A DNA stretch of 64,000 nt from Patescibacteria group bacterium (GCA_038065415.1 JBBTRA010000005.1:8079-72078); one strand, 5' to 3'. Positions 1-64,000 are shown, counted from the stretch's first letter. Made by a program: numbers and translations. Notes: a model not told the origin generated them from the sequence alone.

Positions 1-2
1 CT

Positions 3-1457
3 ATGCAGATAGCTTATGAAGGTCGTCTCACTGATTCTGGAGGTAATCCACTCGGCGGAACGGGCACGGTTTATTGTTACCGTTTTTCCATATATGACGC
101 AGCCACTTCAGGAAACAAGCTCTGGCCTGCGAGTACGCCCACACAGACGACAGCTACTACTACTGACGGCGTTTTCAATGCAATCATCGGACAAGCTGAT
201 ACGCTCAGCTCGACCATCTTCGATTTTTCTACGACATCCACAGCTTTCCTTCAGGTTGAGGTTAATACGACAACTTCTACCTGTGGAGGTAGTTGGGAAG
301 CGCTCTTGCCTCGTCAGAGCGTCCTGTCATCGGGCTACGCACTCCAGTCAGCCAATGTCTATGGCGCGCTCCTCAAGACTGACACGGTCAACAATCGTGT
401 ACAGATCGGTACTGGAGCAGGTACACCATCTCCAGTTTATCTTGGTCTCGACTTCCGTAACGCGGCGGACTATGTTGGACAGTCGTGTTCAACGAACGGT
501 CTCATGTGGTACAACTCCGCCACATCCCAAGCACTTATTTGTGAAGCAGGTACGATCCAGAAGATAGGATCAACAGGAACGACGACGATCTCAGCTATCA
601 ATGCGAACTCAGGCACCCCAGCGAGCGCAGGAACGATCAACTTCGACAATGCGAATGGTGTGACATTCGGTATCAATGGTAATACGGTTACTGCGAGCGT
701 CAATGCGGGTGGGGGAGGTGGTAACATGACTAGATATATTCCTGTGTATCAGGGAAGTTCGGCGAGTCAAACACTCGGCGCGATGGGAGTCACCAGCGGA
801 TCAGCGATGTTCTATCCGATAAATATTTCCACAAATATCGCGTTCAATGTGGTCAATCTTGTTGAAAACGTATCGTATGCAACTTCATCGATCTCTGGTC
901 AACAGACCATAAGTAGCCGATTTGGTATCTACTCGAACAATGCAGGGACACTCTCCTTGATTTCAAGCAATAGCTACTCTTTTGCTGTAACTAATAGTAG
1001 CGTTTCAGCGACATTGTCGTATCCATCTGCGACAGGTACGGCGGGGTATACGTATACCACAGTGAGCGCCTCCACCACTGCGCAGATCCACTCACTGTTT
1101 GGTACTGTCGGCTCGCGTATATTCGGTCTACAGTTCGGTAACAGCATGAGCTTGAGTCAGGGCATGTACTGGCTCGGTATTCATGAACGTAGATCATCCT
1201 CAAGCGCGAACGTAGGTCTCTCAGCCGGTCTTGTGGGAAATGTTGTCAACTTTAATGTTGCAGGACGTCTCGGTAGTGGTTCGACAGCATATACGGGTAA
1301 CTATTCTCACCATCAGCCATTTTTTGGATTCGGTCCTTATACAAGTACAGCGTCGGCTGGGTATGGGGGTACGAACATACCGACATCAGCGTTTCTCTCT
1401 GGATTTGCCCACACGGCAACTATATTGCCGATGATGACCTTTGCGAGCACGACATAA
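3..1457 (+). CDS. Ser/Thr/Gly-rich surface protein, 5'-truncated fragment (window edge)
   Basis: The ORF runs to the window start. Composition is extremely biased (T, S, G, A, N) with low-complexity repeats. It lies upstream of a surface-protein cluster. No recognisable catalytic motif. Confidence 0.45.
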   Translation: MQIAYEGRLTDSGGNPLGGTGTVYCYRFSIYDAATSGNKLWPASTPTQTTATTTDGVFNAIIGQADTLSSTIFDFSTTSTAFLQVEVNTTTSTCGGSWEALLPRQSVLSSGYALQSANVYGALLKTDTVNNRVQIGTGAGTPSPVYLGLDFRNAADYVGQSCSTNGLMWYNSATSQALICEAGTIQKIGSTGTTTISAINANSGTPASAGTINFDNANGVTFGINGNTVTASVNAGGGGGNMTRYIPVYQGSSASQTLGAMGVTSGSAMFYPINISTNIAFNVVNLVENVSYATSSISGQQTISSRFGIYSNNAGTLSLISSNSYSFAVTNSSVSATLSYPSATGTAGYTYTTVSASTTAQIHSLFGTVGSRIFGLQFGNSMSLSQGMYWLGIHERRSSSSANVGLSAGLVGNVVNFNVAGRLGSGSTAYTGNYSHHQPFFGFGPYTSTASAGYGGTNIPTSAFLSGFAHTATILPMMTFASTT

Positions 1458-2202
1458 TTCATACGCTGACATGCAACAACCAGCCGTTATCACACAGAAT
1501 CTCAATCTCGGCATCCATAATGCTGATTTGCAGGCATCTATTGAGCGTCTCGATAAAGGGAAGACCTACCGAGATCTTTCGACGATCATTGTTTGTCCGA
1601 CGCGCGGGGTCATATCAGATCGTGTGGTTCAGGCGTGGATGGGACTCATTCGTCCGATGAATCAAAAGTGTATAGGTCCTATATTTTTTCGCGGGTACGA
1701 GGTAGGTCAGGCCTATAACATGGCTTTCAATTTTGTGCTCAACAATCCAGATCTTTCCCAATGGAAATATGTCCTCACTATTGAAGAAGACAACCTTCCT
1801 CCCCCTGATGGCCTGCTCAAATTGTACGAAAGCATGGATACCTACGATGTTGTTGGTGGCCTCTACTGGACCAAAGGAGAAGGTGGTCAACCAATGATCT
1901 ATGGTGATCCGGCAGTGGAGCCCGTCAACTTCATCCCGCAAAAACCGATACCCGATACTGTGCAGCCGGCGCGCGGGCTCGGCATGGGATTTAACCTGTT
2001 CAAAATCGATATGTTCAAAAATCCGAAGCTTATCCAGCCGTGGTTTGAGACACGACAGGAGTATACGGCAGGAGTTGGTGCAAAAATGTATACTCAAGAC
2101 CTTCATTTCTATGAAAATGCAGGCAAGCTCGGGTACAAGTTCGCATGCGATACGCGGATCAAGGTGGGACATCTTGATACAACGACGGACATCATCTGGT
2201 AA
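1441..2202 (+). CDS. Putative GT-A-fold glycosyltransferase-like protein (hypothetical)
   Basis: Continuous ORF. An acidic 'TIEEDNLPPPDG' segment resembles a DxD-like motif, and 'IIVCPTRG' resembles an N-terminal nucleotide-binding strand. No signal peptide. The call is tentative; the alternative start is ATG 1471. Confidence 0.35.
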   Translation: MRARHNSYADMQQPAVITQNLNLGIHNADLQASIERLDKGKTYRDLSTIIVCPTRGVISDRVVQAWMGLIRPMNQKCIGPIFFRGYEVGQAYNMAFNFVLNNPDLSQWKYVLTIEEDNLPPPDGLLKLYESMDTYDVVGGLYWTKGEGGQPMIYGDPAVEPVNFIPQKPIPDTVQPARGLGMGFNLFKIDMFKNPKLIQPWFETRQEYTAGVGAKMYTQDLHFYENAGKLGYKFACDTRIKVGHLDTTTDIIW

Positions 2203-2214
2203 GATATTACTTTT

Positions 2215-3195
2215 ATGAAAAAAATAATTATTATACAAGTGTCATTGATCGTCATTCTGTCGATTATGTTCTTGGTCTACTCTCGTAAAACTCCGGAGCA
2301 GCAACCTACGGTAGCCATCATCCCGTCCACATCTCTATCAGCAGATCGTACCGGCTACGAACGGTTCACATTGGTGAACCCAGCTGTTCGTGCGGATCTA
2401 GACAAGCATTACATAATCAATTTCAAAGATCTTCGTCAGCAATTGATCAGCATCCATGATAGGCAGAAGCATAAATCCTTTTTATATTTTGCGTATCTCA
2501 ACAATTCCTCATGGATCGGTCTGGAAGAAAAGGAGCTATTCCCCGCAGCAAGTACCGTGAAGGTACCTCTCGCCATGGCCATGTATCGCATGGAAGAGCA
2601 GGGAAAGATTGATCTTACGAAGACATATACACTCTCTGAACTCGATCTTGACGAGAATTTTGGCCAACTGTACAAAATAGGTTCTAATCAGAGTATTGCA
2701 GTGGAAGAACTCATCAGCATCATGCTTAAGTATTCTGACAATACTGCCATGAAAGCTGTTATCAGTGTTGCAGAACTTATCGGTATCAAAGATCCGCTCA
2801 AGGATGTATATGCTGCGATGGGGTGGGAATATAGCGATGTAACGAGCGATCAGGTTACATACATCAAGATCAATCTCAAGACGCTCTCGAATATGTTTAT
2901 TGCCCTGTATAATGCAAGTTATGTGAACATTGAGCATTCGCAACTGATCCTGGATCATCTGGCGAATACTGATTTTGATGAGATGATTGTTGCGGGTGTA
3001 CCGCAAAATATTACCGTTACCCATAAGATAGGAGTCAATGATCTCGAGTTGGCGTATTCTGATTGTGGGATAGTCTATGCTCCAAATCGTCCTTATATTA
3101 TGTGTGCGGGATCGTGGGGAGCACCCCCGAAAGATGCTCATAAGTTTATGAGTGAGTCATCCAAGGCTGTGTATGAATATGTTATAAATAATTGA
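2215..3195 (+). CDS. Membrane-anchored class-A beta-lactamase-fold serine hydrolase / PBP-like protein
   Basis: N-terminal TM helix. S-x-x-K motif in 'AASTVKVPLAMAMY'. S-D-N motif in 'KYSDNTA'. K-[TS]-G-like 'HKIGVND' triad motif. Confidence 0.6.
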   Translation: MKKIIIIQVSLIVILSIMFLVYSRKTPEQQPTVAIIPSTSLSADRTGYERFTLVNPAVRADLDKHYIINFKDLRQQLISIHDRQKHKSFLYFAYLNNSSWIGLEEKELFPAASTVKVPLAMAMYRMEEQGKIDLTKTYTLSELDLDENFGQLYKIGSNQSIAVEELISIMLKYSDNTAMKAVISVAELIGIKDPLKDVYAAMGWEYSDVTSDQVTYIKINLKTLSNMFIALYNASYVNIEHSQLILDHLANTDFDEMIVAGVPQNITVTHKIGVNDLELAYSDCGIVYAPNRPYIMCAGSWGAPPKDAHKFMSESSKAVYEYVINN

Positions 3196-3224
3196 CGATA
3201 CCAGTAAGTATATCCAGAAATAGC

Positions 3225-3773
3225 ATGAATAACCCATTCAAGAAAACAGAATCAAAAGGCATAAAGCTCGATGTCGCATGTGGGCAGAATAAGCGTGAAG
3301 GATTCGTTGGTGTGGATATTGCTCCGGGTCCTGGGGTGGACTTTGTATGGGACCTGGAAAAATATCCGTGGGAGCCGTTCAAAGACAATAGCGTTAAGGA
3401 GATCAATGTGGCTCATTATGCGGAGCACACCAAGGACTTGATGAAATTCATGGATGAGATTTATCGTATTTGTGAAGATGGGGCAAAGGTTACTATACAT
3501 GGACCATACTACACCTCTATCCGTTGTTGGCAGGACCCGACGCATACACGAGCTCTCTCAGAGGCGACCTGGCTCTACTATCAGAAGGGGTGGCGCGAAG
3601 CGAATAAGCTCTCGCACTATCCGATAGTGTGTGATTATGAGGTGACTAACATGGTGCTCTACTTCAATGAACCGTGGAACCAAAAATCAGAGGAGGCGAA
3701 GCAATTTGCAATCAAGCATTATTGGAATGTAGTTAGTGATATTATGGTCGAGCTCAAGGTGAAGAAGATATAG
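3225..3773 (+). CDS. Class I SAM-dependent methyltransferase
   Basis: Motif I 'LDVACGQN' (a DxGxGxG-like glycine loop) is followed by the acidic 'VGVDIAP' motif II. The ATG at 3225 lies inside the longer TTG-initiated ORF 3192-3773. Confidence 0.6.
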   Translation: MNNPFKKTESKGIKLDVACGQNKREGFVGVDIAPGPGVDFVWDLEKYPWEPFKDNSVKEINVAHYAEHTKDLMKFMDEIYRICEDGAKVTIHGPYYTSIRCWQDPTHTRALSEATWLYYQKGWREANKLSHYPIVCDYEVTNMVLYFNEPWNQKSEEAKQFAIKHYWNVVSDIMVELKVKKI

Positions 3774-3811
3774 CGTGAATAGTCCATGATCAAGAGAGAA
3801 TAACCAAGTAG

Positions 3812-4324
3812 ATGAGAAGAATTACCAAAAAAATAGAGGCACTGATTCGTACAAATACAGCACTCTTCTTTTTGTGCATCATTTCGATCGGTGTGTTGGT
3901 TTTGATATGGCGAGGACAAGGAGCGGGGGACAGACTAGAAAGTAATCAGGACTCTACAGCTCAAGTTCCTGTCGTCGCGGCTCTCAATGCTGGAGACCAG
4001 AAAAACGAGCAGGTTATCGCACCTGCTTTCAAGGGTATGCCCGACCCCGAGTCGTATACTTCGTTTGTGTACGAAGGTGAAGAGAGTCTGTCGGTGTCAA
4101 TCAAGTGTACTGATGATTTCAGTGTGGTGATGATATTCCCGATGGAGGTAGATTATCGTTCCGATGTGTTGTCAGCTCGGTACAATTCTGCGGAACCTTG
4201 TGTGAAAGGAGTGGCACGAACAGGGAAGATATCGATTCGTGGTTTTGGTCTTGAAGAGGGACATGAGTACTATGTAGTCAAAGCGAGTCAAGGAAAGAAG
4301 GGGATGTGGCACGATCCATACTAA
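3812..4324 (+). CDS. Hypothetical N-terminally membrane-anchored protein
   Basis: ORF with a single N-terminal hydrophobic helix (ALFFLCIISIGVLVLIW). No recognisable domain. Confidence 0.4.
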   Translation: MRRITKKIEALIRTNTALFFLCIISIGVLVLIWRGQGAGDRLESNQDSTAQVPVVAALNAGDQKNEQVIAPAFKGMPDPESYTSFVYEGEESLSVSIKCTDDFSVVMIFPMEVDYRSDVLSARYNSAEPCVKGVARTGKISIRGFGLEEGHEYYVVKASQGKKGMWHDPY

Positions 4325-4394
4325 CCCTTGATTGTGTGGCAAACTTGTGCGCGAGATATGCACTGAGGATACTCATGCTATATAATGAGAAGCA

Positions 4395-6386
4395 ATGAAA
4401 TCGAAAATCTTGCTCACCAGCTCTTTTCTTGCAGTATTCTGCGCTCTCGCTCTACCGTTCTCAGCGAAGGCAGCCATAACTGTAGGCAATGTATCGAGTT
4501 CGGGGGATCATTTTGGAGCATCATCGAGAACATGGGCCCATACTCACGCGGCCGGGTCTGATGGTGTGCTTATTGTGACATGTTCGACTTTTGGTACTGG
4601 AGGGGCGATGACCGCGACATTCAACGGAGAATCCATGACAGAGATTGGTCAGGCGCGCATAGGATCGCAGGAAGGAGTCATTGTATTCGTGCTGTTCAAT
4701 CCGTCAGTGACGACTGCGAACATCGTTTTCACTATACCTGATGGGGGTGACGGGGTTTGTGCGGGGCTGTCGGCATATGGTGTTTCCAACTCTGTCGATG
4801 CGTCTAATATCACGACGATAGGTAGCGCGGTCTACCCGATGACAGTTTCAGCATCGGCCTCGTCGCCGAGCAGTCTCGTTGTATCCATCTTCCAGTCAGT
4901 TGTATCTCCCAACGTGAGCGTACCAGGGTCTCAAACGGAGTTCGGTCTCGGGTGTGGTAATGATGGTAACAACTACTGCTTAAGCTCATATTCGTTGTCT
5001 TCTAGCGCAGGGACTCAGACTCATACATATAACAATGGTGCGGCGAGTGCTGACACGGGCGCTATTGGCATGATAATTCTCAAGGAGAGCGGTCAGTCAA
5101 CGCTACCGCCTCCATACGCTTCTTCAACGAGTTTCTTCATTACACATAGGATGCTGAATATTGCCGGCGGTAATCCTGCCAACTCTTTCAGTAGCTCGAC
5201 TACCTTCAGGCTTTTGGGTGCGGGAGGACAGACCGCTATCGGATCATCGACATCATCGACATTCGGTATCGAGAGCGGTTTTTTGAGGAACCTCTACAAA
5301 GGACCTGCGCCAATTTATACCCAGATGCACTATCATTGGCGCAATGATGATGGGTCCGAGACTACCGCCACTTCGAAGACTAGTGGTTCACAGGATGCTG
5401 TACTCAGTACACTCGATGAATCTACGGGTGTGCGACTCCGTCTACTGATAAGCAACGAAGGAGGGACTCGATTGGCATATGCACAACAGCAACTTCGACT
5501 CGAGTACGGTTTGAAGTCGACGACGTGCGCGGCGATATCATCATGGACTGACGTCGGGGGAGTTGGTGGGGATTGGGATATGTTCAGCTCCGCAAATCTC
5601 ACCGAAGGAGGAAATACAACCAACATAGCTGTGGCCACGGGGGGTGTCGCAAATGAGAATGCCACATTCGTGGCTTCCAATGGCGGCATCCGAGACACTA
5701 CGAGCCAAACCTCGTCTGTGCCGGTATCTAGTGATTCCTATATCGAGCTTGAATATTCGATTCAGGCACTTACCGCGGCGACCGATAATGGCACCTATTG
5801 TTTCCGGGTCACCAATGCGGGAAGTGCGACCAACTATGCCTATCGGGTATACCCTGAAGCGACGATATCTTCACCTCTATCACTTACATTTGTTGTAGAT
5901 GGAGCATCTCAAGCATTTTCAGCGGTAACTCCGGGCACGCTTGCCGCGACCTCGAGCATACTGACGGTCAAGACGACAAATCCAACCGGATTCATAGCTA
6001 CGGTGGAAAGATCCGATGCGACCGGCACAATGTCTTCAGGTGCATTCTATATCCCTGATAAGACGGCATGGGTTCCTGGTGTGGCGACGACGACGCCAGG
6101 TAATGCCACTGCATCAACGACTCAACCGCTAACTTTGCAGTTTCGTGTCCGACAAACGGGGACTGATGTACCGAATTACGCTTCTTCATGGTGGGGGACA
6201 GCAGATACCACAGCGAGCGCTCTCTTCGCTGGGTTCCCCTCAACAGCAAGCACAATAGTTAACAGGTCGACCCCGGCGGCCGCCACAACTACATCGTATG
6301 TGCTCTACAACTTGAATGTTCCAGTCACTCAGCAAACAGGGACATATTCTGGTGACATCATCTACACAGTGACTGCAAATCCATAA
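4395..6386 (+). CDS. Secreted Ser/Thr/Gly-rich surface protein with a C-terminal WxL-like/SCPU-like beta domain
   Basis: Clear signal peptide MKSKILLTSSFLAVFCALALPFSAKA. Low-complexity S/T/G-rich body. The C-terminal ~150 aa ('AWVPGVATTTPGNA...SWWGTADTTASALFAGF...TGTYSGDIIYTVTANP') is paralogous to the C-terminus of the next ORF. Confidence 0.6.
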   Translation: MKSKILLTSSFLAVFCALALPFSAKAAITVGNVSSSGDHFGASSRTWAHTHAAGSDGVLIVTCSTFGTGGAMTATFNGESMTEIGQARIGSQEGVIVFVLFNPSVTTANIVFTIPDGGDGVCAGLSAYGVSNSVDASNITTIGSAVYPMTVSASASSPSSLVVSIFQSVVSPNVSVPGSQTEFGLGCGNDGNNYCLSSYSLSSSAGTQTHTYNNGAASADTGAIGMIILKESGQSTLPPPYASSTSFFITHRMLNIAGGNPANSFSSSTTFRLLGAGGQTAIGSSTSSTFGIESGFLRNLYKGPAPIYTQMHYHWRNDDGSETTATSKTSGSQDAVLSTLDESTGVRLRLLISNEGGTRLAYAQQQLRLEYGLKSTTCAAISSWTDVGGVGGDWDMFSSANLTEGGNTTNIAVATGGVANENATFVASNGGIRDTTSQTSSVPVSSDSYIELEYSIQALTAATDNGTYCFRVTNAGSATNYAYRVYPEATISSPLSLTFVVDGASQAFSAVTPGTLAATSSILTVKTTNPTGFIATVERSDATGTMSSGAFYIPDKTAWVPGVATTTPGNATASTTQPLTLQFRVRQTGTDVPNYASSWWGTADTTASALFAGFPSTASTIVNRSTPAAATTTSYVLYNLNVPVTQQTGTYSGDIIYTVTANP

Positions 6387-6481
6387 TAATCATGGCATGT
6401 GGATAAGTTATGTCCGAATTTTTCGTTACAAGCGTGCTATAATTGCGGTATTGTATTATAAATAGCTATTTTATCATCCTC

Positions 6482-7168
6482 ATGTCACTCTACACGTTCT
6501 TTTCCCGCAAGAGCTTAGCTCGCGATATCGTCACTTCGTTCGTGGTTACAGCGACCCTGTTCTCATCGATCATCTATGCAGTACAGGTCAACGCTGCAGC
6601 GGTCACTCTCACGGCGACGGTCTCTACCTCGCTCACCTTCACGACCTCGTCCAGCCAGTTCGGTACTGTGACACCGGGAACGATCGCATGGGCAACCACG
6701 ACGCTGGATGTGCTCACGAACGACACTGCGGGATGGTTCGTCACCCTCTCTGGTGACAACAAAACATCGGTTAACAATAACCTCCAGACTGTTGGTAACG
6801 CAGCCTCCTTCACCGATCAGACAGAGTGGGTTCCTGGAGCCGCTACTACCACGACTGGTAACGCTGTTGTCCGCGCATCTCTCGTCAACTCGGGCAATGT
6901 CCTCGCATTCCGCGTCATGACGGCATCGAGCTCGAATGGAACAGTCTTCACGGCTCCGAGCTGGTGGGGAACAACCGATGCTGATGGTACAGCTCGATTC
7001 GCGGGTATATCAAGCTCGACTGTTCAGCGTCAGATTGGTTACGCGGGAACAGGTTCATACAGCGCATCGAACCATATCAACACCGTACAGTACTATCTCC
7101 TTGCTTCAGCTAGCCAGCCAACCGGCTCGTACAGTGCGCCCTTGACATATACTGCCACAGGCAACTAA
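6482..7168 (+). CDS. Small secreted protein carrying the same C-terminal WxL-like/SCPU-like domain
   Basis: Signal-peptide-like N-terminus (start chosen at ATG 6482 inside the longer ORF 6443-7168). 'EWVPGAATTTTGNA...SWWGTTDADGTARFAGI...TGSYSAPLTYTATGN' aligns with the C-terminus of 4395-6386. Confidence 0.55.
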   Translation: MSLYTFFSRKSLARDIVTSFVVTATLFSSIIYAVQVNAAAVTLTATVSTSLTFTTSSSQFGTVTPGTIAWATTTLDVLTNDTAGWFVTLSGDNKTSVNNNLQTVGNAASFTDQTEWVPGAATTTTGNAVVRASLVNSGNVLAFRVMTASSSNGTVFTAPSWWGTTDADGTARFAGISSSTVQRQIGYAGTGSYSASNHINTVQYYLLASASQPTGSYSAPLTYTATGN

Positions 7169-7178
7169 ACTGCACCTT

Positions 7179-8114
7179 ATGACACTACGCTCCGCTTTCT
7201 CTGGTGTTCTGGTCGCCGGCATCGTCGGCTTGCTCTCCTTGGCGTTCATCTCGGTGCCTCAGTATGCACATGCGGGGACTGGCTTGACGATACAGCCGAT
7301 CAAGATATCTCAGACCATGAAACCGGGCGACTCCGTTTCGGGTAAGATACTCCTTTCCAATGCGAGTGAGGATGATGTGGTTGTGGACATATCCATACAG
7401 GACTTCATCCCGACAGCTGGCACAGAGACTTTCCAGTTCGTTGGAAGGGCACCAGGTGTCACCACGGTGCGCGATTGGATCAGCTTCGATGGGACCAAGG
7501 ATCAGTTCATATTCAAGAAAGGGGAGGCGCGCGAGATACCGTATACGATCCAAGCGCCCGCGAGCGCAGAGCCAGGTAGTCATTTTGGAGTACTCTTCTT
7601 CAAGGCTACTCGCGTACAGGATGCTGAAGCTCAGATCAAGGTTGGCACTCAGGTGGGTGTGCTCGTATTCGTGACTGTTCCAGGAAAATTCGAGCAGAAG
7701 GGCACGATCACCAAGTTCGGGGTACCATCGTTCGTGCAGTCAGGACCAGTTCCTTTCACGATGACATTCGAGAATCAGGGTACGGTCCATTTTGAGCCAA
7801 AAGGTACCATCGAAATTACGAATACATTTGGTACGAAGGTCGGATCAGTTCCTATCGAGGGATATGCGGTGCTTCCTACGGGAATAAAGGCAATGAATTT
7901 TGGTTGGCATGTGAATGGTCTTTTGCTCGGTAGATACAATGCAACAGCATCCGTGTATGATGTCGACGGCAATCTCTTGTCGACCGCATCCGCAAATTTC
8001 TATGCAGTGCCTATCTGGTACATGGTTGGATTTATCGTCACACTTCTTGTCATCTTCTTCCTCATCAGATTTGTTAAGACTCGACTCAAATTCAGCATCA
8101 GCCTCAAAAAATAG
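7179..8114 (+). CDS. DUF916/DUF3324-like cell-surface protein with C-terminal TM anchor (putative partner of WxL-like proteins)
   Basis: Signal peptide (…SVPQYAHA). A beta-rich ectodomain. A C-terminal hydrophobic helix 'WYMVGFIVTLLVIFFLI' is followed by the basic tail 'RFVKTRLKFSISLKK'. It sits immediately after the two paralog-domain genes, as in Gram-positive WxL loci. Confidence 0.45.
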   Translation: MTLRSAFSGVLVAGIVGLLSLAFISVPQYAHAGTGLTIQPIKISQTMKPGDSVSGKILLSNASEDDVVVDISIQDFIPTAGTETFQFVGRAPGVTTVRDWISFDGTKDQFIFKKGEAREIPYTIQAPASAEPGSHFGVLFFKATRVQDAEAQIKVGTQVGVLVFVTVPGKFEQKGTITKFGVPSFVQSGPVPFTMTFENQGTVHFEPKGTIEITNTFGTKVGSVPIEGYAVLPTGIKAMNFGWHVNGLLLGRYNATASVYDVDGNLLSTASANFYAVPIWYMVGFIVTLLVIFFLIRFVKTRLKFSISLKK

Positions 8115-8126
8115 CCTTGATTATGG

Positions 8127-9611
8127 ATGAAAAAACTCGCTTCACTCATTATCATAGCCGCGGTACTGATACCCCTCAGTCTGTACGCAAATAGTTTCAA
8201 CCTGACCCTCACCTTCTGTAACGGTCTTGATTGTGGAGATGTGACTGCGCCAAGTACTCCGACAAACCTCGAAGCAGAAGCGGTATCAACCTCGCAGATC
8301 AATCTCTCGTGGGATGCATCCATCGACCCTGGATTTCCGGCGCTGGGAATTCTTGGGTACAAGATATACCGCAACGGAGGGGGGACGGAGGTGGCGACTA
8401 CTACAGGTCTTTCATATTCGGATACAGGACTCGCTGATGGGACGCTTTACACATATACAGTGAGTGCGTTCGATGGTGCGTATAATGAAAGCGCTCAGAG
8501 CTCGAGTGTTTCTACTACTACACTATCTGTCCCTTCGGTCGCTCCAAATGCTTCGAATGGATCTCCTTCGGGAACTTTTGCGGCGGGAACAACAGAAACA
8601 ACATTGTCTCTGGCCACTGATATCGCTGCGACATGCAAGTATGGCACAGTTGCTGATACCGCATATGCGGCATTACCAAATACATTCAGTACCACAGGCG
8701 GCACCGCTCATTCGAAGCTTCTCAGTGGACTGGCGAATGGAGTGACGTATACATACTATGTTCGCTGTCAGAGCACCACGAATGTGGCTATGACAAGTGA
8801 TTATACTATCTCCTTTGCGGTAGCATCTGCTCCCGTCAGAGTACCTGGAGGTGGTGGTGGAGACAAAGATGAGTTGCCCTTGAGCCAGGTCAATGTCATC
8901 GTGCGAGGTATCGCCTATCCTGGTAGTACGATCAATCTCCTCAAAGATGGCTTGGCTGTAGCTAGCACCCAGGCTGGGCCTGATGCAAATTTCGAGATTC
9001 AGCTCTCTGGTGTAGGTTCGGGCACATTTACATTTAGCGTTTGGGCTATGGATTCTCAAGGCGTTCGCTCGACACTCTATCCGTTCACTGTCACCTTGAC
9101 GAGCGGAGTTACAACTGTGATCGGCGGAGTTTTCATACCTCCGACGGTCAGTCTCGATCTCTCCACTGTCAAACGGGGAGACCCTCTGCGCGTGCTGGGA
9201 CAGACGGTACCCAATGCTACGGTTTCGCTCATATTCCATTCTGATACCGAGATCATAGATCAGGTGGCAGCAGATGCTCGGGGAGTCTGGAATTATGTCC
9301 TCGATACGCTCAAGCTGGAGTACGGAGATCATACAGCGCAAGCTCGAGCGGCAAAGGCTACGGATATCAGCACCCTCTCCAAGACGCTTTCATTCAAGGT
9401 CGGCACAGTGAATATTCCGGTCAAAAAAGAAACAAGCGCCTTAATAGGCGACTATAATGCGGACAAAAAGGTTGACCTCGTCGACTTCAGTATCATGTTG
9501 TACTGGTATAAGCGCCCACTTGCAACTACGGCGCCACCGGTTGATCTCAATCGTGATGGAAAGCTCGACCTCGTCGACTTCAGTATCTTTGCTTATCATT
9601 GGACGGGCTAA
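8127..9611 (+). CDS. Secreted fibronectin-III / Ig-like surface protein with C-terminal dockerin repeats
   Basis: Signal peptide. FN3 hallmark 'EAEAVSTSQINLSWDAS…YKIYRNG…YTYTVSAFDGAYNES'. Two Ca-binding dockerin-type repeats at the C-terminus: 'DYNADKKVDLVDFSIMLYW' and 'DLNRDGKLDLVDFSIFAYHW'. Confidence 0.6.
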   Translation: MKKLASLIIIAAVLIPLSLYANSFNLTLTFCNGLDCGDVTAPSTPTNLEAEAVSTSQINLSWDASIDPGFPALGILGYKIYRNGGGTEVATTTGLSYSDTGLADGTLYTYTVSAFDGAYNESAQSSSVSTTTLSVPSVAPNASNGSPSGTFAAGTTETTLSLATDIAATCKYGTVADTAYAALPNTFSTTGGTAHSKLLSGLANGVTYTYYVRCQSTTNVAMTSDYTISFAVASAPVRVPGGGGGDKDELPLSQVNVIVRGIAYPGSTINLLKDGLAVASTQAGPDANFEIQLSGVGSGTFTFSVWAMDSQGVRSTLYPFTVTLTSGVTTVIGGVFIPPTVSLDLSTVKRGDPLRVLGQTVPNATVSLIFHSDTEIIDQVAADARGVWNYVLDTLKLEYGDHTAQARAAKATDISTLSKTLSFKVGTVNIPVKKETSALIGDYNADKKVDLVDFSIMLYWYKRPLATTAPPVDLNRDGKLDLVDFSIFAYHWTG

Positions 9612-9615
9612 TACC

Positions 9616-10536
9616 ATGCACAAACTCCTTCTTCTTATCACTATACTTCTTGTTCCGCATGCTGCTTTTGCAGCTGTGATCTCTTTTGATCCACAGGAGA
9701 CCACGGTAGGGATGAGTACACCGTTCTTGGTCGGCATCACTATCGATTCAGACACACCCGTCAACACCATCCGTGGCGTCATCGATGTGCCCGAATCTAT
9801 GGAGGTGGTCGATGCGTCGGATGGAAATTCAATCATCAATCTTTGGATCGAACGTCCATATATCAACGATGCACGCCAACTGGTATTCTCAGGCATCGTT
9901 CCGGGTGGATTCGAGGGGTATCGCGGCAAGCTTCTTACACTCACCATCCAGGCAAAAAGGGAAGGTGTCGCCCGCTTCATCGTCAATCCGTCTTCACGCA
10001 TATATAAGAATGATGAATCCGCATCACCACAGCCCATAATATCGCGCCCGCTCGATCTCCGGGTGTCGGCAGGAAGGGATAATATATCGAATGAGATTCC
10101 TGATACCGCTTTGCCAGAACGATTCATGCCGGTGGTCGCTCTCATACCCGATGGGTCATCAGACACTCAGGCGACCTCGTCGATCGAGTCTGGACACTGG
10201 GCGGTCTCTTTTGTGGCTCAGGACAAAGGATCGGGCATCGCCGGGTATGCAGTAGCTGAATCCTTCTCCAGGATCGAACCTGCAGATGAACGGAAAGTTC
10301 GTCGGCTGTCCTGGAGAGATGCAGAGAGTCCGTATGTATTGGCAGATCAGAGACTTTCTTCGTATGTGTATGTGAAGGCGATCGACAAGGAGGGGAATGT
10401 CCGTATCGAACGCCTCGATCCTCAACAGCCACGCCCGTGGTATAGAACGGCGTTAGGTTATATACTTATAGCACTTATAGCTCTCATCATCCTCAATGCA
10501 CTCCGTACCCGCATCAATATCAGCCGAAGGAAATAG
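9616..10536 (+). CDS. Cohesin-domain protein, C-terminally membrane-anchored
   Basis: Signal peptide MHKLLLLITILLVPHAAFA. Start taken at ATG 9616, just after the stop of the previous gene; the ORF track's 9457 start overlaps that gene. Cohesin-like beta-sandwich segment 'ISFDPQETTVGMSTPFLVGITIDSDTPVNTIRGVIDVPESMEVVDASDGNSIINLWIERPY…'. C-terminal TM 'LGYILIALIALIILNAL'. Confidence 0.55.
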   Translation: MHKLLLLITILLVPHAAFAAVISFDPQETTVGMSTPFLVGITIDSDTPVNTIRGVIDVPESMEVVDASDGNSIINLWIERPYINDARQLVFSGIVPGGFEGYRGKLLTLTIQAKREGVARFIVNPSSRIYKNDESASPQPIISRPLDLRVSAGRDNISNEIPDTALPERFMPVVALIPDGSSDTQATSSIESGHWAVSFVAQDKGSGIAGYAVAESFSRIEPADERKVRRLSWRDAESPYVLADQRLSSYVYVKAIDKEGNVRIERLDPQQPRPWYRTALGYILIALIALIILNALRTRINISRRK

Positions 10537-11947
10537 GTCATCTATCAGTGCACTCCTCCGTCTCGTGGTGGGGGGTCTATGTGCTCTCATCATCGTCCTT
10601 AGCGGGTTTGTCCAAGCTGACGCCGCCACACTCACACTTTCCCCGGTGACGGGGGCTGATTCATATGGTGTCGGTACACTCTTTTCAGTGAATGTCATAG
10701 TTTCGACATCACAAGCGGAGTCCATGAATGCAGTCTCGGGCACAGTCTTGTACCCAAAAAATCTGCTCGAGCTAGTATCTGTCGATAAGATTGGGAGCAT
10801 CATCAATTTTTGGATTGGCGAACCAGTGTATTCCAATGCTACCGGTCAAGCTCAGTTTGAGGGAGGAGTATATAATCCAGGATTCACCGGAGCTCAGGGC
10901 AAGATTGTAACCATGCTCTTCAGAGCCAAGGCCGCAGGTACTGCGGACATATCATTTGAAAATGCATCCATTTTGGCCAATGATGGTTTGGGTACCAACA
11001 TACTCTCACAGAGTAAGCCTGTGCGTCTTTCGATCCGGGCTGCCGTCCAAGAACCGCGCATAGAGCCTGGCGTGACTATCGCTGTCCGTTCTGCGACGCA
11101 TCCTGATCAGTCTGTGTGGTATGCCTCGAACATGGCGCTATTCACCTGGACGGTACCCGCGGGTGTGACGGCGATTCGTACGAGTTATGATCAGAACTCG
11201 CAGTCGACACCAACCCAGTCGCAGAGCATCGATACTCCCGAGACGACAGTTACTCTGACGGATGGGACGTGGTATTTCCATATTCAAGGCCGTGATGCAA
11301 AAGGATGGGGTCCCGTAACTCATTATCGTGTGCAGATCGACATGAGTGCGGTCAATCCTCCGGTGTTCGATCGATTCCCCGCACTCCTTACCGAAGGTGA
11401 TGTATTGCTCATATCAGGATCGGCAGTGAAGAACTCTACGGTAAAACTCTATCTTCGAGGGGGTTCTGGTTATGCAGCTGAACAGAGTACTCGCACGGGT
11501 GAAGATGGTAGATTCCAGGCGGTCTGGAATGCACAGCTCGAAAATGACACCTATGCTCTCAGTGCTGATGTCACAACTTCTCGCGGCCTGATCAGCAAGC
11601 GCAGTGCAGATCGTCCGATCATGGTCCAACCGACGACACTCGAACGTGTCACCAAGCCTGTTCTCAACTACGCACTCATATTCGCTGTCCTTGTAGGTAT
11701 AGCCTTCCTCTGTGCGCTTTGGACTTGGTATCTCTTGCATGGGTTCGGTCGTTTCCGTAAGAAGATCAAGGCAGATGTCAGGAAGACCAACCAGCTCATC
11801 CATGTCGAGTTCAAGAAATTGCTCGAACGCGCACATAGCAGGCGTAAGTTGACAGCAGAAGAGGAGAGGATGATGTCGATCATACGGGAGAATATTCATG
11901 AAGCAGAAGAAGAGATTGAGAAGGATGTGAAGGAAATAGGGCAGTAA
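10496..11947 (+). CDS. Cohesin-domain protein, C-terminally membrane-anchored (paralog)
   Basis: Segment 'LTLSPVTGADSYGVGTLFSVNVIVSTSQAESMNAVSGTVLYPKNLLELVSVDKIGSIINFWIGEPVY' is paralogous to the 9616 and 25086 proteins. C-terminal TM 'ALIFAVLVGIAFLCALWTWYLL' is followed by a charged cytoplasmic tail. The true start may be the GTG at about 10564. Confidence 0.5.
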   Translation: MHSVPASISAEGNRSSISALLRLVVGGLCALIIVLSGFVQADAATLTLSPVTGADSYGVGTLFSVNVIVSTSQAESMNAVSGTVLYPKNLLELVSVDKIGSIINFWIGEPVYSNATGQAQFEGGVYNPGFTGAQGKIVTMLFRAKAAGTADISFENASILANDGLGTNILSQSKPVRLSIRAAVQEPRIEPGVTIAVRSATHPDQSVWYASNMALFTWTVPAGVTAIRTSYDQNSQSTPTQSQSIDTPETTVTLTDGTWYFHIQGRDAKGWGPVTHYRVQIDMSAVNPPVFDRFPALLTEGDVLLISGSAVKNSTVKLYLRGGSGYAAEQSTRTGEDGRFQAVWNAQLENDTYALSADVTTSRGLISKRSADRPIMVQPTTLERVTKPVLNYALIFAVLVGIAFLCALWTWYLLHGFGRFRKKIKADVRKTNQLIHVEFKKLLERAHSRRKLTAEEERMMSIIRENIHEAEEEIEKDVKEIGQ

Positions 11948-12000
11948 AAAACATAATCTAGCAAGTAGACATTGCAAAACCGTTCACATACAATAGCTTC

Positions 12001-13812
12001 ATGAAACGACGGGCGCGCCCGCAGAATGGCAGACATGGAAGCACCAAGGCGAAGAAACATTCGCAGCGCATATTGAAGCCCCACCACAAATACATATTCG
12101 TCGTCGGAGGTGTCATGTCCGGCGTGGGTAAGGGCGTGGCCACTTCGTCTATCGGTACACTCTTGGCCGCAAAAGGTTGGACGGTCAATCTTGCGAAGGT
12201 AGATCCATATCTCAATGTGGATGCCGGTACTATGAACCCGACCGAGCACGGGGAAGTCTTCGTGCTCGACAATGGTCTCGAGACTGATCAGGACATGGGC
12301 AACTATGAGCGCTTCCTCAACCGCGACCTGACGGGCGATGACTACATCACCAGCGGCATGGTCTACAAGCATGTGATCGAGAAGGAGCGTGCTCTCGGCT
12401 ATGGCGGCAAATGTGTTGAGGCCATACCTCATATCCGCGATGAGATCGTCAGACGTTTTGAACACAGTGCCAAGGTCAACAAATCCGACATCTCTATCAT
12501 CGAGATTGGGGGAACGGTGGGCGACTACCAGAACATCATGTTCATAGAAGCGGCTCGTGTGCTCAAGATCCGTCATCCCAATGATGTGATCTTTATTATG
12601 GTCTCGTATCTACCAGTGCCGGGTACGCTGGGTGAGATGAAGACTCGTCCGACCCAGAATGCCGTGCATCAGTTGGCTTCATATGGCGTGACTGCAGACA
12701 TCATCATCGCCCGTGCAGATATGCCGCTCGATGATCGCCGCAAAGAGAAGATCGCAGTCGCATGCAATCTTCCCGCAAAGAGAGTCATCTCGGCTCCTGA
12801 TATCGAGAGCATCTATGATGTGCCGATCAATTTTGAACGCGACCGTCTCGGTGATATTGTGCTCGAGGCTTTGAATGTGCCGTTCGGCGAGCGCTCGGGT
12901 GCGCTCAAGGATGAACCGCTCATCTCCATGGATGCATGGAAGAAGATGACCAAAGGTATCAAGAACTATGTCGATAAGCCACTCAAGATAGCAATCGTGG
13001 GAAAATATTTTAATACAGGAGATTTCGTGCTGACAGATGCATATATCTCAGTCTTGGAAGCAATCAAATTTTCGGGATATGCGGCACAGGTGAAGCCAAT
13101 CATTCATACTGTCAATGCGAGAGACTTCGAAAAGGGGTCTGTTGGCGATGCTGCATATGCCAAGCTCGACGAGATGGATGGGGTCATCGTTCCGGGTGGA
13201 TTTGGCGAGAGCGGTATCGAAGGTAAGCTCAATGTGATCAGATATTGCCGCGAAAACAAGATACCGTATTTCGGCCTTTGTTATGGTATGCAACTCATGA
13301 CTATCGAGTACGCCCGCAATGTACTTGGGCTCGCCGGTGCACACACAGCGGAAATAGACCCGAAGTCGCCGCATCTCATTATCGATATCATGCCCGATCA
13401 AAAGAAGAAGATTGCTACGGGAGACTACGGGGGCTCGATGCGTCTCGGTTTGTATCCTGCCAAGTTGACCAAAGGATCGGTTGCACAGGAGGCGTATTCA
13501 CAGTTTGCTGGCAAGCCGCTTCCGCGCCCGACGACGGTCATCAGGGAACGACATCGCCATCGCTATGAGGTCAATCCGAAGTATATCGATCGTATCGAAA
13601 AGGGAGGACTCGTATTCTCGGGCAAGTCTCCTGATGGAACCCTCATGGAGATTGCTGAGTTGCCGCGCACAGAACATCCGTTTTTCCTGGGCACCCAGTT
13701 TCACCCAGAATTCCTCGCTCGACCACTCATGCCACATCCGTTGTTCACCGAATTTTTGAAGGCAGCAAAGATAAAAAAGGGGAAGGTGGTTGTTACAGAA
13801 AATATCGGGTAA
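12001..13812 (+). CDS. pyrG: CTP synthase
   Basis: Canonical N-terminal synthetase motifs 'KYIFVVGGVMSGVGKGV…NVDAGTMNPTEHGEVFVLDNGLETDQDMGNYERFL'. C-terminal class-I glutamine amidotransferase domain with catalytic Cys in 'GLCYGMQ' and the GATase 'HPEF' motif. Unusual ~30-aa basic N-terminal extension; a TTG at ~12072 is an alternative start. Confidence 0.9.
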   Translation: MKRRARPQNGRHGSTKAKKHSQRILKPHHKYIFVVGGVMSGVGKGVATSSIGTLLAAKGWTVNLAKVDPYLNVDAGTMNPTEHGEVFVLDNGLETDQDMGNYERFLNRDLTGDDYITSGMVYKHVIEKERALGYGGKCVEAIPHIRDEIVRRFEHSAKVNKSDISIIEIGGTVGDYQNIMFIEAARVLKIRHPNDVIFIMVSYLPVPGTLGEMKTRPTQNAVHQLASYGVTADIIIARADMPLDDRRKEKIAVACNLPAKRVISAPDIESIYDVPINFERDRLGDIVLEALNVPFGERSGALKDEPLISMDAWKKMTKGIKNYVDKPLKIAIVGKYFNTGDFVLTDAYISVLEAIKFSGYAAQVKPIIHTVNARDFEKGSVGDAAYAKLDEMDGVIVPGGFGESGIEGKLNVIRYCRENKIPYFGLCYGMQLMTIEYARNVLGLAGAHTAEIDPKSPHLIIDIMPDQKKKIATGDYGGSMRLGLYPAKLTKGSVAQEAYSQFAGKPLPRPTTVIRERHRHRYEVNPKYIDRIEKGGLVFSGKSPDGTLMEIAELPRTEHPFFLGTQFHPEFLARPLMPHPLFTEFLKAAKIKKGKVVVTENIG

Positions 13813-13840
13813 TGCTATAGGCGTGTGCTAGAATACTCGC

Positions 13841-14722
13841 ATGACATCAGTCGGTATAGGAATACTTCTCTCGATCGTCGCGATGCTCTCATGGGGATTC
13901 GGCGATTTTTTGATCCAGAAGAATACCCGCAAGATAGGTAATTGGGAGACTCTCTTTTTCATAACATTTTTTGGTGCGGTGGTTCTGTTACCATTTTGTT
14001 TCAGGGAAGTCATCGCAGTACTCAGTGATCTGGGTAATGGCGGGATGACCCTACTTATTGCATGCGTCACTCTCTTTATTGCAGCAATTGTCGACTTCGA
14101 GGCTTTGAGACAGGGTAAGCTGGCGGTGATTGAACCAGTGTGGTCTTTTGAAATTCCTGTCACTTCAGCGTTGGCATTCTTTATTTTGGGTGAAAAGGTG
14201 ACAGTGCTCGAACTTATCTTGGTCGCCTTGTTGGTCGTTTTCCTCATACTTGTCTCATTCAATCAGAATAGATTTTCCAAGAAGTTTCTTCTCGAAAAAG
14301 GAGTCGTGCTCGCATTTGTCGGGGCGCTATTCATGGGGTCTGCGAACTTCTTCGTGGGATGGGGTGCGCGCCTCACAGATCCGGTCACCATCAACTTTAT
14401 CGTCGATGCATTCTTGATGCTTATTTGTCTGGCGGTATTGTTGTTTCGAGGCAATTACAAGAAGACGGTGTCTGATATGAAGAATAATCTCGGAACTTTG
14501 TTGCCTATGTCGATCGCAGACAAAGTCGCCTGGCTCGCATTTGCAGGAGCGATGGTGCTTGCGCCGATAGCGATATCGACAGCACTCAGTCAAAGCTACA
14601 TCATTATCGCGGTTATCCTCGGTATGACTATCAACAAGGAGAAGCTCTATCGTCATCAATGGCTGGGTATGTTCGGCGCCATTGCAACCGCTATTGCGTT
14701 GGCACTTATCACCTCTCACTAA
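13841..14722 (+). CDS. DMT-superfamily (EamA-like) transporter
   Basis: Ten predicted TM helices. Two EamA-type halves. The start 'MLSWGFGDFLIQKNTRKIG' is typical of the family. Confidence 0.65.
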   Translation: MTSVGIGILLSIVAMLSWGFGDFLIQKNTRKIGNWETLFFITFFGAVVLLPFCFREVIAVLSDLGNGGMTLLIACVTLFIAAIVDFEALRQGKLAVIEPVWSFEIPVTSALAFFILGEKVTVLELILVALLVVFLILVSFNQNRFSKKFLLEKGVVLAFVGALFMGSANFFVGWGARLTDPVTINFIVDAFLMLICLAVLLFRGNYKKTVSDMKNNLGTLLPMSIADKVAWLAFAGAMVLAPIAISTALSQSYIIIAVILGMTINKEKLYRHQWLGMFGAIATAIALALITSH

Positions 14723-14748
14723 AAAACCCGCTCAGGTGAGCGAGTTCG
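14723..14748 (-). terminator. Rho-independent terminator for the minus-strand gene 14766-15392
   Basis: The hairpin CGCTCAcctgAGCG reads on the minus strand as a stem followed by TTTTTT. It sits between convergent genes. Confidence 0.4.
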
Positions 14749-14765
14749 GTTCATTCAGGGCTTCT

Positions 14766-15392
14766 TCAGATATCCTTCCAGAGAAAGACCTCTTTCTTTT
14801 TCTTCACGGCGTCGAGGTGGATATAGCCTTCAGGATTGTACAGCTCTGGGCCGATGACGCAGTGCATCCGGTAACGGTGATATATGTCCGTGAGTCCGAG
14901 GCGCTTGTCTGAAGGCGTGGGTGGCGATGTCTCCCAGGTGCTGCCTTGCCACTTGGAGAGCTCGTAGAGGGAGGTGTCACACCAGTCGAGCTCTTCGCGG
15001 AGGCCGCGCTCTATTGCCGTGCGCCCGTTCTCGATCCGACCGTCCCAATACCTCTGCATGGTCTCGCCGAGAGACCCTTCGAACGGCCTGCTCTTGTAGT
15101 GGACACGTCCTAGGTGCGCACTGTCGAGGTTGAGCTGGTAGGCCTCATAGAGCTCATGCATGCGCTCGTCAATGTATCCGATGTAGGGTACGGCGACCAT
15201 GATGTGGAGCGTGAGGCGGCCATTCTCCCAGTGGAGTGTTACGGCTTCCTCGCGAATCATAGTCAAGAAGTCTTCCAAGGCGCCATTCTCGGTCTGGGGC
15301 CACTTGTGCACGGGTATCCGTGCTTTGACGAGAGCTGCGGGTATGTCTGCGACACCGATTCCGGGTGAACTGACAGGTATCAATATGTCCAT
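14766..15392 (-). CDS. Conserved hypothetical protein (function unknown)
   Basis: Start set at ATG 15392 (MDILIPVSS…). The ORF-track extension to 15593 runs antisense across the tRNA-Gln gene and is rejected. No diagnostic motif was recognised. Confidence 0.45.
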   Translation of the reverse strand: MDILIPVSSPGIGVADIPAALVKARIPVHKWPQTENGALEDFLTMIREEAVTLHWENGRLTLHIMVAVPYIGYIDERMHELYEAYQLNLDSAHLGRVHYKSRPFEGSLGETMQRYWDGRIENGRTAIERGLREELDWCDTSLYELSKWQGSTWETSPPTPSDKRLGLTDIYHRYRMHCVIGPELYNPEGYIHLDAVKKKKEVFLWKDI

Positions 15393-15501
15393 ATGTCGAT
15401 CCTTTGGTTGTGCGTTGTGCCTGCGTTTGCTTGTTTTATACTCTTTTTTGGGGTATTCTGCAAGGTACGCCGTTTCGGGCTTTTTTACATATATAGATAT
15501 T

Positions 15502-15570
15502 GCGGGATCGTCTAATGGTAGGACACAGCTCTCTGAAAGCTGGTATCTTGGTTCGAGTCCAAGTCCCGCA
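15502..15570 (+). tRNA. tRNA-Gln (anticodon CTG)
   Basis: Cloverleaf folded by hand. Acceptor GCGGGAT pairs with GTCCCGC, with discriminator A. D-arm TCT/GGA. Anticodon stem CAGCT/AGCTG with loop CTCTGAA, giving anticodon CUG. T-arm CTTGG-TTCGAGT-CCAAG. No CCA is encoded. Confidence 0.8.
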
Positions 15571-15993
15571 GCACGTAGACAAAGTTCGAACATGAACTAG
15601 GCATGCCCACATGCTGCAGTCACTCAGAATCGAATCTATTTAGATACTTTTCTGGTCTTTATCCTCTCATTCATTCTCATCATTTTGGCTATGTACGTCA
15701 CCTTGCGGTATATCGCTCCAAGCCCTTTCATCATGGCTTCTATTTGGCTCATGATCTCTATTGGAGATGCGTCGCTGGGAATGTAAGACATCGTTTGTGT
15801 TGTTTACCCGCTCGCAGTTCGACTAGCTCTGCGAGCACAGCTCGTGCGGTGATATGGGCTGTGCGGGAGATAGTGTATTCTGTAGAAGAGGGGGATGGTA
15901 GACGGGTAGATTTGCCGGGAGTGGTAAGTTCACGAGTCTATGTACTTTCAGGAAAATAGGGTATAGAATCATCACTATTCACCAACCTCTAAA

Positions 15994-16887
15994 ATGATTC
16001 AATTTGCAACGAGTACAATAAATGCAATGGATTTGATTACACTCTCACAAAGTATTGCACAGCTTAATTTAGGCTATCTTGGAATATCGGTAGCTATTCT
16101 GGGTGTACTGGGCGGAGTGTTTGTTTATTTTAATATAAGACCTTTAAAAGAAACTCTGGAGAAGCAAGAAAAGAAGATTGAAGAATTAAAGAAAGAAGCA
16201 CAGGGTCTGTTAAAACAGTCTTTAGAACAATCCTCAGTAACCTTGGAAGCTTTTAAAAAACAACAGGTTGAACTGCTCTCGACAAGATTTAAACAGCAAG
16301 AACAAAATATTGCTCTTGAAACTACAAATAAGATTCAAGACTTGGAAAAAATACTTTTGATAACGATTGACAATGTGTCTGAAACTAAAGACACGAAACT
16401 AAGAGAGATTATATTGTCTAAGACCAATAACTTAATATCAGAAAAAGAGAAGGATTTAATAATGCAGATTACTAATACACGAGAATCTGTAACTAAGGAA
16501 ATTTCGCAAACCAACACAAGTATTGCGAGTTTGAGGGCACATTTTAAACAAGTTCACGAAAGAGTTAAGGAACTACAAGTTTATAAGTATAGCAAGGAAG
16601 GAAAAATGGGTGCCGTAATTTTTTCAACCGAGCTGCTCAAAGATGCAATCGACGATTATTTTAACTTGAGAAAGACCACGCCTTCTGTTGATAAGAATTT
16701 AGGTGGTTGGAAGATAGAGTTGAGATTAGATGAATTGTTGAAGGAAATTGGAGACAATATAATGGAGGGGGAATATGCGTCAGAAATCCTCGCTCAACTT
16801 GATAGGCTTATGAATGAAAAAATATTTGCGGATAAAATTGAAAATATCAGGAAGATGTGTAAGCTGGAAAAACATCCACGGCTGTAA
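15994..16887 (+). CDS. Membrane-anchored coiled-coil protein (island gene)
   Basis: N-terminal TM helix 'LGYLGISVAILGVLGGVFVYF', then about 250 aa of K/E/Q/L-rich heptad-like sequence. AT-rich codon usage differs from the flanking genes. Confidence 0.45.
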   Translation: MIQFATSTINAMDLITLSQSIAQLNLGYLGISVAILGVLGGVFVYFNIRPLKETLEKQEKKIEELKKEAQGLLKQSLEQSSVTLEAFKKQQVELLSTRFKQQEQNIALETTNKIQDLEKILLITIDNVSETKDTKLREIILSKTNNLISEKEKDLIMQITNTRESVTKEISQTNTSIASLRAHFKQVHERVKELQVYKYSKEGKMGAVIFSTELLKDAIDDYFNLRKTTPSVDKNLGGWKIELRLDELLKEIGDNIMEGEYASEILAQLDRLMNEKIFADKIENIRKMCKLEKHPRL

Positions 16888-16978
16888 ATTAAATCGCGTA
16901 GATGGTTAAACGAGAAGGTCCTGAAATATGGCCATTACTGTCTTAACTTTAAAACCCCTTCATTACTCGCGGCTCACC

Positions 16979-17416
16979 TCACTTTTTCCAATTGATTCCC
17001 GTGATGATAATAGAAGCCAGAACAATGAGTGGAACAGAAAGCATAAGTATAAAGGAAACAATAGTTGAACCGCCCCAGAAGTAAACTTGCCATCCAGAGA
17101 GGGTATTGTTCTGGGTTGAGAGTGCTGCAAGGGTGAGAGGGATAATGTAGGAAGCAATTCCGATGACGACCCAAGTATTGGTGAATTTTAGTGCACGTTC
17201 ACTCAGTTTATCTCCCAATATGGCAAAGAAAATATAGTCGACAACATAAGCAACAACGATAATACAACCCGATAGTGAAATATTCTGGTTGATGGATAGG
17301 GCCAGAAATAGAACGAGAATGGTGATCGTAAACTGAAGTCGAGTCTCAATCCTATCTATAAGCCTATCCTTACTTACTGTCATGTTGGTGATCTGGCTTA
17401 AAGAGAGTAGCTTCAA
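16979..17416 (-). CDS. Small polytopic membrane protein (island gene)
   Basis: Four predicted TM helices. The real start may be the internal ATG at 17383 (MTVSKD…). Confidence 0.4.
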   Translation of the reverse strand: MKLLSLSQITNMTVSKDRLIDRIETRLQFTITILVLFLALSINQNISLSGCIIVVAYVVDYIFFAILGDKLSERALKFTNTWVVIGIASYIIPLTLAALSTQNNTLSGWQVYFWGGSTIVSFILMLSVPLIVLASIIITGINWKK

Positions 17417-17537
17417 TCTCTGGATGTTTCTCGGCCATGCGGATAGCCTCCTTTACGGCATTAATATTGCGCTGACCTCGGGTCTTTCCAGGCATCTTTG
17501 TTGCGTCTACTACATTGTATATTACCCTCGGCTTCAT
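17370..17537 (-). CDS. Possible small protein (55 aa), unannotated
   Basis: ATG…TAA ORF 'MKPRVIYNVVDATKMPGKTRGQRNINAVKEAIRMAEKHPEIEATLFKPDHQHDSK', with GGAAG 12 nt upstream. It lies below the 60-aa track cut-off and its stop overlaps the start of the next minus-strand gene. Confidence 0.25.
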   Translation of the reverse strand: MKPRVIYNVVDATKMPGKTRGQRNINAVKEAIRMAEKHPEIEATLFKPDHQHDSK

Positions 17538-17776
17538 GCGCCTATTTTACTTCCTATGCGAAATAGTTGCCACTCCTGGCAAATCCACCCCTCTTCACTC
17601 AGTTCCACATATCATCGATACTACCGGAATGATATAACAGGAACCAATCAGACAAGGTGAAGGAAGGGGACATACAGACGCTTCGAAAGAAGTGGTAGAT
17701 TGCTCTTATCAATTTATCATTTGTATTGTATAATGTTCGAACGTCGTCCTTATAACCCAGCCAACTTGAGATAGGT

Positions 17777-18367
17777 TTGGAGTCCGAGAAGCATATTATG
17801 GACAGCGATATATATAAACAACAAATAGATTTCTACACTCTTGAGTTAGAGAAGATTGGGAAAATCCTTTCGGATCAGACTGCTGGAACAGGCACCTTGC
17901 TTACAATTGTCGGTCTCTTGTCTTTTCTCCCTCAGCTACTGATTACAAATAATGAATACATCTCATACTTTTTACTTTGGACATTTTGGATTCTAATAAT
18001 AGCTATTGCTACTTACTGGCCAGCTTCTCTCAGAGTTTCCTCAATTGTAAAAGGACACCCTTTTGCTAGCACTGGTTCATCATTGGAAATTGAAATTCTA
18101 AAAAACAGAAATGACTATTTTGATATAGTTTGGAAAAAGTCTGTTGAGAATCATGATGCTGTCCTATTTTGGAATAGTGTGAGTAAGTCCTTGCTGTATG
18201 CGTATTTATTCTCGCTCGTATCGAACTTTTATGTGTTCGTTTTCCATGGAACTCCAGATTTTTGTACTTCGTTGACACTACTCACAATCTCTGTAATTAT
18301 TGCTTTGCTTCTTTTTTGGATACCGCGAATGAAGTCACAGAAAGGTAGAGTTATAGGTGATAAATAA
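17777..18367 (+). CDS. Polytopic membrane protein (island gene)
   Basis: At least four hydrophobic helices. No recognisable domain. It is 114 nt upstream of the AlbA_2-like gene. Confidence 0.4.
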   Translation: MESEKHIMDSDIYKQQIDFYTLELEKIGKILSDQTAGTGTLLTIVGLLSFLPQLLITNNEYISYFLLWTFWILIIAIATYWPASLRVSSIVKGHPFASTGSSLEIEILKNRNDYFDIVWKKSVENHDAVLFWNSVSKSLLYAYLFSLVSNFYVFVFHGTPDFCTSLTLLTISVIIALLLFWIPRMKSQKGRVIGDK

Positions 18368-18481
18368 TCCATTCCGAGGAGCATCAAAGTGCTATAATTA
18401 GTTTCATCAAAATAACCTTGTGGGGTAAGGCATAGAAATGTCCGAATCCGATGAGGTCAGCACTTAAATTAAGTTATTACT

Positions 18482-19447
18482 ATGTCCCAAAGTTCGCAAA
18501 AAATTTATGAGAATTTACGTAGTATAGATGATGTTAATAGATTAATTGTAGAAAAAACAACAGAGGGATTGTATTTAGAATTCAAAGAAAAAAGTAATAA
18601 ATCACAACCAGATCTGAGTAACTCTGATAAAGAGAATTTTAGTGAAGCGTTATCTCAGTTTGCAAACTCAGACGGTGGAGTTTTAATTTTTGGAGTTAAA
18701 ACATCTAAGCCAAATGATTATGCTTCAGAATTATCTCCCATAATAAATCCGAAGGAGTTTCTTCATAGACTTTTAGATTTCGCATTGTATGCTGTACAAC
18801 CAAGTGTTGATGAGTTAGAAGGGAAAGTAATTGATAATGACGACAAGTCCGGATTTGTCATATTTCTGATACCTGCTAGTCTGAAGACTCCACATCGATC
18901 ACTTGTTACTAGGGAGTATCTTAAAAGAGGTCAAAATGGTAAATATAAAATGGAACATTTTGACCTTGAGGATATGTTCGGTAGAAGACAAAAACCATCT
19001 TTGTCTATCGAATTAATACCAGTTACTAAAAAGAAGTTATCACTTTTACATGAAGATAAAAGTGTAATTGGGTATTTAGGGTCACTTGAATATGATATTT
19101 TTATTCATAACGATGGTAGAGCTGTTGCAAAAAACTCACTTCTCATACTAACCTCGTCCAGTGATAAACTTGCAAAGTTCGAGGTAGTCCCTACACATGG
19201 TTCAGGTGCTGTTGTATCTAATATTTCAACCATTCGATTAGGGACGCCCACAGTTCAAATCTCTCTTGTAAATTCAATCTTTTACCCTACTGTAGCTGGA
19301 AGAATAGCAACACTTAAACTGAGAATAAGTATTTCTGATTTTGATTCTATGAATAATGTCCCAATTTCGTGGGCTGTGTATGCTGAAGATATGGCAAGTA
19401 AAATAGGTGTTGTTAATGTTGAATTCAAAAATCAAATCGAATTCTAA
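18482..19447 (+). CDS. AlbA_2 / Schlafen-like (divergent AAA-4 'putative DNA-binding') domain protein with an unknown beta-rich C-terminal domain
   Basis: The N-terminal ~130 aa carry the family hallmark 'TTEGLYLEFKEKS…' (E-x-x-x-L-E-F-K) followed by 'DGGVLIFGV'. The C-terminal 190 aa have no recognisable motif. Confidence 0.5.
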   Translation: MSQSSQKIYENLRSIDDVNRLIVEKTTEGLYLEFKEKSNKSQPDLSNSDKENFSEALSQFANSDGGVLIFGVKTSKPNDYASELSPIINPKEFLHRLLDFALYAVQPSVDELEGKVIDNDDKSGFVIFLIPASLKTPHRSLVTREYLKRGQNGKYKMEHFDLEDMFGRRQKPSLSIELIPVTKKKLSLLHEDKSVIGYLGSLEYDIFIHNDGRAVAKNSLLILTSSSDKLAKFEVVPTHGSGAVVSNISTIRLGTPTVQISLVNSIFYPTVAGRIATLKLRISISDFDSMNNVPISWAVYAEDMASKIGVVNVEFKNQIEF

Positions 19448-19729
19448 TGATATACTTACCTTATAAATCCCTGAATGCGGAAAGTGTAAGGACTTTGAAA
19501 TACAGATAAATTTTCCTTACCAGTTTCCTTCTTTTTTGCGTTAAGGTTCTTACGTCGTCTAAGTCCTGCAGTAGTCATGGTCGGTGGTCATCAGACCACG
19601 ACACATCAAGTAAACAAAGGATATTTTGGAAGCGCTAAATTAGTGTCCTAGACGGGTCATTTCGCGTTCTATATTTTAGGCCACGAAATCGATTCGAATC
19701 TCAGAGGGTTTTTCGCTATACTTATACCT

Positions 19730-20101
19730 ATGAAGCCTCCAAGTGAAGCAACACTCAAGCGCGTATACGGGTACATCTTTGCCAAGGTATATCCGATGTA
19801 TATCGCTAAGGCAGAGAAGAAAGGTCGAACCAAAGAAGAAGTCGACGAGGTCATTCGCTGGCTCACGGGATACACTCAAAGCAAGCTGAATGCGCAGATC
19901 AAGGAAGAGGTGAACTTCGAGATGTTCTTCAATGAGGCGCCCAAGCTCAACCCTTCGCGCAAGCTCATTACCGGCATGATCTGTGGTGTTCGGGTGGAAG
20001 AGATTGAAGACAAAATCATGCGCGAGGTTCGGTATCTCGATAAGTTGGTTGACGAGCTCGCTAAGGGAAGACCGATGGAGAAAGTTCTGCGTAAGTCATA
20101 A
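19730..20101 (+). CDS. DUF2200-like conserved hypothetical protein
   Basis: '[30 protein letters not shown]' matches my memory of the DUF2200 family consensus. This was not verified by a search. Confidence 0.45.
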
Positions 20102-20112
20102 TACCTACATAT

Positions 20113-20883
20113 ATGCACGAATTCCTCCTATTTGGTCTCAAGCAAGCCCGCGCGGCCATATTTGCCGGCTCTTTCTTTTTGCTACTTTTCCTTTCGAACT
20201 ACATCCCGCTCTTCGGTTTGGCTCGGTATGACTTCTTGTTCATTGCTGCGGTGTTGATCCAGGCAATTTTGTACTTCACGAAGCTGGAGACCAAAGATGA
20301 GGTGAAGGTTATTTTCTTATTCCATATCATCGGCCTTATCCTCGAATTGTACAAAACAAGTCCAGGTGTTGGTTCCTGGAGCTATCCCGAGGATGCGTTT
20401 TTCAAGATCATGACCGTGCCTCTCTACAGTGGTTTTATGTATGCGGCAGTCGGGAGTTACATCAGTCAGTCTTGGAAAATTTTGAAACAGTATGTTACCA
20501 ACTACAACCACTATGGATGGAGTGTCGTGCTCGCCGCACTCATCTACCTCAATTTTTTCACCAATCATTACATATATGACTTCAGGATATTCCTGATCAT
20601 TGCAGTCTTTGCGCTCTTTTGGAAGACAAGGATATATTTCACAGTCATGACCAAGGTTCGTTGGATGCACTTGAATACAGGATTCCTCCTAGTCGCTTTT
20701 TTCATCTGGATAGCGGAGAATATATCGACATATCTCGGTGCATGGCAGTATCCAGATCAGATTCATGTGTGGAGTGTTGTTTCTACGAGCAAGATAACTT
20801 CGTGGTTCCTGATGGTTATTATCAGCTTTATTTTGGTTGCATATCTGAAGCATTTTAAAAAAGATGTGTTGAAGAAGTCGTAG
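20113..20883 (+). CDS. Integral membrane protein (DUF817-like?)
   Basis: Seven or eight predicted TM helices. The family assignment is from memory only. Confidence 0.45.
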   Translation: MHEFLLFGLKQARAAIFAGSFFLLLFLSNYIPLFGLARYDFLFIAAVLIQAILYFTKLETKDEVKVIFLFHIIGLILELYKTSPGVGSWSYPEDAFFKIMTVPLYSGFMYAAVGSYISQSWKILKQYVTNYNHYGWSVVLAALIYLNFFTNHYIYDFRIFLIIAVFALFWKTRIYFTVMTKVRWMHLNTGFLLVAFFIWIAENISTYLGAWQYPDQIHVWSVVSTSKITSWFLMVIISFILVAYLKHFKKDVLKKS

Positions 20884-20981
20884 ATATATATGACTATTGA
20901 AGCTATACTTTATACACACGGGAACTTGACCAAAAACTCCGCTTTGTATATAGTGTAATTATCACACTAATTAAATATATT

Positions 20982-21680
20982 ATGGCGTATACCAAAGTGA
21001 AAAGACTATTAGGAACCAAGAAGGAACATATCGAACAATTAAAGGTGGGAGTGATTATGTTTGCAGCCACTACGGTATACGTCCTTCTGTCAAAATACTT
21101 CGTTCCCAATTATAGTTTGAATGTATTTGAGTTTATTGGGACCTGGGCGGGTCTTATATGCGTATGGCTTTCACGCACAAGGAACATTCTTTGCTGGCCA
21201 TGGGGAATAGTCAGTTCACTTGCGCTCGGAGTATTTTTTAGTCAGATTGGTTTACCTGGCCAACAGTGGCTCAATTGGGGCTATTTCGTAATAATCCAAT
21301 TATGGGCTTGGCCGCATTGGGCATTTGGTGGAAAAGAGGATACCGAACTTCCTGTCACCGTGTTATCGTGGAAAGGAAGAATCCTGACTTTGGTATTCAT
21401 GGTCTTGGGGACCGTACTAGCATATTCCCTTATTGATGTTTTCGTTCCAGGTTCTTTGTACCCGTGGCTAGATGCTTTGGTTGTAACTTCGAGCGTGATT
21501 GCCCAGTTTCTTCTAGGAAGAAAGAAAGTCGAAAGCTGGATACTTTGGCTTGGTCCGGTGAACTTGGTCTCGATCGCCCTATTCTTCTTAGCAGGTGCTT
21601 ATACGCTTACCGCCTTGTATGTCGCCTTCTTTATTCATGCCGCTTTTGCTCTTACTACGTGGACTAAAGTTAATAAATAA
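20982..21680 (+). CDS. pnuC: Nicotinamide riboside transporter PnuC
   Basis: 7-TM protein with the PnuC signature Trp-rich helices (…CWPWGIVSSL…, …WAWPHWAFGGK…). It is followed directly by nadR. Confidence 0.75.
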   Translation: MAYTKVKRLLGTKKEHIEQLKVGVIMFAATTVYVLLSKYFVPNYSLNVFEFIGTWAGLICVWLSRTRNILCWPWGIVSSLALGVFFSQIGLPGQQWLNWGYFVIIQLWAWPHWAFGGKEDTELPVTVLSWKGRILTLVFMVLGTVLAYSLIDVFVPGSLYPWLDALVVTSSVIAQFLLGRKKVESWILWLGPVNLVSIALFFLAGAYTLTALYVAFFIHAAFALTTWTKVNK

Positions 21681-21688
21681 GCAAGTAT

Positions 21689-22678
21689 ATGTTTCATCGA
21701 GGAATTGTTATTGGAAAATTCTACCCGCCTCATCGAGGCCATAAGTATTTAATTGATACGGCTCGCTCGCAGTGTGAACAGCTTACCGTAATTGTCTGTT
21801 GGAAAAAATCACAATTTATCTCTGGAGTAGAGCGGGCTCGTTGGATCCAAGAAATTCATCCTGACGTTCAGGTAAAACTTCTTGATGACGATCGTCTCGC
21901 AGATGATGACTCAGAAGGGTGGGCAAAAAACACGTTGGATGTGTTGGGATTTACGCCTGATGCTGTATTTACATCTGAATCATACGGCGATCCATATGCG
22001 TCTTTTATGGGATGTGTCCATGTGTTGGTTGATAAGGCGCGTACGTATATTCCTATCTCGGCAACAATAGTACGAAGCGATCCTACGAAATATGCACAAT
22101 TTCTCGAACCGTGTGTTCGAGCATCGTTTGCTCGACGTGTATGCATTCTGGGTGCAGAATCCACAGGTACTACGACCTTATCCAAGGATCTTGCAAAACA
22201 CTATAAGACAACATGGGTGCCTGAATATGGGCGTTTGTATTCAGAAGGAAAGATGTTTGGCGATGAAAATGCCGCATGGCGAACGGATGAATTCATCAAA
22301 ATAGCAAAAGCTCAAGGTATTCTTGAAGATGCCTTGGCAGAAGCATCAAATGGTTTGGTCATTTGTGATACGGATGCATTTGCCACCGGAGTTTGGCATG
22401 AAAGATATCTAGGTAAACGATCGGCTCAAGTTGAAGCCATTGCTGCCCGAAGAAAATATGACCTGTATATCTTAACGGGGGATGAAATTCCTTTTGAGCA
22501 AGACGGAACAAGGGATGGAGAACATATTCGTCATGATATGCAAAAACGATTTGTTGAACGTCTTACTGAAGATGCAAAGAATTATATTATCGTATCAGGA
22601 AACAGGGAGGAACGTTTGCAAAAGGCCATAGCGGCTATTGATGCTATACAGCCAATGGTCGTGGATAATGCCAAATAA
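21689..22678 (+). CDS. nadR: NadR-type bifunctional NMN adenylyltransferase / ribosylnicotinamide kinase (no HTH domain)
   Basis: N-terminal nucleotidyltransferase motif 'GKFYPPHRGHKYLI' (HxGH). C-terminal P-loop 'LGAESTGTTTLSKDLA' in the NRK position. The P-loop lysine is replaced by Thr. Confidence 0.75.
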   Translation: MFHRGIVIGKFYPPHRGHKYLIDTARSQCEQLTVIVCWKKSQFISGVERARWIQEIHPDVQVKLLDDDRLADDDSEGWAKNTLDVLGFTPDAVFTSESYGDPYASFMGCVHVLVDKARTYIPISATIVRSDPTKYAQFLEPCVRASFARRVCILGAESTGTTTLSKDLAKHYKTTWVPEYGRLYSEGKMFGDENAAWRTDEFIKIAKAQGILEDALAEASNGLVICDTDAFATGVWHERYLGKRSAQVEAIAARRKYDLYILTGDEIPFEQDGTRDGEHIRHDMQKRFVERLTEDAKNYIIVSGNREERLQKAIAAIDAIQPMVVDNAK

Positions 22679-22779
22679 TCAAAGAGAAACCTTCGCCTTG
22701 TACTCTTCCGAAATTGTTTTATACTGGATATATATGACGATCTTCCATTCAAAATATAAGCTCATACATCATACATACC

Positions 22780-23571
22780 ATGAATAAAATAATCCTTGTT
22801 ATAGCCATCCTCGCTCTCGTTGCTGGTGGCATATATTACACATCGGACCGTCCTGGCACCATGACCAACGTCGACATGCTCGACACGGGTGATAAGACCC
22901 CACTCATCGTGGAGACTGATGTTGCATACTTCCTAGGAGCAAAAGGATATTTTGTTCGCCCTGCAACAGAAGCCGTCTATCCGGGCGTGGTCATGATCCA
23001 TGAGAACCGTGGTCTCCGACCTGAGACGCGCGCTGCAGCTGATCAGCTCGCTCGCGAAGGGTACATGGTACTCGCCGTCGATCTCCTCGGGGGAATTGGT
23101 GAGACGCAGGAAGAAGCTCGTGCACTGACATCAAAATTCAAGCAGGCAACAGGTACCGCCAATATGCGTGCCGCCGCCGCGTATCTCAAATCCAAAGGTG
23201 CGCCGAAGATTGCTAGTCTCGGCTGGTGTTTTGGGGGCAGACAGTCTATAGAGCTCGCGATTTCCGGAGAGAAGCTCGATGCGACGATCGTCTATTATGG
23301 AGGTGGTATGGCGACGACCACAGAACGGCTCGCCCCGATCTCATGGCCAGTGCTCGGCATCTTCGGCGAGGCAGATCAGGCGATCAGTACGACCACGGTG
23401 CGTGTATTTGAGACATCGCTCAATACTCTTGGAGTCGAAAATCAGATCTACATATATCCAGGAGTCGGTCACGCCTTCGCCAATCCGTCAGGCATGAATT
23501 ATGCACCAGAGGAAACAAAGGATGCCTGGGCGAAGACGGTCGCATTCCTTGAGAGACATCTCAAACAGTAA
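22780..23571 (+). CDS. Dienelactone hydrolase family protein
   Basis: Nucleophile elbow 'GWCFGG' with Cys. C-terminal 'GVGHAF' with His. N-terminal membrane anchor. Typical size. Confidence 0.75.
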   Translation: MNKIILVIAILALVAGGIYYTSDRPGTMTNVDMLDTGDKTPLIVETDVAYFLGAKGYFVRPATEAVYPGVVMIHENRGLRPETRAAADQLAREGYMVLAVDLLGGIGETQEEARALTSKFKQATGTANMRAAAAYLKSKGAPKIASLGWCFGGRQSIELAISGEKLDATIVYYGGGMATTTERLAPISWPVLGIFGEADQAISTTTVRVFETSLNTLGVENQIYIYPGVGHAFANPSGMNYAPEETKDAWAKTVAFLERHLKQ

Positions 23572-23582
23572 CCCGGGATTTT

Positions 23583-24479
23583 TTGTTGCAATATGATATA
23601 GTAACGCATCATATGCAACCATCGGATTATATCGTCATATTGTTCTATAGCTTCCGGCAGATCGCAGATCCTCGTGCGGTCGCTGAGGCGCATCGGCAGA
23701 AATGTACGGAGCTCGGTCTGAGAGGGCGCATGATCGTGGCAGAAGAAGGCGTCAATGCAACCTTCGAGGGTACACGCGAAGCTATCGAAGCATACAAAGC
23801 ATTTGCTCTGGCTGATCCTGTGCTTACGGGTATTGCTATCAAGGAGAGCGCTGGTACAGGTTTTGCTTTTCCACGTCTCACAATCAAAGTGCGCGACGAG
23901 ATTGTGACTCTGGGGGCTGGCAGATTCGATGTGGCTCGGGAGACTGCAACTCAGTTGCCGGCGTCTGAATTGCAAAAATGGTATGAGAATGGAGAAGATT
24001 TCGTGGTGCTCGATCTGCGCAATAGCTATGAGATCGCCAGTGGGAAGTTCGATAAGACGGTTGATCCGGGACTCTCCAATTTTAGAGATCTACCTGCGAA
24101 GGTGAAAGAACTGTCTCAACTCAAAGACAAAAAAGTAGTGACGGTCTGCACGGGTGGTATTCGCTGTGAAAAAGCGACTTGTCTCCTCAAGAAAGAGGGA
24201 TTTTCTGATATCTATCAGCTCAAGGATGGTATTCATACCTATATGCAGGAATATCCCGGAGCGCATTTCAAGGGAACGCTCTTCGTTTTTGATAACCGCA
24301 TGACAACAGACGTGGTTCCGGTGCACGGCAAAGAAATCATTGGTTCGTGCTCATTCTGTGGAACAGCTACGGAGAACTATTGTGCCGATGACAGTGTCCG
24401 TCCGTCACGCAAAGTTCTGTGCTGTGCATCTTGTGAAGTTGTTCAAGGTGCTACTCTTCGCGGCATGGCTCAGCGTTGA
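23583..24479 (+). CDS. Rhodanese-domain protein of the UPF0176 / TrhO (YceA) tRNA U34 hydroxylase family
   Basis: N-terminal UPF0176 region 'ILFYSFRQIADPRAVAEAHRQ…RGRMIVAEEGVNATFEG'. Rhodanese active-site loop 'CTGGIRCEK'. C-terminal Cys cluster 'CSFCG…CC'. The likely start is ATG 23613. Confidence 0.7.
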   Translation: MLQYDIVTHHMQPSDYIVILFYSFRQIADPRAVAEAHRQKCTELGLRGRMIVAEEGVNATFEGTREAIEAYKAFALADPVLTGIAIKESAGTGFAFPRLTIKVRDEIVTLGAGRFDVARETATQLPASELQKWYENGEDFVVLDLRNSYEIASGKFDKTVDPGLSNFRDLPAKVKELSQLKDKKVVTVCTGGIRCEKATCLLKKEGFSDIYQLKDGIHTYMQEYPGAHFKGTLFVFDNRMTTDVVPVHGKEIIGSCSFCGTATENYCADDSVRPSRKVLCCASCEVVQGATLRGMAQR

Positions 24480-25117
24480 TCGAGCATCTCTTTCAGTACA
24501 GGTTCAATTTTGTCGGCTATGAGGGCGTAGCCGGCGCTATTCGGATGAATCGCATCTGACATGTAACGACTGTCACCAATCAGTCCATCGAGGACATTTG
24601 GCACAAAGCCGACTCGATGTTCTTCCGCGAATTCCTCGAAACGTTCATTGTATGTATCCCTGAGGAGGCCGCCGCGGACGCCCAGAAGGAGCACAGCTGC
24701 ACCACTTTCGTGGATTCGCTGTATGATCGTGCCGAGATTTTCGAAGGTCGTATCTATGGGGACGCGTTTGAGATAATCATTGCCACCGAGCAGGATGATG
24801 ACAAGGCGGGGGTCTTCGTCGAGCACGCTCTGTAGGCGAGAGAGCGCGGCTTCTGTCGTGTCTCCGCTGACTCCGAGGTTCACTATGGGTTGGCCGATGC
24901 GATCGGAGAGTAGGGAAAAGATGTCACGCCCTGCGGTCGATCCGACTCCTTGGACGAGACTATCGCCGAAGGCAACGATGGTTGTTCCGGAGGAATCAAG
25001 ATTGCGAATGTCTGGTCCTGAAAGCCATGACCAAGAAAGATATCCAGCCACGCCGATCAGGATGATTCCGAGAAGTAGTGTGCGGTTATTTTTGTTCATC
25101 GTCTTCGAGTTTCTCAA
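24470..25117 (-). CDS. SGNH/GDSL hydrolase (arylesterase/lipase-like), secreted or membrane-anchored
   Basis: Block I 'IVAFGDSLVQG', block III 'LLGGNDYL' and block V 'DAIHPNSAG'. N-terminal hydrophobic helix. Confidence 0.7.
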   Translation of the reverse strand: MRNSKTMNKNNRTLLLGIILIGVAGYLSWSWLSGPDIRNLDSSGTTIVAFGDSLVQGVGSTAGRDIFSLLSDRIGQPIVNLGVSGDTTEAALSRLQSVLDEDPRLVIILLGGNDYLKRVPIDTTFENLGTIIQRIHESGAAVLLLGVRGGLLRDTYNERFEEFAEEHRVGFVPNVLDGLIGDSRYMSDAIHPNSAGYALIADKIEPVLKEMLDQR

Positions 25118-26393
25118 GCCTCTTGCGATCAGTGATGAGTCGCCAGATAGCGCTCACGTGCCGCGCGATATGGTGGCCGAAGAAATAATGTAGTACGAAT
25201 CCTGCCATCATAAGGATAAGCAGGGTCAGCAGGAGTGCGACTGCGTGGTCGCGGATGAACTTGGTAGGAAGAAAGGGAAGACTCACGTCGATAGAGGCGT
25301 CACGCACGTTACCGGCCTTGTCAAAAGCACGGACGATGAGTCGGGAATGGTCGATGGATTCGAAGGGAACCTGATATGGACTCTCGCTTCTCACGAAAAC
25401 GGGTGACTCGGTGGCGGGTTTGGATTTGTCGATGAGACCTACCTCATAGCGATCGAGTCCGGAGAGGGCATCGGTTGTGAAGAAGGAGATCAGGGCTCGA
25501 CTGATGACGGCTGCAGTGATGTAGTTGATGCGTGGTTCAAAATCTGCCGGAGGTGCAGTGTCGATCTTGAGGGCGAAGTCCGTGGATGCACCCCATACGC
25601 CGTTTTTCAAAGCCTTGATATGGAAATACCACGCACCGTCAGGTTGTTCTTGATATGAGCGTGCAGTGCTCTCGGTGTCGACCGTATTGTCTGGTATTGT
25701 GTTGGGCTTGTCATCGAGGATCATGCTGTATCCGCTCACACCGGGTTCAGGGGTCCATGCGAGCGAGATTGTCGGGTTGTTGTACCAGTGGTCACGAAGG
25801 GGATGAGTTTCGGAGAAGACGACTACTCCTCCAGGAGGTCGGGATACAATAGTATAGACAGCACGGTTGGCGGTGTGATTTGCAGGGGATCCGACACCAT
25901 CATTGAGGAGTATGCGCGTGTCGTCCTGTATTCTGACAGAAGCTGGGCCGGCACTCTTTGCTTGGAACGTGATGTTGGCGAGTAATCCTGATTCCGTGGT
26001 GATGCCGTTGGGAATGCCTCCAACGAGGGTGATGGTGCCGCGTGCATTGTCATAGCTAGGTGCTTCGATCCATAGACCGATCACCGATGAGCCCCCTGAG
26101 GGTTTGACTACAGAAAGTGTTTCCGCATCGAATCGTATGCGGAGTTCTATCGCGCCAATGCTGCTACCTTTTGTGTTGATGTATATCGGAACCTCAAAAG
26201 TTGATCCTTGTGTGAATGTTCCCGACGGTGGGCTGATCAGTATCTCAGTTTTTGGTATGAGATCGGGTCCGCTCAAGTTCACGGTCGATTGGGCATGAAC
26301 TTGAATTCTGCTACTAGCTATGATGGCGAGCGCGATGAGAATACAGGAGAAGGTGGCGCGGAGAGCCTTCGTTGGGACGTGATGGGTATGCAT
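25086..26393 (-). CDS. Cohesin-domain protein, C-terminally membrane-anchored (third paralog)
   Basis: Signal peptide. 'ILISPPSGTFTQGSTFEVPIYINTKGSSIGAIELRIRFDAETLSVVKPSGGSSVIGLWIEAPSYDNARGTITLVGGIPNG…ANITFQAKSAGPASV' parallels the 9616 and 10496 proteins. C-terminal TM 'ALLLTLLILMMAGFVLHYFF'. Confidence 0.55.
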   Translation of the reverse strand: MHTHHVPTKALRATFSCILIALAIIASSRIQVHAQSTVNLSGPDLIPKTEILISPPSGTFTQGSTFEVPIYINTKGSSIGAIELRIRFDAETLSVVKPSGGSSVIGLWIEAPSYDNARGTITLVGGIPNGITTESGLLANITFQAKSAGPASVRIQDDTRILLNDGVGSPANHTANRAVYTIVSRPPGGVVVFSETHPLRDHWYNNPTISLAWTPEPGVSGYSMILDDKPNTIPDNTVDTESTARSYQEQPDGAWYFHIKALKNGVWGASTDFALKIDTAPPADFEPRINYITAAVISRALISFFTTDALSGLDRYEVGLIDKSKPATESPVFVRSESPYQVPFESIDHSRLIVRAFDKAGNVRDASIDVSLPFLPTKFIRDHAVALLLTLLILMMAGFVLHYFFGHHIARHVSAIWRLITDRKRLEKLEDDEQK

Positions 26394-26401
26394 GGGTATG
26401 G

Positions 26402-26842
26402 TTAGCGCTTCATCGGATGCATGTGTGCGGCGATACCGATGGCTGCGGCGATGATGAGGATATTCTTGATGATGTACTGACCCTCAAGTGTTGGGATGAG
26501 GAATCCTGACCAGGTTGCGGCTGGAATGACGAAAAGTGGCATGATGGTCGTGATCATGTGCAAGAAGAGGAGAGGGATGACGACACGCTCGGTTCCACGA
26601 ATCAAGAAAAGGATGCCGATTACGCATTCGAAGAGGCCGAAAAGCACGATGAATGTGCTGAACGGCATGAATGATATTGTATGACTGAAAAGCTCTTCGA
26701 CCAGTGGGCTGGCCGGCGACATGCCGATGACTTTGAGGATGCCAAACCAGAAAAAGACAGTGAAGAGGCCGATACGAGCGATGGGAACGCTCAGTTTCCT
26801 GAATACGTGAATGAGCTCGAGGTCAATGGTGCGGAGAGACAT
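26402..26842 (-). CDS. DoxX-family membrane protein
   Basis: Four TM helices. Size and hydropathy pattern typical of DoxX/DUF417. Confidence 0.5.
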   Translation of the reverse strand: MSLRTIDLELIHVFRKLSVPIARIGLFTVFFWFGILKVIGMSPASPLVEELFSHTISFMPFSTFIVLFGLFECVIGILFLIRGTERVVIPLLFLHMITTIMPLFVIPAATWSGFLIPTLEGQYIIKNILIIAAAIGIAAHMHPMKR

Positions 26843-27130
26843 GGATGAATTATATCATGTTTCTTTTGTGTGGTGCTGTGAGTGTGGGCTGGGCTGACTG
26901 AAGAGAAATAAGGGCGAAACAAAGAAATGGTAAATGGGGAGAGGTGCTGAAAACCTCAGGTACAGCAAACGCGAAAGATTTGCATTTGGAACTTAGAAAA
27001 GATAGGATGATCGATAGGTAAACGCGAAAGATTATCGTTTTAGGTACCCTCTGAAAAGGACATACTGCTTCCCCTTAGGTTGTCGCGCTTTATGCACTCG
27101 TGATTAGAAACAAACATTATCTACAAAACC

Positions 27131-27589
27131 ATGAATAGAAAAAAGATAGAAGAACCCGAGATATATGGAACGGAAGCCCAGCACCTTCTTTGGTCTGTAC
27201 ACCTCAAGGCCACGCCCGGAAGAGTTGCGCTTCTCGATCTCTTGAATGAGGAGAAACACCCTGTCTCCATCGCTCACCTAGAGAGTCGGCTCAGAAAAAT
27301 CTCTGCGGGTCTTGCCGCTGCGAGCATATATCGAGCCCTCGATTCTCTTGTGTCGGTTGGCTTGGTCAATCGCATAGATACGGGTACGATTCATGCCACC
27401 TATGAGATCAGGGTTGGTCGTCGCCATCATCATCACTTGATCTGCATGGGTTGTGGAGATATAGAAGATTCTGAAAAGTGTCTTCCGAAAGGGATCGAAC
27501 ACACTGTTCTGGCTGATTCGAAAAAGTTCGCGTCACTTTCACGCCATTCCCTGGAGTTCTTCGGTACTTGTATCAAATGCGCTAAATAA
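27131..27589 (+). CDS. Fur-family metalloregulator, probably Zur
   Basis: Winged-HTH N-terminus. Metal-site motifs 'HHHHLICMGCG' and 'CIKC'. Immediately upstream of a ZIP transporter gene. Confidence 0.75.
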   Translation: MNRKKIEEPEIYGTEAQHLLWSVHLKATPGRVALLDLLNEEKHPVSIAHLESRLRKISAGLAAASIYRALDSLVSVGLVNRIDTGTIHATYEIRVGRRHHHHLICMGCGDIEDSEKCLPKGIEHTVLADSKKFASLSRHSLEFFGTCIKCAK

Positions 27590-27624
27590 AACAGACAGTA
27601 ATCTATTATAGTAAGTACATCATT

Positions 27625-28353
27625 ATGACCATATTTATTTCCATCCTCGCTTCGCTCGCAGCTTTCGCTGGTGGCCTCATAGCACTCCGTTTTAGAGACA
27701 AATTGCATATTATCCTAGGCCTCTCTGCCGGAGCAGTGATCGGCGCAGCTCTCTTCGATCTCATTCCCGAGGCAATAGAGCTCGGATCAGCAGTTTTCCA
27801 TCCCGAAGAATTGACAGCGTTCACGGCAGTTGGATTCTTGACCTACTTGATCCTCGATAGAGTTTTTTCATTCCATGCGCACGGCCACAGTGATGAACAA
27901 GATACTGATCATACCCCTGTGCGCGGCTCGCTCGGTGCTGCTAGCTTCTGTTTGCACAGTTTGATCGACGGTATCGCGATCGGTCTAGCTTTTCAGGCGT
28001 CTGCAGCAGTAGGACTTATCGTCGGTATCGCTGTGCTTGCTCACCGTTTCTCTGACGGGATCAATACTGTCGGTGTCATACTTAAGCATCGTGGTAATGA
28101 TCGTCGAGCATGGGCATGGCTTACTGCTGTAGCAGCAGCACCTATTGTGGGCACCGTATCGACATTCGCGTTTTCTGTGGCAGACCATACACTGGCCGTC
28201 ATCCTCGCCGTGTTCGCTGGATTTTTCCTCTATATCGGAGCCAGCGATCTCATTCCTGAGGGTCACCACAGTCATTCCAAAGCCCTGACGACGGTCATGA
28301 CCATACTCGGCGCGGTTCTGCTCTATCTCATCGTGCATCTTGCGCACGCCTGA
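27625..28353 (+). CDS. ZIP-family zinc transporter (ZupT-like)
   Basis: Eight TM helices. Metal-binding motifs 'HSLIDGIAIGLAF' and 'HRFSDGINTV'. His-rich loop 'HAHGHSDEQDTDH'. Confidence 0.75.
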   Translation: MTIFISILASLAAFAGGLIALRFRDKLHIILGLSAGAVIGAALFDLIPEAIELGSAVFHPEELTAFTAVGFLTYLILDRVFSFHAHGHSDEQDTDHTPVRGSLGAASFCLHSLIDGIAIGLAFQASAAVGLIVGIAVLAHRFSDGINTVGVILKHRGNDRRAWAWLTAVAAAPIVGTVSTFAFSVADHTLAVILAVFAGFFLYIGASDLIPEGHHSHSKALTTVMTILGAVLLYLIVHLAHA

Positions 28354-28391
28354 TAGGGGACATCGCTTTCGAGTCGTGTTAAAATAAACCC

Positions 28392-29699
28392 ATGTTGAAA
28401 CCGCACATTTTGATACTTGGCGCAGGCTTCGGTGGCACCTATGTCGCTAAACGCCTTGCCCCGTATGTCAAAAGCGGTAAGATCGAGGTCACGCTCGTCA
28501 ATCGCACGAACTATTTTCTCTTCACGCCACTCTTGCATGAAGTAGCCACAGGAGCACTTTCACCAACAAGTGTTGCTGAGCCGTTGCGTGAGATATTCCA
28601 CGGTACGGGAGTCCGTATTGCCCAGGGAACAGTAGAGTCCGTGGATCTTGTGGCGAAAAAGGTCAAACTCAATGGATCGACTTCTTGTACACTGTCGTAT
28701 GATCATGTGGTTATTGCGACCGGAGCCGAGACCAATTATTACGGCATATCAGGTGCGGACAAGTTCACTTATCCACTCAAGGATCTCGCCGATGCCGCCC
28801 GTATCCGCTCGCAGGTTATAGATGCATTTGAGCGAGCGCTCCTCATTTCCGATCCGGTTGAGCGAGCGCGACTGCTCTCGTTCGTCGTAGTTGGTGGGGG
28901 AGCTACGGGCGTAGAGACTGCGGCAGAGCTCGCAGAGTTCGTACATGGTATGGTCAAGCGGTATTATGGTGTTACCAAGAACTGTGCCCCAAATGACTCT
29001 CGTACCTGCAAACCAGAAGAGCCACTTGTCACTCTCATACATACCGGACCAGAAATCTTACAAATGTTCGCACCCTCACTTCGCGTCGCAGCAGAGAAAA
29101 GGCTGCGCCGGAGTGGTGTGGAGCTTAGTCTCAATGCGACTGTCACAGAAGTTACCAGCCAAGGCATCAAGCTTTCATCAGGAGCATCGATACCGTCGTC
29201 TACCGTTATTTGGGCAGCTGGGGTCAAGGCGATCATTCCACATTTTGAAGGTGCCATGCCGGTTGTGGCTGGAGGCCGACTTGTAGTTGACGAGTATTTC
29301 CGTCTTGGCGGCGATTCGTCTGTATTTGCGCTGGGGGATGTGGCAGGATATCTCGATCCGGTAGCTCGCGCCGCTGATCCGACCAAAGCCAAACCACTTC
29401 CTATGTTGGCGCAAGTAGCCTCACAAGAAGCTCGGATGGTCGCAGATAATCTCAGCGCAGTCATACGTCGTCGTACACTCAAGAGCTTCAGTTACCACTC
29501 CAAGGGTAGTATGGTCTCCGTAGGGCAGTGGTTCGCTGTAGGTGAGATCCTCTCACTCAAGATTGCTGGCCGACTGACCTGGTGGGTCTGGCGTACGATA
29601 TATCTTTTCAAGTTTGCTTCATGGAAGAAGCGTCTGCGCATTGCATTTGAATGGACGCTCGAGATATTCTATCCGCGCGATATTACCAAGCTTACATAA
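28392..29699 (+). CDS. Type II NADH:quinone oxidoreductase (NDH-2) / pyridine nucleotide-disulfide oxidoreductase
   Basis: Two dinucleotide-binding GxGxxG motifs ('ILGAGFGGTY', 'VVVGGGATGVE'). C-terminal amphipathic membrane-anchor region (WWVWRTIYLFKF). Confidence 0.75.
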   Translation: MLKPHILILGAGFGGTYVAKRLAPYVKSGKIEVTLVNRTNYFLFTPLLHEVATGALSPTSVAEPLREIFHGTGVRIAQGTVESVDLVAKKVKLNGSTSCTLSYDHVVIATGAETNYYGISGADKFTYPLKDLADAARIRSQVIDAFERALLISDPVERARLLSFVVVGGGATGVETAAELAEFVHGMVKRYYGVTKNCAPNDSRTCKPEEPLVTLIHTGPEILQMFAPSLRVAAEKRLRRSGVELSLNATVTEVTSQGIKLSSGASIPSSTVIWAAGVKAIIPHFEGAMPVVAGGRLVVDEYFRLGGDSSVFALGDVAGYLDPVARAADPTKAKPLPMLAQVASQEARMVADNLSAVIRRRTLKSFSYHSKGSMVSVGQWFAVGEILSLKIAGRLTWWVWRTIYLFKFASWKKRLRIAFEWTLEIFYPRDITKLT

Positions 29700-29737
29700 A
29701 AAGCCCCGCAGAGATGCGGGGCGTGCTTTTTCAAGGA

Positions 29738-30631
29738 TCAGAACCGAAATTCTGCCATGAAATTCCAGAATGGGCCCTGGGACGAGGATGCGACGCCGAC
29801 GGAGAAGAGACTCTCGCGCCAGAACGTCTCAAAACGGACTGAGGCCTGTGGTTTGTACTGAAGCTCGTTCTCGAACGGGTACGCGTACCCACCGACGACG
29901 AGTTGTGACCGTCGCGCCAAAGTAATGATGGCGCTTGCTTCGGTCTTGATCATACCGAAGCTATTGGGGCGGAGGTATCCATAACAACGCATCTCTGTAC
30001 GGATGAATTGTCGTCCCTGATGGTGACCGAGGTTACTGTTCAGGTAGACGTATGGGTTGTCCCGCCATGGCCGCCAACCGTATTCGCCGCTCCAGGGATC
30101 TTTGGAATCATTCCATTCGAAGTTCACGATATGTCGCAAACTGTTGTAGGAAGGGGTCGCAGATACTGTCTGCATGTCCTCTTCAGCGGTATTGCCGATC
30201 GATCCGCGAAAGAGGCCTCCGAAGAACTTGGTTACCCTGTGGCCGAGATTCCTACCCATGTCCTCGTACTCTCCGACCGGGAAGGTTTCTACAGCGGCTT
30301 CGCGTGCCGCGGCTCCCATGATCTTGTAGATGGTTTTACCTCCATAGGTGTTCATGTATTCATGAATACCATAACCCTGTGCGCTCTGTAGCTGCATCCA
30401 ACTCAGGGATGATGGTGAACCGAAGCGGTCATAGAAGATACGCGATCCGGCGGGGACGAGCTCTTCCCTCCATCGTGGCGTAAATCTGGTGCTACTGATG
30501 GTTTGGGTAATATGGAGCTCATTGGTATTCCGTGTGAGCGTCGGAGGCTCCCGATTGGTACTTTCCGAAGCATGGACCGTCTCAAGGAAGAGACAGCCCG
30601 CTATCCCGAAGGACCAGAATGCCTTGTTCAT
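29738..30631 (-). CDS. Secreted beta-rich protein with outer-membrane-beta-barrel-like C-terminus (ends …AEFRF)
   Basis: Signal peptide MNKAFWSFGIAGCLFLETVHA; start at the internal ATG 30631. Aromatic-rich alternating pattern. The C-terminal Phe is reminiscent of LpxR/MipA-type outer-membrane proteins. Confidence 0.35.
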   Translation of the reverse strand: MNKAFWSFGIAGCLFLETVHASESTNREPPTLTRNTNELHITQTISSTRFTPRWREELVPAGSRIFYDRFGSPSSLSWMQLQSAQGYGIHEYMNTYGGKTIYKIMGAAAREAAVETFPVGEYEDMGRNLGHRVTKFFGGLFRGSIGNTAEEDMQTVSATPSYNSLRHIVNFEWNDSKDPWSGEYGWRPWRDNPYVYLNSNLGHHQGRQFIRTEMRCYGYLRPNSFGMIKTEASAIITLARRSQLVVGGYAYPFENELQYKPQASVRFETFWRESLFSVGVASSSQGPFWNFMAEFRF

Positions 30632-30756
30632 AGAGGGCCTTTCCGTTGAATTGTGGTTGTGTGTACTGTGAAGCTCTGGCAAGTATAGACCCAAAATGCC
30701 GGCGCGCAAGCGACGGGAAAATCAGGTAACAGTATCTATAATATGGCAAATAAGAG

Positions 30757-31263
30757 CTATTTTCTGCGACCACTGAGGATGTTGATCCCTTCGGCGGTTA
30801 TCGTAGCAGTTGCCGCATCGAGAGTTCCTGTGACGAGGACTCGTGCACCAGGGGCAAGGTCAGTGACTGAGTCGAGTTTCCCGTCGCGCATGTATACTGT
30901 AGAAGCTGAAGTCGCAACGACATAGGTGCTCTGAGCAGTGCTCGAAGCGTGTCTGCCGTACGCCCCACGACGCATCATGAAGCCGTCGGCATTCAAAGAA
31001 ACGACTTCGCCCACATGTTTGAGTGACATGACGCCTTGTTTGAGTCGTACGGCGTCACCACGCTCTTTTTTCTTCCTAAATTCAGGAGTGGATGAAGCTG
31101 GCCGTTCTCGGGTGGGGCGGCTTATGGATATATTTGTATTGTCTTTGACTCGTGTACCCCAAGTGACGGGGGTAGTGCTGGCTGCGAAGGTGGTGCTACT
31201 CCATGCGAGTGAGCCCATGACTGCTAGATTGGCGATAATGCGTGTGCGTTTGTATTTTTTCAT
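30757..31263 (-). CDS. Secreted hypothetical protein
   Basis: Signal peptide MKKYKRTRIIANLAVMGSLAWSSTTFA. Beta-rich C-terminal part. No motif recognised. Confidence 0.4.
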   Translation of the reverse strand: MKKYKRTRIIANLAVMGSLAWSSTTFAASTTPVTWGTRVKDNTNISISRPTRERPASSTPEFRKKKERGDAVRLKQGVMSLKHVGEVVSLNADGFMMRRGAYGRHASSTAQSTYVVATSASTVYMRDGKLDSVTDLAPGARVLVTGTLDAATATITAEGINILSGRRK

Positions 31264-31415
31264 GGAATGCGTTGAAAGGTATTAGGCCCATAAATGAAGC
31301 TCTTTCGTATGCTCGCGGGTTAGGCTCATAATCTTCGACCGTTCGTATATGCATACGATTCGCTCGCGAATTTTGGTGCACGTGGTTTGAATTTTTGCAG
31401 GGTCGCTTACGAGAA

Positions 31416-31447
31416 ATCGGGCCGCTCCAGAGAAGGAGCGGCCCGAT
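31416..31447 (-). terminator. GC-rich hairpin (13-bp perfect stem) downstream of the minus-strand gene 31466-31852
   Basis: ATCGGGCCGCTCC-agagaa-GGAGCGGCCCGAT. A weak U-tract (TTCTCGT) follows on the minus strand. Confidence 0.4.
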
Positions 31448-31465
31448 AGGGACTGAGACACAGAC

Positions 31466-31852
31466 TTACGCGGTGAGGCCTGCTTGTGCAGCGCGCCGGC
31501 GTTCGTAGAGTGCAAGGAGCTTCGGAGGCGCTTTCATGGTGGATCCAACGCGAGGGCCGATTGTGTTCATGCTGACTGCCAAGTTATCTCCGATCTGCCG
31601 TTCGGCGAGCTCGAGGATGCGTTGTTCAGACATCTCCACGGGAGGTTTCATCGTTGTTCTTCGCCAACCTGCGCTTGGGACACTCTCTTGGACCAGCCAT
31701 ATCTTGCCTGGCTTATCGATGAGGCGCCCTTTGACGCAGAAGCAGACATTGCCATCTTTGAACCGCAAGTCTTTCTTGACCAGTAACGTTGTACTCATAG
31801 TATCGTGTATACCGAATCGTCTTTTGTATGTGAATGCGAGTTTTGCGAACAT
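31466..31852 (-). CDS. Hypothetical protein
   Basis: ORF. The probable start is the internal ATG (MSTTLLVKKDLRF…). No motif recognised. Confidence 0.35.
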   Translation of the reverse strand: MFAKLAFTYKRRFGIHDTMSTTLLVKKDLRFKDGNVCFCVKGRLIDKPGKIWLVQESVPSAGWRRTTMKPPVEMSEQRILELAERQIGDNLAVSMNTIGPRVGSTMKAPPKLLALYERRRAAQAGLTA

Positions 31853-31880
31853 GCTAACCCGGGCGTACTATAATATAAAA

Positions 31881-32315
31881 ATGGGTGCAGGTCAATGCAT
31901 ACTTCAGACATGCTACAATCTGTGCATGGTATCTGATGAATTCTCATCGCTGGTGGCACATATCAGATGGTCTCCTGTGCCCGAGCGCTTTCGTAGTCTT
32001 ATCTCTAATGTAGCATTGTTGATTGAAGATGAGCCCACACTCGAGACGCGCCAATCCTTGGATCTTTCTGAGGGAGAAACATTGCTCGGTTTGTATCATG
32101 GTATACCTCGTACTGCGCGTGGAGAGAGTTATGGTGTTGGTATGGTTCTACCTGATACGATCACGCTCTATCGTTTACCCATTCTCGCGGCAGCTGCGGA
32201 AGATGGTATATCTGTGCGTCAGGTGGTCGAGGATACGATCTGGCATGAAGTCGCCCATCACTTCGGATTGGATGAGAACGAAGTAGGGAGGCGAGAGGCT
32301 GAGCGAAATGCATAG
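31881..32315 (+). CDS. Zincin-like metallopeptidase-fold protein (HExxH)
   Basis: C-terminal 'DTIWHEVAHHFGLDE' HExxH motif. About 140 aa, typical of the small 'metallopeptidase family protein' group. The 5' part of the ORF track 31536-32315 overlaps the upstream gene and is rejected. Confidence 0.55.
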   Translation: MGAGQCILQTCYNLCMVSDEFSSLVAHIRWSPVPERFRSLISNVALLIEDEPTLETRQSLDLSEGETLLGLYHGIPRTARGESYGVGMVLPDTITLYRLPILAAAAEDGISVRQVVEDTIWHEVAHHFGLDENEVGRREAERNA

Positions 32316-32514
32316 AGTTGGCCGGACACCTCAATTGAGATGTCCGGCCGGTATGGGCCCCCGCAAGGGCCACTGTTCTCGTCGTACCCGTCCTGCTTGG
32401 CGTTACCGCATGCAAGCGCGGTTCAACGAGCACTCTAGCATGCACACGCTCAGGTAGCAAGGTTTTCGCGGGTTCGCTTCCTAATATCTCAAAAATGTTG
32501 TAATGTAGACATTC

Positions 32515-34077
32515 ATGGCAAAAAAGTCAGTACAATCAGTTTCTCCGACCAAAGCCTTCTCCGGTGACACCATCGTGCGTTTTGAGGATGTGTCGTTCGA
32601 GTACAGCCCCAACAAACCCATTCTCGAGGAAGTTTCTTTCAATGTGCGCCGCGGAACCAAGGTTACCATCATGGGACAGAATGGTGCAGGCAAAAGTACA
32701 CTCTTCGGTCTCATTCTCGGAGCTGAGCATGATGGCAACACCACAGAAGGTCATACTCCGGAATCCGGTGAGATCCATATTGCAAAAGGCTCTACGGTCG
32801 CCACTGCTCGCCAAGTTATTCCTCGCGGACAGCTCGAGCTCACCGTGCGTGAATTCTTTGCATCATGTTTCGCTGAGAAGAAATACGACCTCGATCCGAA
32901 AATTGATGAGATCCTCGAGGTAGTCAATCTGAATGTGCCTACACCTGGTAAGGCAGGGGTGACTGATGTGAAGGATCGTCTGGTGAAAACATTTTCCGGA
33001 GGACAGCAGGCGCGTCTCTTGCTCGCTTCGGCGCTCATACAAGATCCCGACATCCTGCTTCTCGATGAGCCGACCAACAATCTGGACAAGGCGGGTATCG
33101 AGCATCTTACTGACTTCCTCATCAACTACCAGAAGACCTGTCTCGTGATTTCCCACGATGCGGATTTCTTGAATGCATTCACGCACGGGGTCCTCTATCT
33201 CGATGTGCATACGCACAAGGTTGAGCAGTATGTAGGTGACTACTTTGATGTGGTGGAGCAGATCAGTGCACGCATCGACAAAGAGAATATGAAGAACGCT
33301 CAGCTCGAAAAGCAGATCCAAGCCAACAAAGATCAGGCCAATATGTTCGCGATGAAAGGTGGTCAGATGCGTCTTGTGGCAAAGCGTATGCGTGAGCGTG
33401 CCGAAGAGATGGAGGAAGAGATCGTTGATGTGCGCAAGGAAGACAAGACCATCAAGCCGTTCACCATCCCTTCACAGCCAGATCTCACGGGTGAAGTGAT
33501 CAAGATTGAGTCATATACCATAATGGATCCGGAGAAACATAAGATCGTGAAGAGGACCTGTTCGATCGCGCTTCGCAAGAGGAATCACCTCATCCTTTCT
33601 GGCCCCAACGGCATTGGTAAATCGACTCTTCTCGAAAAGATCGTGAATGGTGCTGAGGGTGTGACCATCTCGCCAGGTGTCCGCGTCGGATATTACCGCC
33701 AGGACTTTTCGATGATGGATTTCAATGATACCGTGTATCAGTCGCTCGAGAAGATCATCCGCGCCAGCCAAGGCCATCTTGTTGAGACTGAGCTGCGAGC
33801 CACGGCCGCAAGTTTTCTTATAGGTGCTGATGCTATACATACCAAGATCGGCTCGCTCTCAGAAGGGCAGAAAGGTCTAGTTGCCTTTGCTCGCCTCGTT
33901 CTTCAGAAGCCTGGTCTCCTCATTCTCGATGAGCCAACCAACCATATCAATTTCCGTCATTTGCCTGTGATCGCTAAGGCACTCGATAGTTACGAAGGAG
34001 CCATGATACTCGTCTCGCATGTCCCGGAATTCGTGAAGCAGATCAGGATCGACGAGGTGCTCGAGCTCGGTAAGTAG
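32515..34077 (+). CDS. ABC-F family ATPase (tandem ABC domains, no TM domain)
   Basis: Walker A 'GQNGAGKSTL' and 'GPNGIGKSTL'. Signatures 'FSGGQQARLLLA' and 'LSEGQKGLVAFA'. D-loops 'LLLDEPTNNLD' and 'LILDEPTNHIN'. A charged linker lies between the two domains. Confidence 0.85.
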   Translation: MAKKSVQSVSPTKAFSGDTIVRFEDVSFEYSPNKPILEEVSFNVRRGTKVTIMGQNGAGKSTLFGLILGAEHDGNTTEGHTPESGEIHIAKGSTVATARQVIPRGQLELTVREFFASCFAEKKYDLDPKIDEILEVVNLNVPTPGKAGVTDVKDRLVKTFSGGQQARLLLASALIQDPDILLLDEPTNNLDKAGIEHLTDFLINYQKTCLVISHDADFLNAFTHGVLYLDVHTHKVEQYVGDYFDVVEQISARIDKENMKNAQLEKQIQANKDQANMFAMKGGQMRLVAKRMRERAEEMEEEIVDVRKEDKTIKPFTIPSQPDLTGEVIKIESYTIMDPEKHKIVKRTCSIALRKRNHLILSGPNGIGKSTLLEKIVNGAEGVTISPGVRVGYYRQDFSMMDFNDTVYQSLEKIIRASQGHLVETELRATAASFLIGADAIHTKIGSLSEGQKGLVAFARLVLQKPGLLILDEPTNHINFRHLPVIAKALDSYEGAMILVSHVPEFVKQIRIDEVLELGK

Positions 34078-34167
34078 CTCAGTTGACTTATTAACCCATT
34101 TGTGGTTATCTGAAATCAGATACACACTGAACGCCGTTTATCGGCAACACAACACAAAGGGAGACAG

Positions 34168-34782
34168 ATGCTTGATAAGATACTAAAATTCCTGAAAGCG
34201 GCTGAGAACCGCGAAACATTCTTCCGGCGGATCGCCGTGTACTATCCCAAATCAGACATGCGCTATCGCGAGATCGAACGCGCATACAACCTGGTCAAAG
34301 ATGAGTTCCGCGGCAAGACTCGCGAAGGGGGAGGAAGATACTTCGAGCACATCCGTGCCGCAGCACTCATCCTCATCGAGTACCTTCGGGTGAAGGATTA
34401 CCGGTTGATCATCGCTATCCTGCTCCATGACCTCGTCGAGGATATCCCCGCGTGGACGATCGAGCGAGTTCGGCAGGAGTTTGGCGACTACATCGCCATG
34501 CTGGTCGACTACATGACCAAGCCGAGCAAGAAGGAATATCCTGACAAGAGGGAACGTGAACGCGTCTACCATACCCGTTTCCGCTTCGCTCCGCGCGAGT
34601 TCTTCATGCTCAAGCTTCCAGATCGTCTCCATAATGTGATCACATTGCCCGGATGCGCCAAGGAGAAGCGTCTGCGCAAAATCGCCGAGACACGTGAGCA
34701 CTATCTGCCGTACGCGGAGGAGCAGATGATCCTGCTTCATGAGCTCGAGGAGGCTCTGGAGATTGCCGAGAAGGCGGCCTGA
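34168..34782 (+). CDS. HD-domain protein of the RelA/SpoT hydrolase type (small alarmone hydrolase-like)
   Basis: 'YFEHIRAAALIL…AILLHDLVEDI' (H…HD…ED) matches the (p)ppGpp hydrolase HD motif. Single-domain protein of 204 aa. AAGGGAG ribosome-binding site upstream. Confidence 0.6.
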   Translation: MLDKILKFLKAAENRETFFRRIAVYYPKSDMRYREIERAYNLVKDEFRGKTREGGGRYFEHIRAAALILIEYLRVKDYRLIIAILLHDLVEDIPAWTIERVRQEFGDYIAMLVDYMTKPSKKEYPDKRERERVYHTRFRFAPREFFMLKLPDRLHNVITLPGCAKEKRLRKIAETREHYLPYAEEQMILLHELEEALEIAEKAA

Positions 34783-34862
34783 GCCGCTCGAGGTTCTGCT
34801 AAGCACTAACACAGCCGACATTTCGTCGGCTTTTTATATACCCGTCGGTAGCTGGGAGAGTT

Positions 34863-34891
34863 TTGACAAATATAAAAAAATATGTTTATAT
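34863..34891 (+). promoter_or_regulatory. Sigma-70-type promoter: TTGACA – 17 nt – TTATAT
   Basis: −35 TTGACA at 34863-34868 and −10 TTATAT at 34886-34891, 21 nt upstream of ATG 34913. Confidence 0.5.
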
Positions 34892-34912
34892 ACCTCCAGA
34901 TTCTTTCACAAT

Positions 34913-36154
34913 ATGAACACACACAATCGATTGGAACCACACGCTATGAATATGACCAACCAGCATGCTAGTCATGCATTCCGTATTATTGGGCAAGTCT
35001 CTGAGGCATATGCCGAATCAGACATGTCCGATGTCCTCCTCCTATCCTGTCAGCATCTCCTGGCTCCGCAACTTGCGATGTTCAGCTCCTTCTTTGGGGC
35101 CGGACTCAAGCCGGAGAACTGCTTGATTGCAGGCAAGAACTACTCGACCAATGCAGATGTCGTCGCAGAATTGCGCCGAGCGCGCTGCGTCGTAGCTCCG
35201 TTCAGCGATCAGTTCGATCCACTCATAAGCTTCGACAAATGGTTCACGCCTCGGCTCGCCGCATGGGTCAAGGAGATCTTGATCGAGCGCAACCTCGGTC
35301 TGATCCGCAGGATCATCGTGCTTGATGACGGTGGTCATATGCATGAGGCGGTGAACTCATTCTTGGGACATGATCCTCGTATCGCTGGCGTGGAGCAGAC
35401 CTCATCCGGCAAAGCGCGCATCGAGCGACTCAAGATACGCTTCAACCGCCACATGGTGGCCACGAGTGTCTACAAGCAACGCGACGAGGCATACTTCATC
35501 GGCGCCTTGGGTGCAGACCGAATCATGAGTCAGATCGCTCGTCGAGGAGCTCCGTCTTCTCGTATCTTGGTCCTTGGCCTCGGCACAATCGGTCGGAACA
35601 CGGCGCTCCGCCTGTATCTCAATCATGGGATGGAGGTCAGGGTCGCCGATCCTGGATATCGTGATCCGAGTCGGAAGCTCTGGACAGAGCGCGCAAATCA
35701 GATGTTCGAAGCCAGAGGGGTATTCTTGGAATACGGCGAAGCAATGACTAGTCTCGAGGACTATGATGTCATCATTGGCGCGAGCGGTTCGCAAGTTCTG
35801 AGTGCTCGTCAAGTCCATGAACGGCTGCATCCCCGAGCCTTGCTCATCAGCATGTCGTCGGGGGATGGGGAATTCCCAGCAACAGAGTTCCGGAAGCGCT
35901 ATCACACGGTCCACAGCGACTGCGTCATGGAGCATCGGTGCTTGGCAAATGCAGGATTCCCGATCACATTCCGTGGAGCGATGCATGAGATTCATCCGCT
36001 GCAGATCGAGCTGACTATGGCACTTCTCCAGGCATCCGTTATGGATCTGTCCACACATGAAGACGGTCGTAGCCCTGGTCTCGGCTATGTGGTTTCTCAG
36101 GCTCATGCGAGCTGGCGTCGCGAGCTCGCCGAAGAAGGCTTCGTGAGTGTCTAG
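34913..36154 (+). CDS. Divergent S-adenosyl-L-homocysteine hydrolase (AdoHcyase)-family Rossmann protein
   Basis: 'RRIIVLDDGGHMHEAV' resembles the SAHH 'LDDGGD' motif. 'GVEQTSSGKARIERL' resembles the SAHH 'EETTTGV.RL' motif. NAD-binding 'VLGLGTIGRNTA' (GxGxxG). Length about 413 aa from ATG 34913. The 5' part of track ORF 34739-36154 overlaps the HD gene. Confidence 0.45.
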   Translation: MNTHNRLEPHAMNMTNQHASHAFRIIGQVSEAYAESDMSDVLLLSCQHLLAPQLAMFSSFFGAGLKPENCLIAGKNYSTNADVVAELRRARCVVAPFSDQFDPLISFDKWFTPRLAAWVKEILIERNLGLIRRIIVLDDGGHMHEAVNSFLGHDPRIAGVEQTSSGKARIERLKIRFNRHMVATSVYKQRDEAYFIGALGADRIMSQIARRGAPSSRILVLGLGTIGRNTALRLYLNHGMEVRVADPGYRDPSRKLWTERANQMFEARGVFLEYGEAMTSLEDYDVIIGASGSQVLSARQVHERLHPRALLISMSSGDGEFPATEFRKRYHTVHSDCVMEHRCLANAGFPITFRGAMHEIHPLQIELTMALLQASVMDLSTHEDGRSPGLGYVVSQAHASWRRELAEEGFVSV

Positions 36155-36177
36155 ACTGTGTGACAGCTCCTTTGCGT

Positions 36178-36206
36178 AATCCCTGCATCCGTGTGGGGAT
36201 TTTTTA
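36178..36206 (+). terminator. Rho-independent terminator after the SAHH-like gene
   Basis: The hairpin AATCCC…GGGATT is followed by TTTTT. Confidence 0.5.
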
Positions 36207-36237
36207 TATTCAAGAAGGCGGTAGTAGGAGGAAATGT

Positions 36238-36266
36238 TTGACAAAAATACAAAATAATGTTTAGAT
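36238..36266 (+). promoter_or_regulatory. Sigma-70-type promoter: TTGACA – 17 nt – TTAGAT (near-identical to the 34863 promoter)
   Basis: The two promoters match at 23 of 29 positions: TTGACAAAAATACAAAATAATGTTTAGAT versus TTGACAAATATAAAAAAATATGTTTATAT. Confidence 0.45.
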
Positions 36267-36301
36267 AGCTATCTATATCATTATCAATCTATTCAACACA
36301 C

Positions 36302-36754
36302 ATGGCAGGATTCAAAAACACAGGCGGTAAGAGGGGTTTCAAGGGCGCTCCCCGAGGAAGTTTTGGAGGTGGCTTTGGCGGTGGCAAGAAATTCGGAGGC
36401 CCAAAGAAGTTCGGCTCCAAGCCATTTAAGAAATTCGATCGTGATGATCGCGAACAAGTGATGCATGCTGCTGTCTGTAGTACATGCAAGAAGCCGTGTC
36501 AGGTCCCATTTCCGCCATCTGCCGACAAGCCAGTCTATTGCCGTGATTGTTTTGCTGGCCGCGCTGCTCTCGGTGGTGATCGTTCGTTCCACAAGGAGCG
36601 TAAGTTTCCGCTTGCAGCTGGACGTACTCCTCAGCCAGCACCAAAGTATGAGAGTGGGGAGGGTCACAGTCTCAAGAAGCAGGTAGATGCTATGAATATC
36701 AAGCTCGATAGACTGATAGAGGTTGTCGAAGCTTTCCTTTCTAGAAACCAGTAA
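36302..36754 (+). CDS. Gly/Arg/Lys-rich protein with a CxxC-x17-CxxC zinc-ribbon domain
   Basis: RGG/GGF-type low-complexity N-terminus. 'CSTCKKPCQVPFPPSADKPVYCRDC' gives exactly C-x2-C-x17-C-x2-C. Coiled C-terminus. Confidence 0.6.
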   Translation: MAGFKNTGGKRGFKGAPRGSFGGGFGGGKKFGGPKKFGSKPFKKFDRDDREQVMHAAVCSTCKKPCQVPFPPSADKPVYCRDCFAGRAALGGDRSFHKERKFPLAAGRTPQPAPKYESGEGHSLKKQVDAMNIKLDRLIEVVEAFLSRNQ

Positions 36755-36845
36755 TACTTTCACTGGATTTCAGATAATAAAAAACGGCTCGCATACGCGG
36801 GCCGTTGTGGTTTGTTTTCTGATTTCTGGAGCATGAAGCGATGCT

Positions 36846-37853
36846 TTAGCGGTGAAGCAGCGCTTCCAAGAGACTGGATCCGCCGGGCATGCCACGGATG
36901 ATGGTGGCGCCCCCGAAGAGTTCCTCGAGAGGATTTTCTTCTGGTTCGGGCTCGCCCAGAGCGATCTTCCAGCCGTCGCGAAGAGCGATTGATTGCGGGT
37001 CCTTGTCTCCCAGGCATGTGTCACGAACTGCACGCCAGGCCAGTTTTTGGAGCACTTCGGTGGCCTTTCTCAACTCGTTCAAGATGACCGTGATGGCTTC
37101 CGCATCGTTTTCCGACTGTTTGCGCAGCCAGCTGATCATTTTTGCGGGGTCCAGATTTTCCAGGCGGTCATTTTCCGGCCACGGCATGTCCGTCGGTAAG
37201 ACCTTGCGGGCCGACATACGGAGTTCTTGTGACAAGGTGAAGAGCGCTTGAATGCGAGGATCTGTGACCTCACCGATGACTTCTTCGGTATCGCCGACCT
37301 CGGGCAGGCCTTCAATGGAGCTGCTCGGCGGAGGTTCCTGGAAGATGCTCGCGATGCGAGACATGAGATTCCGCGAGAGAGCGTCGTTGCCCAACTTGAT
37401 AGTGCTCGGGTTTGGCTCGGTAGGTTCTTGGGACCGTCGTGGCGCAAGAGCCACGAATGTCCATCCATCGCGGAGGCCAGTGCCCTTGATGCGAGGATCG
37501 AACGATGCGGGGTGTTCTTCCTTCATCGCCTGCCAGCGCAAGTCGTCGATGATTTGGATACGTTCCTGCAGCGTGCCCGCGCGTTTGCTGAACTTCTCAC
37601 AGGTATGTTCGCCGGTGGGACCCAGTACGCAATTGTGGAACTTCTCGTGCTCAGCGATCATCTCGGCGAGTGCGGACCGGAGAGTGCCGAATGCCGTCCA
37701 GAGGCCACGGCCGATAGGGGACGTGATGAGGCCGTATGCGTTCTCGCCCGGCATGATCTTCATCGTGGATCCTTCGCCATCAGGCAAGGCCCGATTCTTC
37801 AGGATCGCCTCAACGAGCGTCAGGATGTTATCCGTCGGTATGGTTTGGTTCAT
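36846..37853 (-). CDS. Hypothetical protein
   Basis: Long ORF with its own upstream TTGACA promoter. The terminator of the preceding gene lies just above it. The overlapping plus-strand ORFs 37248-37937 and 37252-37914 are judged spurious. Confidence 0.4.
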   Translation of the reverse strand: MNQTIPTDNILTLVEAILKNRALPDGEGSTMKIMPGENAYGLITSPIGRGLWTAFGTLRSALAEMIAEHEKFHNCVLGPTGEHTCEKFSKRAGTLQERIQIIDDLRWQAMKEEHPASFDPRIKGTGLRDGWTFVALAPRRSQEPTEPNPSTIKLGNDALSRNLMSRIASIFQEPPPSSSIEGLPEVGDTEEVIGEVTDPRIQALFTLSQELRMSARKVLPTDMPWPENDRLENLDPAKMISWLRKQSENDAEAITVILNELRKATEVLQKLAWRAVRDTCLGDKDPQSIALRDGWKIALGEPEPEENPLEELFGGATIIRGMPGGSSLLEALLHR

Positions 37854-37966
37854 GCGCTATTCTCTGTGCTTTCTATGGTTTTGTGTTTGTACTGCTGTTC
37901 ATTTCGGGCTTTGAAGCCCAAATCCATTCAAGGATGACATTACCATAATATGGCTATTTGTCAATA

Positions 37967-37995
37967 AAAAAACTGCACGACTAGTCGTGCAGTGG
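37967..37995 (-). terminator. Rho-independent terminator for the minus-strand gene 38016-38837
   Basis: The palindrome CTGCACGAC-ta-GTCGTGCAG is followed on the minus strand by TTTTTTT. Confidence 0.55.
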
Positions 37996-38015
37996 GTGCT
38001 CATATGCAAAGATCA

Positions 38016-38837
38016 TTATTCGGGAATATGTTTGGCCTGGAGGAAGTCCGTGACGAGTTGCCGCACGTCCGGCCGGTCCATGAATGGATCAAGACACCTT
38101 TTGGGATCATCGCAGTAGATGTGGCCGAGGATGAATGCTACAACACTCTCGCAGAGCTCTTCGCCGACACGTTCGATGAATTTGGGGTCTCCGGTACTCG
38201 TGGGCAATGGCCGGTACGCCGCAGCGTAGTGCGAGATCGCCGGATACTTCGACGCTGCCAAGACGAACTTGGCGAAGAACATCCGGGCATCCATGGGGAC
38301 AAGGCCGGGCATCTTGATCATGTATAGGCGACCCAGGCTGTACCACATCGGATTGATGATTGTATGTACATACTCATGGATCAAGGCGTGCACCTGCATG
38401 TAGCGGGCGATATCTGGAGGTGTCTGACCGAGATGGTACAGTCTAATCCATTGCTCCTGAAGATCAGTGGTCCATGTATTGGGCGCGCTGTATCCCGGCA
38501 CTATCGCGCGGGGCGAGAGCGCTTCTTCGGCCACCTGCGTCGTCTCGGGTTTTGCAAAAGTGGTACCTTTGGCGAACCAGGTGAATGGCATGCCGATGAT
38601 CTTGGTCAGGACTGAGCGATCACGCGCGCTCTGTGGGAAGCGCATCAAGGCGTTGCTGATCTCATGGCTACTGAGGTGAAGATGCTCGGCACCTTCTATG
38701 GCCTCATAGCGGACTTTGATATCCGTGTCGAGCCAATGGAGATTTTTGCTGACGGCGGCGCGATTGGCGGTGAGCCAGTCGATGACAGGTCCGAGATCGA
38801 ATCCGGCGAGGGGGTCGGGGGCGGTGTGTGCGTTCAT
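38016..38837 (-). CDS. Hypothetical HExxH-motif protein (putative metallopeptidase-like)
   Basis: 'MQVHALIHEYVHTI' contains HExxH. No other recognisable signature. Confidence 0.4.
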   Translation of the reverse strand: MNAHTAPDPLAGFDLGPVIDWLTANRAAVSKNLHWLDTDIKVRYEAIEGAEHLHLSSHEISNALMRFPQSARDRSVLTKIIGMPFTWFAKGTTFAKPETTQVAEEALSPRAIVPGYSAPNTWTTDLQEQWIRLYHLGQTPPDIARYMQVHALIHEYVHTIINPMWYSLGRLYMIKMPGLVPMDARMFFAKFVLAASKYPAISHYAAAYRPLPTSTGDPKFIERVGEELCESVVAFILGHIYCDDPKRCLDPFMDRPDVRQLVTDFLQAKHIPE

Positions 38838-38890
38838 AGGGGGGCTTTCAATGGTTCAGGTTCCTGATGACCATACCATGATGTGGGGTT

Positions 38891-38920
38891 TTGTCAATAA
38901 CATCTCTCTGCTGGTATAAT
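38891..38920 (+). promoter_or_regulatory. Promoter TTGTCA – 18 nt – TGgTATAAT, 6 nt before ATG 38927 (leaderless transcript)
   Basis: −35 at 38891-38896. Extended −10 at 38912-38920. The predicted transcription start coincides with the A of the start codon. Confidence 0.45.
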
Positions 38921-38926
38921 CGCCGC

Positions 38927-39394
38927 ATGAGCACGACAAAGAACTATTGGCTGATCAAATCCGAAGCCACCTGCTACTCGATCGATGACTTGGCTCGCGA
39001 TAAGGTGGCGCCTTGGACGGGCATTCGTAATTTCCAGGCGCGCAACTATATTCGTGACGGTATGCGTCCCGGTGATCGCGCGCTCTTCTATCACTCGAGC
39101 GGCACCCCAACGGCTCCTTCAGGTGTCTATGGTATCGCTGAGGTGGTGAGCGAGCCCTATCTCGATCCGACAGCTCTGGATGTACGGGATGAACACTATG
39201 ATCCAAAGGGTGCTGACTGGGTAGCCGTAGACATGAAGTTCGTCTCCAAACTAGACCGCCCGGTGACGTTGGCGGATATCAAGAAGGATCCGCTCCTCCG
39301 TAAGATGCTGGTGGCCAAGCAGGGGCAGAGATTGAGTGTGATGCCAGTGACGAAGGAGGAGTTTGAGGGGGTGGTGGGGAGGTGGGAAAAATAA
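38927..39394 (+). CDS. EVE-domain (PUA-like) protein
   Basis: 'YWLIKSE…W.GIRNFQARNYIRDGMRPGDRALFYHS…GVYGIAEVV' is the classical EVE/Thy28 pattern. Confidence 0.7.
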   Translation: MSTTKNYWLIKSEATCYSIDDLARDKVAPWTGIRNFQARNYIRDGMRPGDRALFYHSSGTPTAPSGVYGIAEVVSEPYLDPTALDVRDEHYDPKGADWVAVDMKFVSKLDRPVTLADIKKDPLLRKMLVAKQGQRLSVMPVTKEEFEGVVGRWEK

Positions 39395-39426
39395 AAACCC
39401 CGCAAGAAAGCGGGGGTACGACATGG

Positions 39427-40107
39427 TCAAGCTGCGACAGCAGAATTCAACTGGAGAAGATCCAGTAATTCATGGATTTCTGCCTTCTTCGATTCGACAT
39501 CCTCGAGACTGAAGAACTGTTGCGCCCAGGTGGTGTGGTACTCCAGTTTTTCGAGGAACTCCAGTTGTTTCTGAAGAACGTCGATCGGCTTTTGATTCCA
39601 TTCACCAGCGAGCCCAAATATCACTTGTTGTATCCAGGCGACACTGAAACCTTGACTGAGGTCAGCGTCGCGTATGATCTGACTAGAAAGTCCGGGGCTC
39701 CGCGAATGCACGATGTGTGGATATTCAGTGGCCCGGATCAGTTGTGATATGTCCGTCAGATGAGCACGGTCTTCGGTTTGGATGTACTTTTCCAGTCCTC
39801 GTAACGCGCGCAAGACATTCAGATCATCGCCACCGGTCATGCCGGAATGGTCGAAATCATGGAACATCGCAGCGAGGAGCAGATTGCGCATCTGTCGGGG
39901 GCTTAGCTCCTTCTTGTAGAAGATGCATGCCTGGTAGCACAGCCAGACCACATGGAACATGTGGCGGAAGTTGTGGTACGGGTGGTTGAGGTTCTGCGCG
40001 TTGTTGAAGACCGCCTGGAAGTAGGGAACGAGGTTACCGGCGTACAATCCGTCGTCATTACGCATGATTGATGCGAGGCTACCGCGTACAGCATTGCTGG
40101 GTTTCAT
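39427..40107 (-). CDS. HD-domain phosphohydrolase
   Basis: 'YHNFRHMFHV…AAMFHDFDH…IIRDADL' gives the H…HD…D metal-binding residues. Confidence 0.55.
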   Translation of the reverse strand: MKPSNAVRGSLASIMRNDDGLYAGNLVPYFQAVFNNAQNLNHPYHNFRHMFHVVWLCYQACIFYKKELSPRQMRNLLLAAMFHDFDHSGMTGGDDLNVLRALRGLEKYIQTEDRAHLTDISQLIRATEYPHIVHSRSPGLSSQIIRDADLSQGFSVAWIQQVIFGLAGEWNQKPIDVLQKQLEFLEKLEYHTTWAQQFFSLEDVESKKAEIHELLDLLQLNSAVAA

Positions 40108-40229
40108 AAAGATAGAGACCTTTCGTTTTATTTAGTTTTTTCTGCTACCATTCAGATTACTTTTTAACATTTGAAATATAAGTTGTCAATTATAAGGGAG
40201 AAATGACCATAAGCTATCCCAAATAAAAC

Positions 40230-40247
40230 CCCCGTCATCTAACGGGG
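40230..40247 (-). terminator. Rho-independent terminator for the minus-strand gene 40267-40623
   Basis: CCCCGT-catcta-ACGGGG, followed on the minus strand by TTTTATTT. Confidence 0.5.
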
Positions 40248-40266
40248 TATGGGAGCCAGGTGCGGC

Positions 40267-40623
40267 TCAGTTCTTCCAATTCTTCTCAGGGTCACCGCCG
40301 AGATCGGGGGCCGGGATAGGCTCCCATTTTTCGACGCAGAGCTCTTTCCAGTCTTCCCGGTAATCAGTCAGGAATGTCGCTTCGGTGGTACGTCCGTCGC
40401 GGTATTGAATGTATGCCCGGAAGATCGTGCCGCGGATTCCGTCTTGGCATCCTCCCTTGAAGTCGGTGGCCATCGAAGCGGTGAATTCGCTCTTTGAGGA
40501 TCCCTCGAAGGGCAGGTAACGGGCCTCCGTTTCGAACATGTACTGAGCCATGGTGAAGAGGATCCTTCTCAGATTCTCGTCTGGGCGCTCGCCGACGCGG
40601 AGTAGTACGCAGATGTCAGTCAT
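40267..40623 (-). CDS. Hypothetical protein
   Basis: ORF with a downstream terminator. No recognisable motif. Confidence 0.4.
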   Translation of the reverse strand: MTDICVLLRVGERPDENLRRILFTMAQYMFETEARYLPFEGSSKSEFTASMATDFKGGCQDGIRGTIFRAYIQYRDGRTTEATFLTDYREDWKELCVEKWEPIPAPDLGGDPEKNWKN

Positions 40624-40708
40624 ATGAGCCTTGATGTGTGGTGAACTACGCGATACGCGGCTATTATGACAAAAAACACGCCAGAGTCAATTCCGCTATA
40701 ATAGTCGC

Positions 40709-40954
40709 ATGCACTACGCATACATCCTTCACTGTGCCGACGGTACCTACTATGTCGGCTATACCACTGATCTTGAGCGTCGCTTGCATACGCACAATCA
40801 CCTCAAATCTGGCGCCCACTACACCAAGATCCGTCGCCCGGTCGTCATGGTCTACAGCAAGAAGTTTCGCACGCTCGCCAAGGCGCGAGCAAAAGAAGCA
40901 GAGTGGAAACGGCTGACGAGGGCAGAGAAGCGAGAGATGATCGAAAGAGGATAG
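40709..40954 (+). CDS. GIY-YIG nuclease-domain protein (UPF0213 / YhbQ-like)
   Basis: '[28 protein letters not shown]' is the GIY-YIG core. 81 aa. TATAAT lies 6 nt before the ATG, suggesting a leaderless transcript. Confidence 0.75.
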
Positions 40955-41034
40955 GTGCTACCTTCTTTTGACTTTTGATGTGATTGTGGTACTTTGAAAA
41001 TAGACACAAACAACCAAACAGAAAGAGAAAGAAC

Positions 41035-41940
41035 ATGAACAAACCAATACCGTATGGCCCCGCCAATGAGCACCTCATCGGCACAGCCTTGAAAGAAATC
41101 GTCAGACGCGTCATGAATGAAATCTGGCGCCGGCGTATCGGATTCGTCGGGCAGGAGAAGATCAATGAACACAAGCCGGACAAACAAGACCGCGTCACAG
41201 ATGCTGACTTCGCTGCGCAGGAGATCTTCGTGCGCAAACTCACTGAGTGCTTCCCAGGCTATGGCATCGTCGCCGAAGAACACGGATTCAGCAGGCAATG
41301 TACGCTGGAGGGTGTGAACCTCTTCTTCACCGTTGATCCGCTCGATGGTACCAAGGCATTCGAGCGCCGGCAGTCGCAGGGCTTCGGTCCGATGCTCTCG
41401 CTGTGTACGGATGAGAAGGTCATCGCTGCGTTCGTTGGAGACTCCATGACACAGGAACTCTACTACTACCGGCCCGGATCGGACCGGGTGCATCGTCTGA
41501 ATTTCGGCGATCATCAGCATGAACTCCTTTCAACCGGAGGATCTGGGAAGCTCGCGGATCAGTATGTTTTGCTCCGGGATAATCCTCTGAATCTTCCACG
41601 CATCTATAGCAATATCGCCCAGTCGCTGAAGCATGGTGGAATGTTCAAGGAGATCGAGATTGCTGGTGGCGGCATCGGCACAGGAATGGCACGCCTCTGG
41701 AAAGGAGAAGTCGGAGGGTATGTCATCAAAGGTGGCATTCAACAGCCCTGGGATCTCTGGCCAGTATGGGGTATATCGGAGAAGCTCGGCTTCGTCTGGA
41801 TGCGTCATGATGGGTTGGAATGGAGATCTCGGGAGATGGGCCCCTCGATGACTCCCTCAATGTTCGCTGAACCCTCCATCATCATTCATGGTAGTCAGAA
41901 GAACAACTTCTTGTGGGCTGCAAAGGGCTACTCCTTTTAG
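41035..41940 (+). CDS. Inositol monophosphatase / CysQ-family phosphatase
   Basis: 'DPLDGTKAF' (the DPIDGT metal-binding motif), and the 'GIVAEE' and 'WD' motifs of FIG-superfamily phosphatases. Start at ATG 41035, inside track ORF 40984-41940. Confidence 0.7.
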   Translation: MNKPIPYGPANEHLIGTALKEIVRRVMNEIWRRRIGFVGQEKINEHKPDKQDRVTDADFAAQEIFVRKLTECFPGYGIVAEEHGFSRQCTLEGVNLFFTVDPLDGTKAFERRQSQGFGPMLSLCTDEKVIAAFVGDSMTQELYYYRPGSDRVHRLNFGDHQHELLSTGGSGKLADQYVLLRDNPLNLPRIYSNIAQSLKHGGMFKEIEIAGGGIGTGMARLWKGEVGGYVIKGGIQQPWDLWPVWGISEKLGFVWMRHDGLEWRSREMGPSMTPSMFAEPSIIIHGSQKNNFLWAAKGYSF

Positions 41941-41959
41941 TTTTCAGTTGAGTACACGC

Positions 41960-41986
41960 GCATGGCTACCGTCATGCGCTTTTTAA
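41960..41986 (+). terminator. Terminator for the IMPase gene
   Basis: GCGCATG-gctaccgt-CATGCGC, followed by TTTTTA. Confidence 0.45.
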
Positions 41987-41998
41987 TACATAAAAATC

Positions 41999-42020
41999 CC
42001 ATTCGTGAGAATGGGATCGA
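41999..42020 (-). terminator. Terminator for the convergent ligase gene
   Basis: ATCCCATTC-gtga-GAATGGGAT, followed on the minus strand by TTTTATGTATT. Confidence 0.45.
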
Positions 42021-42030
42021 GGTGACAGAG

Positions 42031-43836
42031 CTACTTCTTTTTGGTAGTACGTTTCGGCTTCTTGACCGTGTACTTGCGGGCAAAGACGAAGACCGTCTCA
42101 TAGTCCGTGGTGATGGACTTGTCCAGCCGCAGACGCTCGGGGTAGCTGTTGCTGAAACAGAATGACTGCGCATACCACGAATGGAAACCGGCAGGGTAGG
42201 GTGAGACGCCCCACTTGATGTCGAAGGTTTGGATCTCGATGATGACTGGGTCACCACCGATCAGGATATCAGGTTGTTTCATCTTGGCTGAGGTCGCCTT
42301 GATCGCCTTGCTCTTGGAGAAGTAGTCTAGGAAGGTCTTCTCCGAGCGTTTGTCCAGTCGCGCGATGATCCCGAAGATCGGGGCATACAGTGCGATGAAC
42401 TTTGACCGGGCCGTACCTTTGGTCGAGGCCTTCTTCGTGAGGTCGGGTGGAGATGTTTTGTACTCCTCATACAGTGATACCAGATCTGCGCCTCGCGGGA
42501 TATCATCCAACATGGCCGTAATCTGATGCTTTATCGCTGCAAATGCGGGGGAGAGGTAGCCGAGCTTCTTGGCACCTTGCATGATGAATGCATCGTGCAG
42601 TGTTAGTACTTTGCCGAACTGTGCCCGATCCTTCACGGCTACCGCGATGATGTGACGCCGTAGGTCGATGAGACGCTTCCGCTGTTCGTCGAGCTTGATC
42701 TGTGGGCCATTGGGATCGAGATTGACCTTGGTGACTGGCAGATAGGCGCCGAGCGATACATCATACAGACCGACGAGTGCCCCGGTGATGTTATCGGCCG
42801 TGCACCCCGCCTTCTTGTCGGCGAGGTAGAGTCCCATGAGTTTAGCATCGAAGGTTTCATATGCTTTGACCTTGGTGCTGCGGCCCATAGAGACGCGCCG
42901 TCCGTTACCATCCCAGCCTGATTGCACGATGCAGACACCTTCATGTCCCTGTCGCTCCTTCTCCTCGATGTATGCTTCGAGCTGGTGTTGGTTGGACAGT
43001 GGAGTCCGCTCAACGGTTCGTAGAGGCAACTCCTTTTGATTGAGGAATGCTTGAAGCTCGTCGAGTAGCTCGTCCACGAGCTGGTAGTTGATCGGCAGAT
43101 GACAGAGTGTGATCATCCGATCCAACTGTTGTTGCCGCGGCAGACCCCACGTTTTGGGGTGAGCGATGGCGAACAGGCCGTGGAAAGCCAGTGTGAGTGT
43201 GTGGTCGGGGAGAGGGATGCCCCATTTCATGACACCGACATTATCAAGCTCGGCAAGGTGGGCTTTGAGAGCATCGTCATCGATGAGTCCCTCTCCGGGC
43301 CGTGGCCACAGGCGTGGATTGGCCGGGAGGCGGACCTGGACGCGGTTGAAGCCGGCCAGATGTCGGTACTTCGCATTGATGAGTTCCGTATCACCGATCA
43401 TGATAGGCAAGACCTTGGTGAGTTTGGGCAACTCCGGCATCATGCGCCAGTCATACTGACTGAACTGCCGGGTGAAGCCGAGTTCACTCACGGTCCCCAC
43501 ATGGAGTTGGAGCCGGTATCCATTTTCTTTGACCGAGCCGCGCGTATAGACGCGGCCGTCGGGCAGCGAAAATGGTAGCGATGCAATCGATCCGACGAAG
43601 CTCGGGTTGAGAGACGCCATCGGCCGACCGATGGTTGGCATCGTTCCTTGCAGATAGACTCTGCGGTGATACTCCATCCAGCCAGCGATTTCGGCCGGTG
43701 TTCTGCTGGCGAGTTGGGGGATGTAGCGAGTGAGTTCCTCCATGAGCATGTGCTCGGTAGGAGACTCTGCGGTGAATGATCCGAACATGAGGTTGCGGAC
43801 GCGAGCCTCGGTATCAGGGCTGATATGACGGGACAT
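42031..43836 (-). CDS. ATP-dependent DNA ligase (Lig1/archaeal-eukaryotic type)
   Basis: Motif I 'SVKENGYRLQLH' (compare KYDGQRAQIH). Motif III 'MIGDTELI' (compare ILDTEAV). Motif IV 'EGVCIVQ'. Motif V 'TFDAKLMGLYLADKKAGCTADNITGALVGLYD'. 601 aa, with an N-terminal DNA-binding region. Motif I has Asn in place of the usual Asp. Confidence 0.65.
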   Translation of the reverse strand: MSRHISPDTEARVRNLMFGSFTAESPTEHMLMEELTRYIPQLASRTPAEIAGWMEYHRRVYLQGTMPTIGRPMASLNPSFVGSIASLPFSLPDGRVYTRGSVKENGYRLQLHVGTVSELGFTRQFSQYDWRMMPELPKLTKVLPIMIGDTELINAKYRHLAGFNRVQVRLPANPRLWPRPGEGLIDDDALKAHLAELDNVGVMKWGIPLPDHTLTLAFHGLFAIAHPKTWGLPRQQQLDRMITLCHLPINYQLVDELLDELQAFLNQKELPLRTVERTPLSNQHQLEAYIEEKERQGHEGVCIVQSGWDGNGRRVSMGRSTKVKAYETFDAKLMGLYLADKKAGCTADNITGALVGLYDVSLGAYLPVTKVNLDPNGPQIKLDEQRKRLIDLRRHIIAVAVKDRAQFGKVLTLHDAFIMQGAKKLGYLSPAFAAIKHQITAMLDDIPRGADLVSLYEEYKTSPPDLTKKASTKGTARSKFIALYAPIFGIIARLDKRSEKTFLDYFSKSKAIKATSAKMKQPDILIGGDPVIIEIQTFDIKWGVSPYPAGFHSWYAQSFCFSNSYPERLRLDKSITTDYETVFVFARKYTVKKPKRTTKKK

Positions 43837-43949
43837 TGGTTTCCTTTGGTTTCGTGGTTGCAGTTTTCAAATTTCTCTCCTCACTTGGTAACATTTTTTT
43901 GGCTGTATGTCAAACTTATCTGCCTGAGAATCGCGCTATACTAGTCCAC

Positions 43950-44516
43950 ATGCTCGAGTATCCACTACATTCAGCCGCAGGTATTTCATACACGCTCATT
44001 CGCCGCCGCAAACGGTCTATCAGCGTCTCAGTGCGCCATACTGGTGAGGTCATCGTGAGTGCGTCTCCGCTTGTGCCAATGATGCTCATCGAGCGGTTCG
44101 TCGGGAAGAAAGCGTCATGGATCCGTGAGAAGCAGGTATATTTTGCCGCACATCCTGTAAGTGCCTATAGTCTGCTGCTGCATAAAAGAGACCGCCGCGA
44201 ATTCAAATCACTCAAAGAAAAGGCGCTCGTCGTGCTGACGGAGCGACTCGAACATTTCAATAAGATGTACGGCTTCGTTTACGGACGCATCTCCATCCGC
44301 GACCAGCACTCGCGCTGGGGTTCGTGCTCCGCAAAAGGGAACATCAATTTCAACTACAAGCTCATCTTGTTGCCTGACGAGTTACGTGACTATGTGGTGG
44401 TGCATGAGCTCTGCCATCTCGGTGAGCTCAATCATTCGAGAAAGTTTTGGGCGCTCGTAGAGCGGGCTGTTCCTGAATACAAGAAATTGCAGAAAAAGTT
44501 GAGAGGGTTGGACTAG
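43950..44516 (+). CDS. YgjP-like (DUF45/SprT-like, M48-related) metallopeptidase-fold protein
   Basis: 'YVVVHELCHLGELNHSRKFW' contains the HExxH…NHS motif typical of the family. Start at ATG 43950, inside track ORF 43836-44516. Confidence 0.6.
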   Translation: MLEYPLHSAAGISYTLIRRRKRSISVSVRHTGEVIVSASPLVPMMLIERFVGKKASWIREKQVYFAAHPVSAYSLLLHKRDRREFKSLKEKALVVLTERLEHFNKMYGFVYGRISIRDQHSRWGSCSAKGNINFNYKLILLPDELRDYVVVHELCHLGELNHSRKFWALVERAVPEYKKLQKKLRGLD

Positions 44517-45892
44517 TTCGCTGAGCTCCCCGCAACCCACCCCGTCGTCCAACAGAGTTGCAAACTATATCCTCCTGATGGTCTATCAATATCGAGCAGA
44601 TCGCCGACGATGTGGAGATTCGGAACGAGGCGTGAACGCATTGTTTTCCAGTCGATTTCATCAAGGGAAACGCCGCCCGAAGTGATGATTGCTTTGTCGG
44701 CCCCGAGGAGTCCTGTCGGATGTATTGGTACACCTTTGAGGAGCTTCACCAATGCCAGACGCTCCTCGCGGGTGACGCTGTGACATGCAACTTCTTCGTC
44801 GATACCTGATTGTGTGACGATTGTTGACACCAATGATGAAGGGATGAGTGCTGACAATGCATTCTTGAACTTCTTGTTACTCTGCTTCTTGAAAAGCTTC
44901 TGCAGGGCTTCGTTGAGAGTGGCATAGTCATGTGCAGGGAGGAGATCGAGCGAGAGGACCACCTCGCCGTATTTGAGGAGCTCGTCGATCTCTGAGCTCA
45001 TATTGAGGACAGCGGGTCCCGAGAGTCCGAAGTGGGTGAAGAGGACCTTGCCTTTTTTGACTGACTGCTTGCCAGGTACTTTAGCGCCATTCTGGAAGAG
45101 AGTGATTTTAGCCTGTGGCAATGAGAAGCCAGAGAGATCTCTGACCCACTCATCGCTAACCTTCACGGGGACGAGCGCAGCGCGCGGCTCAGAAACTACA
45201 TGACCCATTTGGGCGAGCCACTTGAATCCATCACCTGTTGATCCGGTTTCAGGATGCGATTTGCCGCCGGTCGCTAGGACAAAGTTCTTTGCACGGATCA
45301 GTGAGCCGTCTTTGAGCTTGAGCGCGGTGATTTTTTTCTGTCCACCTACCCCTTGTTCGTTTCTTTCTATTTCTTGTTCCATAACAAACCCAACGACCGC
45401 CGCATTTGACTTCACAGTTACTGAACCGGACTTCATATACTCGACGAGTACGTCCCAGACGGATTGGGCTTTGTTGGACAGAGGGAACACACGCTTCTCC
45501 GCCTCTACTTTTGTCGGCATGTTGCGGCTATGAAAAAAATCGAACGCATCGGCGACGCCGTATTGAGAGAATGTTGAGAAGAGATATTTGTCACTATCCT
45601 TGAATTTTGCGAGAAGCGTGCGCGTATCAGTTTCGGCGTTGGTTACATTACAGCGACCTCCACCGGTGATGAGAAGTTTCCTTCCGAGGCTGTCATTTTT
45701 CTCGAGTAGAACAACCTTAAGTCCGCGTTCGGCTGCACGTCCAGCCGCCATCATCCCCGCAGGGCCGCCGCCGATCACGGCGACATCGTAGAGAGCGTCA
45801 GCTGTAGCTGTTTCGGGTACGACAGGACTGCTGTTTTCATGAGCGTTTCGGAGGGTTTCAGGTGTCAGTGCTTGGAGGGGAGTGCGTTTCAT
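44513..45892 (-). CDS. HI0933-family NAD(P)/FAD-dependent flavoprotein (BaiN/aminoacetone-oxidase-like)
   Basis: 'YDVAVIGGGPAGMMAAGRAAERGLKVVLLEKNDSLGRKLLITGGGRCNVTN' is the family N-terminal signature. The ORF continues to 45988 with alternative upstream starts. Confidence 0.75.
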   Translation of the reverse strand: MKRTPLQALTPETLRNAHENSSPVVPETATADALYDVAVIGGGPAGMMAAGRAAERGLKVVLLEKNDSLGRKLLITGGGRCNVTNAETDTRTLLAKFKDSDKYLFSTFSQYGVADAFDFFHSRNMPTKVEAEKRVFPLSNKAQSVWDVLVEYMKSGSVTVKSNAAVVGFVMEQEIERNEQGVGGQKKITALKLKDGSLIRAKNFVLATGGKSHPETGSTGDGFKWLAQMGHVVSEPRAALVPVKVSDEWVRDLSGFSLPQAKITLFQNGAKVPGKQSVKKGKVLFTHFGLSGPAVLNMSSEIDELLKYGEVVLSLDLLPAHDYATLNEALQKLFKKQSNKKFKNALSALIPSSLVSTIVTQSGIDEEVACHSVTREERLALVKLLKGVPIHPTGLLGADKAIITSGGVSLDEIDWKTMRSRLVPNLHIVGDLLDIDRPSGGYSLQLCWTTGWVAGSSAN

Positions 45893-46022
45893 GCGAGCAT
45901 CGTAGCATTTTGACACAACATTGTCTATTATGTTGTGATTTTTTGCATATCGCTCTGGCATAACCTTGGATATTAAAAAGCGCAGCATCCCCTAGAGGAA
46001 CGCTGCACTGGTGGCTGGTCGA

Positions 46023-47282
46023 TCAATCAGCCTTTGGATAGAACACCGAGAGGTGTTTGTGCCATTTCTTGAGGAGCTCGATCAAAGTCCCCTGGAATCC
46101 CGGCTCCTTGCAGAGCTCAGCAAGATGCCTCCGCAAAGGCTCTTCGCGGTGATGAGGCCGGTTCTCGGAACAGATATCCACGACACCGGGGAAGAACTCC
46201 TCTGCATAGCGACTCGCAGCCAGGATGACTGCGCGGTCTACTCGCACCGTCTCCGTAATGAATCTCCTGATGAGCTCATCGGTGACGCGGCAGGGGCGTA
46301 CATTCATGGTCTGGTATCGGTTCCAGAAGAAGGTTCCTTCGGTCCGGAGTCCGTAGTACGCCGCCAGACTTTTCATGGTGAAGCCTGTGTTCGCAAGCTC
46401 CACGTCTGTCGTCTCGAACAGGTCGGATGGTAGTTCTCCGCTCTGCACCTCGAACACATCGGGAGATATGATGCCCATGCTGATGAGCGTATAATCTCCG
46501 ATCGTGTTCATGAATGCCTCTTCGAAGTCTGCTGCGCTACTCTGGTATCGTGCTCGTTGGAACCGCTTCACAAAACGCCGGTAGAGGCGCTCCGAGAGGA
46601 GGAAGTCCAATTGTTTGAGCACAACCGAGTCGAGGCAGAAGTCCCTGAGGATAGGGCGTCCCGAATCATCTTTCTGCGCGAGCAGATAGAGGAGTCCGTA
46701 CTGAATGGATTCAATCGCCGGTGTGACCGCCTCGACGATTGCGAGTGCATCCGACATCTCGTTGACCGAGAGGAAGGACACGGATCGTTTCCGCGCGATG
46801 TTTTTGAGACGCTCCTGTTCTACCACGAGCTCATTTTTGAGTCCTTCGCGGTCACGATAGGCTTGACCGAAGAGTTGCCGGGTCGTCTTGAACGGCTCGG
46901 TACTCGGTCTGTCTGCAACATTGATGGCGTGTATGAACACACCGTCAGCGGTGCTCGTGTGATAGAGGAGGTCGAGCGTGAAGTCCATCACGGTACGCTG
47001 CGTCGGCGCTGCGAAGGCGTCGGGGCGCAGGATGATCTGGTTCCGGATGCTCTCTTCGGTGAACGTTGCGGTGATCGCTTGTTTGAGAGGACCTTCTGGG
47101 ATGCGAGCGAGTATGACCCCGATGACATCCTTGAGTAGGTCTGGAGGATTGCCTCCTCCCTCCTTTCGCAGGAGAGCGATCGTTTGAGCGAGCCCCTGAG
47201 CGAATTCCACGCGCAGGTCGAGCTCGAGAGAGTGGCTCTGGGTGAGGCCGTGTGACATGCTGAGGTGAAGTCCCAAGCTCAT
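46023..47282 (-). CDS. Hypothetical protein (419 aa)
   Basis: Long ORF in the GC-rich segment with a divergent promoter region. No recognisable catalytic motif. The internal plus-strand ORFs are judged spurious. Confidence 0.4.
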   Translation of the reverse strand: MSLGLHLSMSHGLTQSHSLELDLRVEFAQGLAQTIALLRKEGGGNPPDLLKDVIGVILARIPEGPLKQAITATFTEESIRNQIILRPDAFAAPTQRTVMDFTLDLLYHTSTADGVFIHAINVADRPSTEPFKTTRQLFGQAYRDREGLKNELVVEQERLKNIARKRSVSFLSVNEMSDALAIVEAVTPAIESIQYGLLYLLAQKDDSGRPILRDFCLDSVVLKQLDFLLSERLYRRFVKRFQRARYQSSAADFEEAFMNTIGDYTLISMGIISPDVFEVQSGELPSDLFETTDVELANTGFTMKSLAAYYGLRTEGTFFWNRYQTMNVRPCRVTDELIRRFITETVRVDRAVILAASRYAEEFFPGVVDICSENRPHHREEPLRRHLAELCKEPGFQGTLIELLKKWHKHLSVFYPKAD

Positions 47283-47367
47283 CGTATTTTCCTTTGGTAG
47301 TGGGTATAGGGTGTTTTCAAGTCTGAAATCATTATAGCACCCTTATTTATAGCCGTCAATAGCTATA

Positions 47368-47397
47368 TTGACAAATAGGTACCATATATGCTATAAT
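47368..47397 (+). promoter_or_regulatory. Promoter TTGACA – 18 nt – TGcTATAAT
   Basis: −35 at 47368-47373 and extended −10 at 47389-47397, oriented toward the 47486 gene. Confidence 0.45.
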
Positions 47398-47485
47398 ATA
47401 CTATAGAGTAGGGTAATCGTGCCGCCTCGGGCGAATCACGGCCAACCTATGATAGACAGGTACACACAACGACGGAACTTTTAGA

Positions 47486-48565
47486 ATGAAAACACACACA
47501 AACTCACAGGTTCGCCACCTCGTGGCATACGTTGGTAACTTCGACACCTCTCCGGGGAAAAAGAAAGGATTCGCGCTCGTGCAGGGAGACCCGCATGAAT
47601 TCGTCCTTACCGCAGAGAGCGGGCCGAAGTTCATCATCGCCGGTAAACAGTCGCCCGCGTTCCACCCGGACCGTCGCGCGACTCGGATTCCGTGCCCAGG
47701 GGATGAGATCATCCTCCGGGTCTCGGGCACAGGCGGTGACCAGAAGGTCATCGCCTGGGGATTCAATGAGTTCTGGCAACAGGCTCAGAAGTTCATCGAC
47801 GCCCAGCCCAAGCCCGCGCCGAAGCTCCATATCAACCACCTCACCGTCTTCCGCATCCTGCGGCAGACCAAAGTGAATGGCAAGATCGTGGGCACCGAAG
47901 GTTCCACGCAGGCCGTCGGCGCGAGCAAGGAAGAGACGGCCTTCACCGGCACGCTCCAGCAGATGCTCGCTGTGTCTCAGCGTGATGGTCTCCGGACTAG
48001 CACGGTGGACAAGTTCGCCCCGACGTATGTCGCTCCCGGCAAGCTCGGTATCATCGTGTACAATCGCTTCCAGGTGCGTGACCACAAAGGCGCATGGATC
48101 GATTGGCGCGACCCGCGGGCATTCCCGCTGGGCACGGTGTACCAGCTGGTCCTGGTCAGGGGCAAGAGTCGCGAGGTGCTCATGACGGGGACGGCTCTCG
48201 AGATCGCCTGGAAGTATCCGCGCGATGAACGGGACCCGCTCCGCAAGTACGCGTCGTCAGGTGGCCACCAGGGGTATGTCGAATGGTTCCGTCGGGAACC
48301 GGACGGCAGGACGACCCGGGAGATCAGTATCGAGACGGGCAAGCCTGTCCAGCAAGGCATCGTTGCCAAGTGGACGGAATGCCGCGATCCTCGTCCTGAC
48401 GAGGTTGCGGCAAAGAAGCCGGTCACGGTCAGGACTGCAACGAGTGCTTCGAGCGCACCGATCGCTCAGAAGGACGTTGCCCAGAAGCCTGCGGCGGCCA
48501 AGCCGTTGCGCACGGTCGTCGCCAACAGCCTCGATAATCTGCACTTGGCGATCGTTCCGCAATAA
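47486..48565 (+). CDS. Hypothetical protein with repeated small beta-domains and an Ala/Lys/Pro-rich tail
   Basis: ORF co-oriented with the downstream helicase and 69 nt upstream of it. GC-rich codon usage. The overlapping minus-strand ORFs 47504-48085 and 47977-48426 are rejected. Confidence 0.4.
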   Translation: MKTHTNSQVRHLVAYVGNFDTSPGKKKGFALVQGDPHEFVLTAESGPKFIIAGKQSPAFHPDRRATRIPCPGDEIILRVSGTGGDQKVIAWGFNEFWQQAQKFIDAQPKPAPKLHINHLTVFRILRQTKVNGKIVGTEGSTQAVGASKEETAFTGTLQQMLAVSQRDGLRTSTVDKFAPTYVAPGKLGIIVYNRFQVRDHKGAWIDWRDPRAFPLGTVYQLVLVRGKSREVLMTGTALEIAWKYPRDERDPLRKYASSGGHQGYVEWFRREPDGRTTREISIETGKPVQQGIVAKWTECRDPRPDEVAAKKPVTVRTATSASSAPIAQKDVAQKPAAAKPLRTVVANSLDNLHLAIVPQ

Positions 48566-48634
48566 TCGGAAGTTCAGATTCACAAGCCCAGCCGGCAATC
48601 GGCTGGGCTTCTTCATTTCTGGTATACTTCCCGC

Positions 48635-50482
48635 ATGACGCAAACGCATGCACTCGATATTTTGAAGACGGGCAAGAATGCTTTCATCACTGGGCCTGCG
48701 GGCTCGGGTAAAACCTACGTAGTCAATCAATATATCCGGTATCTCAAGGATCACGGCGTGCCGCTCGGCATTACCGCCTCGACAGGTATCGCCGCTACTC
48801 ATATGGGAGGAGTTACTATACATTCATGGTCAGGCATCGGTATCAAGGATAGTCTCGGCATCCACGATCTGCAGGAGTTGTCCGAGCGTGCCCAAGTACG
48901 CCGCAAGATCGAAGAAGCAAAAGTTCTCATCATCGATGAGGTATCTATGCTTCATCATTTCCGTCTCGATCTCGTGGATCAAGTGCTCAAACATATCAAG
49001 AAAACAGAAGCACCCTTCGGGGGTATCCAGGTGGTGCTCTGCGGAGATTTTTTTCAACTGCCCCCAGTTTCGCGTATGGGAGAGCCCGCGGCGCGGTTCG
49101 TCTATAACTCCGATTCATGGAAGCGGGGCAATTTCGCTATTTGCTATCTTTCTGAGAACTATCGCCAAGGTGTCGATGAGGCGGTGAATATCCTCAATGA
49201 GATCCGGAGTGGAGAAGTTTCTGAGCAGTCATACGAGCTCCTCATGACGAGGCACGCAGGGAAGCGTGTCAATGAAGAGTGGTCTGAGCCCGTTGTCGGA
49301 GATGCGGCTGACGATCTTTTGAGTGAGAAGGCAGCATCAGCAGATGCTGGCACTGTTGCTCCAGAGATGGAACCGACGCGTCTCTATACGCATAATATAG
49401 ATGTCGATAGCATCAATGAGCGCGAGATCGGCAAGATATCTGGCACAGAGTGTGTCTATGAGATGATCACCAAGGGTAAGAAGCCGCTCATCGAAACGCT
49501 CAAGAAATCCTGTCTCGCCCCGGAAAAACTCCGCCTCAAAAAAGGCGCTCGTGTCATGTGTGTCAAGAATAATTTTGAAGAAGGGTATGTGAACGGTACG
49601 CTTGGCGTGGTCGTCTCGTGTGGCTGGGGTATCGACCCGGTCATCCGCACAGCTTCTACGCCAGATCATCCGGAAGGGAGAGATGTCACTATTAAGACTG
49701 TTGACTGGACTATCGAGGATGATGGCAGGATCATCGCACAGATTACCCAGTATCCGCTTCGTCTGGCATGGGCTATCACGGTACACAAGAGTCAAGGTAT
49801 GTCGCTCGATGCTGTCGAGGTCGACCTGTCAAAATCATTTGAGCCAGGTATGGGGTATGTCGCTCTCTCTCGTGTTCGTACGCTTGCTGGACTCTCCATC
49901 CTCGGCATGAATGACCAAGCGCTTCGTGTGCATCCGGAAGTCCTGGAGCAGGATGCGCGTCTTCGCGATCTTTCTGACAAAGCCGAGAGTATCATAGAGT
50001 ATACTGATAGTACTGAGATCAAAAGGGCTCATGATGAATTTCTAGCGAAGGTAGCGCCTCTCCACTACATGAAGCCGGGAGTTGGAGGTCGGAAGAAAGG
50101 GGTGTTGGGTGGATCCGAGCTCGCGCAGAAAGTTTCGACACTGGAAAGAACGGTTGCCCTTGTTAGGAACGAGAAAACCATCAAAGAGATGGCGGAAGCA
50201 CGAGACATGGTTCCTGAAACGATTATCAGTCATATCGAGAAGCTTATCGAGCTCGGTCCAGAGAGCGGGGGGCTTTCTCAGAGTGACATCGCGTATTTGA
50301 GAAAAGATATCTCCAATCCTCATTTTGCGAAGATAGAGAAAGCGTTGCAAGAAGTTGCTGACAAACAGACAGACGGCAAGCCACCGCTCCTCTCTCCGGT
50401 CAAAGGTAGGATCAAGGGCGCGAGCTCATTCCGTGATATTCAGTTGGCACGGGTACTGCTTGGGTATATCAAGAAGAAATAA
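48635..50482 (+). CDS. Pif1/RecD-family SF1 helicase with C-terminal helix-turn-helix extension
   Basis: Walker A 'GPAGSGKTYV'. Walker B 'LIIDEVSM'. 'VLCGDFFQLPPV' (Pif1 motif III). C-terminal section 'VHKSQGMSLD' (SF1 motif V/VI). An extra C-terminal domain of about 170 aa. Confidence 0.75.
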   Translation: MTQTHALDILKTGKNAFITGPAGSGKTYVVNQYIRYLKDHGVPLGITASTGIAATHMGGVTIHSWSGIGIKDSLGIHDLQELSERAQVRRKIEEAKVLIIDEVSMLHHFRLDLVDQVLKHIKKTEAPFGGIQVVLCGDFFQLPPVSRMGEPAARFVYNSDSWKRGNFAICYLSENYRQGVDEAVNILNEIRSGEVSEQSYELLMTRHAGKRVNEEWSEPVVGDAADDLLSEKAASADAGTVAPEMEPTRLYTHNIDVDSINEREIGKISGTECVYEMITKGKKPLIETLKKSCLAPEKLRLKKGARVMCVKNNFEEGYVNGTLGVVVSCGWGIDPVIRTASTPDHPEGRDVTIKTVDWTIEDDGRIIAQITQYPLRLAWAITVHKSQGMSLDAVEVDLSKSFEPGMGYVALSRVRTLAGLSILGMNDQALRVHPEVLEQDARLRDLSDKAESIIEYTDSTEIKRAHDEFLAKVAPLHYMKPGVGGRKKGVLGGSELAQKVSTLERTVALVRNEKTIKEMAEARDMVPETIISHIEKLIELGPESGGLSQSDIAYLRKDISNPHFAKIEKALQEVADKQTDGKPPLLSPVKGRIKGASSFRDIQLARVLLGYIKKK

Positions 50483-50552
50483 AAATCCCCTCAGACACGG
50501 GATGTCTAAGGGGAGATGAAGGGGTTCACTCTCTGCTCAAGGAGCTCAACGG

Positions 50553-51071
50553 TTAAAAGGCCAGCCGCTCTTCGAGACGTTCTCGGTAGAGCTTCCGGAG
50601 TTCTTCCGGTGTGATGGTTTCTGGCGAGAGTCGCCATGTGAGCTTCGGGAACAGGGAGGGCTCTTCGGCCGCCTGCTGATCGATGGTGAGCATGATGCTA
50701 CATCCGCCGATGCTGAGTTCGAATACGTATCCGTTGACATGGTGGCGCAGCTCCTTGCGGAAATGCGTCTTCATTTTGCAGAACCAGTCGTTCACGATGA
50801 ACGTGGTTTCTGAGACTTTGGATTTGACCATCTCGGCCGCTTTGATGAGCGCCTCGACGATAACCTGTTCCAGCTTCTGGTTTTTCAACTTGTGAGGCAA
50901 GTTGTTGCCCAGTGTGCAATCTACGAGCGGTCGTTGCGGGACCGCCGACAGTGCTTTTTTAGTCTTCATACGATATACGATCTTCTTGTGTTTTGTGTGT
51001 TCTGTGTTTTCTGCAGTACGACGGATACGAATATCCTGAAGGAGTTTACCACTGTATATTTGAGGTGTCAA
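50553..51071 (-). CDS. Hypothetical protein
   Basis: ORF. The probable start is the internal ATG (MKTKKALSAV…). No motif recognised. Confidence 0.35.
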   Translation of the reverse strand: MTPQIYSGKLLQDIRIRRTAENTEHTKHKKIVYRMKTKKALSAVPQRPLVDCTLGNNLPHKLKNQKLEQVIVEALIKAAEMVKSKVSETTFIVNDWFCKMKTHFRKELRHHVNGYVFELSIGGCSIMLTIDQQAAEEPSLFPKLTWRLSPETITPEELRKLYRERLEERLAF

Positions 51072-51143
51072 TCATTTGAGATGATTCTGATGAGTATAAA
51101 AAAGCCCCGGATAATCTCCGGGGTGTAAGGGTCGAATACATGG

Positions 51144-51782
51144 TCACGCAGCTCTTCGCATGGACTCTCGCGGCTGAACATCGGGGACCGATGGGCCGCG
51201 CGCCTGGGCGAATTTGATCGGAGAACGGCGGAGGAGGGTGCCGAGGCAGAAGTCTGCGAGCGGCAATACCACGTTGAAGTTCTTCGTCATATAGCGGTGA
51301 TGGAGCAAATGATGACCGTTGATCATCCGGAATACTTGGTACCGCTCGATCAGACGCTGTTTGGGTGCGCGCGGCAGATGCATGCACCAATGCGTGTATT
51401 CATAGGTCGCATAATAGACCGAGAAGGCGCCGAAGATGCCGAACACTGCGGCGGTGGCTGACCCTAATGGTATGAGCCACGAACCGTGGATGAGGTTGAT
51501 CGCGGTGATCGGGATGATCGCCCATAGCAGGGTATTGATGAGGATGAGCACGGGGCCATTCCACCAAGCCATGGGTATGGTCCACTTGTCCTCCTCTTGG
51601 ATGAGGTGGTATGTGTGGTCAGCCTTGAAGGTCTGATGATGAACGACGGCGTGTGCCTTGAAGGCATAGTCGAATTTCCCGAGGGGCCGGTGCATGACGT
51701 ATCGATGCAGGACCCACTCGAAGAAAGACGCTATGCAGATGCCCACGCAAAACGTGAGCCCGAAGATGAGTATCGGATGCAT
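51144..51782 (-). CDS. Fatty-acid hydroxylase superfamily membrane protein (desaturase / hydroxylase-like)
   Basis: Four TM helices. Histidine boxes 'HAVVHHQ', 'HWCMH' and 'HHLLHHRY'. Confidence 0.65.
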   Translation of the reverse strand: MHPILIFGLTFCVGICIASFFEWVLHRYVMHRPLGKFDYAFKAHAVVHHQTFKADHTYHLIQEEDKWTIPMAWWNGPVLILINTLLWAIIPITAINLIHGSWLIPLGSATAAVFGIFGAFSVYYATYEYTHWCMHLPRAPKQRLIERYQVFRMINGHHLLHHRYMTKNFNVVLPLADFCLGTLLRRSPIKFAQARGPSVPDVQPRESMRRAA

Positions 51783-51842
51783 ATGTTCCTTATGTGTTGA
51801 GTTTTGAAATGACCAAATTCAGGCATAAGTATAGCATGGGGT

Positions 51843-51950
51843 CCCCAGAGGTGTGCGCATGTATTCTGCAATACATCGTTGTGTCGGTACACGAAACTTT
51901 AGGCAACCGTTCTGCGATGTATTGCAGAATACATGCGCACACCTCTGGGG
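51843..51950. repeat. Perfect 36-bp inverted repeat with a 36-nt spacer, in the divergent promoter region between the desaturase and DEAD-box helicase genes
   Basis: Arm 1 at 51843-51878 is CCCCAGAGGTGTGCGCATGTATTCTGCAATACATCG. Arm 2 at 51915-51950 is its exact reverse complement. The two mirror-image ORFs in the track (51794-51991 plus, 51790-51987 minus) are artefacts of the palindrome. Confidence 0.9.
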
Positions 51951-52055
51951 ATCGTGTATTTTGTAGAATATTGACTTTTTCCACCAAGTAGTTTATAGTA
52001 TATACCTAATAGATTTCTCATTGTTTGCCTCTGTATCGAATATATAGGCCTATCG

Positions 52056-53462
52056 GTGGGAGTAAGCCCACAGGGCATATATCATATGTATAACAAGCAT
52101 TCTAGCGGTGCGGGCCATAGTGGCTCGAACCGATCGTTTAGTCATAATAAGCCAGCCGGGCATAGTTCACGCCCAGGAAGTCATTCAGCGCGTCCGGCAA
52201 GTTCTGGCGGTTATCAGGGTCACAATCCTCGTAGCGCCGCGAGCCGCTTCGGCGGTTCTCATGGTCACTCGGGATCTCGCGGTCCGAGCCGCTTCGGTGG
52301 CAATCGTGGCGGGGGTAACCGCGGAGGTGGTTCTCGTGGCGGTAGGGGCGGAGGATTTTCGAAATATATCGACATCAGCAAGTTCGTCAATAAGGCTGTC
52401 ATTACCGAGACGGTCGACAATTTCGTGCCTGATCATGCGTTCGTTGATTTTCACATCGAGGCGCGTCTCAAGGCGAACATTGTCACCAAGGGATATATCA
52501 CCCCAACTCCGATCCAGGACAAGGCCATTCCGCATGTCCTTCGCAACGTAGATCTCGTCGGTATCGCTAACACGGGTACCGGTAAGACTGCAGCATTCCT
52601 CATTCCGCTCATCAACAAGATTCTCCTCAATCCTAAGGAGAAGATCCTCGTCGTCGTTCCTACACGCGAGCTCGCTCAACAGATCGAGGAGGAGCTCAAG
52701 GGGTTCACGAAGAACCTTCCGATCTGGTCTGTCTGTTGTGTCGGAGGTGCGAGCATCGTACCCCAACTCAAGGGTCTCTCACGACAGAATCAGTTCGTCA
52801 TCGGTACACCAGGACGTCTGCGCGATCTCATCGAACGCGGTCGTATCCGTCTTGCCGAGTACAACACGGTTGTTCTCGATGAGGCTGATCGTATGCTTGA
52901 TATGGGATTCATTACTGACATCAAGTTCATGATCGCCGGTATGCCCAAGGTTCGTCAGACACTCTTCTTCTCAGCGACCATGTCGAAGGAGATCGAGGCA
53001 CTCATCGGCCAGTTCCTCACCGATCCAGTCAAGATATCCGTGAAGACTGCTGATACTGCAGCATCTGTAGATCAGGACATTATCCGTGTTCCACCAGGAG
53101 CGAACAAGCTCGACATCCTCGTCGATCATCTCAATCAGCCTGGCTTCACCAAGGTTATTATCTTCGGAAAAACCAAGCATGGTGTGCAGAGGCTCGCTGA
53201 AGATCTCGTCAAACGCAAGATCATGTCAGAGGCTATCCATGGCAACAAGAGCCAGGGCCAGCGCATGCGTGCACTCCGTGCGTTCAAGGAACACTCAGTC
53301 AAAGTACTCGTAGCGACCGATGTGGCCGCTCGCGGTCTCGATATCTCCGGCGTCACGCACGTCATCAACTTTGATATTCCTGCTACCTACGAGGACTACG
53401 TCCATCGTATCGGTCGTACAGGCCGTGCCGGCAAGAAGGGGAAGGCGCTTACGTTCGTGTAA
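52056..53462 (+). CDS. DEAD-box ATP-dependent RNA helicase with Gly/Arg-rich (RGG) N-terminal extension
   Basis: Q-motif region 'GYITPTPIQDKAIP'. Motif I 'ANTGTGKTAAF'. 'VLDEADRMLD' (DEAD). 'FSAT' (SAT). 'HRIGRTGRAG' (motif VI). The N-terminal ~100 aa are low-complexity GGSRGG/RGG. Confidence 0.85.
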   Translation: MGVSPQGIYHMYNKHSSGAGHSGSNRSFSHNKPAGHSSRPGSHSARPASSGGYQGHNPRSAASRFGGSHGHSGSRGPSRFGGNRGGGNRGGGSRGGRGGGFSKYIDISKFVNKAVITETVDNFVPDHAFVDFHIEARLKANIVTKGYITPTPIQDKAIPHVLRNVDLVGIANTGTGKTAAFLIPLINKILLNPKEKILVVVPTRELAQQIEEELKGFTKNLPIWSVCCVGGASIVPQLKGLSRQNQFVIGTPGRLRDLIERGRIRLAEYNTVVLDEADRMLDMGFITDIKFMIAGMPKVRQTLFFSATMSKEIEALIGQFLTDPVKISVKTADTAASVDQDIIRVPPGANKLDILVDHLNQPGFTKVIIFGKTKHGVQRLAEDLVKRKIMSEAIHGNKSQGQRMRALRAFKEHSVKVLVATDVAARGLDISGVTHVINFDIPATYEDYVHRIGRTGRAGKKGKALTFV

Positions 53463-53463
53463 A

Positions 53464-53520
53464 TCCTAAACTCTAAGTTCTAAATCCTGAACTCTATATG
53501 AGGGTTTAGGATTTTTTGCT
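53464..53520 (+). terminator. Rho-independent terminator after the DEAD-box helicase gene
   Basis: ATCCTAAAC … GTTTAGGAT stem followed by TTTTTT. Confidence 0.5.
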
Positions 53521-53568
53521 ATACTGCCCCCACATTACCAAGGGTCGTTTTAACATACATACAAACAT

Positions 53569-53955
53569 ATGGAAATCGCATTCATCATCGGCCGTATCAT
53601 TTTCGGGGGATATTTCCTCAAGAATGCCTACAACCATATCTTCAAGTCGGCCCATCTTGTTGGATATGCTCAGTCCAAGGGGGTCAAATCACCCAAGATA
53701 GCCATCATCGGTTCAGGCATCCTGCTCGCGTTCGGCGGCCTGTCGATGATCCTTGGCGTTTGGACTATCTGGGGAGCGGTGGCACTCATCGCTTTCCTTA
53801 TCCCTGTGTCACTCAAGATGCATGACTTCTGGAAGATTCAGGATCCTATGGCTCGCATGGGCGAGAGGATCTCATTCGAGAAGAACATGGCTTTGGCAGC
53901 AGCGGCCCTCATAACCATGGCCATCTCAACTCCGTGGATATACTCCGCATTCTAG
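53569..53955 (+). CDS. DoxX-family membrane protein (second copy)
   Basis: Four TM helices. 'IIGRIIFGGYFLKNAYNH' is typical of DoxX. Confidence 0.5.
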   Translation: MEIAFIIGRIIFGGYFLKNAYNHIFKSAHLVGYAQSKGVKSPKIAIIGSGILLAFGGLSMILGVWTIWGAVALIAFLIPVSLKMHDFWKIQDPMARMGERISFEKNMALAAAALITMAISTPWIYSAF

Positions 53956-54020
53956 TTGATTCGGATCGAATATAAAAAAGCGTCTCCTTGCCGGTTGGCG
54001 GAAGGGGACGCTTTTGCGCG

Positions 54021-54467
54021 TTAGGAGGCGATCTCGACTGGTGCTGGCTGAGTCGGTATCTTGCCGCTCGCACCAAATTCCAAGACGCCGGTCAGGTAAT
54101 CCATGATGACCTCGCAGGCTTCGTTGAATGTTTCGATATCGAGATTTCGGCAGAGCGCGTGAGATAGGTCGACGCCGATACAACGCGCACTCACGAAGTC
54201 ATCGACGTCGTCGTCACCAGCCTTGATTTTCATGGGATACTTTTGGCATGCCATGACGAGCATCGATATAAGTACGAACTTGTAATACCGGAGACGGAAC
54301 TCGGGGTCATGGTCATGACGGGCCAAGAGGTCCATCGTGTACCATGAAGGGTCCCATGCGGAGCCCTGGCCTTTGATGCGGGCGAGGTACTCTTTCTGTT
54401 TTACCTCGATTTGATCAGAGAGTTCCAGGGCTTTTGCCACAGGGAACTCGATGGTTGATATTTCCAT
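54021..54467 (-). CDS. Hypothetical protein
   Basis: Start set at ATG 54467, preceded by AGGAGA 5 nt upstream. The track ORF extends to 54587 without a ribosome-binding site. Confidence 0.4.
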   Translation of the reverse strand: MEISTIEFPVAKALELSDQIEVKQKEYLARIKGQGSAWDPSWYTMDLLARHDHDPEFRLRYYKFVLISMLVMACQKYPMKIKAGDDDVDDFVSARCIGVDLSHALCRNLDIETFNEACEVIMDYLTGVLEFGASGKIPTQPAPVEIAS

Positions 54468-54533
54468 AGATCTCCTGTGGTTGTTTCTGGCGATAATACT
54501 ATGCTCATTTGGGATGAAGTCAAGGAATAAAAA

Positions 54534-56180
54534 ATGCGGTATACTTCTTCCATGATCGATCTCAAAAAGCTCAAATCCATCATCCATGGTGATGTTGATG
54601 TTTCAGATGAAGCTCTCCACGCAGCGAGTCATGACGCGAGTGTATTCGAAATCAAGCCTGAAGTAGTTGTCAGGCCCAAGAATGTAGAGGATCTGAAGTC
54701 TCTGGTGAGATTTGCCACTGAGCATCAGGGAGTGTATCTTGCGGCGCGCTCGGGCGGTACCGATATGTCCGGTGGTCCACTCACAACATCAGTCGTTGTC
54801 GATTTTTTGAAATATTTTGATCAGATCAAGAAAATTGGTGAAGGGTACGCAATCACTCAGCCAGGTGTCTACTATCGAGATTTTGACAAAGCTACACTCG
54901 AAAGTGGGTATATCATGCCTAGTTACCCAGCTTCCCGCGAGATATGCACGGTGGGTGGTATGGTGGCGAACAATTCCGGCGGCGAAAAAACACTTACCTA
55001 TGGCAAGACAGAAAGATATGTACGTCGTCTTAGAATGGTCTGTGCTGATGGTAACGAATATGAATTCAAGTCACTTTCAAAAAGTGAGTTAGAGGCAAAA
55101 AAGAAATTGTTAGGATTTGAAGGGGATCTGTATCGTAGGATGAGCGACCTTATTTCAGATAACAAAGATATCATTGAGAAAGCTCGCCCTATCGTTTCCA
55201 AGAATTCCTGCGGCTATTATTTATGGAATGTAAGAGATGTTTCCGGCGAAACCTTTGATCTGACCAAGCTCATCGTTGGTTCACAGGGGACCCTTGGCTT
55301 GATAACTGAGATCGAATTTGGCCTCGTGAAGCCAAAGAAACATGCGCGCCTACTCATCGTATTCCTCAAAGATCTGAAACTTCTTGGTGAGACAGCGACA
55401 CACATCCTGAAATTTAAACCCGAGAGCTTCGAGTCGTATGATGATCATACGTTCAAGATTGCCATCAAATTCTTGCCACAACTCATCAGACAGATGGGAG
55501 GAAACATCTTCAAGCTCGGCCTCGGATTCATTCCTGAAATGTTTGCCGTATTGACGGGCGGTGTTCCCAAGCTGGTTCTCATGGCTGAGTTTACCGCCGA
55601 TACTCCAGAAGAGGCGGTGAAGATGGCTGAAGAAGCCAAGGATTCTCTGAAGGGGTTGCATGAGAAATCTCGCGTCACAGAAACCGCTGAGGATGCCCAC
55701 AAGTATTGGGTCATACGCCGTGAGAGTTTCAACATGCTCCGCCATCATGTGAAGGAACTCCGTACGGCACCATTCATCGACGATTTTGCGGTGCTTCCCG
55801 AGAAGTTGCCCGAGTTTCTTCCGCGTCTGTACTCTATTCTTGATGAATACAAGCTGACGTATACCATCGCAGGACATGTGGGTGATGGTAATTTCCACAT
55901 CATTCCGCTGATGAATCTCCACGATCAACATTCACATGATGTCATAAAGGAGCTCTCGGTTAGAGTGTATGAACTCGTTCACGAGTTCAAGGGGACCATC
56001 ACGGCTGAGCACAACGATGGACTCATCCGCACGCCATTCGTCAAGATGCAATTTGGCGAGGAGGTTTACAAACTTTTTGAGCAGACCAAGAAGATCTGGG
56101 ATCCGCAGGGGATATTCAATCCAGGCAAGAAAGTAGGAACGACCTGGGAACAGGCGGTGGGGAAGATAGCGCACAAATAA
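54534..56180 (+). CDS. FAD-linked oxidase (GlcD / D-lactate dehydrogenase-like)
   Basis: The FAD_binding_4 N-terminal pattern 'VVVRPKNVEDLKSLVRFATEHQGVYLAARSGGTDMSGG' plus a C-terminal FAD-oxidase_C-like half. Confidence 0.7.
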   Translation: MRYTSSMIDLKKLKSIIHGDVDVSDEALHAASHDASVFEIKPEVVVRPKNVEDLKSLVRFATEHQGVYLAARSGGTDMSGGPLTTSVVVDFLKYFDQIKKIGEGYAITQPGVYYRDFDKATLESGYIMPSYPASREICTVGGMVANNSGGEKTLTYGKTERYVRRLRMVCADGNEYEFKSLSKSELEAKKKLLGFEGDLYRRMSDLISDNKDIIEKARPIVSKNSCGYYLWNVRDVSGETFDLTKLIVGSQGTLGLITEIEFGLVKPKKHARLLIVFLKDLKLLGETATHILKFKPESFESYDDHTFKIAIKFLPQLIRQMGGNIFKLGLGFIPEMFAVLTGGVPKLVLMAEFTADTPEEAVKMAEEAKDSLKGLHEKSRVTETAEDAHKYWVIRRESFNMLRHHVKELRTAPFIDDFAVLPEKLPEFLPRLYSILDEYKLTYTIAGHVGDGNFHIIPLMNLHDQHSHDVIKELSVRVYELVHEFKGTITAEHNDGLIRTPFVKMQFGEEVYKLFEQTKKIWDPQGIFNPGKKVGTTWEQAVGKIAHK

Positions 56181-56189
56181 TCTGCTTGT

Positions 56190-57002
56190 ATGACCGCTGA
56201 TTCCCGCATCTCCGTCAAGAATCTCACCAAGAAATATGGGAAGCTCGCTGCTGTAGACGATGTTTCTTTTGATGTTCCCGCAGGAAGCACCTTTGCTTTT
56301 CTTGGACCAAACGGTGCAGGTAAAACTACGACCATCAAGATGCTCACGACACTGGTTCCTCCGACATCTGGCACTATCATGGTGAACGGATTTGATCCCG
56401 CTATAGATTCTCATGGTGTGCGCCGCTCATTCGGCATCGTCTTTCAGGATCCTTCACTCGACGACGAACTCACTGCCTATGAGAATATGTTCTTCCATGC
56501 GGGTCTCTATGGTGTGCCGCGTGTCGAGACACCGGGAAGGATTAAGGAGATGCTCGAATTCGTCGAGCTCTGGGATCGTAAAGACAGTCAGACCAAGACT
56601 TTTTCGGGAGGAATGAAACGCCGCCTCGAGATTGCTCGTGGACTGCTTCATACGCCGAGCGTTCTGTTTCTCGATGAGCCGACCGTAGGTCTCGATCCAC
56701 AAACGCGCAACCATATCTGGTCCTATATCAAGAAGCTCAATACTGAGCGCGGTCTCACGGTTTTCTTCACCACCCACTATATGGAGGAGGTCGAGAAGAC
56801 AGCTGATCGTGTGGCAATCATCGATCATGGCAAGCTCGTAGCTATAGACACTGTTGAAGGGATCATCACTCAGGCGGGCACAACTTCTCTTGAAGAAGCC
56901 TTCATCAAGCTCACTGGACACACTATCCGAAGCGATGAGGCCAGCTCGGCTGAGAATTTCCGCCAAATGAGTAAGGTGTGGCGTGGTGCATCTCGACGAT
57001 AA
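56190..57002 (+). CDS. ABC transporter ATP-binding protein (ABC-2/DrrA type)
   Basis: Walker A 'GPNGAGKTTT'. Signature 'FSGGMKRRLEIA'. Walker B 'LFLDEPTVGLD'. Confidence 0.85.
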   Translation: MTADSRISVKNLTKKYGKLAAVDDVSFDVPAGSTFAFLGPNGAGKTTTIKMLTTLVPPTSGTIMVNGFDPAIDSHGVRRSFGIVFQDPSLDDELTAYENMFFHAGLYGVPRVETPGRIKEMLEFVELWDRKDSQTKTFSGGMKRRLEIARGLLHTPSVLFLDEPTVGLDPQTRNHIWSYIKKLNTERGLTVFFTTHYMEEVEKTADRVAIIDHGKLVAIDTVEGIITQAGTTSLEEAFIKLTGHTIRSDEASSAENFRQMSKVWRGASRR

Positions 57003-57006
57003 TTTT

Positions 57007-57765
57007 ATGAAATCGAATACTTTCTATATCATATACATCCTCTGGCTTCGTCAGATTAAACGCTATTTTAGGTCGAAGTCGCGCATTATTGGCTCTCTCG
57101 GTCAGCCCATCCTTTTCTTGGTCGCCCTCGGCTTCGGTCTTGGTCCGGTGTATGCCAAAGCTGGCGGAGGAGACTATATACAATTCCTCGCACCGGGCGT
57201 CATCGCCATGGGCATATTATTCACTTCCATATTTTCTGGTATCGAGATCATCTGGGACCGTCAGTTTGGCTTCCTCAAAGAAACACTTGTGGCTCCGGTC
57301 TCGCGACTCTCAATCATGTTAGGTAGAACGCTCGGTGGCGCGACCGTCGCGTGTCTCCAAGGTCTTGCGGTCTTGGCCATATCGTTCATTGCCGGTTTTC
57401 GCCCCGAACTGGCAATGCTTCCACTGGCCGTCGCTTTCATGATCGGTATCGCACTCGTTTTCACAGCGCTTGGTACGGCTATTGCCTCGGTCCTCGAAGA
57501 TATGCAAGGCTTCCAGCTCATCATGAATTTCGTGGTCATGCCGATTTTCTTCCTGTCAGGAGCACTCTTTCCCCTGGAGAGTTTGCCGGCAGCTATCAAA
57601 TTCCTCGTCAACATCAATCCGCTCAGCTATGGCGTCGACGGCCTCCGCTATGCACTTCTCGGTGCGTCTCACTTTAATTTGGGTACAGACATCGCTGTCT
57701 TATCCGGGTTCATCGTCGCTTTTGTTGGGGTAGGTGCATGGCTGTTCTCAAGGATCAAGGCGTAA
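57007..57765 (+). CDS. ABC-2 type transporter permease
   Basis: Six TM helices. It directly follows the ATPase gene. Start at ATG 57007, inside track ORF 56983-57765. Confidence 0.7.
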   Translation: MKSNTFYIIYILWLRQIKRYFRSKSRIIGSLGQPILFLVALGFGLGPVYAKAGGGDYIQFLAPGVIAMGILFTSIFSGIEIIWDRQFGFLKETLVAPVSRLSIMLGRTLGGATVACLQGLAVLAISFIAGFRPELAMLPLAVAFMIGIALVFTALGTAIASVLEDMQGFQLIMNFVVMPIFFLSGALFPLESLPAAIKFLVNINPLSYGVDGLRYALLGASHFNLGTDIAVLSGFIVAFVGVGAWLFSRIKA

Positions 57766-57787
57766 TCGAGGCGGTTAGCGTGCCGCA

Positions 57788-58258
57788 TTGAAAGCAGATT
57801 TTTTTAGTGGTAGCATGACTTCTAGTATGAGATGCGCATATTGTGAACTACCAGAAATAAAAGCTCGCGAAATCACCGGTAATGATCTGGCGTGGGTTTT
57901 TCCGACCAATATCCCGATTGTTCCCGGTCATATCCTGATTGCGCCCCGTCGGTGTGTGGCGAAGTACGAAGATCTGACGAGAGATGAAAAAGACGCGATT
58001 GAGTCATTGAGGGTATCTCTGGTGAAAGCACTCACGAAGCTCTTTGGTGCCGAAGGATTCAACTTTGCCTGGAATGATGGCAAACTCGCCGGACAATCGG
58101 TACCGCACTTCCATCTGCACGTACTTCCACGGAAGATGGGAGATGCGGGGATCTGGCAGTATGAACCGCGCCAATTTCTCTATCGCCCCGGAGAGCGAGA
58201 AGCTACCCCTGAAGCAGAACTTCTTGGGGTTGCCGAAAGTATTCGTGCTGCATTGTAA
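57788..58258 (+). CDS. HIT-family (histidine triad) protein
   Basis: 'VPHFHLHVLPR' (H-x-H-x-H-x-x). N-terminal 'CAYC' zinc-binding motif. The alternative start is ATG 57815. Confidence 0.7.
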   Translation: MKADFFSGSMTSSMRCAYCELPEIKAREITGNDLAWVFPTNIPIVPGHILIAPRRCVAKYEDLTRDEKDAIESLRVSLVKALTKLFGAEGFNFAWNDGKLAGQSVPHFHLHVLPRKMGDAGIWQYEPRQFLYRPGEREATPEAELLGVAESIRAAL

Positions 58259-58304
58259 CATCTGAGCCGCTCTCTGAGCGGATTTTTAATGGTAAAATTG
58301 TTCT

Positions 58305-58814
58305 ATGAAAAAAGTTACCGTCAATGATCGAATGCAGAAAGGATATGTCTACGAACTGACTGAGCCAGTCGGTCAGAACTTCCATCCTGACTTCAAGCCG
58401 CACCTTACGCCACAGGAGATGCTGGAGGTAGGTGTCTTCGGGGGGATATATATGCGTGACTGTCGGGATGAATTTCCAGTGGAATGGTTCGAGAAGGCGA
58501 AATTAGCCCCAGGGGGTAGTATGAAGCATGATCCGAAGATTAATTTCTTCGGCGTGAATGCGAGTCAGTCTCTCTCGGTCTGGAAAGCGAAAGGATGGAT
58601 ACATCCTGACGATCCGCGAGGGTGGTTTCAGTGGTATTGCAGGTATCATATGGGCCGCCGGCATGTTGATGACAAGAGGCAAATCAAGCGTTGGAAGAAT
58701 ATGGTCCGTCATGTCGCACAGATCGTCAACAAGTGCCGGCCTCGGGATTATTCCTGCAATACGCGACAGCGTCAGGCACTTCTCCACTGGGCATACGACA
58801 GTCGCAAGCTCTGA
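58305..58814 (+). CDS. Conserved hypothetical protein (Trp/Arg-rich)
   Basis: ORF containing 'GWIHPDDPRGWFQWYCRYHMGRR'. No family confidently recognised. Confidence 0.4.
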   Translation: MKKVTVNDRMQKGYVYELTEPVGQNFHPDFKPHLTPQEMLEVGVFGGIYMRDCRDEFPVEWFEKAKLAPGGSMKHDPKINFFGVNASQSLSVWKAKGWIHPDDPRGWFQWYCRYHMGRRHVDDKRQIKRWKNMVRHVAQIVNKCRPRDYSCNTRQRQALLHWAYDSRKL

Positions 58815-58843
58815 TATGGTATAATCCAACCATTGAAAAATAT

Positions 58844-59197
58844 ATGACTCCCGACCAATACGAACTCATCCTCATATTCATCTCCGTCATCGTCGGTGTC
58901 ATCACTGCCGCCTACTTCTATATATCAGCGGAATCATTCCCGCGCTTGCGCCTTTTCCAGAGCTCGCTCAAATATATTGCTCTCGGCATGTTCGTCATTG
59001 CGAGTGGCGTTCTTCTGGCAGCATTCATCTCATATGAAGCTAAGCAAGGGTTTGATCTCTTCTTGTACGGGATTCCGTTGCAAGCATTCTTCTATGTTCT
59101 CTATATTTTCGGTTCCATCTCTATTCTCATCGGTGCGCGCAAATTCACTGCACGACCCAAGGAGTCGGTTGTCGACGTATCTCTGCAGGCGCACTAA
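58844..59197 (+). CDS. Small membrane protein (117 aa)
   Basis: Three hydrophobic helices. Extended −10 'TGgTATAAT' at 58817-58825 upstream. The 5' part of track ORF 58691-59197 overlaps the previous gene. Confidence 0.4.
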   Translation: MTPDQYELILIFISVIVGVITAAYFYISAESFPRLRLFQSSLKYIALGMFVIASGVLLAAFISYEAKQGFDLFLYGIPLQAFFYVLYIFGSISILIGARKFTARPKESVVDVSLQAH

Positions 59198-59201
59198 GGT
59201 A

Positions 59202-59885
59202 TTACCACGGATACTTTTCTCCTTTGAACCAGAATTGTCCTGTTTCAGGATTTGAGACGGCGAGCTCATAGATGTGTCCGGCAGCTTCTTCGGGTGTCAT
59301 TGGCGCCTCATCGCCGCCCATATCCGTCTTGACCCAGCCCGGATGAACTGATGAGACGGTGAGGTTCTTGGCATCATTCGCCATGCGCGTGGCAAGGGTT
59401 CTCGTGTACATATTGATAGCTGCCTTTGATATCTTGTATGCGGGATAGTGGTAGGGGTAATGCGAAGTGCGGAGGTCTGCAGCACCTTCGAGAGAACCTG
59501 CAGATGAGGATATCTGCAGAATGTGCCCACCTGTATTCATGAGTGGGATGATGCGTTCCGTGAAATCAGTGGTCCCGATGAGGTTCACATCCAGTGTTTG
59601 TCTTAGTTTCTCGACAATAACGCTGGTGTCGTCGTTGTCTATCAGGATGCCTGCATTGTTGATGAGGATATCGAGCTTTGTTCCTGTCGCGGCTATTGAC
59701 CGTACGCATGATTCTATCGAATCTGTTTTGGAGAGATCCAGTGGATATGATGTTAGTTGATCATGAGTGTAGTCGAGCACCTCTCTGAGATATGTACCAA
59801 TAACCGCATGCCCTTCGGTCAGGAATTTTTGAGCTAAGGCCTTGCCGATACCGCGCCCGCTGCCGGTGATGAGGATTGTTTTCAT
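59202..59885 (-). CDS. SDR-family short-chain dehydrogenase/reductase
   Basis: 'ILITGSGRGIGKA' (TGxxxGxG). 'NNAG'. Catalytic 'YPAYKISKAA' (YxxxK). Confidence 0.8.
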   Translation of the reverse strand: MKTILITGSGRGIGKALAQKFLTEGHAVIGTYLREVLDYTHDQLTSYPLDLSKTDSIESCVRSIAATGTKLDILINNAGILIDNDDTSVIVEKLRQTLDVNLIGTTDFTERIIPLMNTGGHILQISSSAGSLEGAADLRTSHYPYHYPAYKISKAAINMYTRTLATRMANDAKNLTVSSVHPGWVKTDMGGDEAPMTPEEAAGHIYELAVSNPETGQFWFKGEKYPW

Positions 59886-59923
59886 GCTTGAATTATAGGG
59901 GATTGTCAGTATAATAGAAAGAC

Positions 59924-60092
59924 AATCTCATATATCCAGAGTGCAGGGAGGGAACTAGCCCCATGATCTGCCAGCAACCCTTTCATATCGGCCCGTTCAC
60001 GGAATCTGATGTGGAAGAAGGTGCTCCATCTAGCCCTTGCGGGAAAGATAATATACTCAATTATCAACCTCTTTCTCCTCGGGAAAGAGGTT
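59924..60092 (+). ncRNA. SAM-I (S-box) riboswitch with Shine-Dalgarno-sequestering hairpin
   Basis: P1 'CTCATATATC…'. 'AGAGTGCAGGGAGGGAACTAGCCCCATGATCTGCCAGCAACC' matches the S-box core (AGAGaGGcaGAGGGAcUGGCCCgAuGAagCCCGGCAACC). 'GGTGCTCCATCTAGCCCTTGCGGGAAAGAT' matches the P4/P1-3' region. A 10-bp hairpin AACCTCTTTC/GAAAGAGGTT at 60066-60092 pairs the GAAAGAGG ribosome-binding site 13 nt before ATG 60104. Confidence 0.65.
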
Positions 60093-60103
60093 GTGCTTAT
60101 ATT

Positions 60104-61225
60104 ATGAAAGGAAATGAACCAGTCGCGCCTATACTCGTGCGCAGTAAGACATACCGTTGGCCGGGTATTGATGCGGATCCACCCTACAAGTATTCACGAG
60201 GCGCGAATCCGACGAGGACTATTCTCGAAGAAGCGCTTATTAAAAATGAGGGTTTCTCAGGAAAGCTTCATGCTGCAACATTCGCTTCGGGAATAGCTGC
60301 TGAATCAGCATTCTTCCTATCGCTTTCACCGGGTGATAGGGTGTTGCTGTGTGATGAGATATATGGTGGCACATATCGTTTGTTCGATAAGGTACTCAAG
60401 CGGTTCGGTATCGAATGTGATTTTGCGGATTTCAATGATGTCGATCAGGTGCGCGCGAAAATCACGCCGAAGACCAAATACTTTTTTGTGGAGCCAATGA
60501 GTAATCCATCCCTTGTAGTTACTGATATGCAGAAAGTCTCGTATCTGTCACAGGAGACAGGTATTCCATTCGTAGTTGACGGCACATTCTGCCCAGCTCC
60601 TACATTCAATGCTTTTGAATACGGTGCCGAAGCGGTCATCTATAGTCTGAGCAAATATTTTTCAGGTCACAACGATGCGCTTGGCGGAGCAGTGTTAACG
60701 AAGAATGAAGTATTGCAGACGCATCTCAGGTTGATGCAGACAACACTCGGTGCAGTTCTTTCGCCCGACGAATGTTACCGAATCATCCAAGGGATGAAGT
60801 CACTACCGATCAGGTGGAGACATACCTCTGAAAGCGCACTTCAAGTCGCAGGATGGCTCAATGTGCACCCGAGCATAAAAAAAGTTTCATACCCAGATTT
60901 ACCTTCACATCCTCACCATGAGATTGCTCGTGCGCAGTTCCCGCGAGGTTGTGGAGCGGTGATCGCTTTTGAGCTAGTGGAAACTGAGAAATCAAAAATC
61001 TCAGCTTTTGTTGACAGGATTATTTCGACGGGATGTGTGGTATTCGGTGAAAGCCTTGCAAGTCCGGAGACGATATTGGCGTATCCGCGTATCATGAGCC
61101 ATAGGAGTCTTTCTGATGAACAACGCGCGGCGCTTGGTATCAGCGATGGGTCGTTCAGGTTGTCGGTTGGATTTGATGAATCAGAAAAAGTGATCGGGAG
61201 TTTCAAACAAGCTTTGGAAACCTGA
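60104..61225 (+). CDS. Cys/Met-metabolism PLP-dependent enzyme (cystathionine gamma-synthase/lyase or O-acyl-homoserine sulfhydrylase family)
   Basis: PLP-lysine motif 'YSLSKYFSGHNDALGG'. Fold-type I overall pattern. Preceded by a SAM riboswitch. Start at ATG 60104, inside track ORF 59963-61225. Confidence 0.8.
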   Translation: MKGNEPVAPILVRSKTYRWPGIDADPPYKYSRGANPTRTILEEALIKNEGFSGKLHAATFASGIAAESAFFLSLSPGDRVLLCDEIYGGTYRLFDKVLKRFGIECDFADFNDVDQVRAKITPKTKYFFVEPMSNPSLVVTDMQKVSYLSQETGIPFVVDGTFCPAPTFNAFEYGAEAVIYSLSKYFSGHNDALGGAVLTKNEVLQTHLRLMQTTLGAVLSPDECYRIIQGMKSLPIRWRHTSESALQVAGWLNVHPSIKKVSYPDLPSHPHHEIARAQFPRGCGAVIAFELVETEKSKISAFVDRIISTGCVVFGESLASPETILAYPRIMSHRSLSDEQRAALGISDGSFRLSVGFDESEKVIGSFKQALET

Positions 61226-61237
61226 TATACTATAGGC

Positions 61238-61744
61238 ATGTCGCAGACTCGTCTCGCCAAAGCATCGTATCTCCGTAGCTTCATCTTCGGGGTTGAAGAT
61301 AGCCTCGTCTCTACTGTTGGCCTCCTATCGGGTATTGCCATGGCTGGCGTCGCGCGTGGAACAATATTGACGACGGGTATTATCCTCATACTCGTCGAAG
61401 CGTTCTCAATGGCTGCAGGAAGTTTCCTCTCCGAAACATCGGTAGAGGAGTATCAGGGTATTTCACCCAACAGGGTGCCACTCATTGATGGGAGTATCAT
61501 GTTCATGTCATATGTTCTAGCAGGACTTGTCCCTCTTGTTCCGTATATGTATTTTGAGACTGACATAGCGTTTGAGATATCTATCGGACTCGCGCTTCTT
61601 GCGCTGTTGGTGCTCGGGATGTTCGGGGGTATGTATTCCAATTCTGCGAAGAAAAATGTTTTCCGACGAGGCATGAGGATGCTTCTCATTGGTGGAGTCG
61701 CTATCGTGGTCGGTGTTGTTGCAGGGAAGATTACAGGATTCTAA
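61238..61744 (+). CDS. VIT-family (CCC1-like) membrane protein
   Basis: 'FGVEDSLVSTVGLLSGIA' matches the VIT1/DUF125 signature. Five TM helices. Confidence 0.65.
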   Translation: MSQTRLAKASYLRSFIFGVEDSLVSTVGLLSGIAMAGVARGTILTTGIILILVEAFSMAAGSFLSETSVEEYQGISPNRVPLIDGSIMFMSYVLAGLVPLVPYMYFETDIAFEISIGLALLALLVLGMFGGMYSNSAKKNVFRRGMRMLLIGGVAIVVGVVAGKITGF

Positions 61745-61746
61745 TA

Positions 61747-62985
61747 CTACTCGTATCGGAGTGCCTCGATAGGATTGAGCTTTGATGCTCGCCGAGCAGG
61801 GTAATAGCCAAATACGATACCGATGAGTGCGGATACCCCGAAGGCAAGGGCAATCGATGTCGGGGATATTTGTGTCTGGAGGATACCGAGCGTGGTCACT
61901 ATGTACGCAGCAGACCAGCCGAGGATCACGCCGATAGTTCCACCGATCAATGTCAGCGCGACTGCCTCTACGAGGAATTGTGTATTGATGTCATGACGTT
62001 TTGCGCCGATAGCTTTGCGTAGACCGATTTCCTTGGTTCTTTCGGTCACAGTAGTGAGCATCATGTTCATGATACCGATACCTCCGACCAGGAGGGATAT
62101 CCCTGCAACTGCTGCAAGGAGTACGGTGAATGTACTCGTGACGCTTGAAGCTGCGGAGACGATATCGGCCTGGTTCAGCACATTGAAATCAGCATCTGCA
62201 GGGGTGTCGATGCGATGTCGTGCCAAGAGCAGTGCAGTGATATCGGTCTGCACCTGGGTCATGGCATCAGCCTCGCTTGCAGATATACTGAGGGATGTCA
62301 CATAGCTCGAATCTCCGATGAGGAACAGTTGTGCTGTTGAGAGAGGTATATAAATAGTATCGTCTTGGTTACCGAATCCTCCGCTACCTTTTGATGCGGC
62401 AAGACCAATAACTTTGAACTCCATGCCGTTGATGCGGATACTCTGACCGACGACTTGTGAGTCTCCGTCAACTTGTGAACCGAAAAGATCATCTCGTACG
62501 GTTGGACCGATAACAGCAACCTTTGACTTGCTGGCGACATCTTGATCTGAGATGAATGACCCTTCTTCTATAGATACATTATGCACGGTTGTATAGTCGG
62601 GTCGCGAACCAATAACAGATGTATTGGTGTTGGTGCCTTTGGCTGTGACTTGGTAGCGACCACTTACTTCAGGAGATATAGCACTTATATTCGCAACTTC
62701 AGTCTCGATCGCCTCAACATCCTTCATAGTGAGAGTCTTCGCAGCTCCTCGACCCGTTGATGCTCCGTAGCCAAAACTTCGAGTTGCACCAGGAGATACA
62801 ATGATGAGATTTGATCCGATAGACTGGATACTTGTCTGGATAGCGCTCTGAGCACCTTGGCCGATGGCTACCATGGTGATCACCGAACTGATACCGATGA
62901 TGATGCCCAGCATGGTGAGTGCCGTACGAACTTTATTCGCGGTCAGCGCAGAGAATGTTTCATGAAGGATGTCATTGGTTGTCAT
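61747..62985 (-). CDS. MacB/FtsX-type ABC transporter permease
   Basis: N-terminal TM helix, a large periplasmic domain, and a C-terminal three-TM FtsX domain. Its start is 2 nt after the stop of the ATPase gene (no overlap), giving a macA-macB-like order. Confidence 0.8.
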   Translation of the reverse strand: MTTNDILHETFSALTANKVRTALTMLGIIIGISSVITMVAIGQGAQSAIQTSIQSIGSNLIIVSPGATRSFGYGASTGRGAAKTLTMKDVEAIETEVANISAISPEVSGRYQVTAKGTNTNTSVIGSRPDYTTVHNVSIEEGSFISDQDVASKSKVAVIGPTVRDDLFGSQVDGDSQVVGQSIRINGMEFKVIGLAASKGSGGFGNQDDTIYIPLSTAQLFLIGDSSYVTSLSISASEADAMTQVQTDITALLLARHRIDTPADADFNVLNQADIVSAASSVTSTFTVLLAAVAGISLLVGGIGIMNMMLTTVTERTKEIGLRKAIGAKRHDINTQFLVEAVALTLIGGTIGVILGWSAAYIVTTLGILQTQISPTSIALAFGVSALIGIVFGYYPARRASKLNPIEALRYE

Positions 62986-62986
62986 A

Positions 62987-63691
62987 TCAGTTTTTGATGA
63001 TGCGCTTGGCGTGCTTCTTGCTGTCTTCTACTATCTCACCATCTTTTATGTGTATGATGCGATCAGCATGTTCAGCTACGTCTTTTTCATGAGTGATGAG
63101 TACGATGGTCCGGCCGAGTTCCTTGTTGAGTCTCTGGAATGTTCCGAGTACTATATTTCCTGTTTGCGAATCGAGGTTTCCAGTCGGTTCGTCGGCGAGG
63201 ATGAGAGTCGGATCGTTCACGAGTGCTCGTGCAATGGCGACGCGTTGTATCTGACCGCCGGAAAGTTGATTGGATTTGTGGTTGAATCGATCCTCGGTCA
63301 GTCCGGCGCTGGCGAGCGCCCGGTATGCGCGTGCTTCACGTTCATGTGGAGCTACTCCTGCATATATAAGAGGCAGAGTGACATTGCGGAGCACGGTGGC
63401 GCGGGGCAGGAGATTGAATGCTTGGAAGACGAAGCCGATACGATCTCGTCTGATCTCGGCAAGCTCATCATCTGAGAGTTTGGAGACGTCATGACCGTCG
63501 AGTTTATAGTGTCCCGAAGTTGGAGTATCGAGGGCGCCAAGGATGTGCATGAGTGTTGATTTGCCCGATCCGGAAGGTCCCATGATAGCTACAAACTCTC
63601 CATCCTCTATGGTGAAAGATACCCCGCGCAGTGCGTGCGTGGCGTTGTCTCCGCTCATATAGGTTTTTGTTATATTCTTTACTTCGATCAT
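62987..63691 (-). CDS. ABC transporter ATP-binding protein (MacB/LolD type)
   Basis: Walker A 'GPSGSGKSTL'. Signature 'LSGGQIQRVAIA'. Walker B 'ILADEPTGNLD'. Confidence 0.85.
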   Translation of the reverse strand: MIEVKNITKTYMSGDNATHALRGVSFTIEDGEFVAIMGPSGSGKSTLMHILGALDTPTSGHYKLDGHDVSKLSDDELAEIRRDRIGFVFQAFNLLPRATVLRNVTLPLIYAGVAPHEREARAYRALASAGLTEDRFNHKSNQLSGGQIQRVAIARALVNDPTLILADEPTGNLDSQTGNIVLGTFQRLNKELGRTIVLITHEKDVAEHADRIIHIKDGEIVEDSKKHAKRIIKN

Positions 63692-63708
63692 GGGGATGGC
63701 GTATGAAG

Positions 63709-64000
63709 CTAACGGGTGATCATGCGTGTATTTCCGCCCGCTGCGCCTCCGCGATTTCCACCGATGCTGCTCAGGATATTCGGTGTCGTTGCGGTGCTTG
63801 CACTGCCTGCCGCAATAGTGCGGGTTACGACTAGTTGTCCAATTTCGAGTCCACTCAAAATCTCTATGCCTGTATCGTCACTTTCGCCTATGGTCACTGT
63901 GACTTGGGTTGGCGGCGTCGCTGAGGTTATAGTCATCGACCGTCCTGTCATGGGAGTTCCATCAAATTGTCGGGTGCTACTCGAGATGGTTCCTGGTAGC
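63709..64000 (-). CDS. Efflux-system periplasmic adaptor (MacA/HlyD-family), C-terminal part; gene continues beyond the window
   Basis: The frame is open to the window edge, with no stop between 63952 and 64000. The C-terminal beta-domain is 'VTVTIGESDDTGIEILSGLEIGQLVV'. It heads the macAB-like operon. Confidence 0.55.
   Translation of the reverse strand, partial: LPGTISSSTRQFDGTPMTGRSMTITSATPPTQVTVTIGESDDTGIEILSGLEIGQLVVTRTIAAGSASTATTPNILSSIGGNRGGAAGGNTRMITR

Follow-up and report, generated by a model that had tools for sequence, protein, structure and literature searches.

The aptamer, the gene and its start codon

The window, by which we mean the whole 64,000-nucleotide stretch of DNA that was analyzed, belongs to a groundwater metagenome scaffold of Patescibacteria (CPR). 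It encodes a Cys/Met-metabolism PLP-dependent enzyme, and a SAM-I aptamer on the same strand ends 49 nt upstream of this PF01053 gene. The leader and the gene have the following parts.

59888-59915, plus strand: predicted sigma-70-type promoter, with -35 TTGAAT at 59888-93, a 16-nt spacer and -10 TATAAT at 59910-15 (10/12 matches)
59930-60054, plus strand: SAM-I (S-box) aptamer, from the RF00162 covariance-model alignment
59930-36 with 60047-54, plus strand: P1, AUAUAUC with GAUAAUAU, 7 bp, A60050 bulged
59941 and 59943-46 with 59968-72, plus strand: outer P2, G59941 and GCAG with CUGCC
59950-52 with 59959-61, plus strand: inner P2, GGG with CCC
59955-58, plus strand: 5' half of the pseudoknot, CUAG, in the P2 loop
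59973-79 with 60020-25, plus strand: P3, AGCA-A-CC with GGUGCU, with a long insertion within P3
60030-33, plus strand: 3' half of the pseudoknot, CUAG, in J3/4
60034-36 with 60041-43, plus strand: P4, CCC with GGG, 3 bp, 4-nt loop UUGC
60104-61225, plus strand: Cys/Met-metabolism PLP-dependent enzyme, 373 aa, PF01053

We scanned the whole 64-kb window against Rfam 15 at gathering thresholds, and two families matched, RF00162 (SAM riboswitch, S-box leader) and tRNA. The RF00162 match at 59930-60054 (+) covers the entire model (1-108 of 108) and scores 50.4 bits, above the gathering score of 44.4. Its E-value is 1.3e-8 for a search of 4227 families over both strands of the 64 kb. The earlier note had called this leader an S-box (SAM-I) riboswitch and had proposed the RF00162 score, set against the gathering threshold, as the check; the identification is borne out. 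The tRNA lies at 15501-15571 (+) and scores 60.3 bits; its anticodon loop, CUCUGAA, gives the anticodon CUG, and it is presumably tRNA-Gln.

In the window, all four helices, P1 to P4, form round a four-way junction, and the P2 loop forms the pseudoknot with J3/4. The pseudoknot, P3 and P4, for which the earlier note had named a covariance-model alignment as a further check, are all present in that alignment. By direct reading, the first core block, cCAGAGtGCAGGGAGGGAaCTAGCCCcATGAtctGCCAGCAACC, is at 59937-59979 and the second, GGTGCtCCatctagcccttGCGGGAAAGAT, is at 60020-60049, and all the core blocks quoted earlier are found there. The P1 assignment of the earlier note was slightly off: the P1 3' strand is at 60047-54, and CTC 59927-29 lies outside P1. 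The window shares with the RF00162 S-box the P1-P4 junction, J1/2 AGAG, the P2 internal loop GA...AUGA, GCAACC with GGUGC, J4/1 AAAGAU and the pseudoknot. Judged by its sequence, the element is a genuine SAM-I riboswitch and an ordinary member of RF00162. Well-known examples of the family are the yitJ and metI leaders of Bacillus subtilis and the metF aptamer of Thermoanaerobacter tengcongensis. Unlike the classic S-box, the element belongs to a Patescibacteria MAG and not to a Firmicute, its P4 is very short, and its P3 carries a long insertion.

The product of ATG 60104 matches PF01053 from its residue 7 onward (profile positions 18-381, E 9e-96). All 373 of its residues are identical (100%) to those of a public protein, 'PLP-dependent transferase [Patescibacteria group bacterium]', and 8 of 8 close orthologues (62-71% identity) begin no more than 6 residues from its methionine. 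Orthologues and public record agree in pointing to ATG 60104 as the true start. ATG 59963 is in frame with ATG 60104 and opens a frame of 59963-61225; it lies inside the aptamer, where it belongs to the conserved AUGA on the P2 3' side (CCCAUGA). We rejected the 420-aa ORF from this ATG. Its 47 extra residues have no Pfam match and are absent from all orthologues, the 373-aa public protein contradicts it, and ATG 59963 marks only the mechanical longest ORF. The earlier note was right on both points, that ATG 59963 is inside the aptamer and that the start should be moved to 60104, and the annotation gains a riboswitch feature and a corrected gene start.

The same open frame, 59963-61225, would suit a reading in which the aptamer-like sequence has decayed or arose by chance and regulates nothing, and the protein starts at ATG 59963. 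We consider this highly improbable. The model match is full length and above the gathering score, the helices are intact and covary in the relatives described below, and the 47 residues have neither a Pfam family nor an orthologue counterpart, in keeping with the 373 aa of the public record.

The enzyme appears to be of the CGS/CBL/CGL family. The PLP-enzyme target of the earlier note stands, but its term 'trans-sulfuration' is a guess at the family level only, because no NCBIfam equivalog cut-off was reached (the best models, those of cystathionine beta-lyase and gamma-synthase, scored at about half the cut-off) and PDB matches were equally good for gamma-synthase, beta-lyase and gamma-lyase. 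An assignment to CGS, CBL, CGL or MGL was tried, and these two comparisons discriminate none of them. If SAM shuts the enzyme off, we suggest that it works towards methionine/SAM supply.

The riboswitch probably controls this one gene, which appears monocistronic, because the next gene (61238, VIT1 family) has its own TATACT box at 61226-61231, 6 nt before its ATG. Two methionine sulfoxide reductase genes, msrA and msrB, also lie near the PLP gene, as does a gene for a class-II aminoacyl-tRNA synthetase (PF00152, of the aspS/asnS/lysS type). This neighborhood occupies 17629-20450 of L010, which is the window contig past the window end, and 2134-4656 of the related locus L005. Its occurrence in both contigs is a conserved methionine-related synteny.

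The promoter predicted at 59888-59915 would place the transcript start at about 59922, which gives a 5' UTR of about 180 nt. Boxes resembling -10 also occur in 7 related leaders, 6-7 nt from the conserved 5' motif described below. At 59883-59915, divergent promoters overlap: a minus-strand SDR gene has TATAAT at 59892-59897 (the reverse complement of ATTATA) before its ATG 59885, and this -10 box (59892-97) overlaps the -35 TTGAAT at 59888-93.

SAM-I leaders of the orthologous genes

We fetched the DNA around the orthologues and scanned it with Rfam, working with 15 distinct orthologue loci including the window. Twelve further leaders have a SAM-I match in the same place and on the same strand before the orthologue, at 34.7-62.8 bits, and the aptamer and the gene are associated in 13 of the 15 distinct loci. 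The matches, with coordinates for those that are below the gathering score and structurally intact, are as follows.

L035: 62.8 bits
L004: 58.2 bits
L031 (Taylorbacteria): 54.4 bits
L005: 52.8 bits
L033 (Pacebacteria): 44.4 bits; L034 is a duplicate of L033
L006, 2843-2942: 43.0 bits, below the gathering score
L007, 2855-2952: 43.0 bits, below the gathering score
L008, 2840-2945: 42.1 bits, below the gathering score
L036, 338-439: 41.8 bits, below the gathering score
L003 (Saccharibacteria), 2767-2876: 39.8 bits, below the gathering score
L009, 2839-2943: 37.8 bits, below the gathering score
L001 (Saccharibacteria), 2772-2875: 34.7 bits, below the gathering score

The low scores of L006-L009 and L036 accompany a J3/4 that is shortened to C plus the pseudoknot 4-mer. 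The Rfam scan found no SAM-I aptamer upstream of L002 (JBAXMY010000024.1, labelled 'archaeon') or L011. The L002 and L011 homologues are 50-53% identical, and the upstream ORF of L011 nearly reaches the gene. A metagenome scan with the orthologue alignment returned L011 (53%) and a set of 29-37% homologues, L012-L030, several of them from the human gut; L012-L030 were of no use for the leader comparison. The genome scan gave three loci only, L002 among them.

In the alignment of the 13 leaders, 96.2% of the pair cells hold standard pairs, a share that falls to 31-44% if the partners are shifted against each other. Eight pairs have changed on both sides, a number that none of 500 shuffles equalled. 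The pseudoknot is an exact 4-nt complement in 13 of 13 leaders and appears as CUAG:CUAG, UUCG:CGAA and CUCA:UGAG. The SAM-I core nucleotides are invariant or nearly so across the alignment, and the leaders covary even though the encoded proteins are just 48-71% identical. Because the helices and the pseudoknot covary across 13 leaders, the comparison argues that the aptamer is a real, selected SAM-I element. Annotation at the gathering threshold would miss the relatives at 34.7-43 bits despite their intact, covarying structure.

The platform hairpin, its competitor and its tail

Between the aptamer and the gene, the leader contains a single stable hairpin, which follows the aptamer after a 10-nt linker. 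The parts of this expression platform are listed here.

60041-60048, plus strand: candidate anti-sequestor/anti-terminator strand GGGAAAGA, which spans the 3' side of P4, J4/1 and two nucleotides at the beginning of the P1 3' strand
60065-60093, plus strand: platform hairpin, 13 pairs (one G-U; 6 G-C), loop CUC at 60078-80
60065-77, plus strand: hairpin 5' arm CAACCUCUUUCUC, anti-SD-like, of which 60070-77 doubles as the partner in the anti-sequestor pairing
60081-93, plus strand: hairpin 3' arm GGGAAAGAGGUUG, which contains the SD-like sequence
60087-60091, plus strand: GAGGU, the Shine-Dalgarno (SD)-like core, within the 3' arm; the AUG follows after 12 nt
60094-60103, plus strand: tail UGCUUAUAUU, a decayed U-tract, still U-rich but with a longest U-run of 2

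The hairpin has a predicted energy of -17.5 to -18.2 kcal/mol and is found in 13 of 13 leaders. Its 3' arm includes GAAAGAGG (60084-60091); from the end of the aptamer to ATG 60104 there is no other SD-like string. The stem ends 10 nt before the AUG, within the roughly 15 nt expected of a translational platform, and the SD-to-AUG spacing of 12-13 nt is long. The downstream hairpin of the earlier note is therefore real and does hold the only SD-like sequence, but it has 13 pairs and is longer than the 10 bp given there.

An alternative helix of 8 bp can form between GGGAAAGA (G60041-A60048) and UCUUUCUC (U60070-C60077) in the hairpin 5' arm, with a predicted energy of -6.4 kcal/mol as a hairpin and -9.6 kcal/mol as a duplex. 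The earlier note had paired the 5' arm with the P1 3' strand. The alternative pairing exists, but GGGAAAGA carries just two P1 nucleotides, and the helix mainly breaks P4 and J4/1 and, of P1, only the base. We found an equivalent in 13 of 13 leaders, and it tracks sequence changes in L001, L003 and L031. In the Saccharibacteria, GGAAAGAUAU pairs with UAUCCUUCC and GCGGGAAAGAUAU with AUAUCCUUUCCCCG. Shuffle controls of the duplex, leader by leader, gave weak z-scores (-0.7 to -3.1), since pairing comes easily to any purine-rich strand set against a pyrimidine-rich one. The case for the competitor is built on its occurrence in 13 of 13 leaders and on the matching changes in L001, L003 and L031.

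We also considered a helix between AUAAUAUA (P1 3' strand, 60048-55) and UAUAUUAU (60098-105). The two are perfectly complementary, they pair in the minimum-energy folds, and the pairing covers the AU of the start codon. With P1 open, such a helix would mask the AUG. It is probably fortuitous; it consists of A-U pairs only, and just AUUAU is kept in L004 and L005.

The tail after the stem has 7 U in 13 nt, a longest T-run of 2 and a T-score of 1.78. The gene-end terminators in the window (n=7) have runs of 4-6 in 5 of 7 and T-scores of 2.4-4.8 in 6 of 7, and relatives with a distant AUG, L007 excepted, have tail T-scores of 3.0-4.7. A clear U-tract follows the homologous hairpin in 7 of the 12 relatives (L006, L008, L009, L036, L031, L033 and L035). 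In these leaders the tail is UUUUAUU or UUUUGUUUUU, and the AUG follows 23-52 nt on, after an A-rich region with no SD; their hairpins look like intrinsic terminators. The window resembles this terminator-type group (with L034, the duplicate of L033) in its aptamer, its gene, its hairpin (..CUCUUUC../..GAAAGAG..) and its GGGAAAGA competitor. It differs from the group in its broken U-tract and in its AUG 10 nt from the stem. L007 has a distant AUG (15 nt) and a poor U-tract. The closest relative, L004, has the layout of the window, with the tail UCAUAUU and an AUG 7 nt after the last G-C pair, and L005, L001 and L003 have a well-spaced SD within the 3' arm and an adjacent AUG.

These hairpins raise the main rival, transcription attenuation, in which 60065-60093 would be an intrinsic terminator and GGGAAAGA:UCUUUCUC an anti-terminator, and the SD in the 3' arm would matter for read-through transcripts only. 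A lenient consensus scan does list the hairpin as terminator-like (5 T in 8), its 13 bp and -17.5 kcal/mol are typical of terminators, and the homologous hairpins of the seven relatives named above have U-tracts with the AUG well downstream. A weak kinetic competitor, together with the poised energies of truncated transcripts described below, is also the usual design of a transcriptional riboswitch. However, the T-score of the tail UGCUUAUAUU is below those of 6 of the 7 gene-end terminators in the window and of all distant-AUG relatives except L007, and the stem base beside the tail is A-U rich. Termination would moreover fall within a few nucleotides of the start codon, or at it, and L004, L005, L001 and L003, all with good SD spacing, share the adjacent-AUG layout. 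We regard attenuation as the main output as possible but rather doubtful.

We surveyed the starts of 25 called genes, in window 50553-64000 and in L010. An SD-like 4-mer lies at -20 to -5 in 4 of the 25, and the PLP gene is among these four. A TATAAT-like hexamer lies exactly 6-7 nt before the start codon in 7 of 25, versus 0.8 expected per 4-nt bin. The few SDs and the TATAAT-like boxes 6-7 nt before the ATG suggest that many mRNAs of this Patescibacteria genome are leaderless. A literature search on leaderless mRNAs in Patescibacteria found nothing specific. An SD on a long structured leader is notable in a genome that rarely uses SDs. The SD-like look of the 3' arm is partly forced by its need to mimic GGGAAAGA of the aptamer.

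Folding, the 5' motif and the output of the switch

In full-leader folds, the predicted minimum is -64.4 kcal/mol. The energy is -55.0 kcal/mol with P1 and the hairpin forced, -53.9 kcal/mol with the competitor (anti-sequestor) forced, and -48.2 kcal/mol with the SD-to-AUG region forced open. P1 and the hairpin coexist in full-length folds, with or without ligand, and the 8-bp competitor (-6 to -10 kcal/mol) is far weaker than the hairpin (about -17.5 kcal/mol). According to these predictions, a purely thermodynamic translational switch is not supported, because the full-leader folds keep P1 and the hairpin together. The 'on' state would be only a co-transcriptional, metastable state and not one of equilibrium, because the hairpin is much stronger than the competitor and is compatible with P1. 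When the transcript is cut short of the 3' arm, the competitor state is within +1.5 to -3.3 kcal/mol of the aptamer state in 8 of 8 close leaders, and at +1.3 kcal/mol in the window. Such near-equal energies would make this a poised, co-transcriptional decision point.

The predicted 5' end of the transcript holds a further conserved element.

59922-59931, plus strand: conserved 5'-terminal motif ACAAUCUCAU, ACAAYCUCAU in the relatives, at the predicted +1

The motif is kept in 8 of 8 close leaders, 6-7 nt after a -10 box, and the spacer before it varies. In the relatives it is at 808-817 (L004), 332-341 (L005), 2832-2841 (L006), 2845-2854 (L007), 2830-2839 (L008), 2829-2838 (L009) and 328-337 (L036). 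The motif directly repeats the hairpin 5' arm (CAACCUC), and its complement is GAGGUUGU at 60087-94. In 8 of 8 leaders it ranks second, behind only the real 5' arm, as a partner of this 3'-arm segment (-7.4 to -12.7 kcal/mol), and in the forced 'on' fold it pairs with 60087-94. Possible roles are a second anti-terminator strand that captures the 3' arm, a start-site signal or a stability signal.

These pairings would fit a platform with three elements or two inputs, whose SD stays sequestered in the SAM-bound and the free state alike until some additional interaction frees it. That interaction could come from the 5'-terminal ACAAYCUCAU, a decoy or second partner over long range, or from a trans factor of the kind known for SAM-I_Xcc, the SAM-I riboswitch of Xanthomonas campestris. 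The conservation of the motif next to a spacer that is not conserved and its rank as the next-best partner of the 3' arm are in favor of this. So is the thermodynamic dominance of the hairpin in both states, as reported for SAM-I_Xcc (PMC7270179). However, we looked for covariation of the motif with the 3' arm across the leaders and found only C or U opposite G, which is no true covariation. The leaders of Saccharibacteria, Taylorbacteria and Pacebacteria lack the motif and show only an unspecific ACAA/A-rich sequence at the 5' end. If the motif paired with the SD, the SD would be hidden and not freed, and nothing in the sequence indicates tRNA binding. We think such a platform quite unlikely.

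We prefer, as having somewhat better than an even chance, a kinetic SAM OFF switch that acts mainly by occlusion of the ribosome-binding site (RBS), with residual termination possible. SAM binding, the direction of regulation and the dominant output are what we infer from the features above. When SAM is bound, P1, P4 and the pseudoknot would be locked, which would leave the pyrimidine-rich 60065-77 free to pair with 60081-93. The resulting 13-bp hairpin would bury GAGGU (60087-91) and end 10 nt before AUG 60104, within the 30S footprint, and initiation would be blocked. A hairpin within this footprint would inhibit initiation even without an SD. Without SAM, GGGAAAGA at 60041-48 would pair with UCUUUCUC at 60070-77 during transcription. 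This would delay the hairpin and leave the SD arm open as the RNA emerges. The choice would be a kinetic, co-transcriptional one, because the hairpin is far more stable than its competitor.

RBS occlusion is probably the main output because the U-tract is decayed and the AUG is beside the stem. Against it are the lenient terminator scan, which the hairpin passes, the U-rich tail, the long SD spacing, the rare use of SDs in this organism, the terminator-like hairpins of the seven relatives and the full-length folds. Other bacteria are known to terminate at weak U-tracts with the help of factors, and RBS occlusion and termination are not mutually exclusive. The earlier note had spoken of a textbook translational OFF-switch. 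A translational OFF switch is indeed the most likely output, but it is not established as the textbook form: the hairpin looks like a terminator to the scan, 7 of 12 relatives have a U-tract, and the 'on' fold would be metastable only, with a sequestor that outweighs its competitor and is compatible with P1.

The element is like the S-box in preceding a methionine/cysteine gene and in the logic of an OFF switch whose competitor helix draws on the aptamer's 3' side. It is unlike the classic S-box in that a single hairpin holds the SD, abuts the AUG and is followed by a decayed U-tract, and in that the competitor invades P4 and J4/1 more than P1. Translational SAM-I switches are already known, and what is new here is the host and not the kind. 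In SAM-I_Xcc, a met gene is controlled mainly at translation by an anti-SD hairpin (Tang et al. 2020; PMC7270179). That hairpin stays in place when SAM is absent; uncharged tRNA-fMet, which binds the anti-SD, opens it, and a separate anti-AUG strand also sequesters the AUG (PMC7270179). The window is similar in that folding predicts a hairpin that persists without SAM. It differs in that its sequence suggests neither an anti-AUG strand nor tRNA-fMet binding, the two platforms are not alignable, and the lineages are unrelated.

Our search for literature on natural riboswitches in Patescibacteria found no paper. The leader adds metabolite-sensing RNA regulation in a lineage of reduced genomes, which is of modest wider value. 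The platform hairpin may descend from the intrinsic terminator of the orthologous leaders, or share ancestry with it. A bolder idea, which we hold to be unlikely, is that the SAM-I leaders of this one CPR gene family switched their output from termination to RBS occlusion while keeping the hairpin, with the 5' ACAAYCUCAU as a third, long-range strand. If true, this would be a three-strand platform of a sort not described for SAM-I. The 13 leaders form a small natural series in which one hairpin is apparently a terminator in some members and an RBS sequestor in others, and the series can be used for studying how platforms change output.
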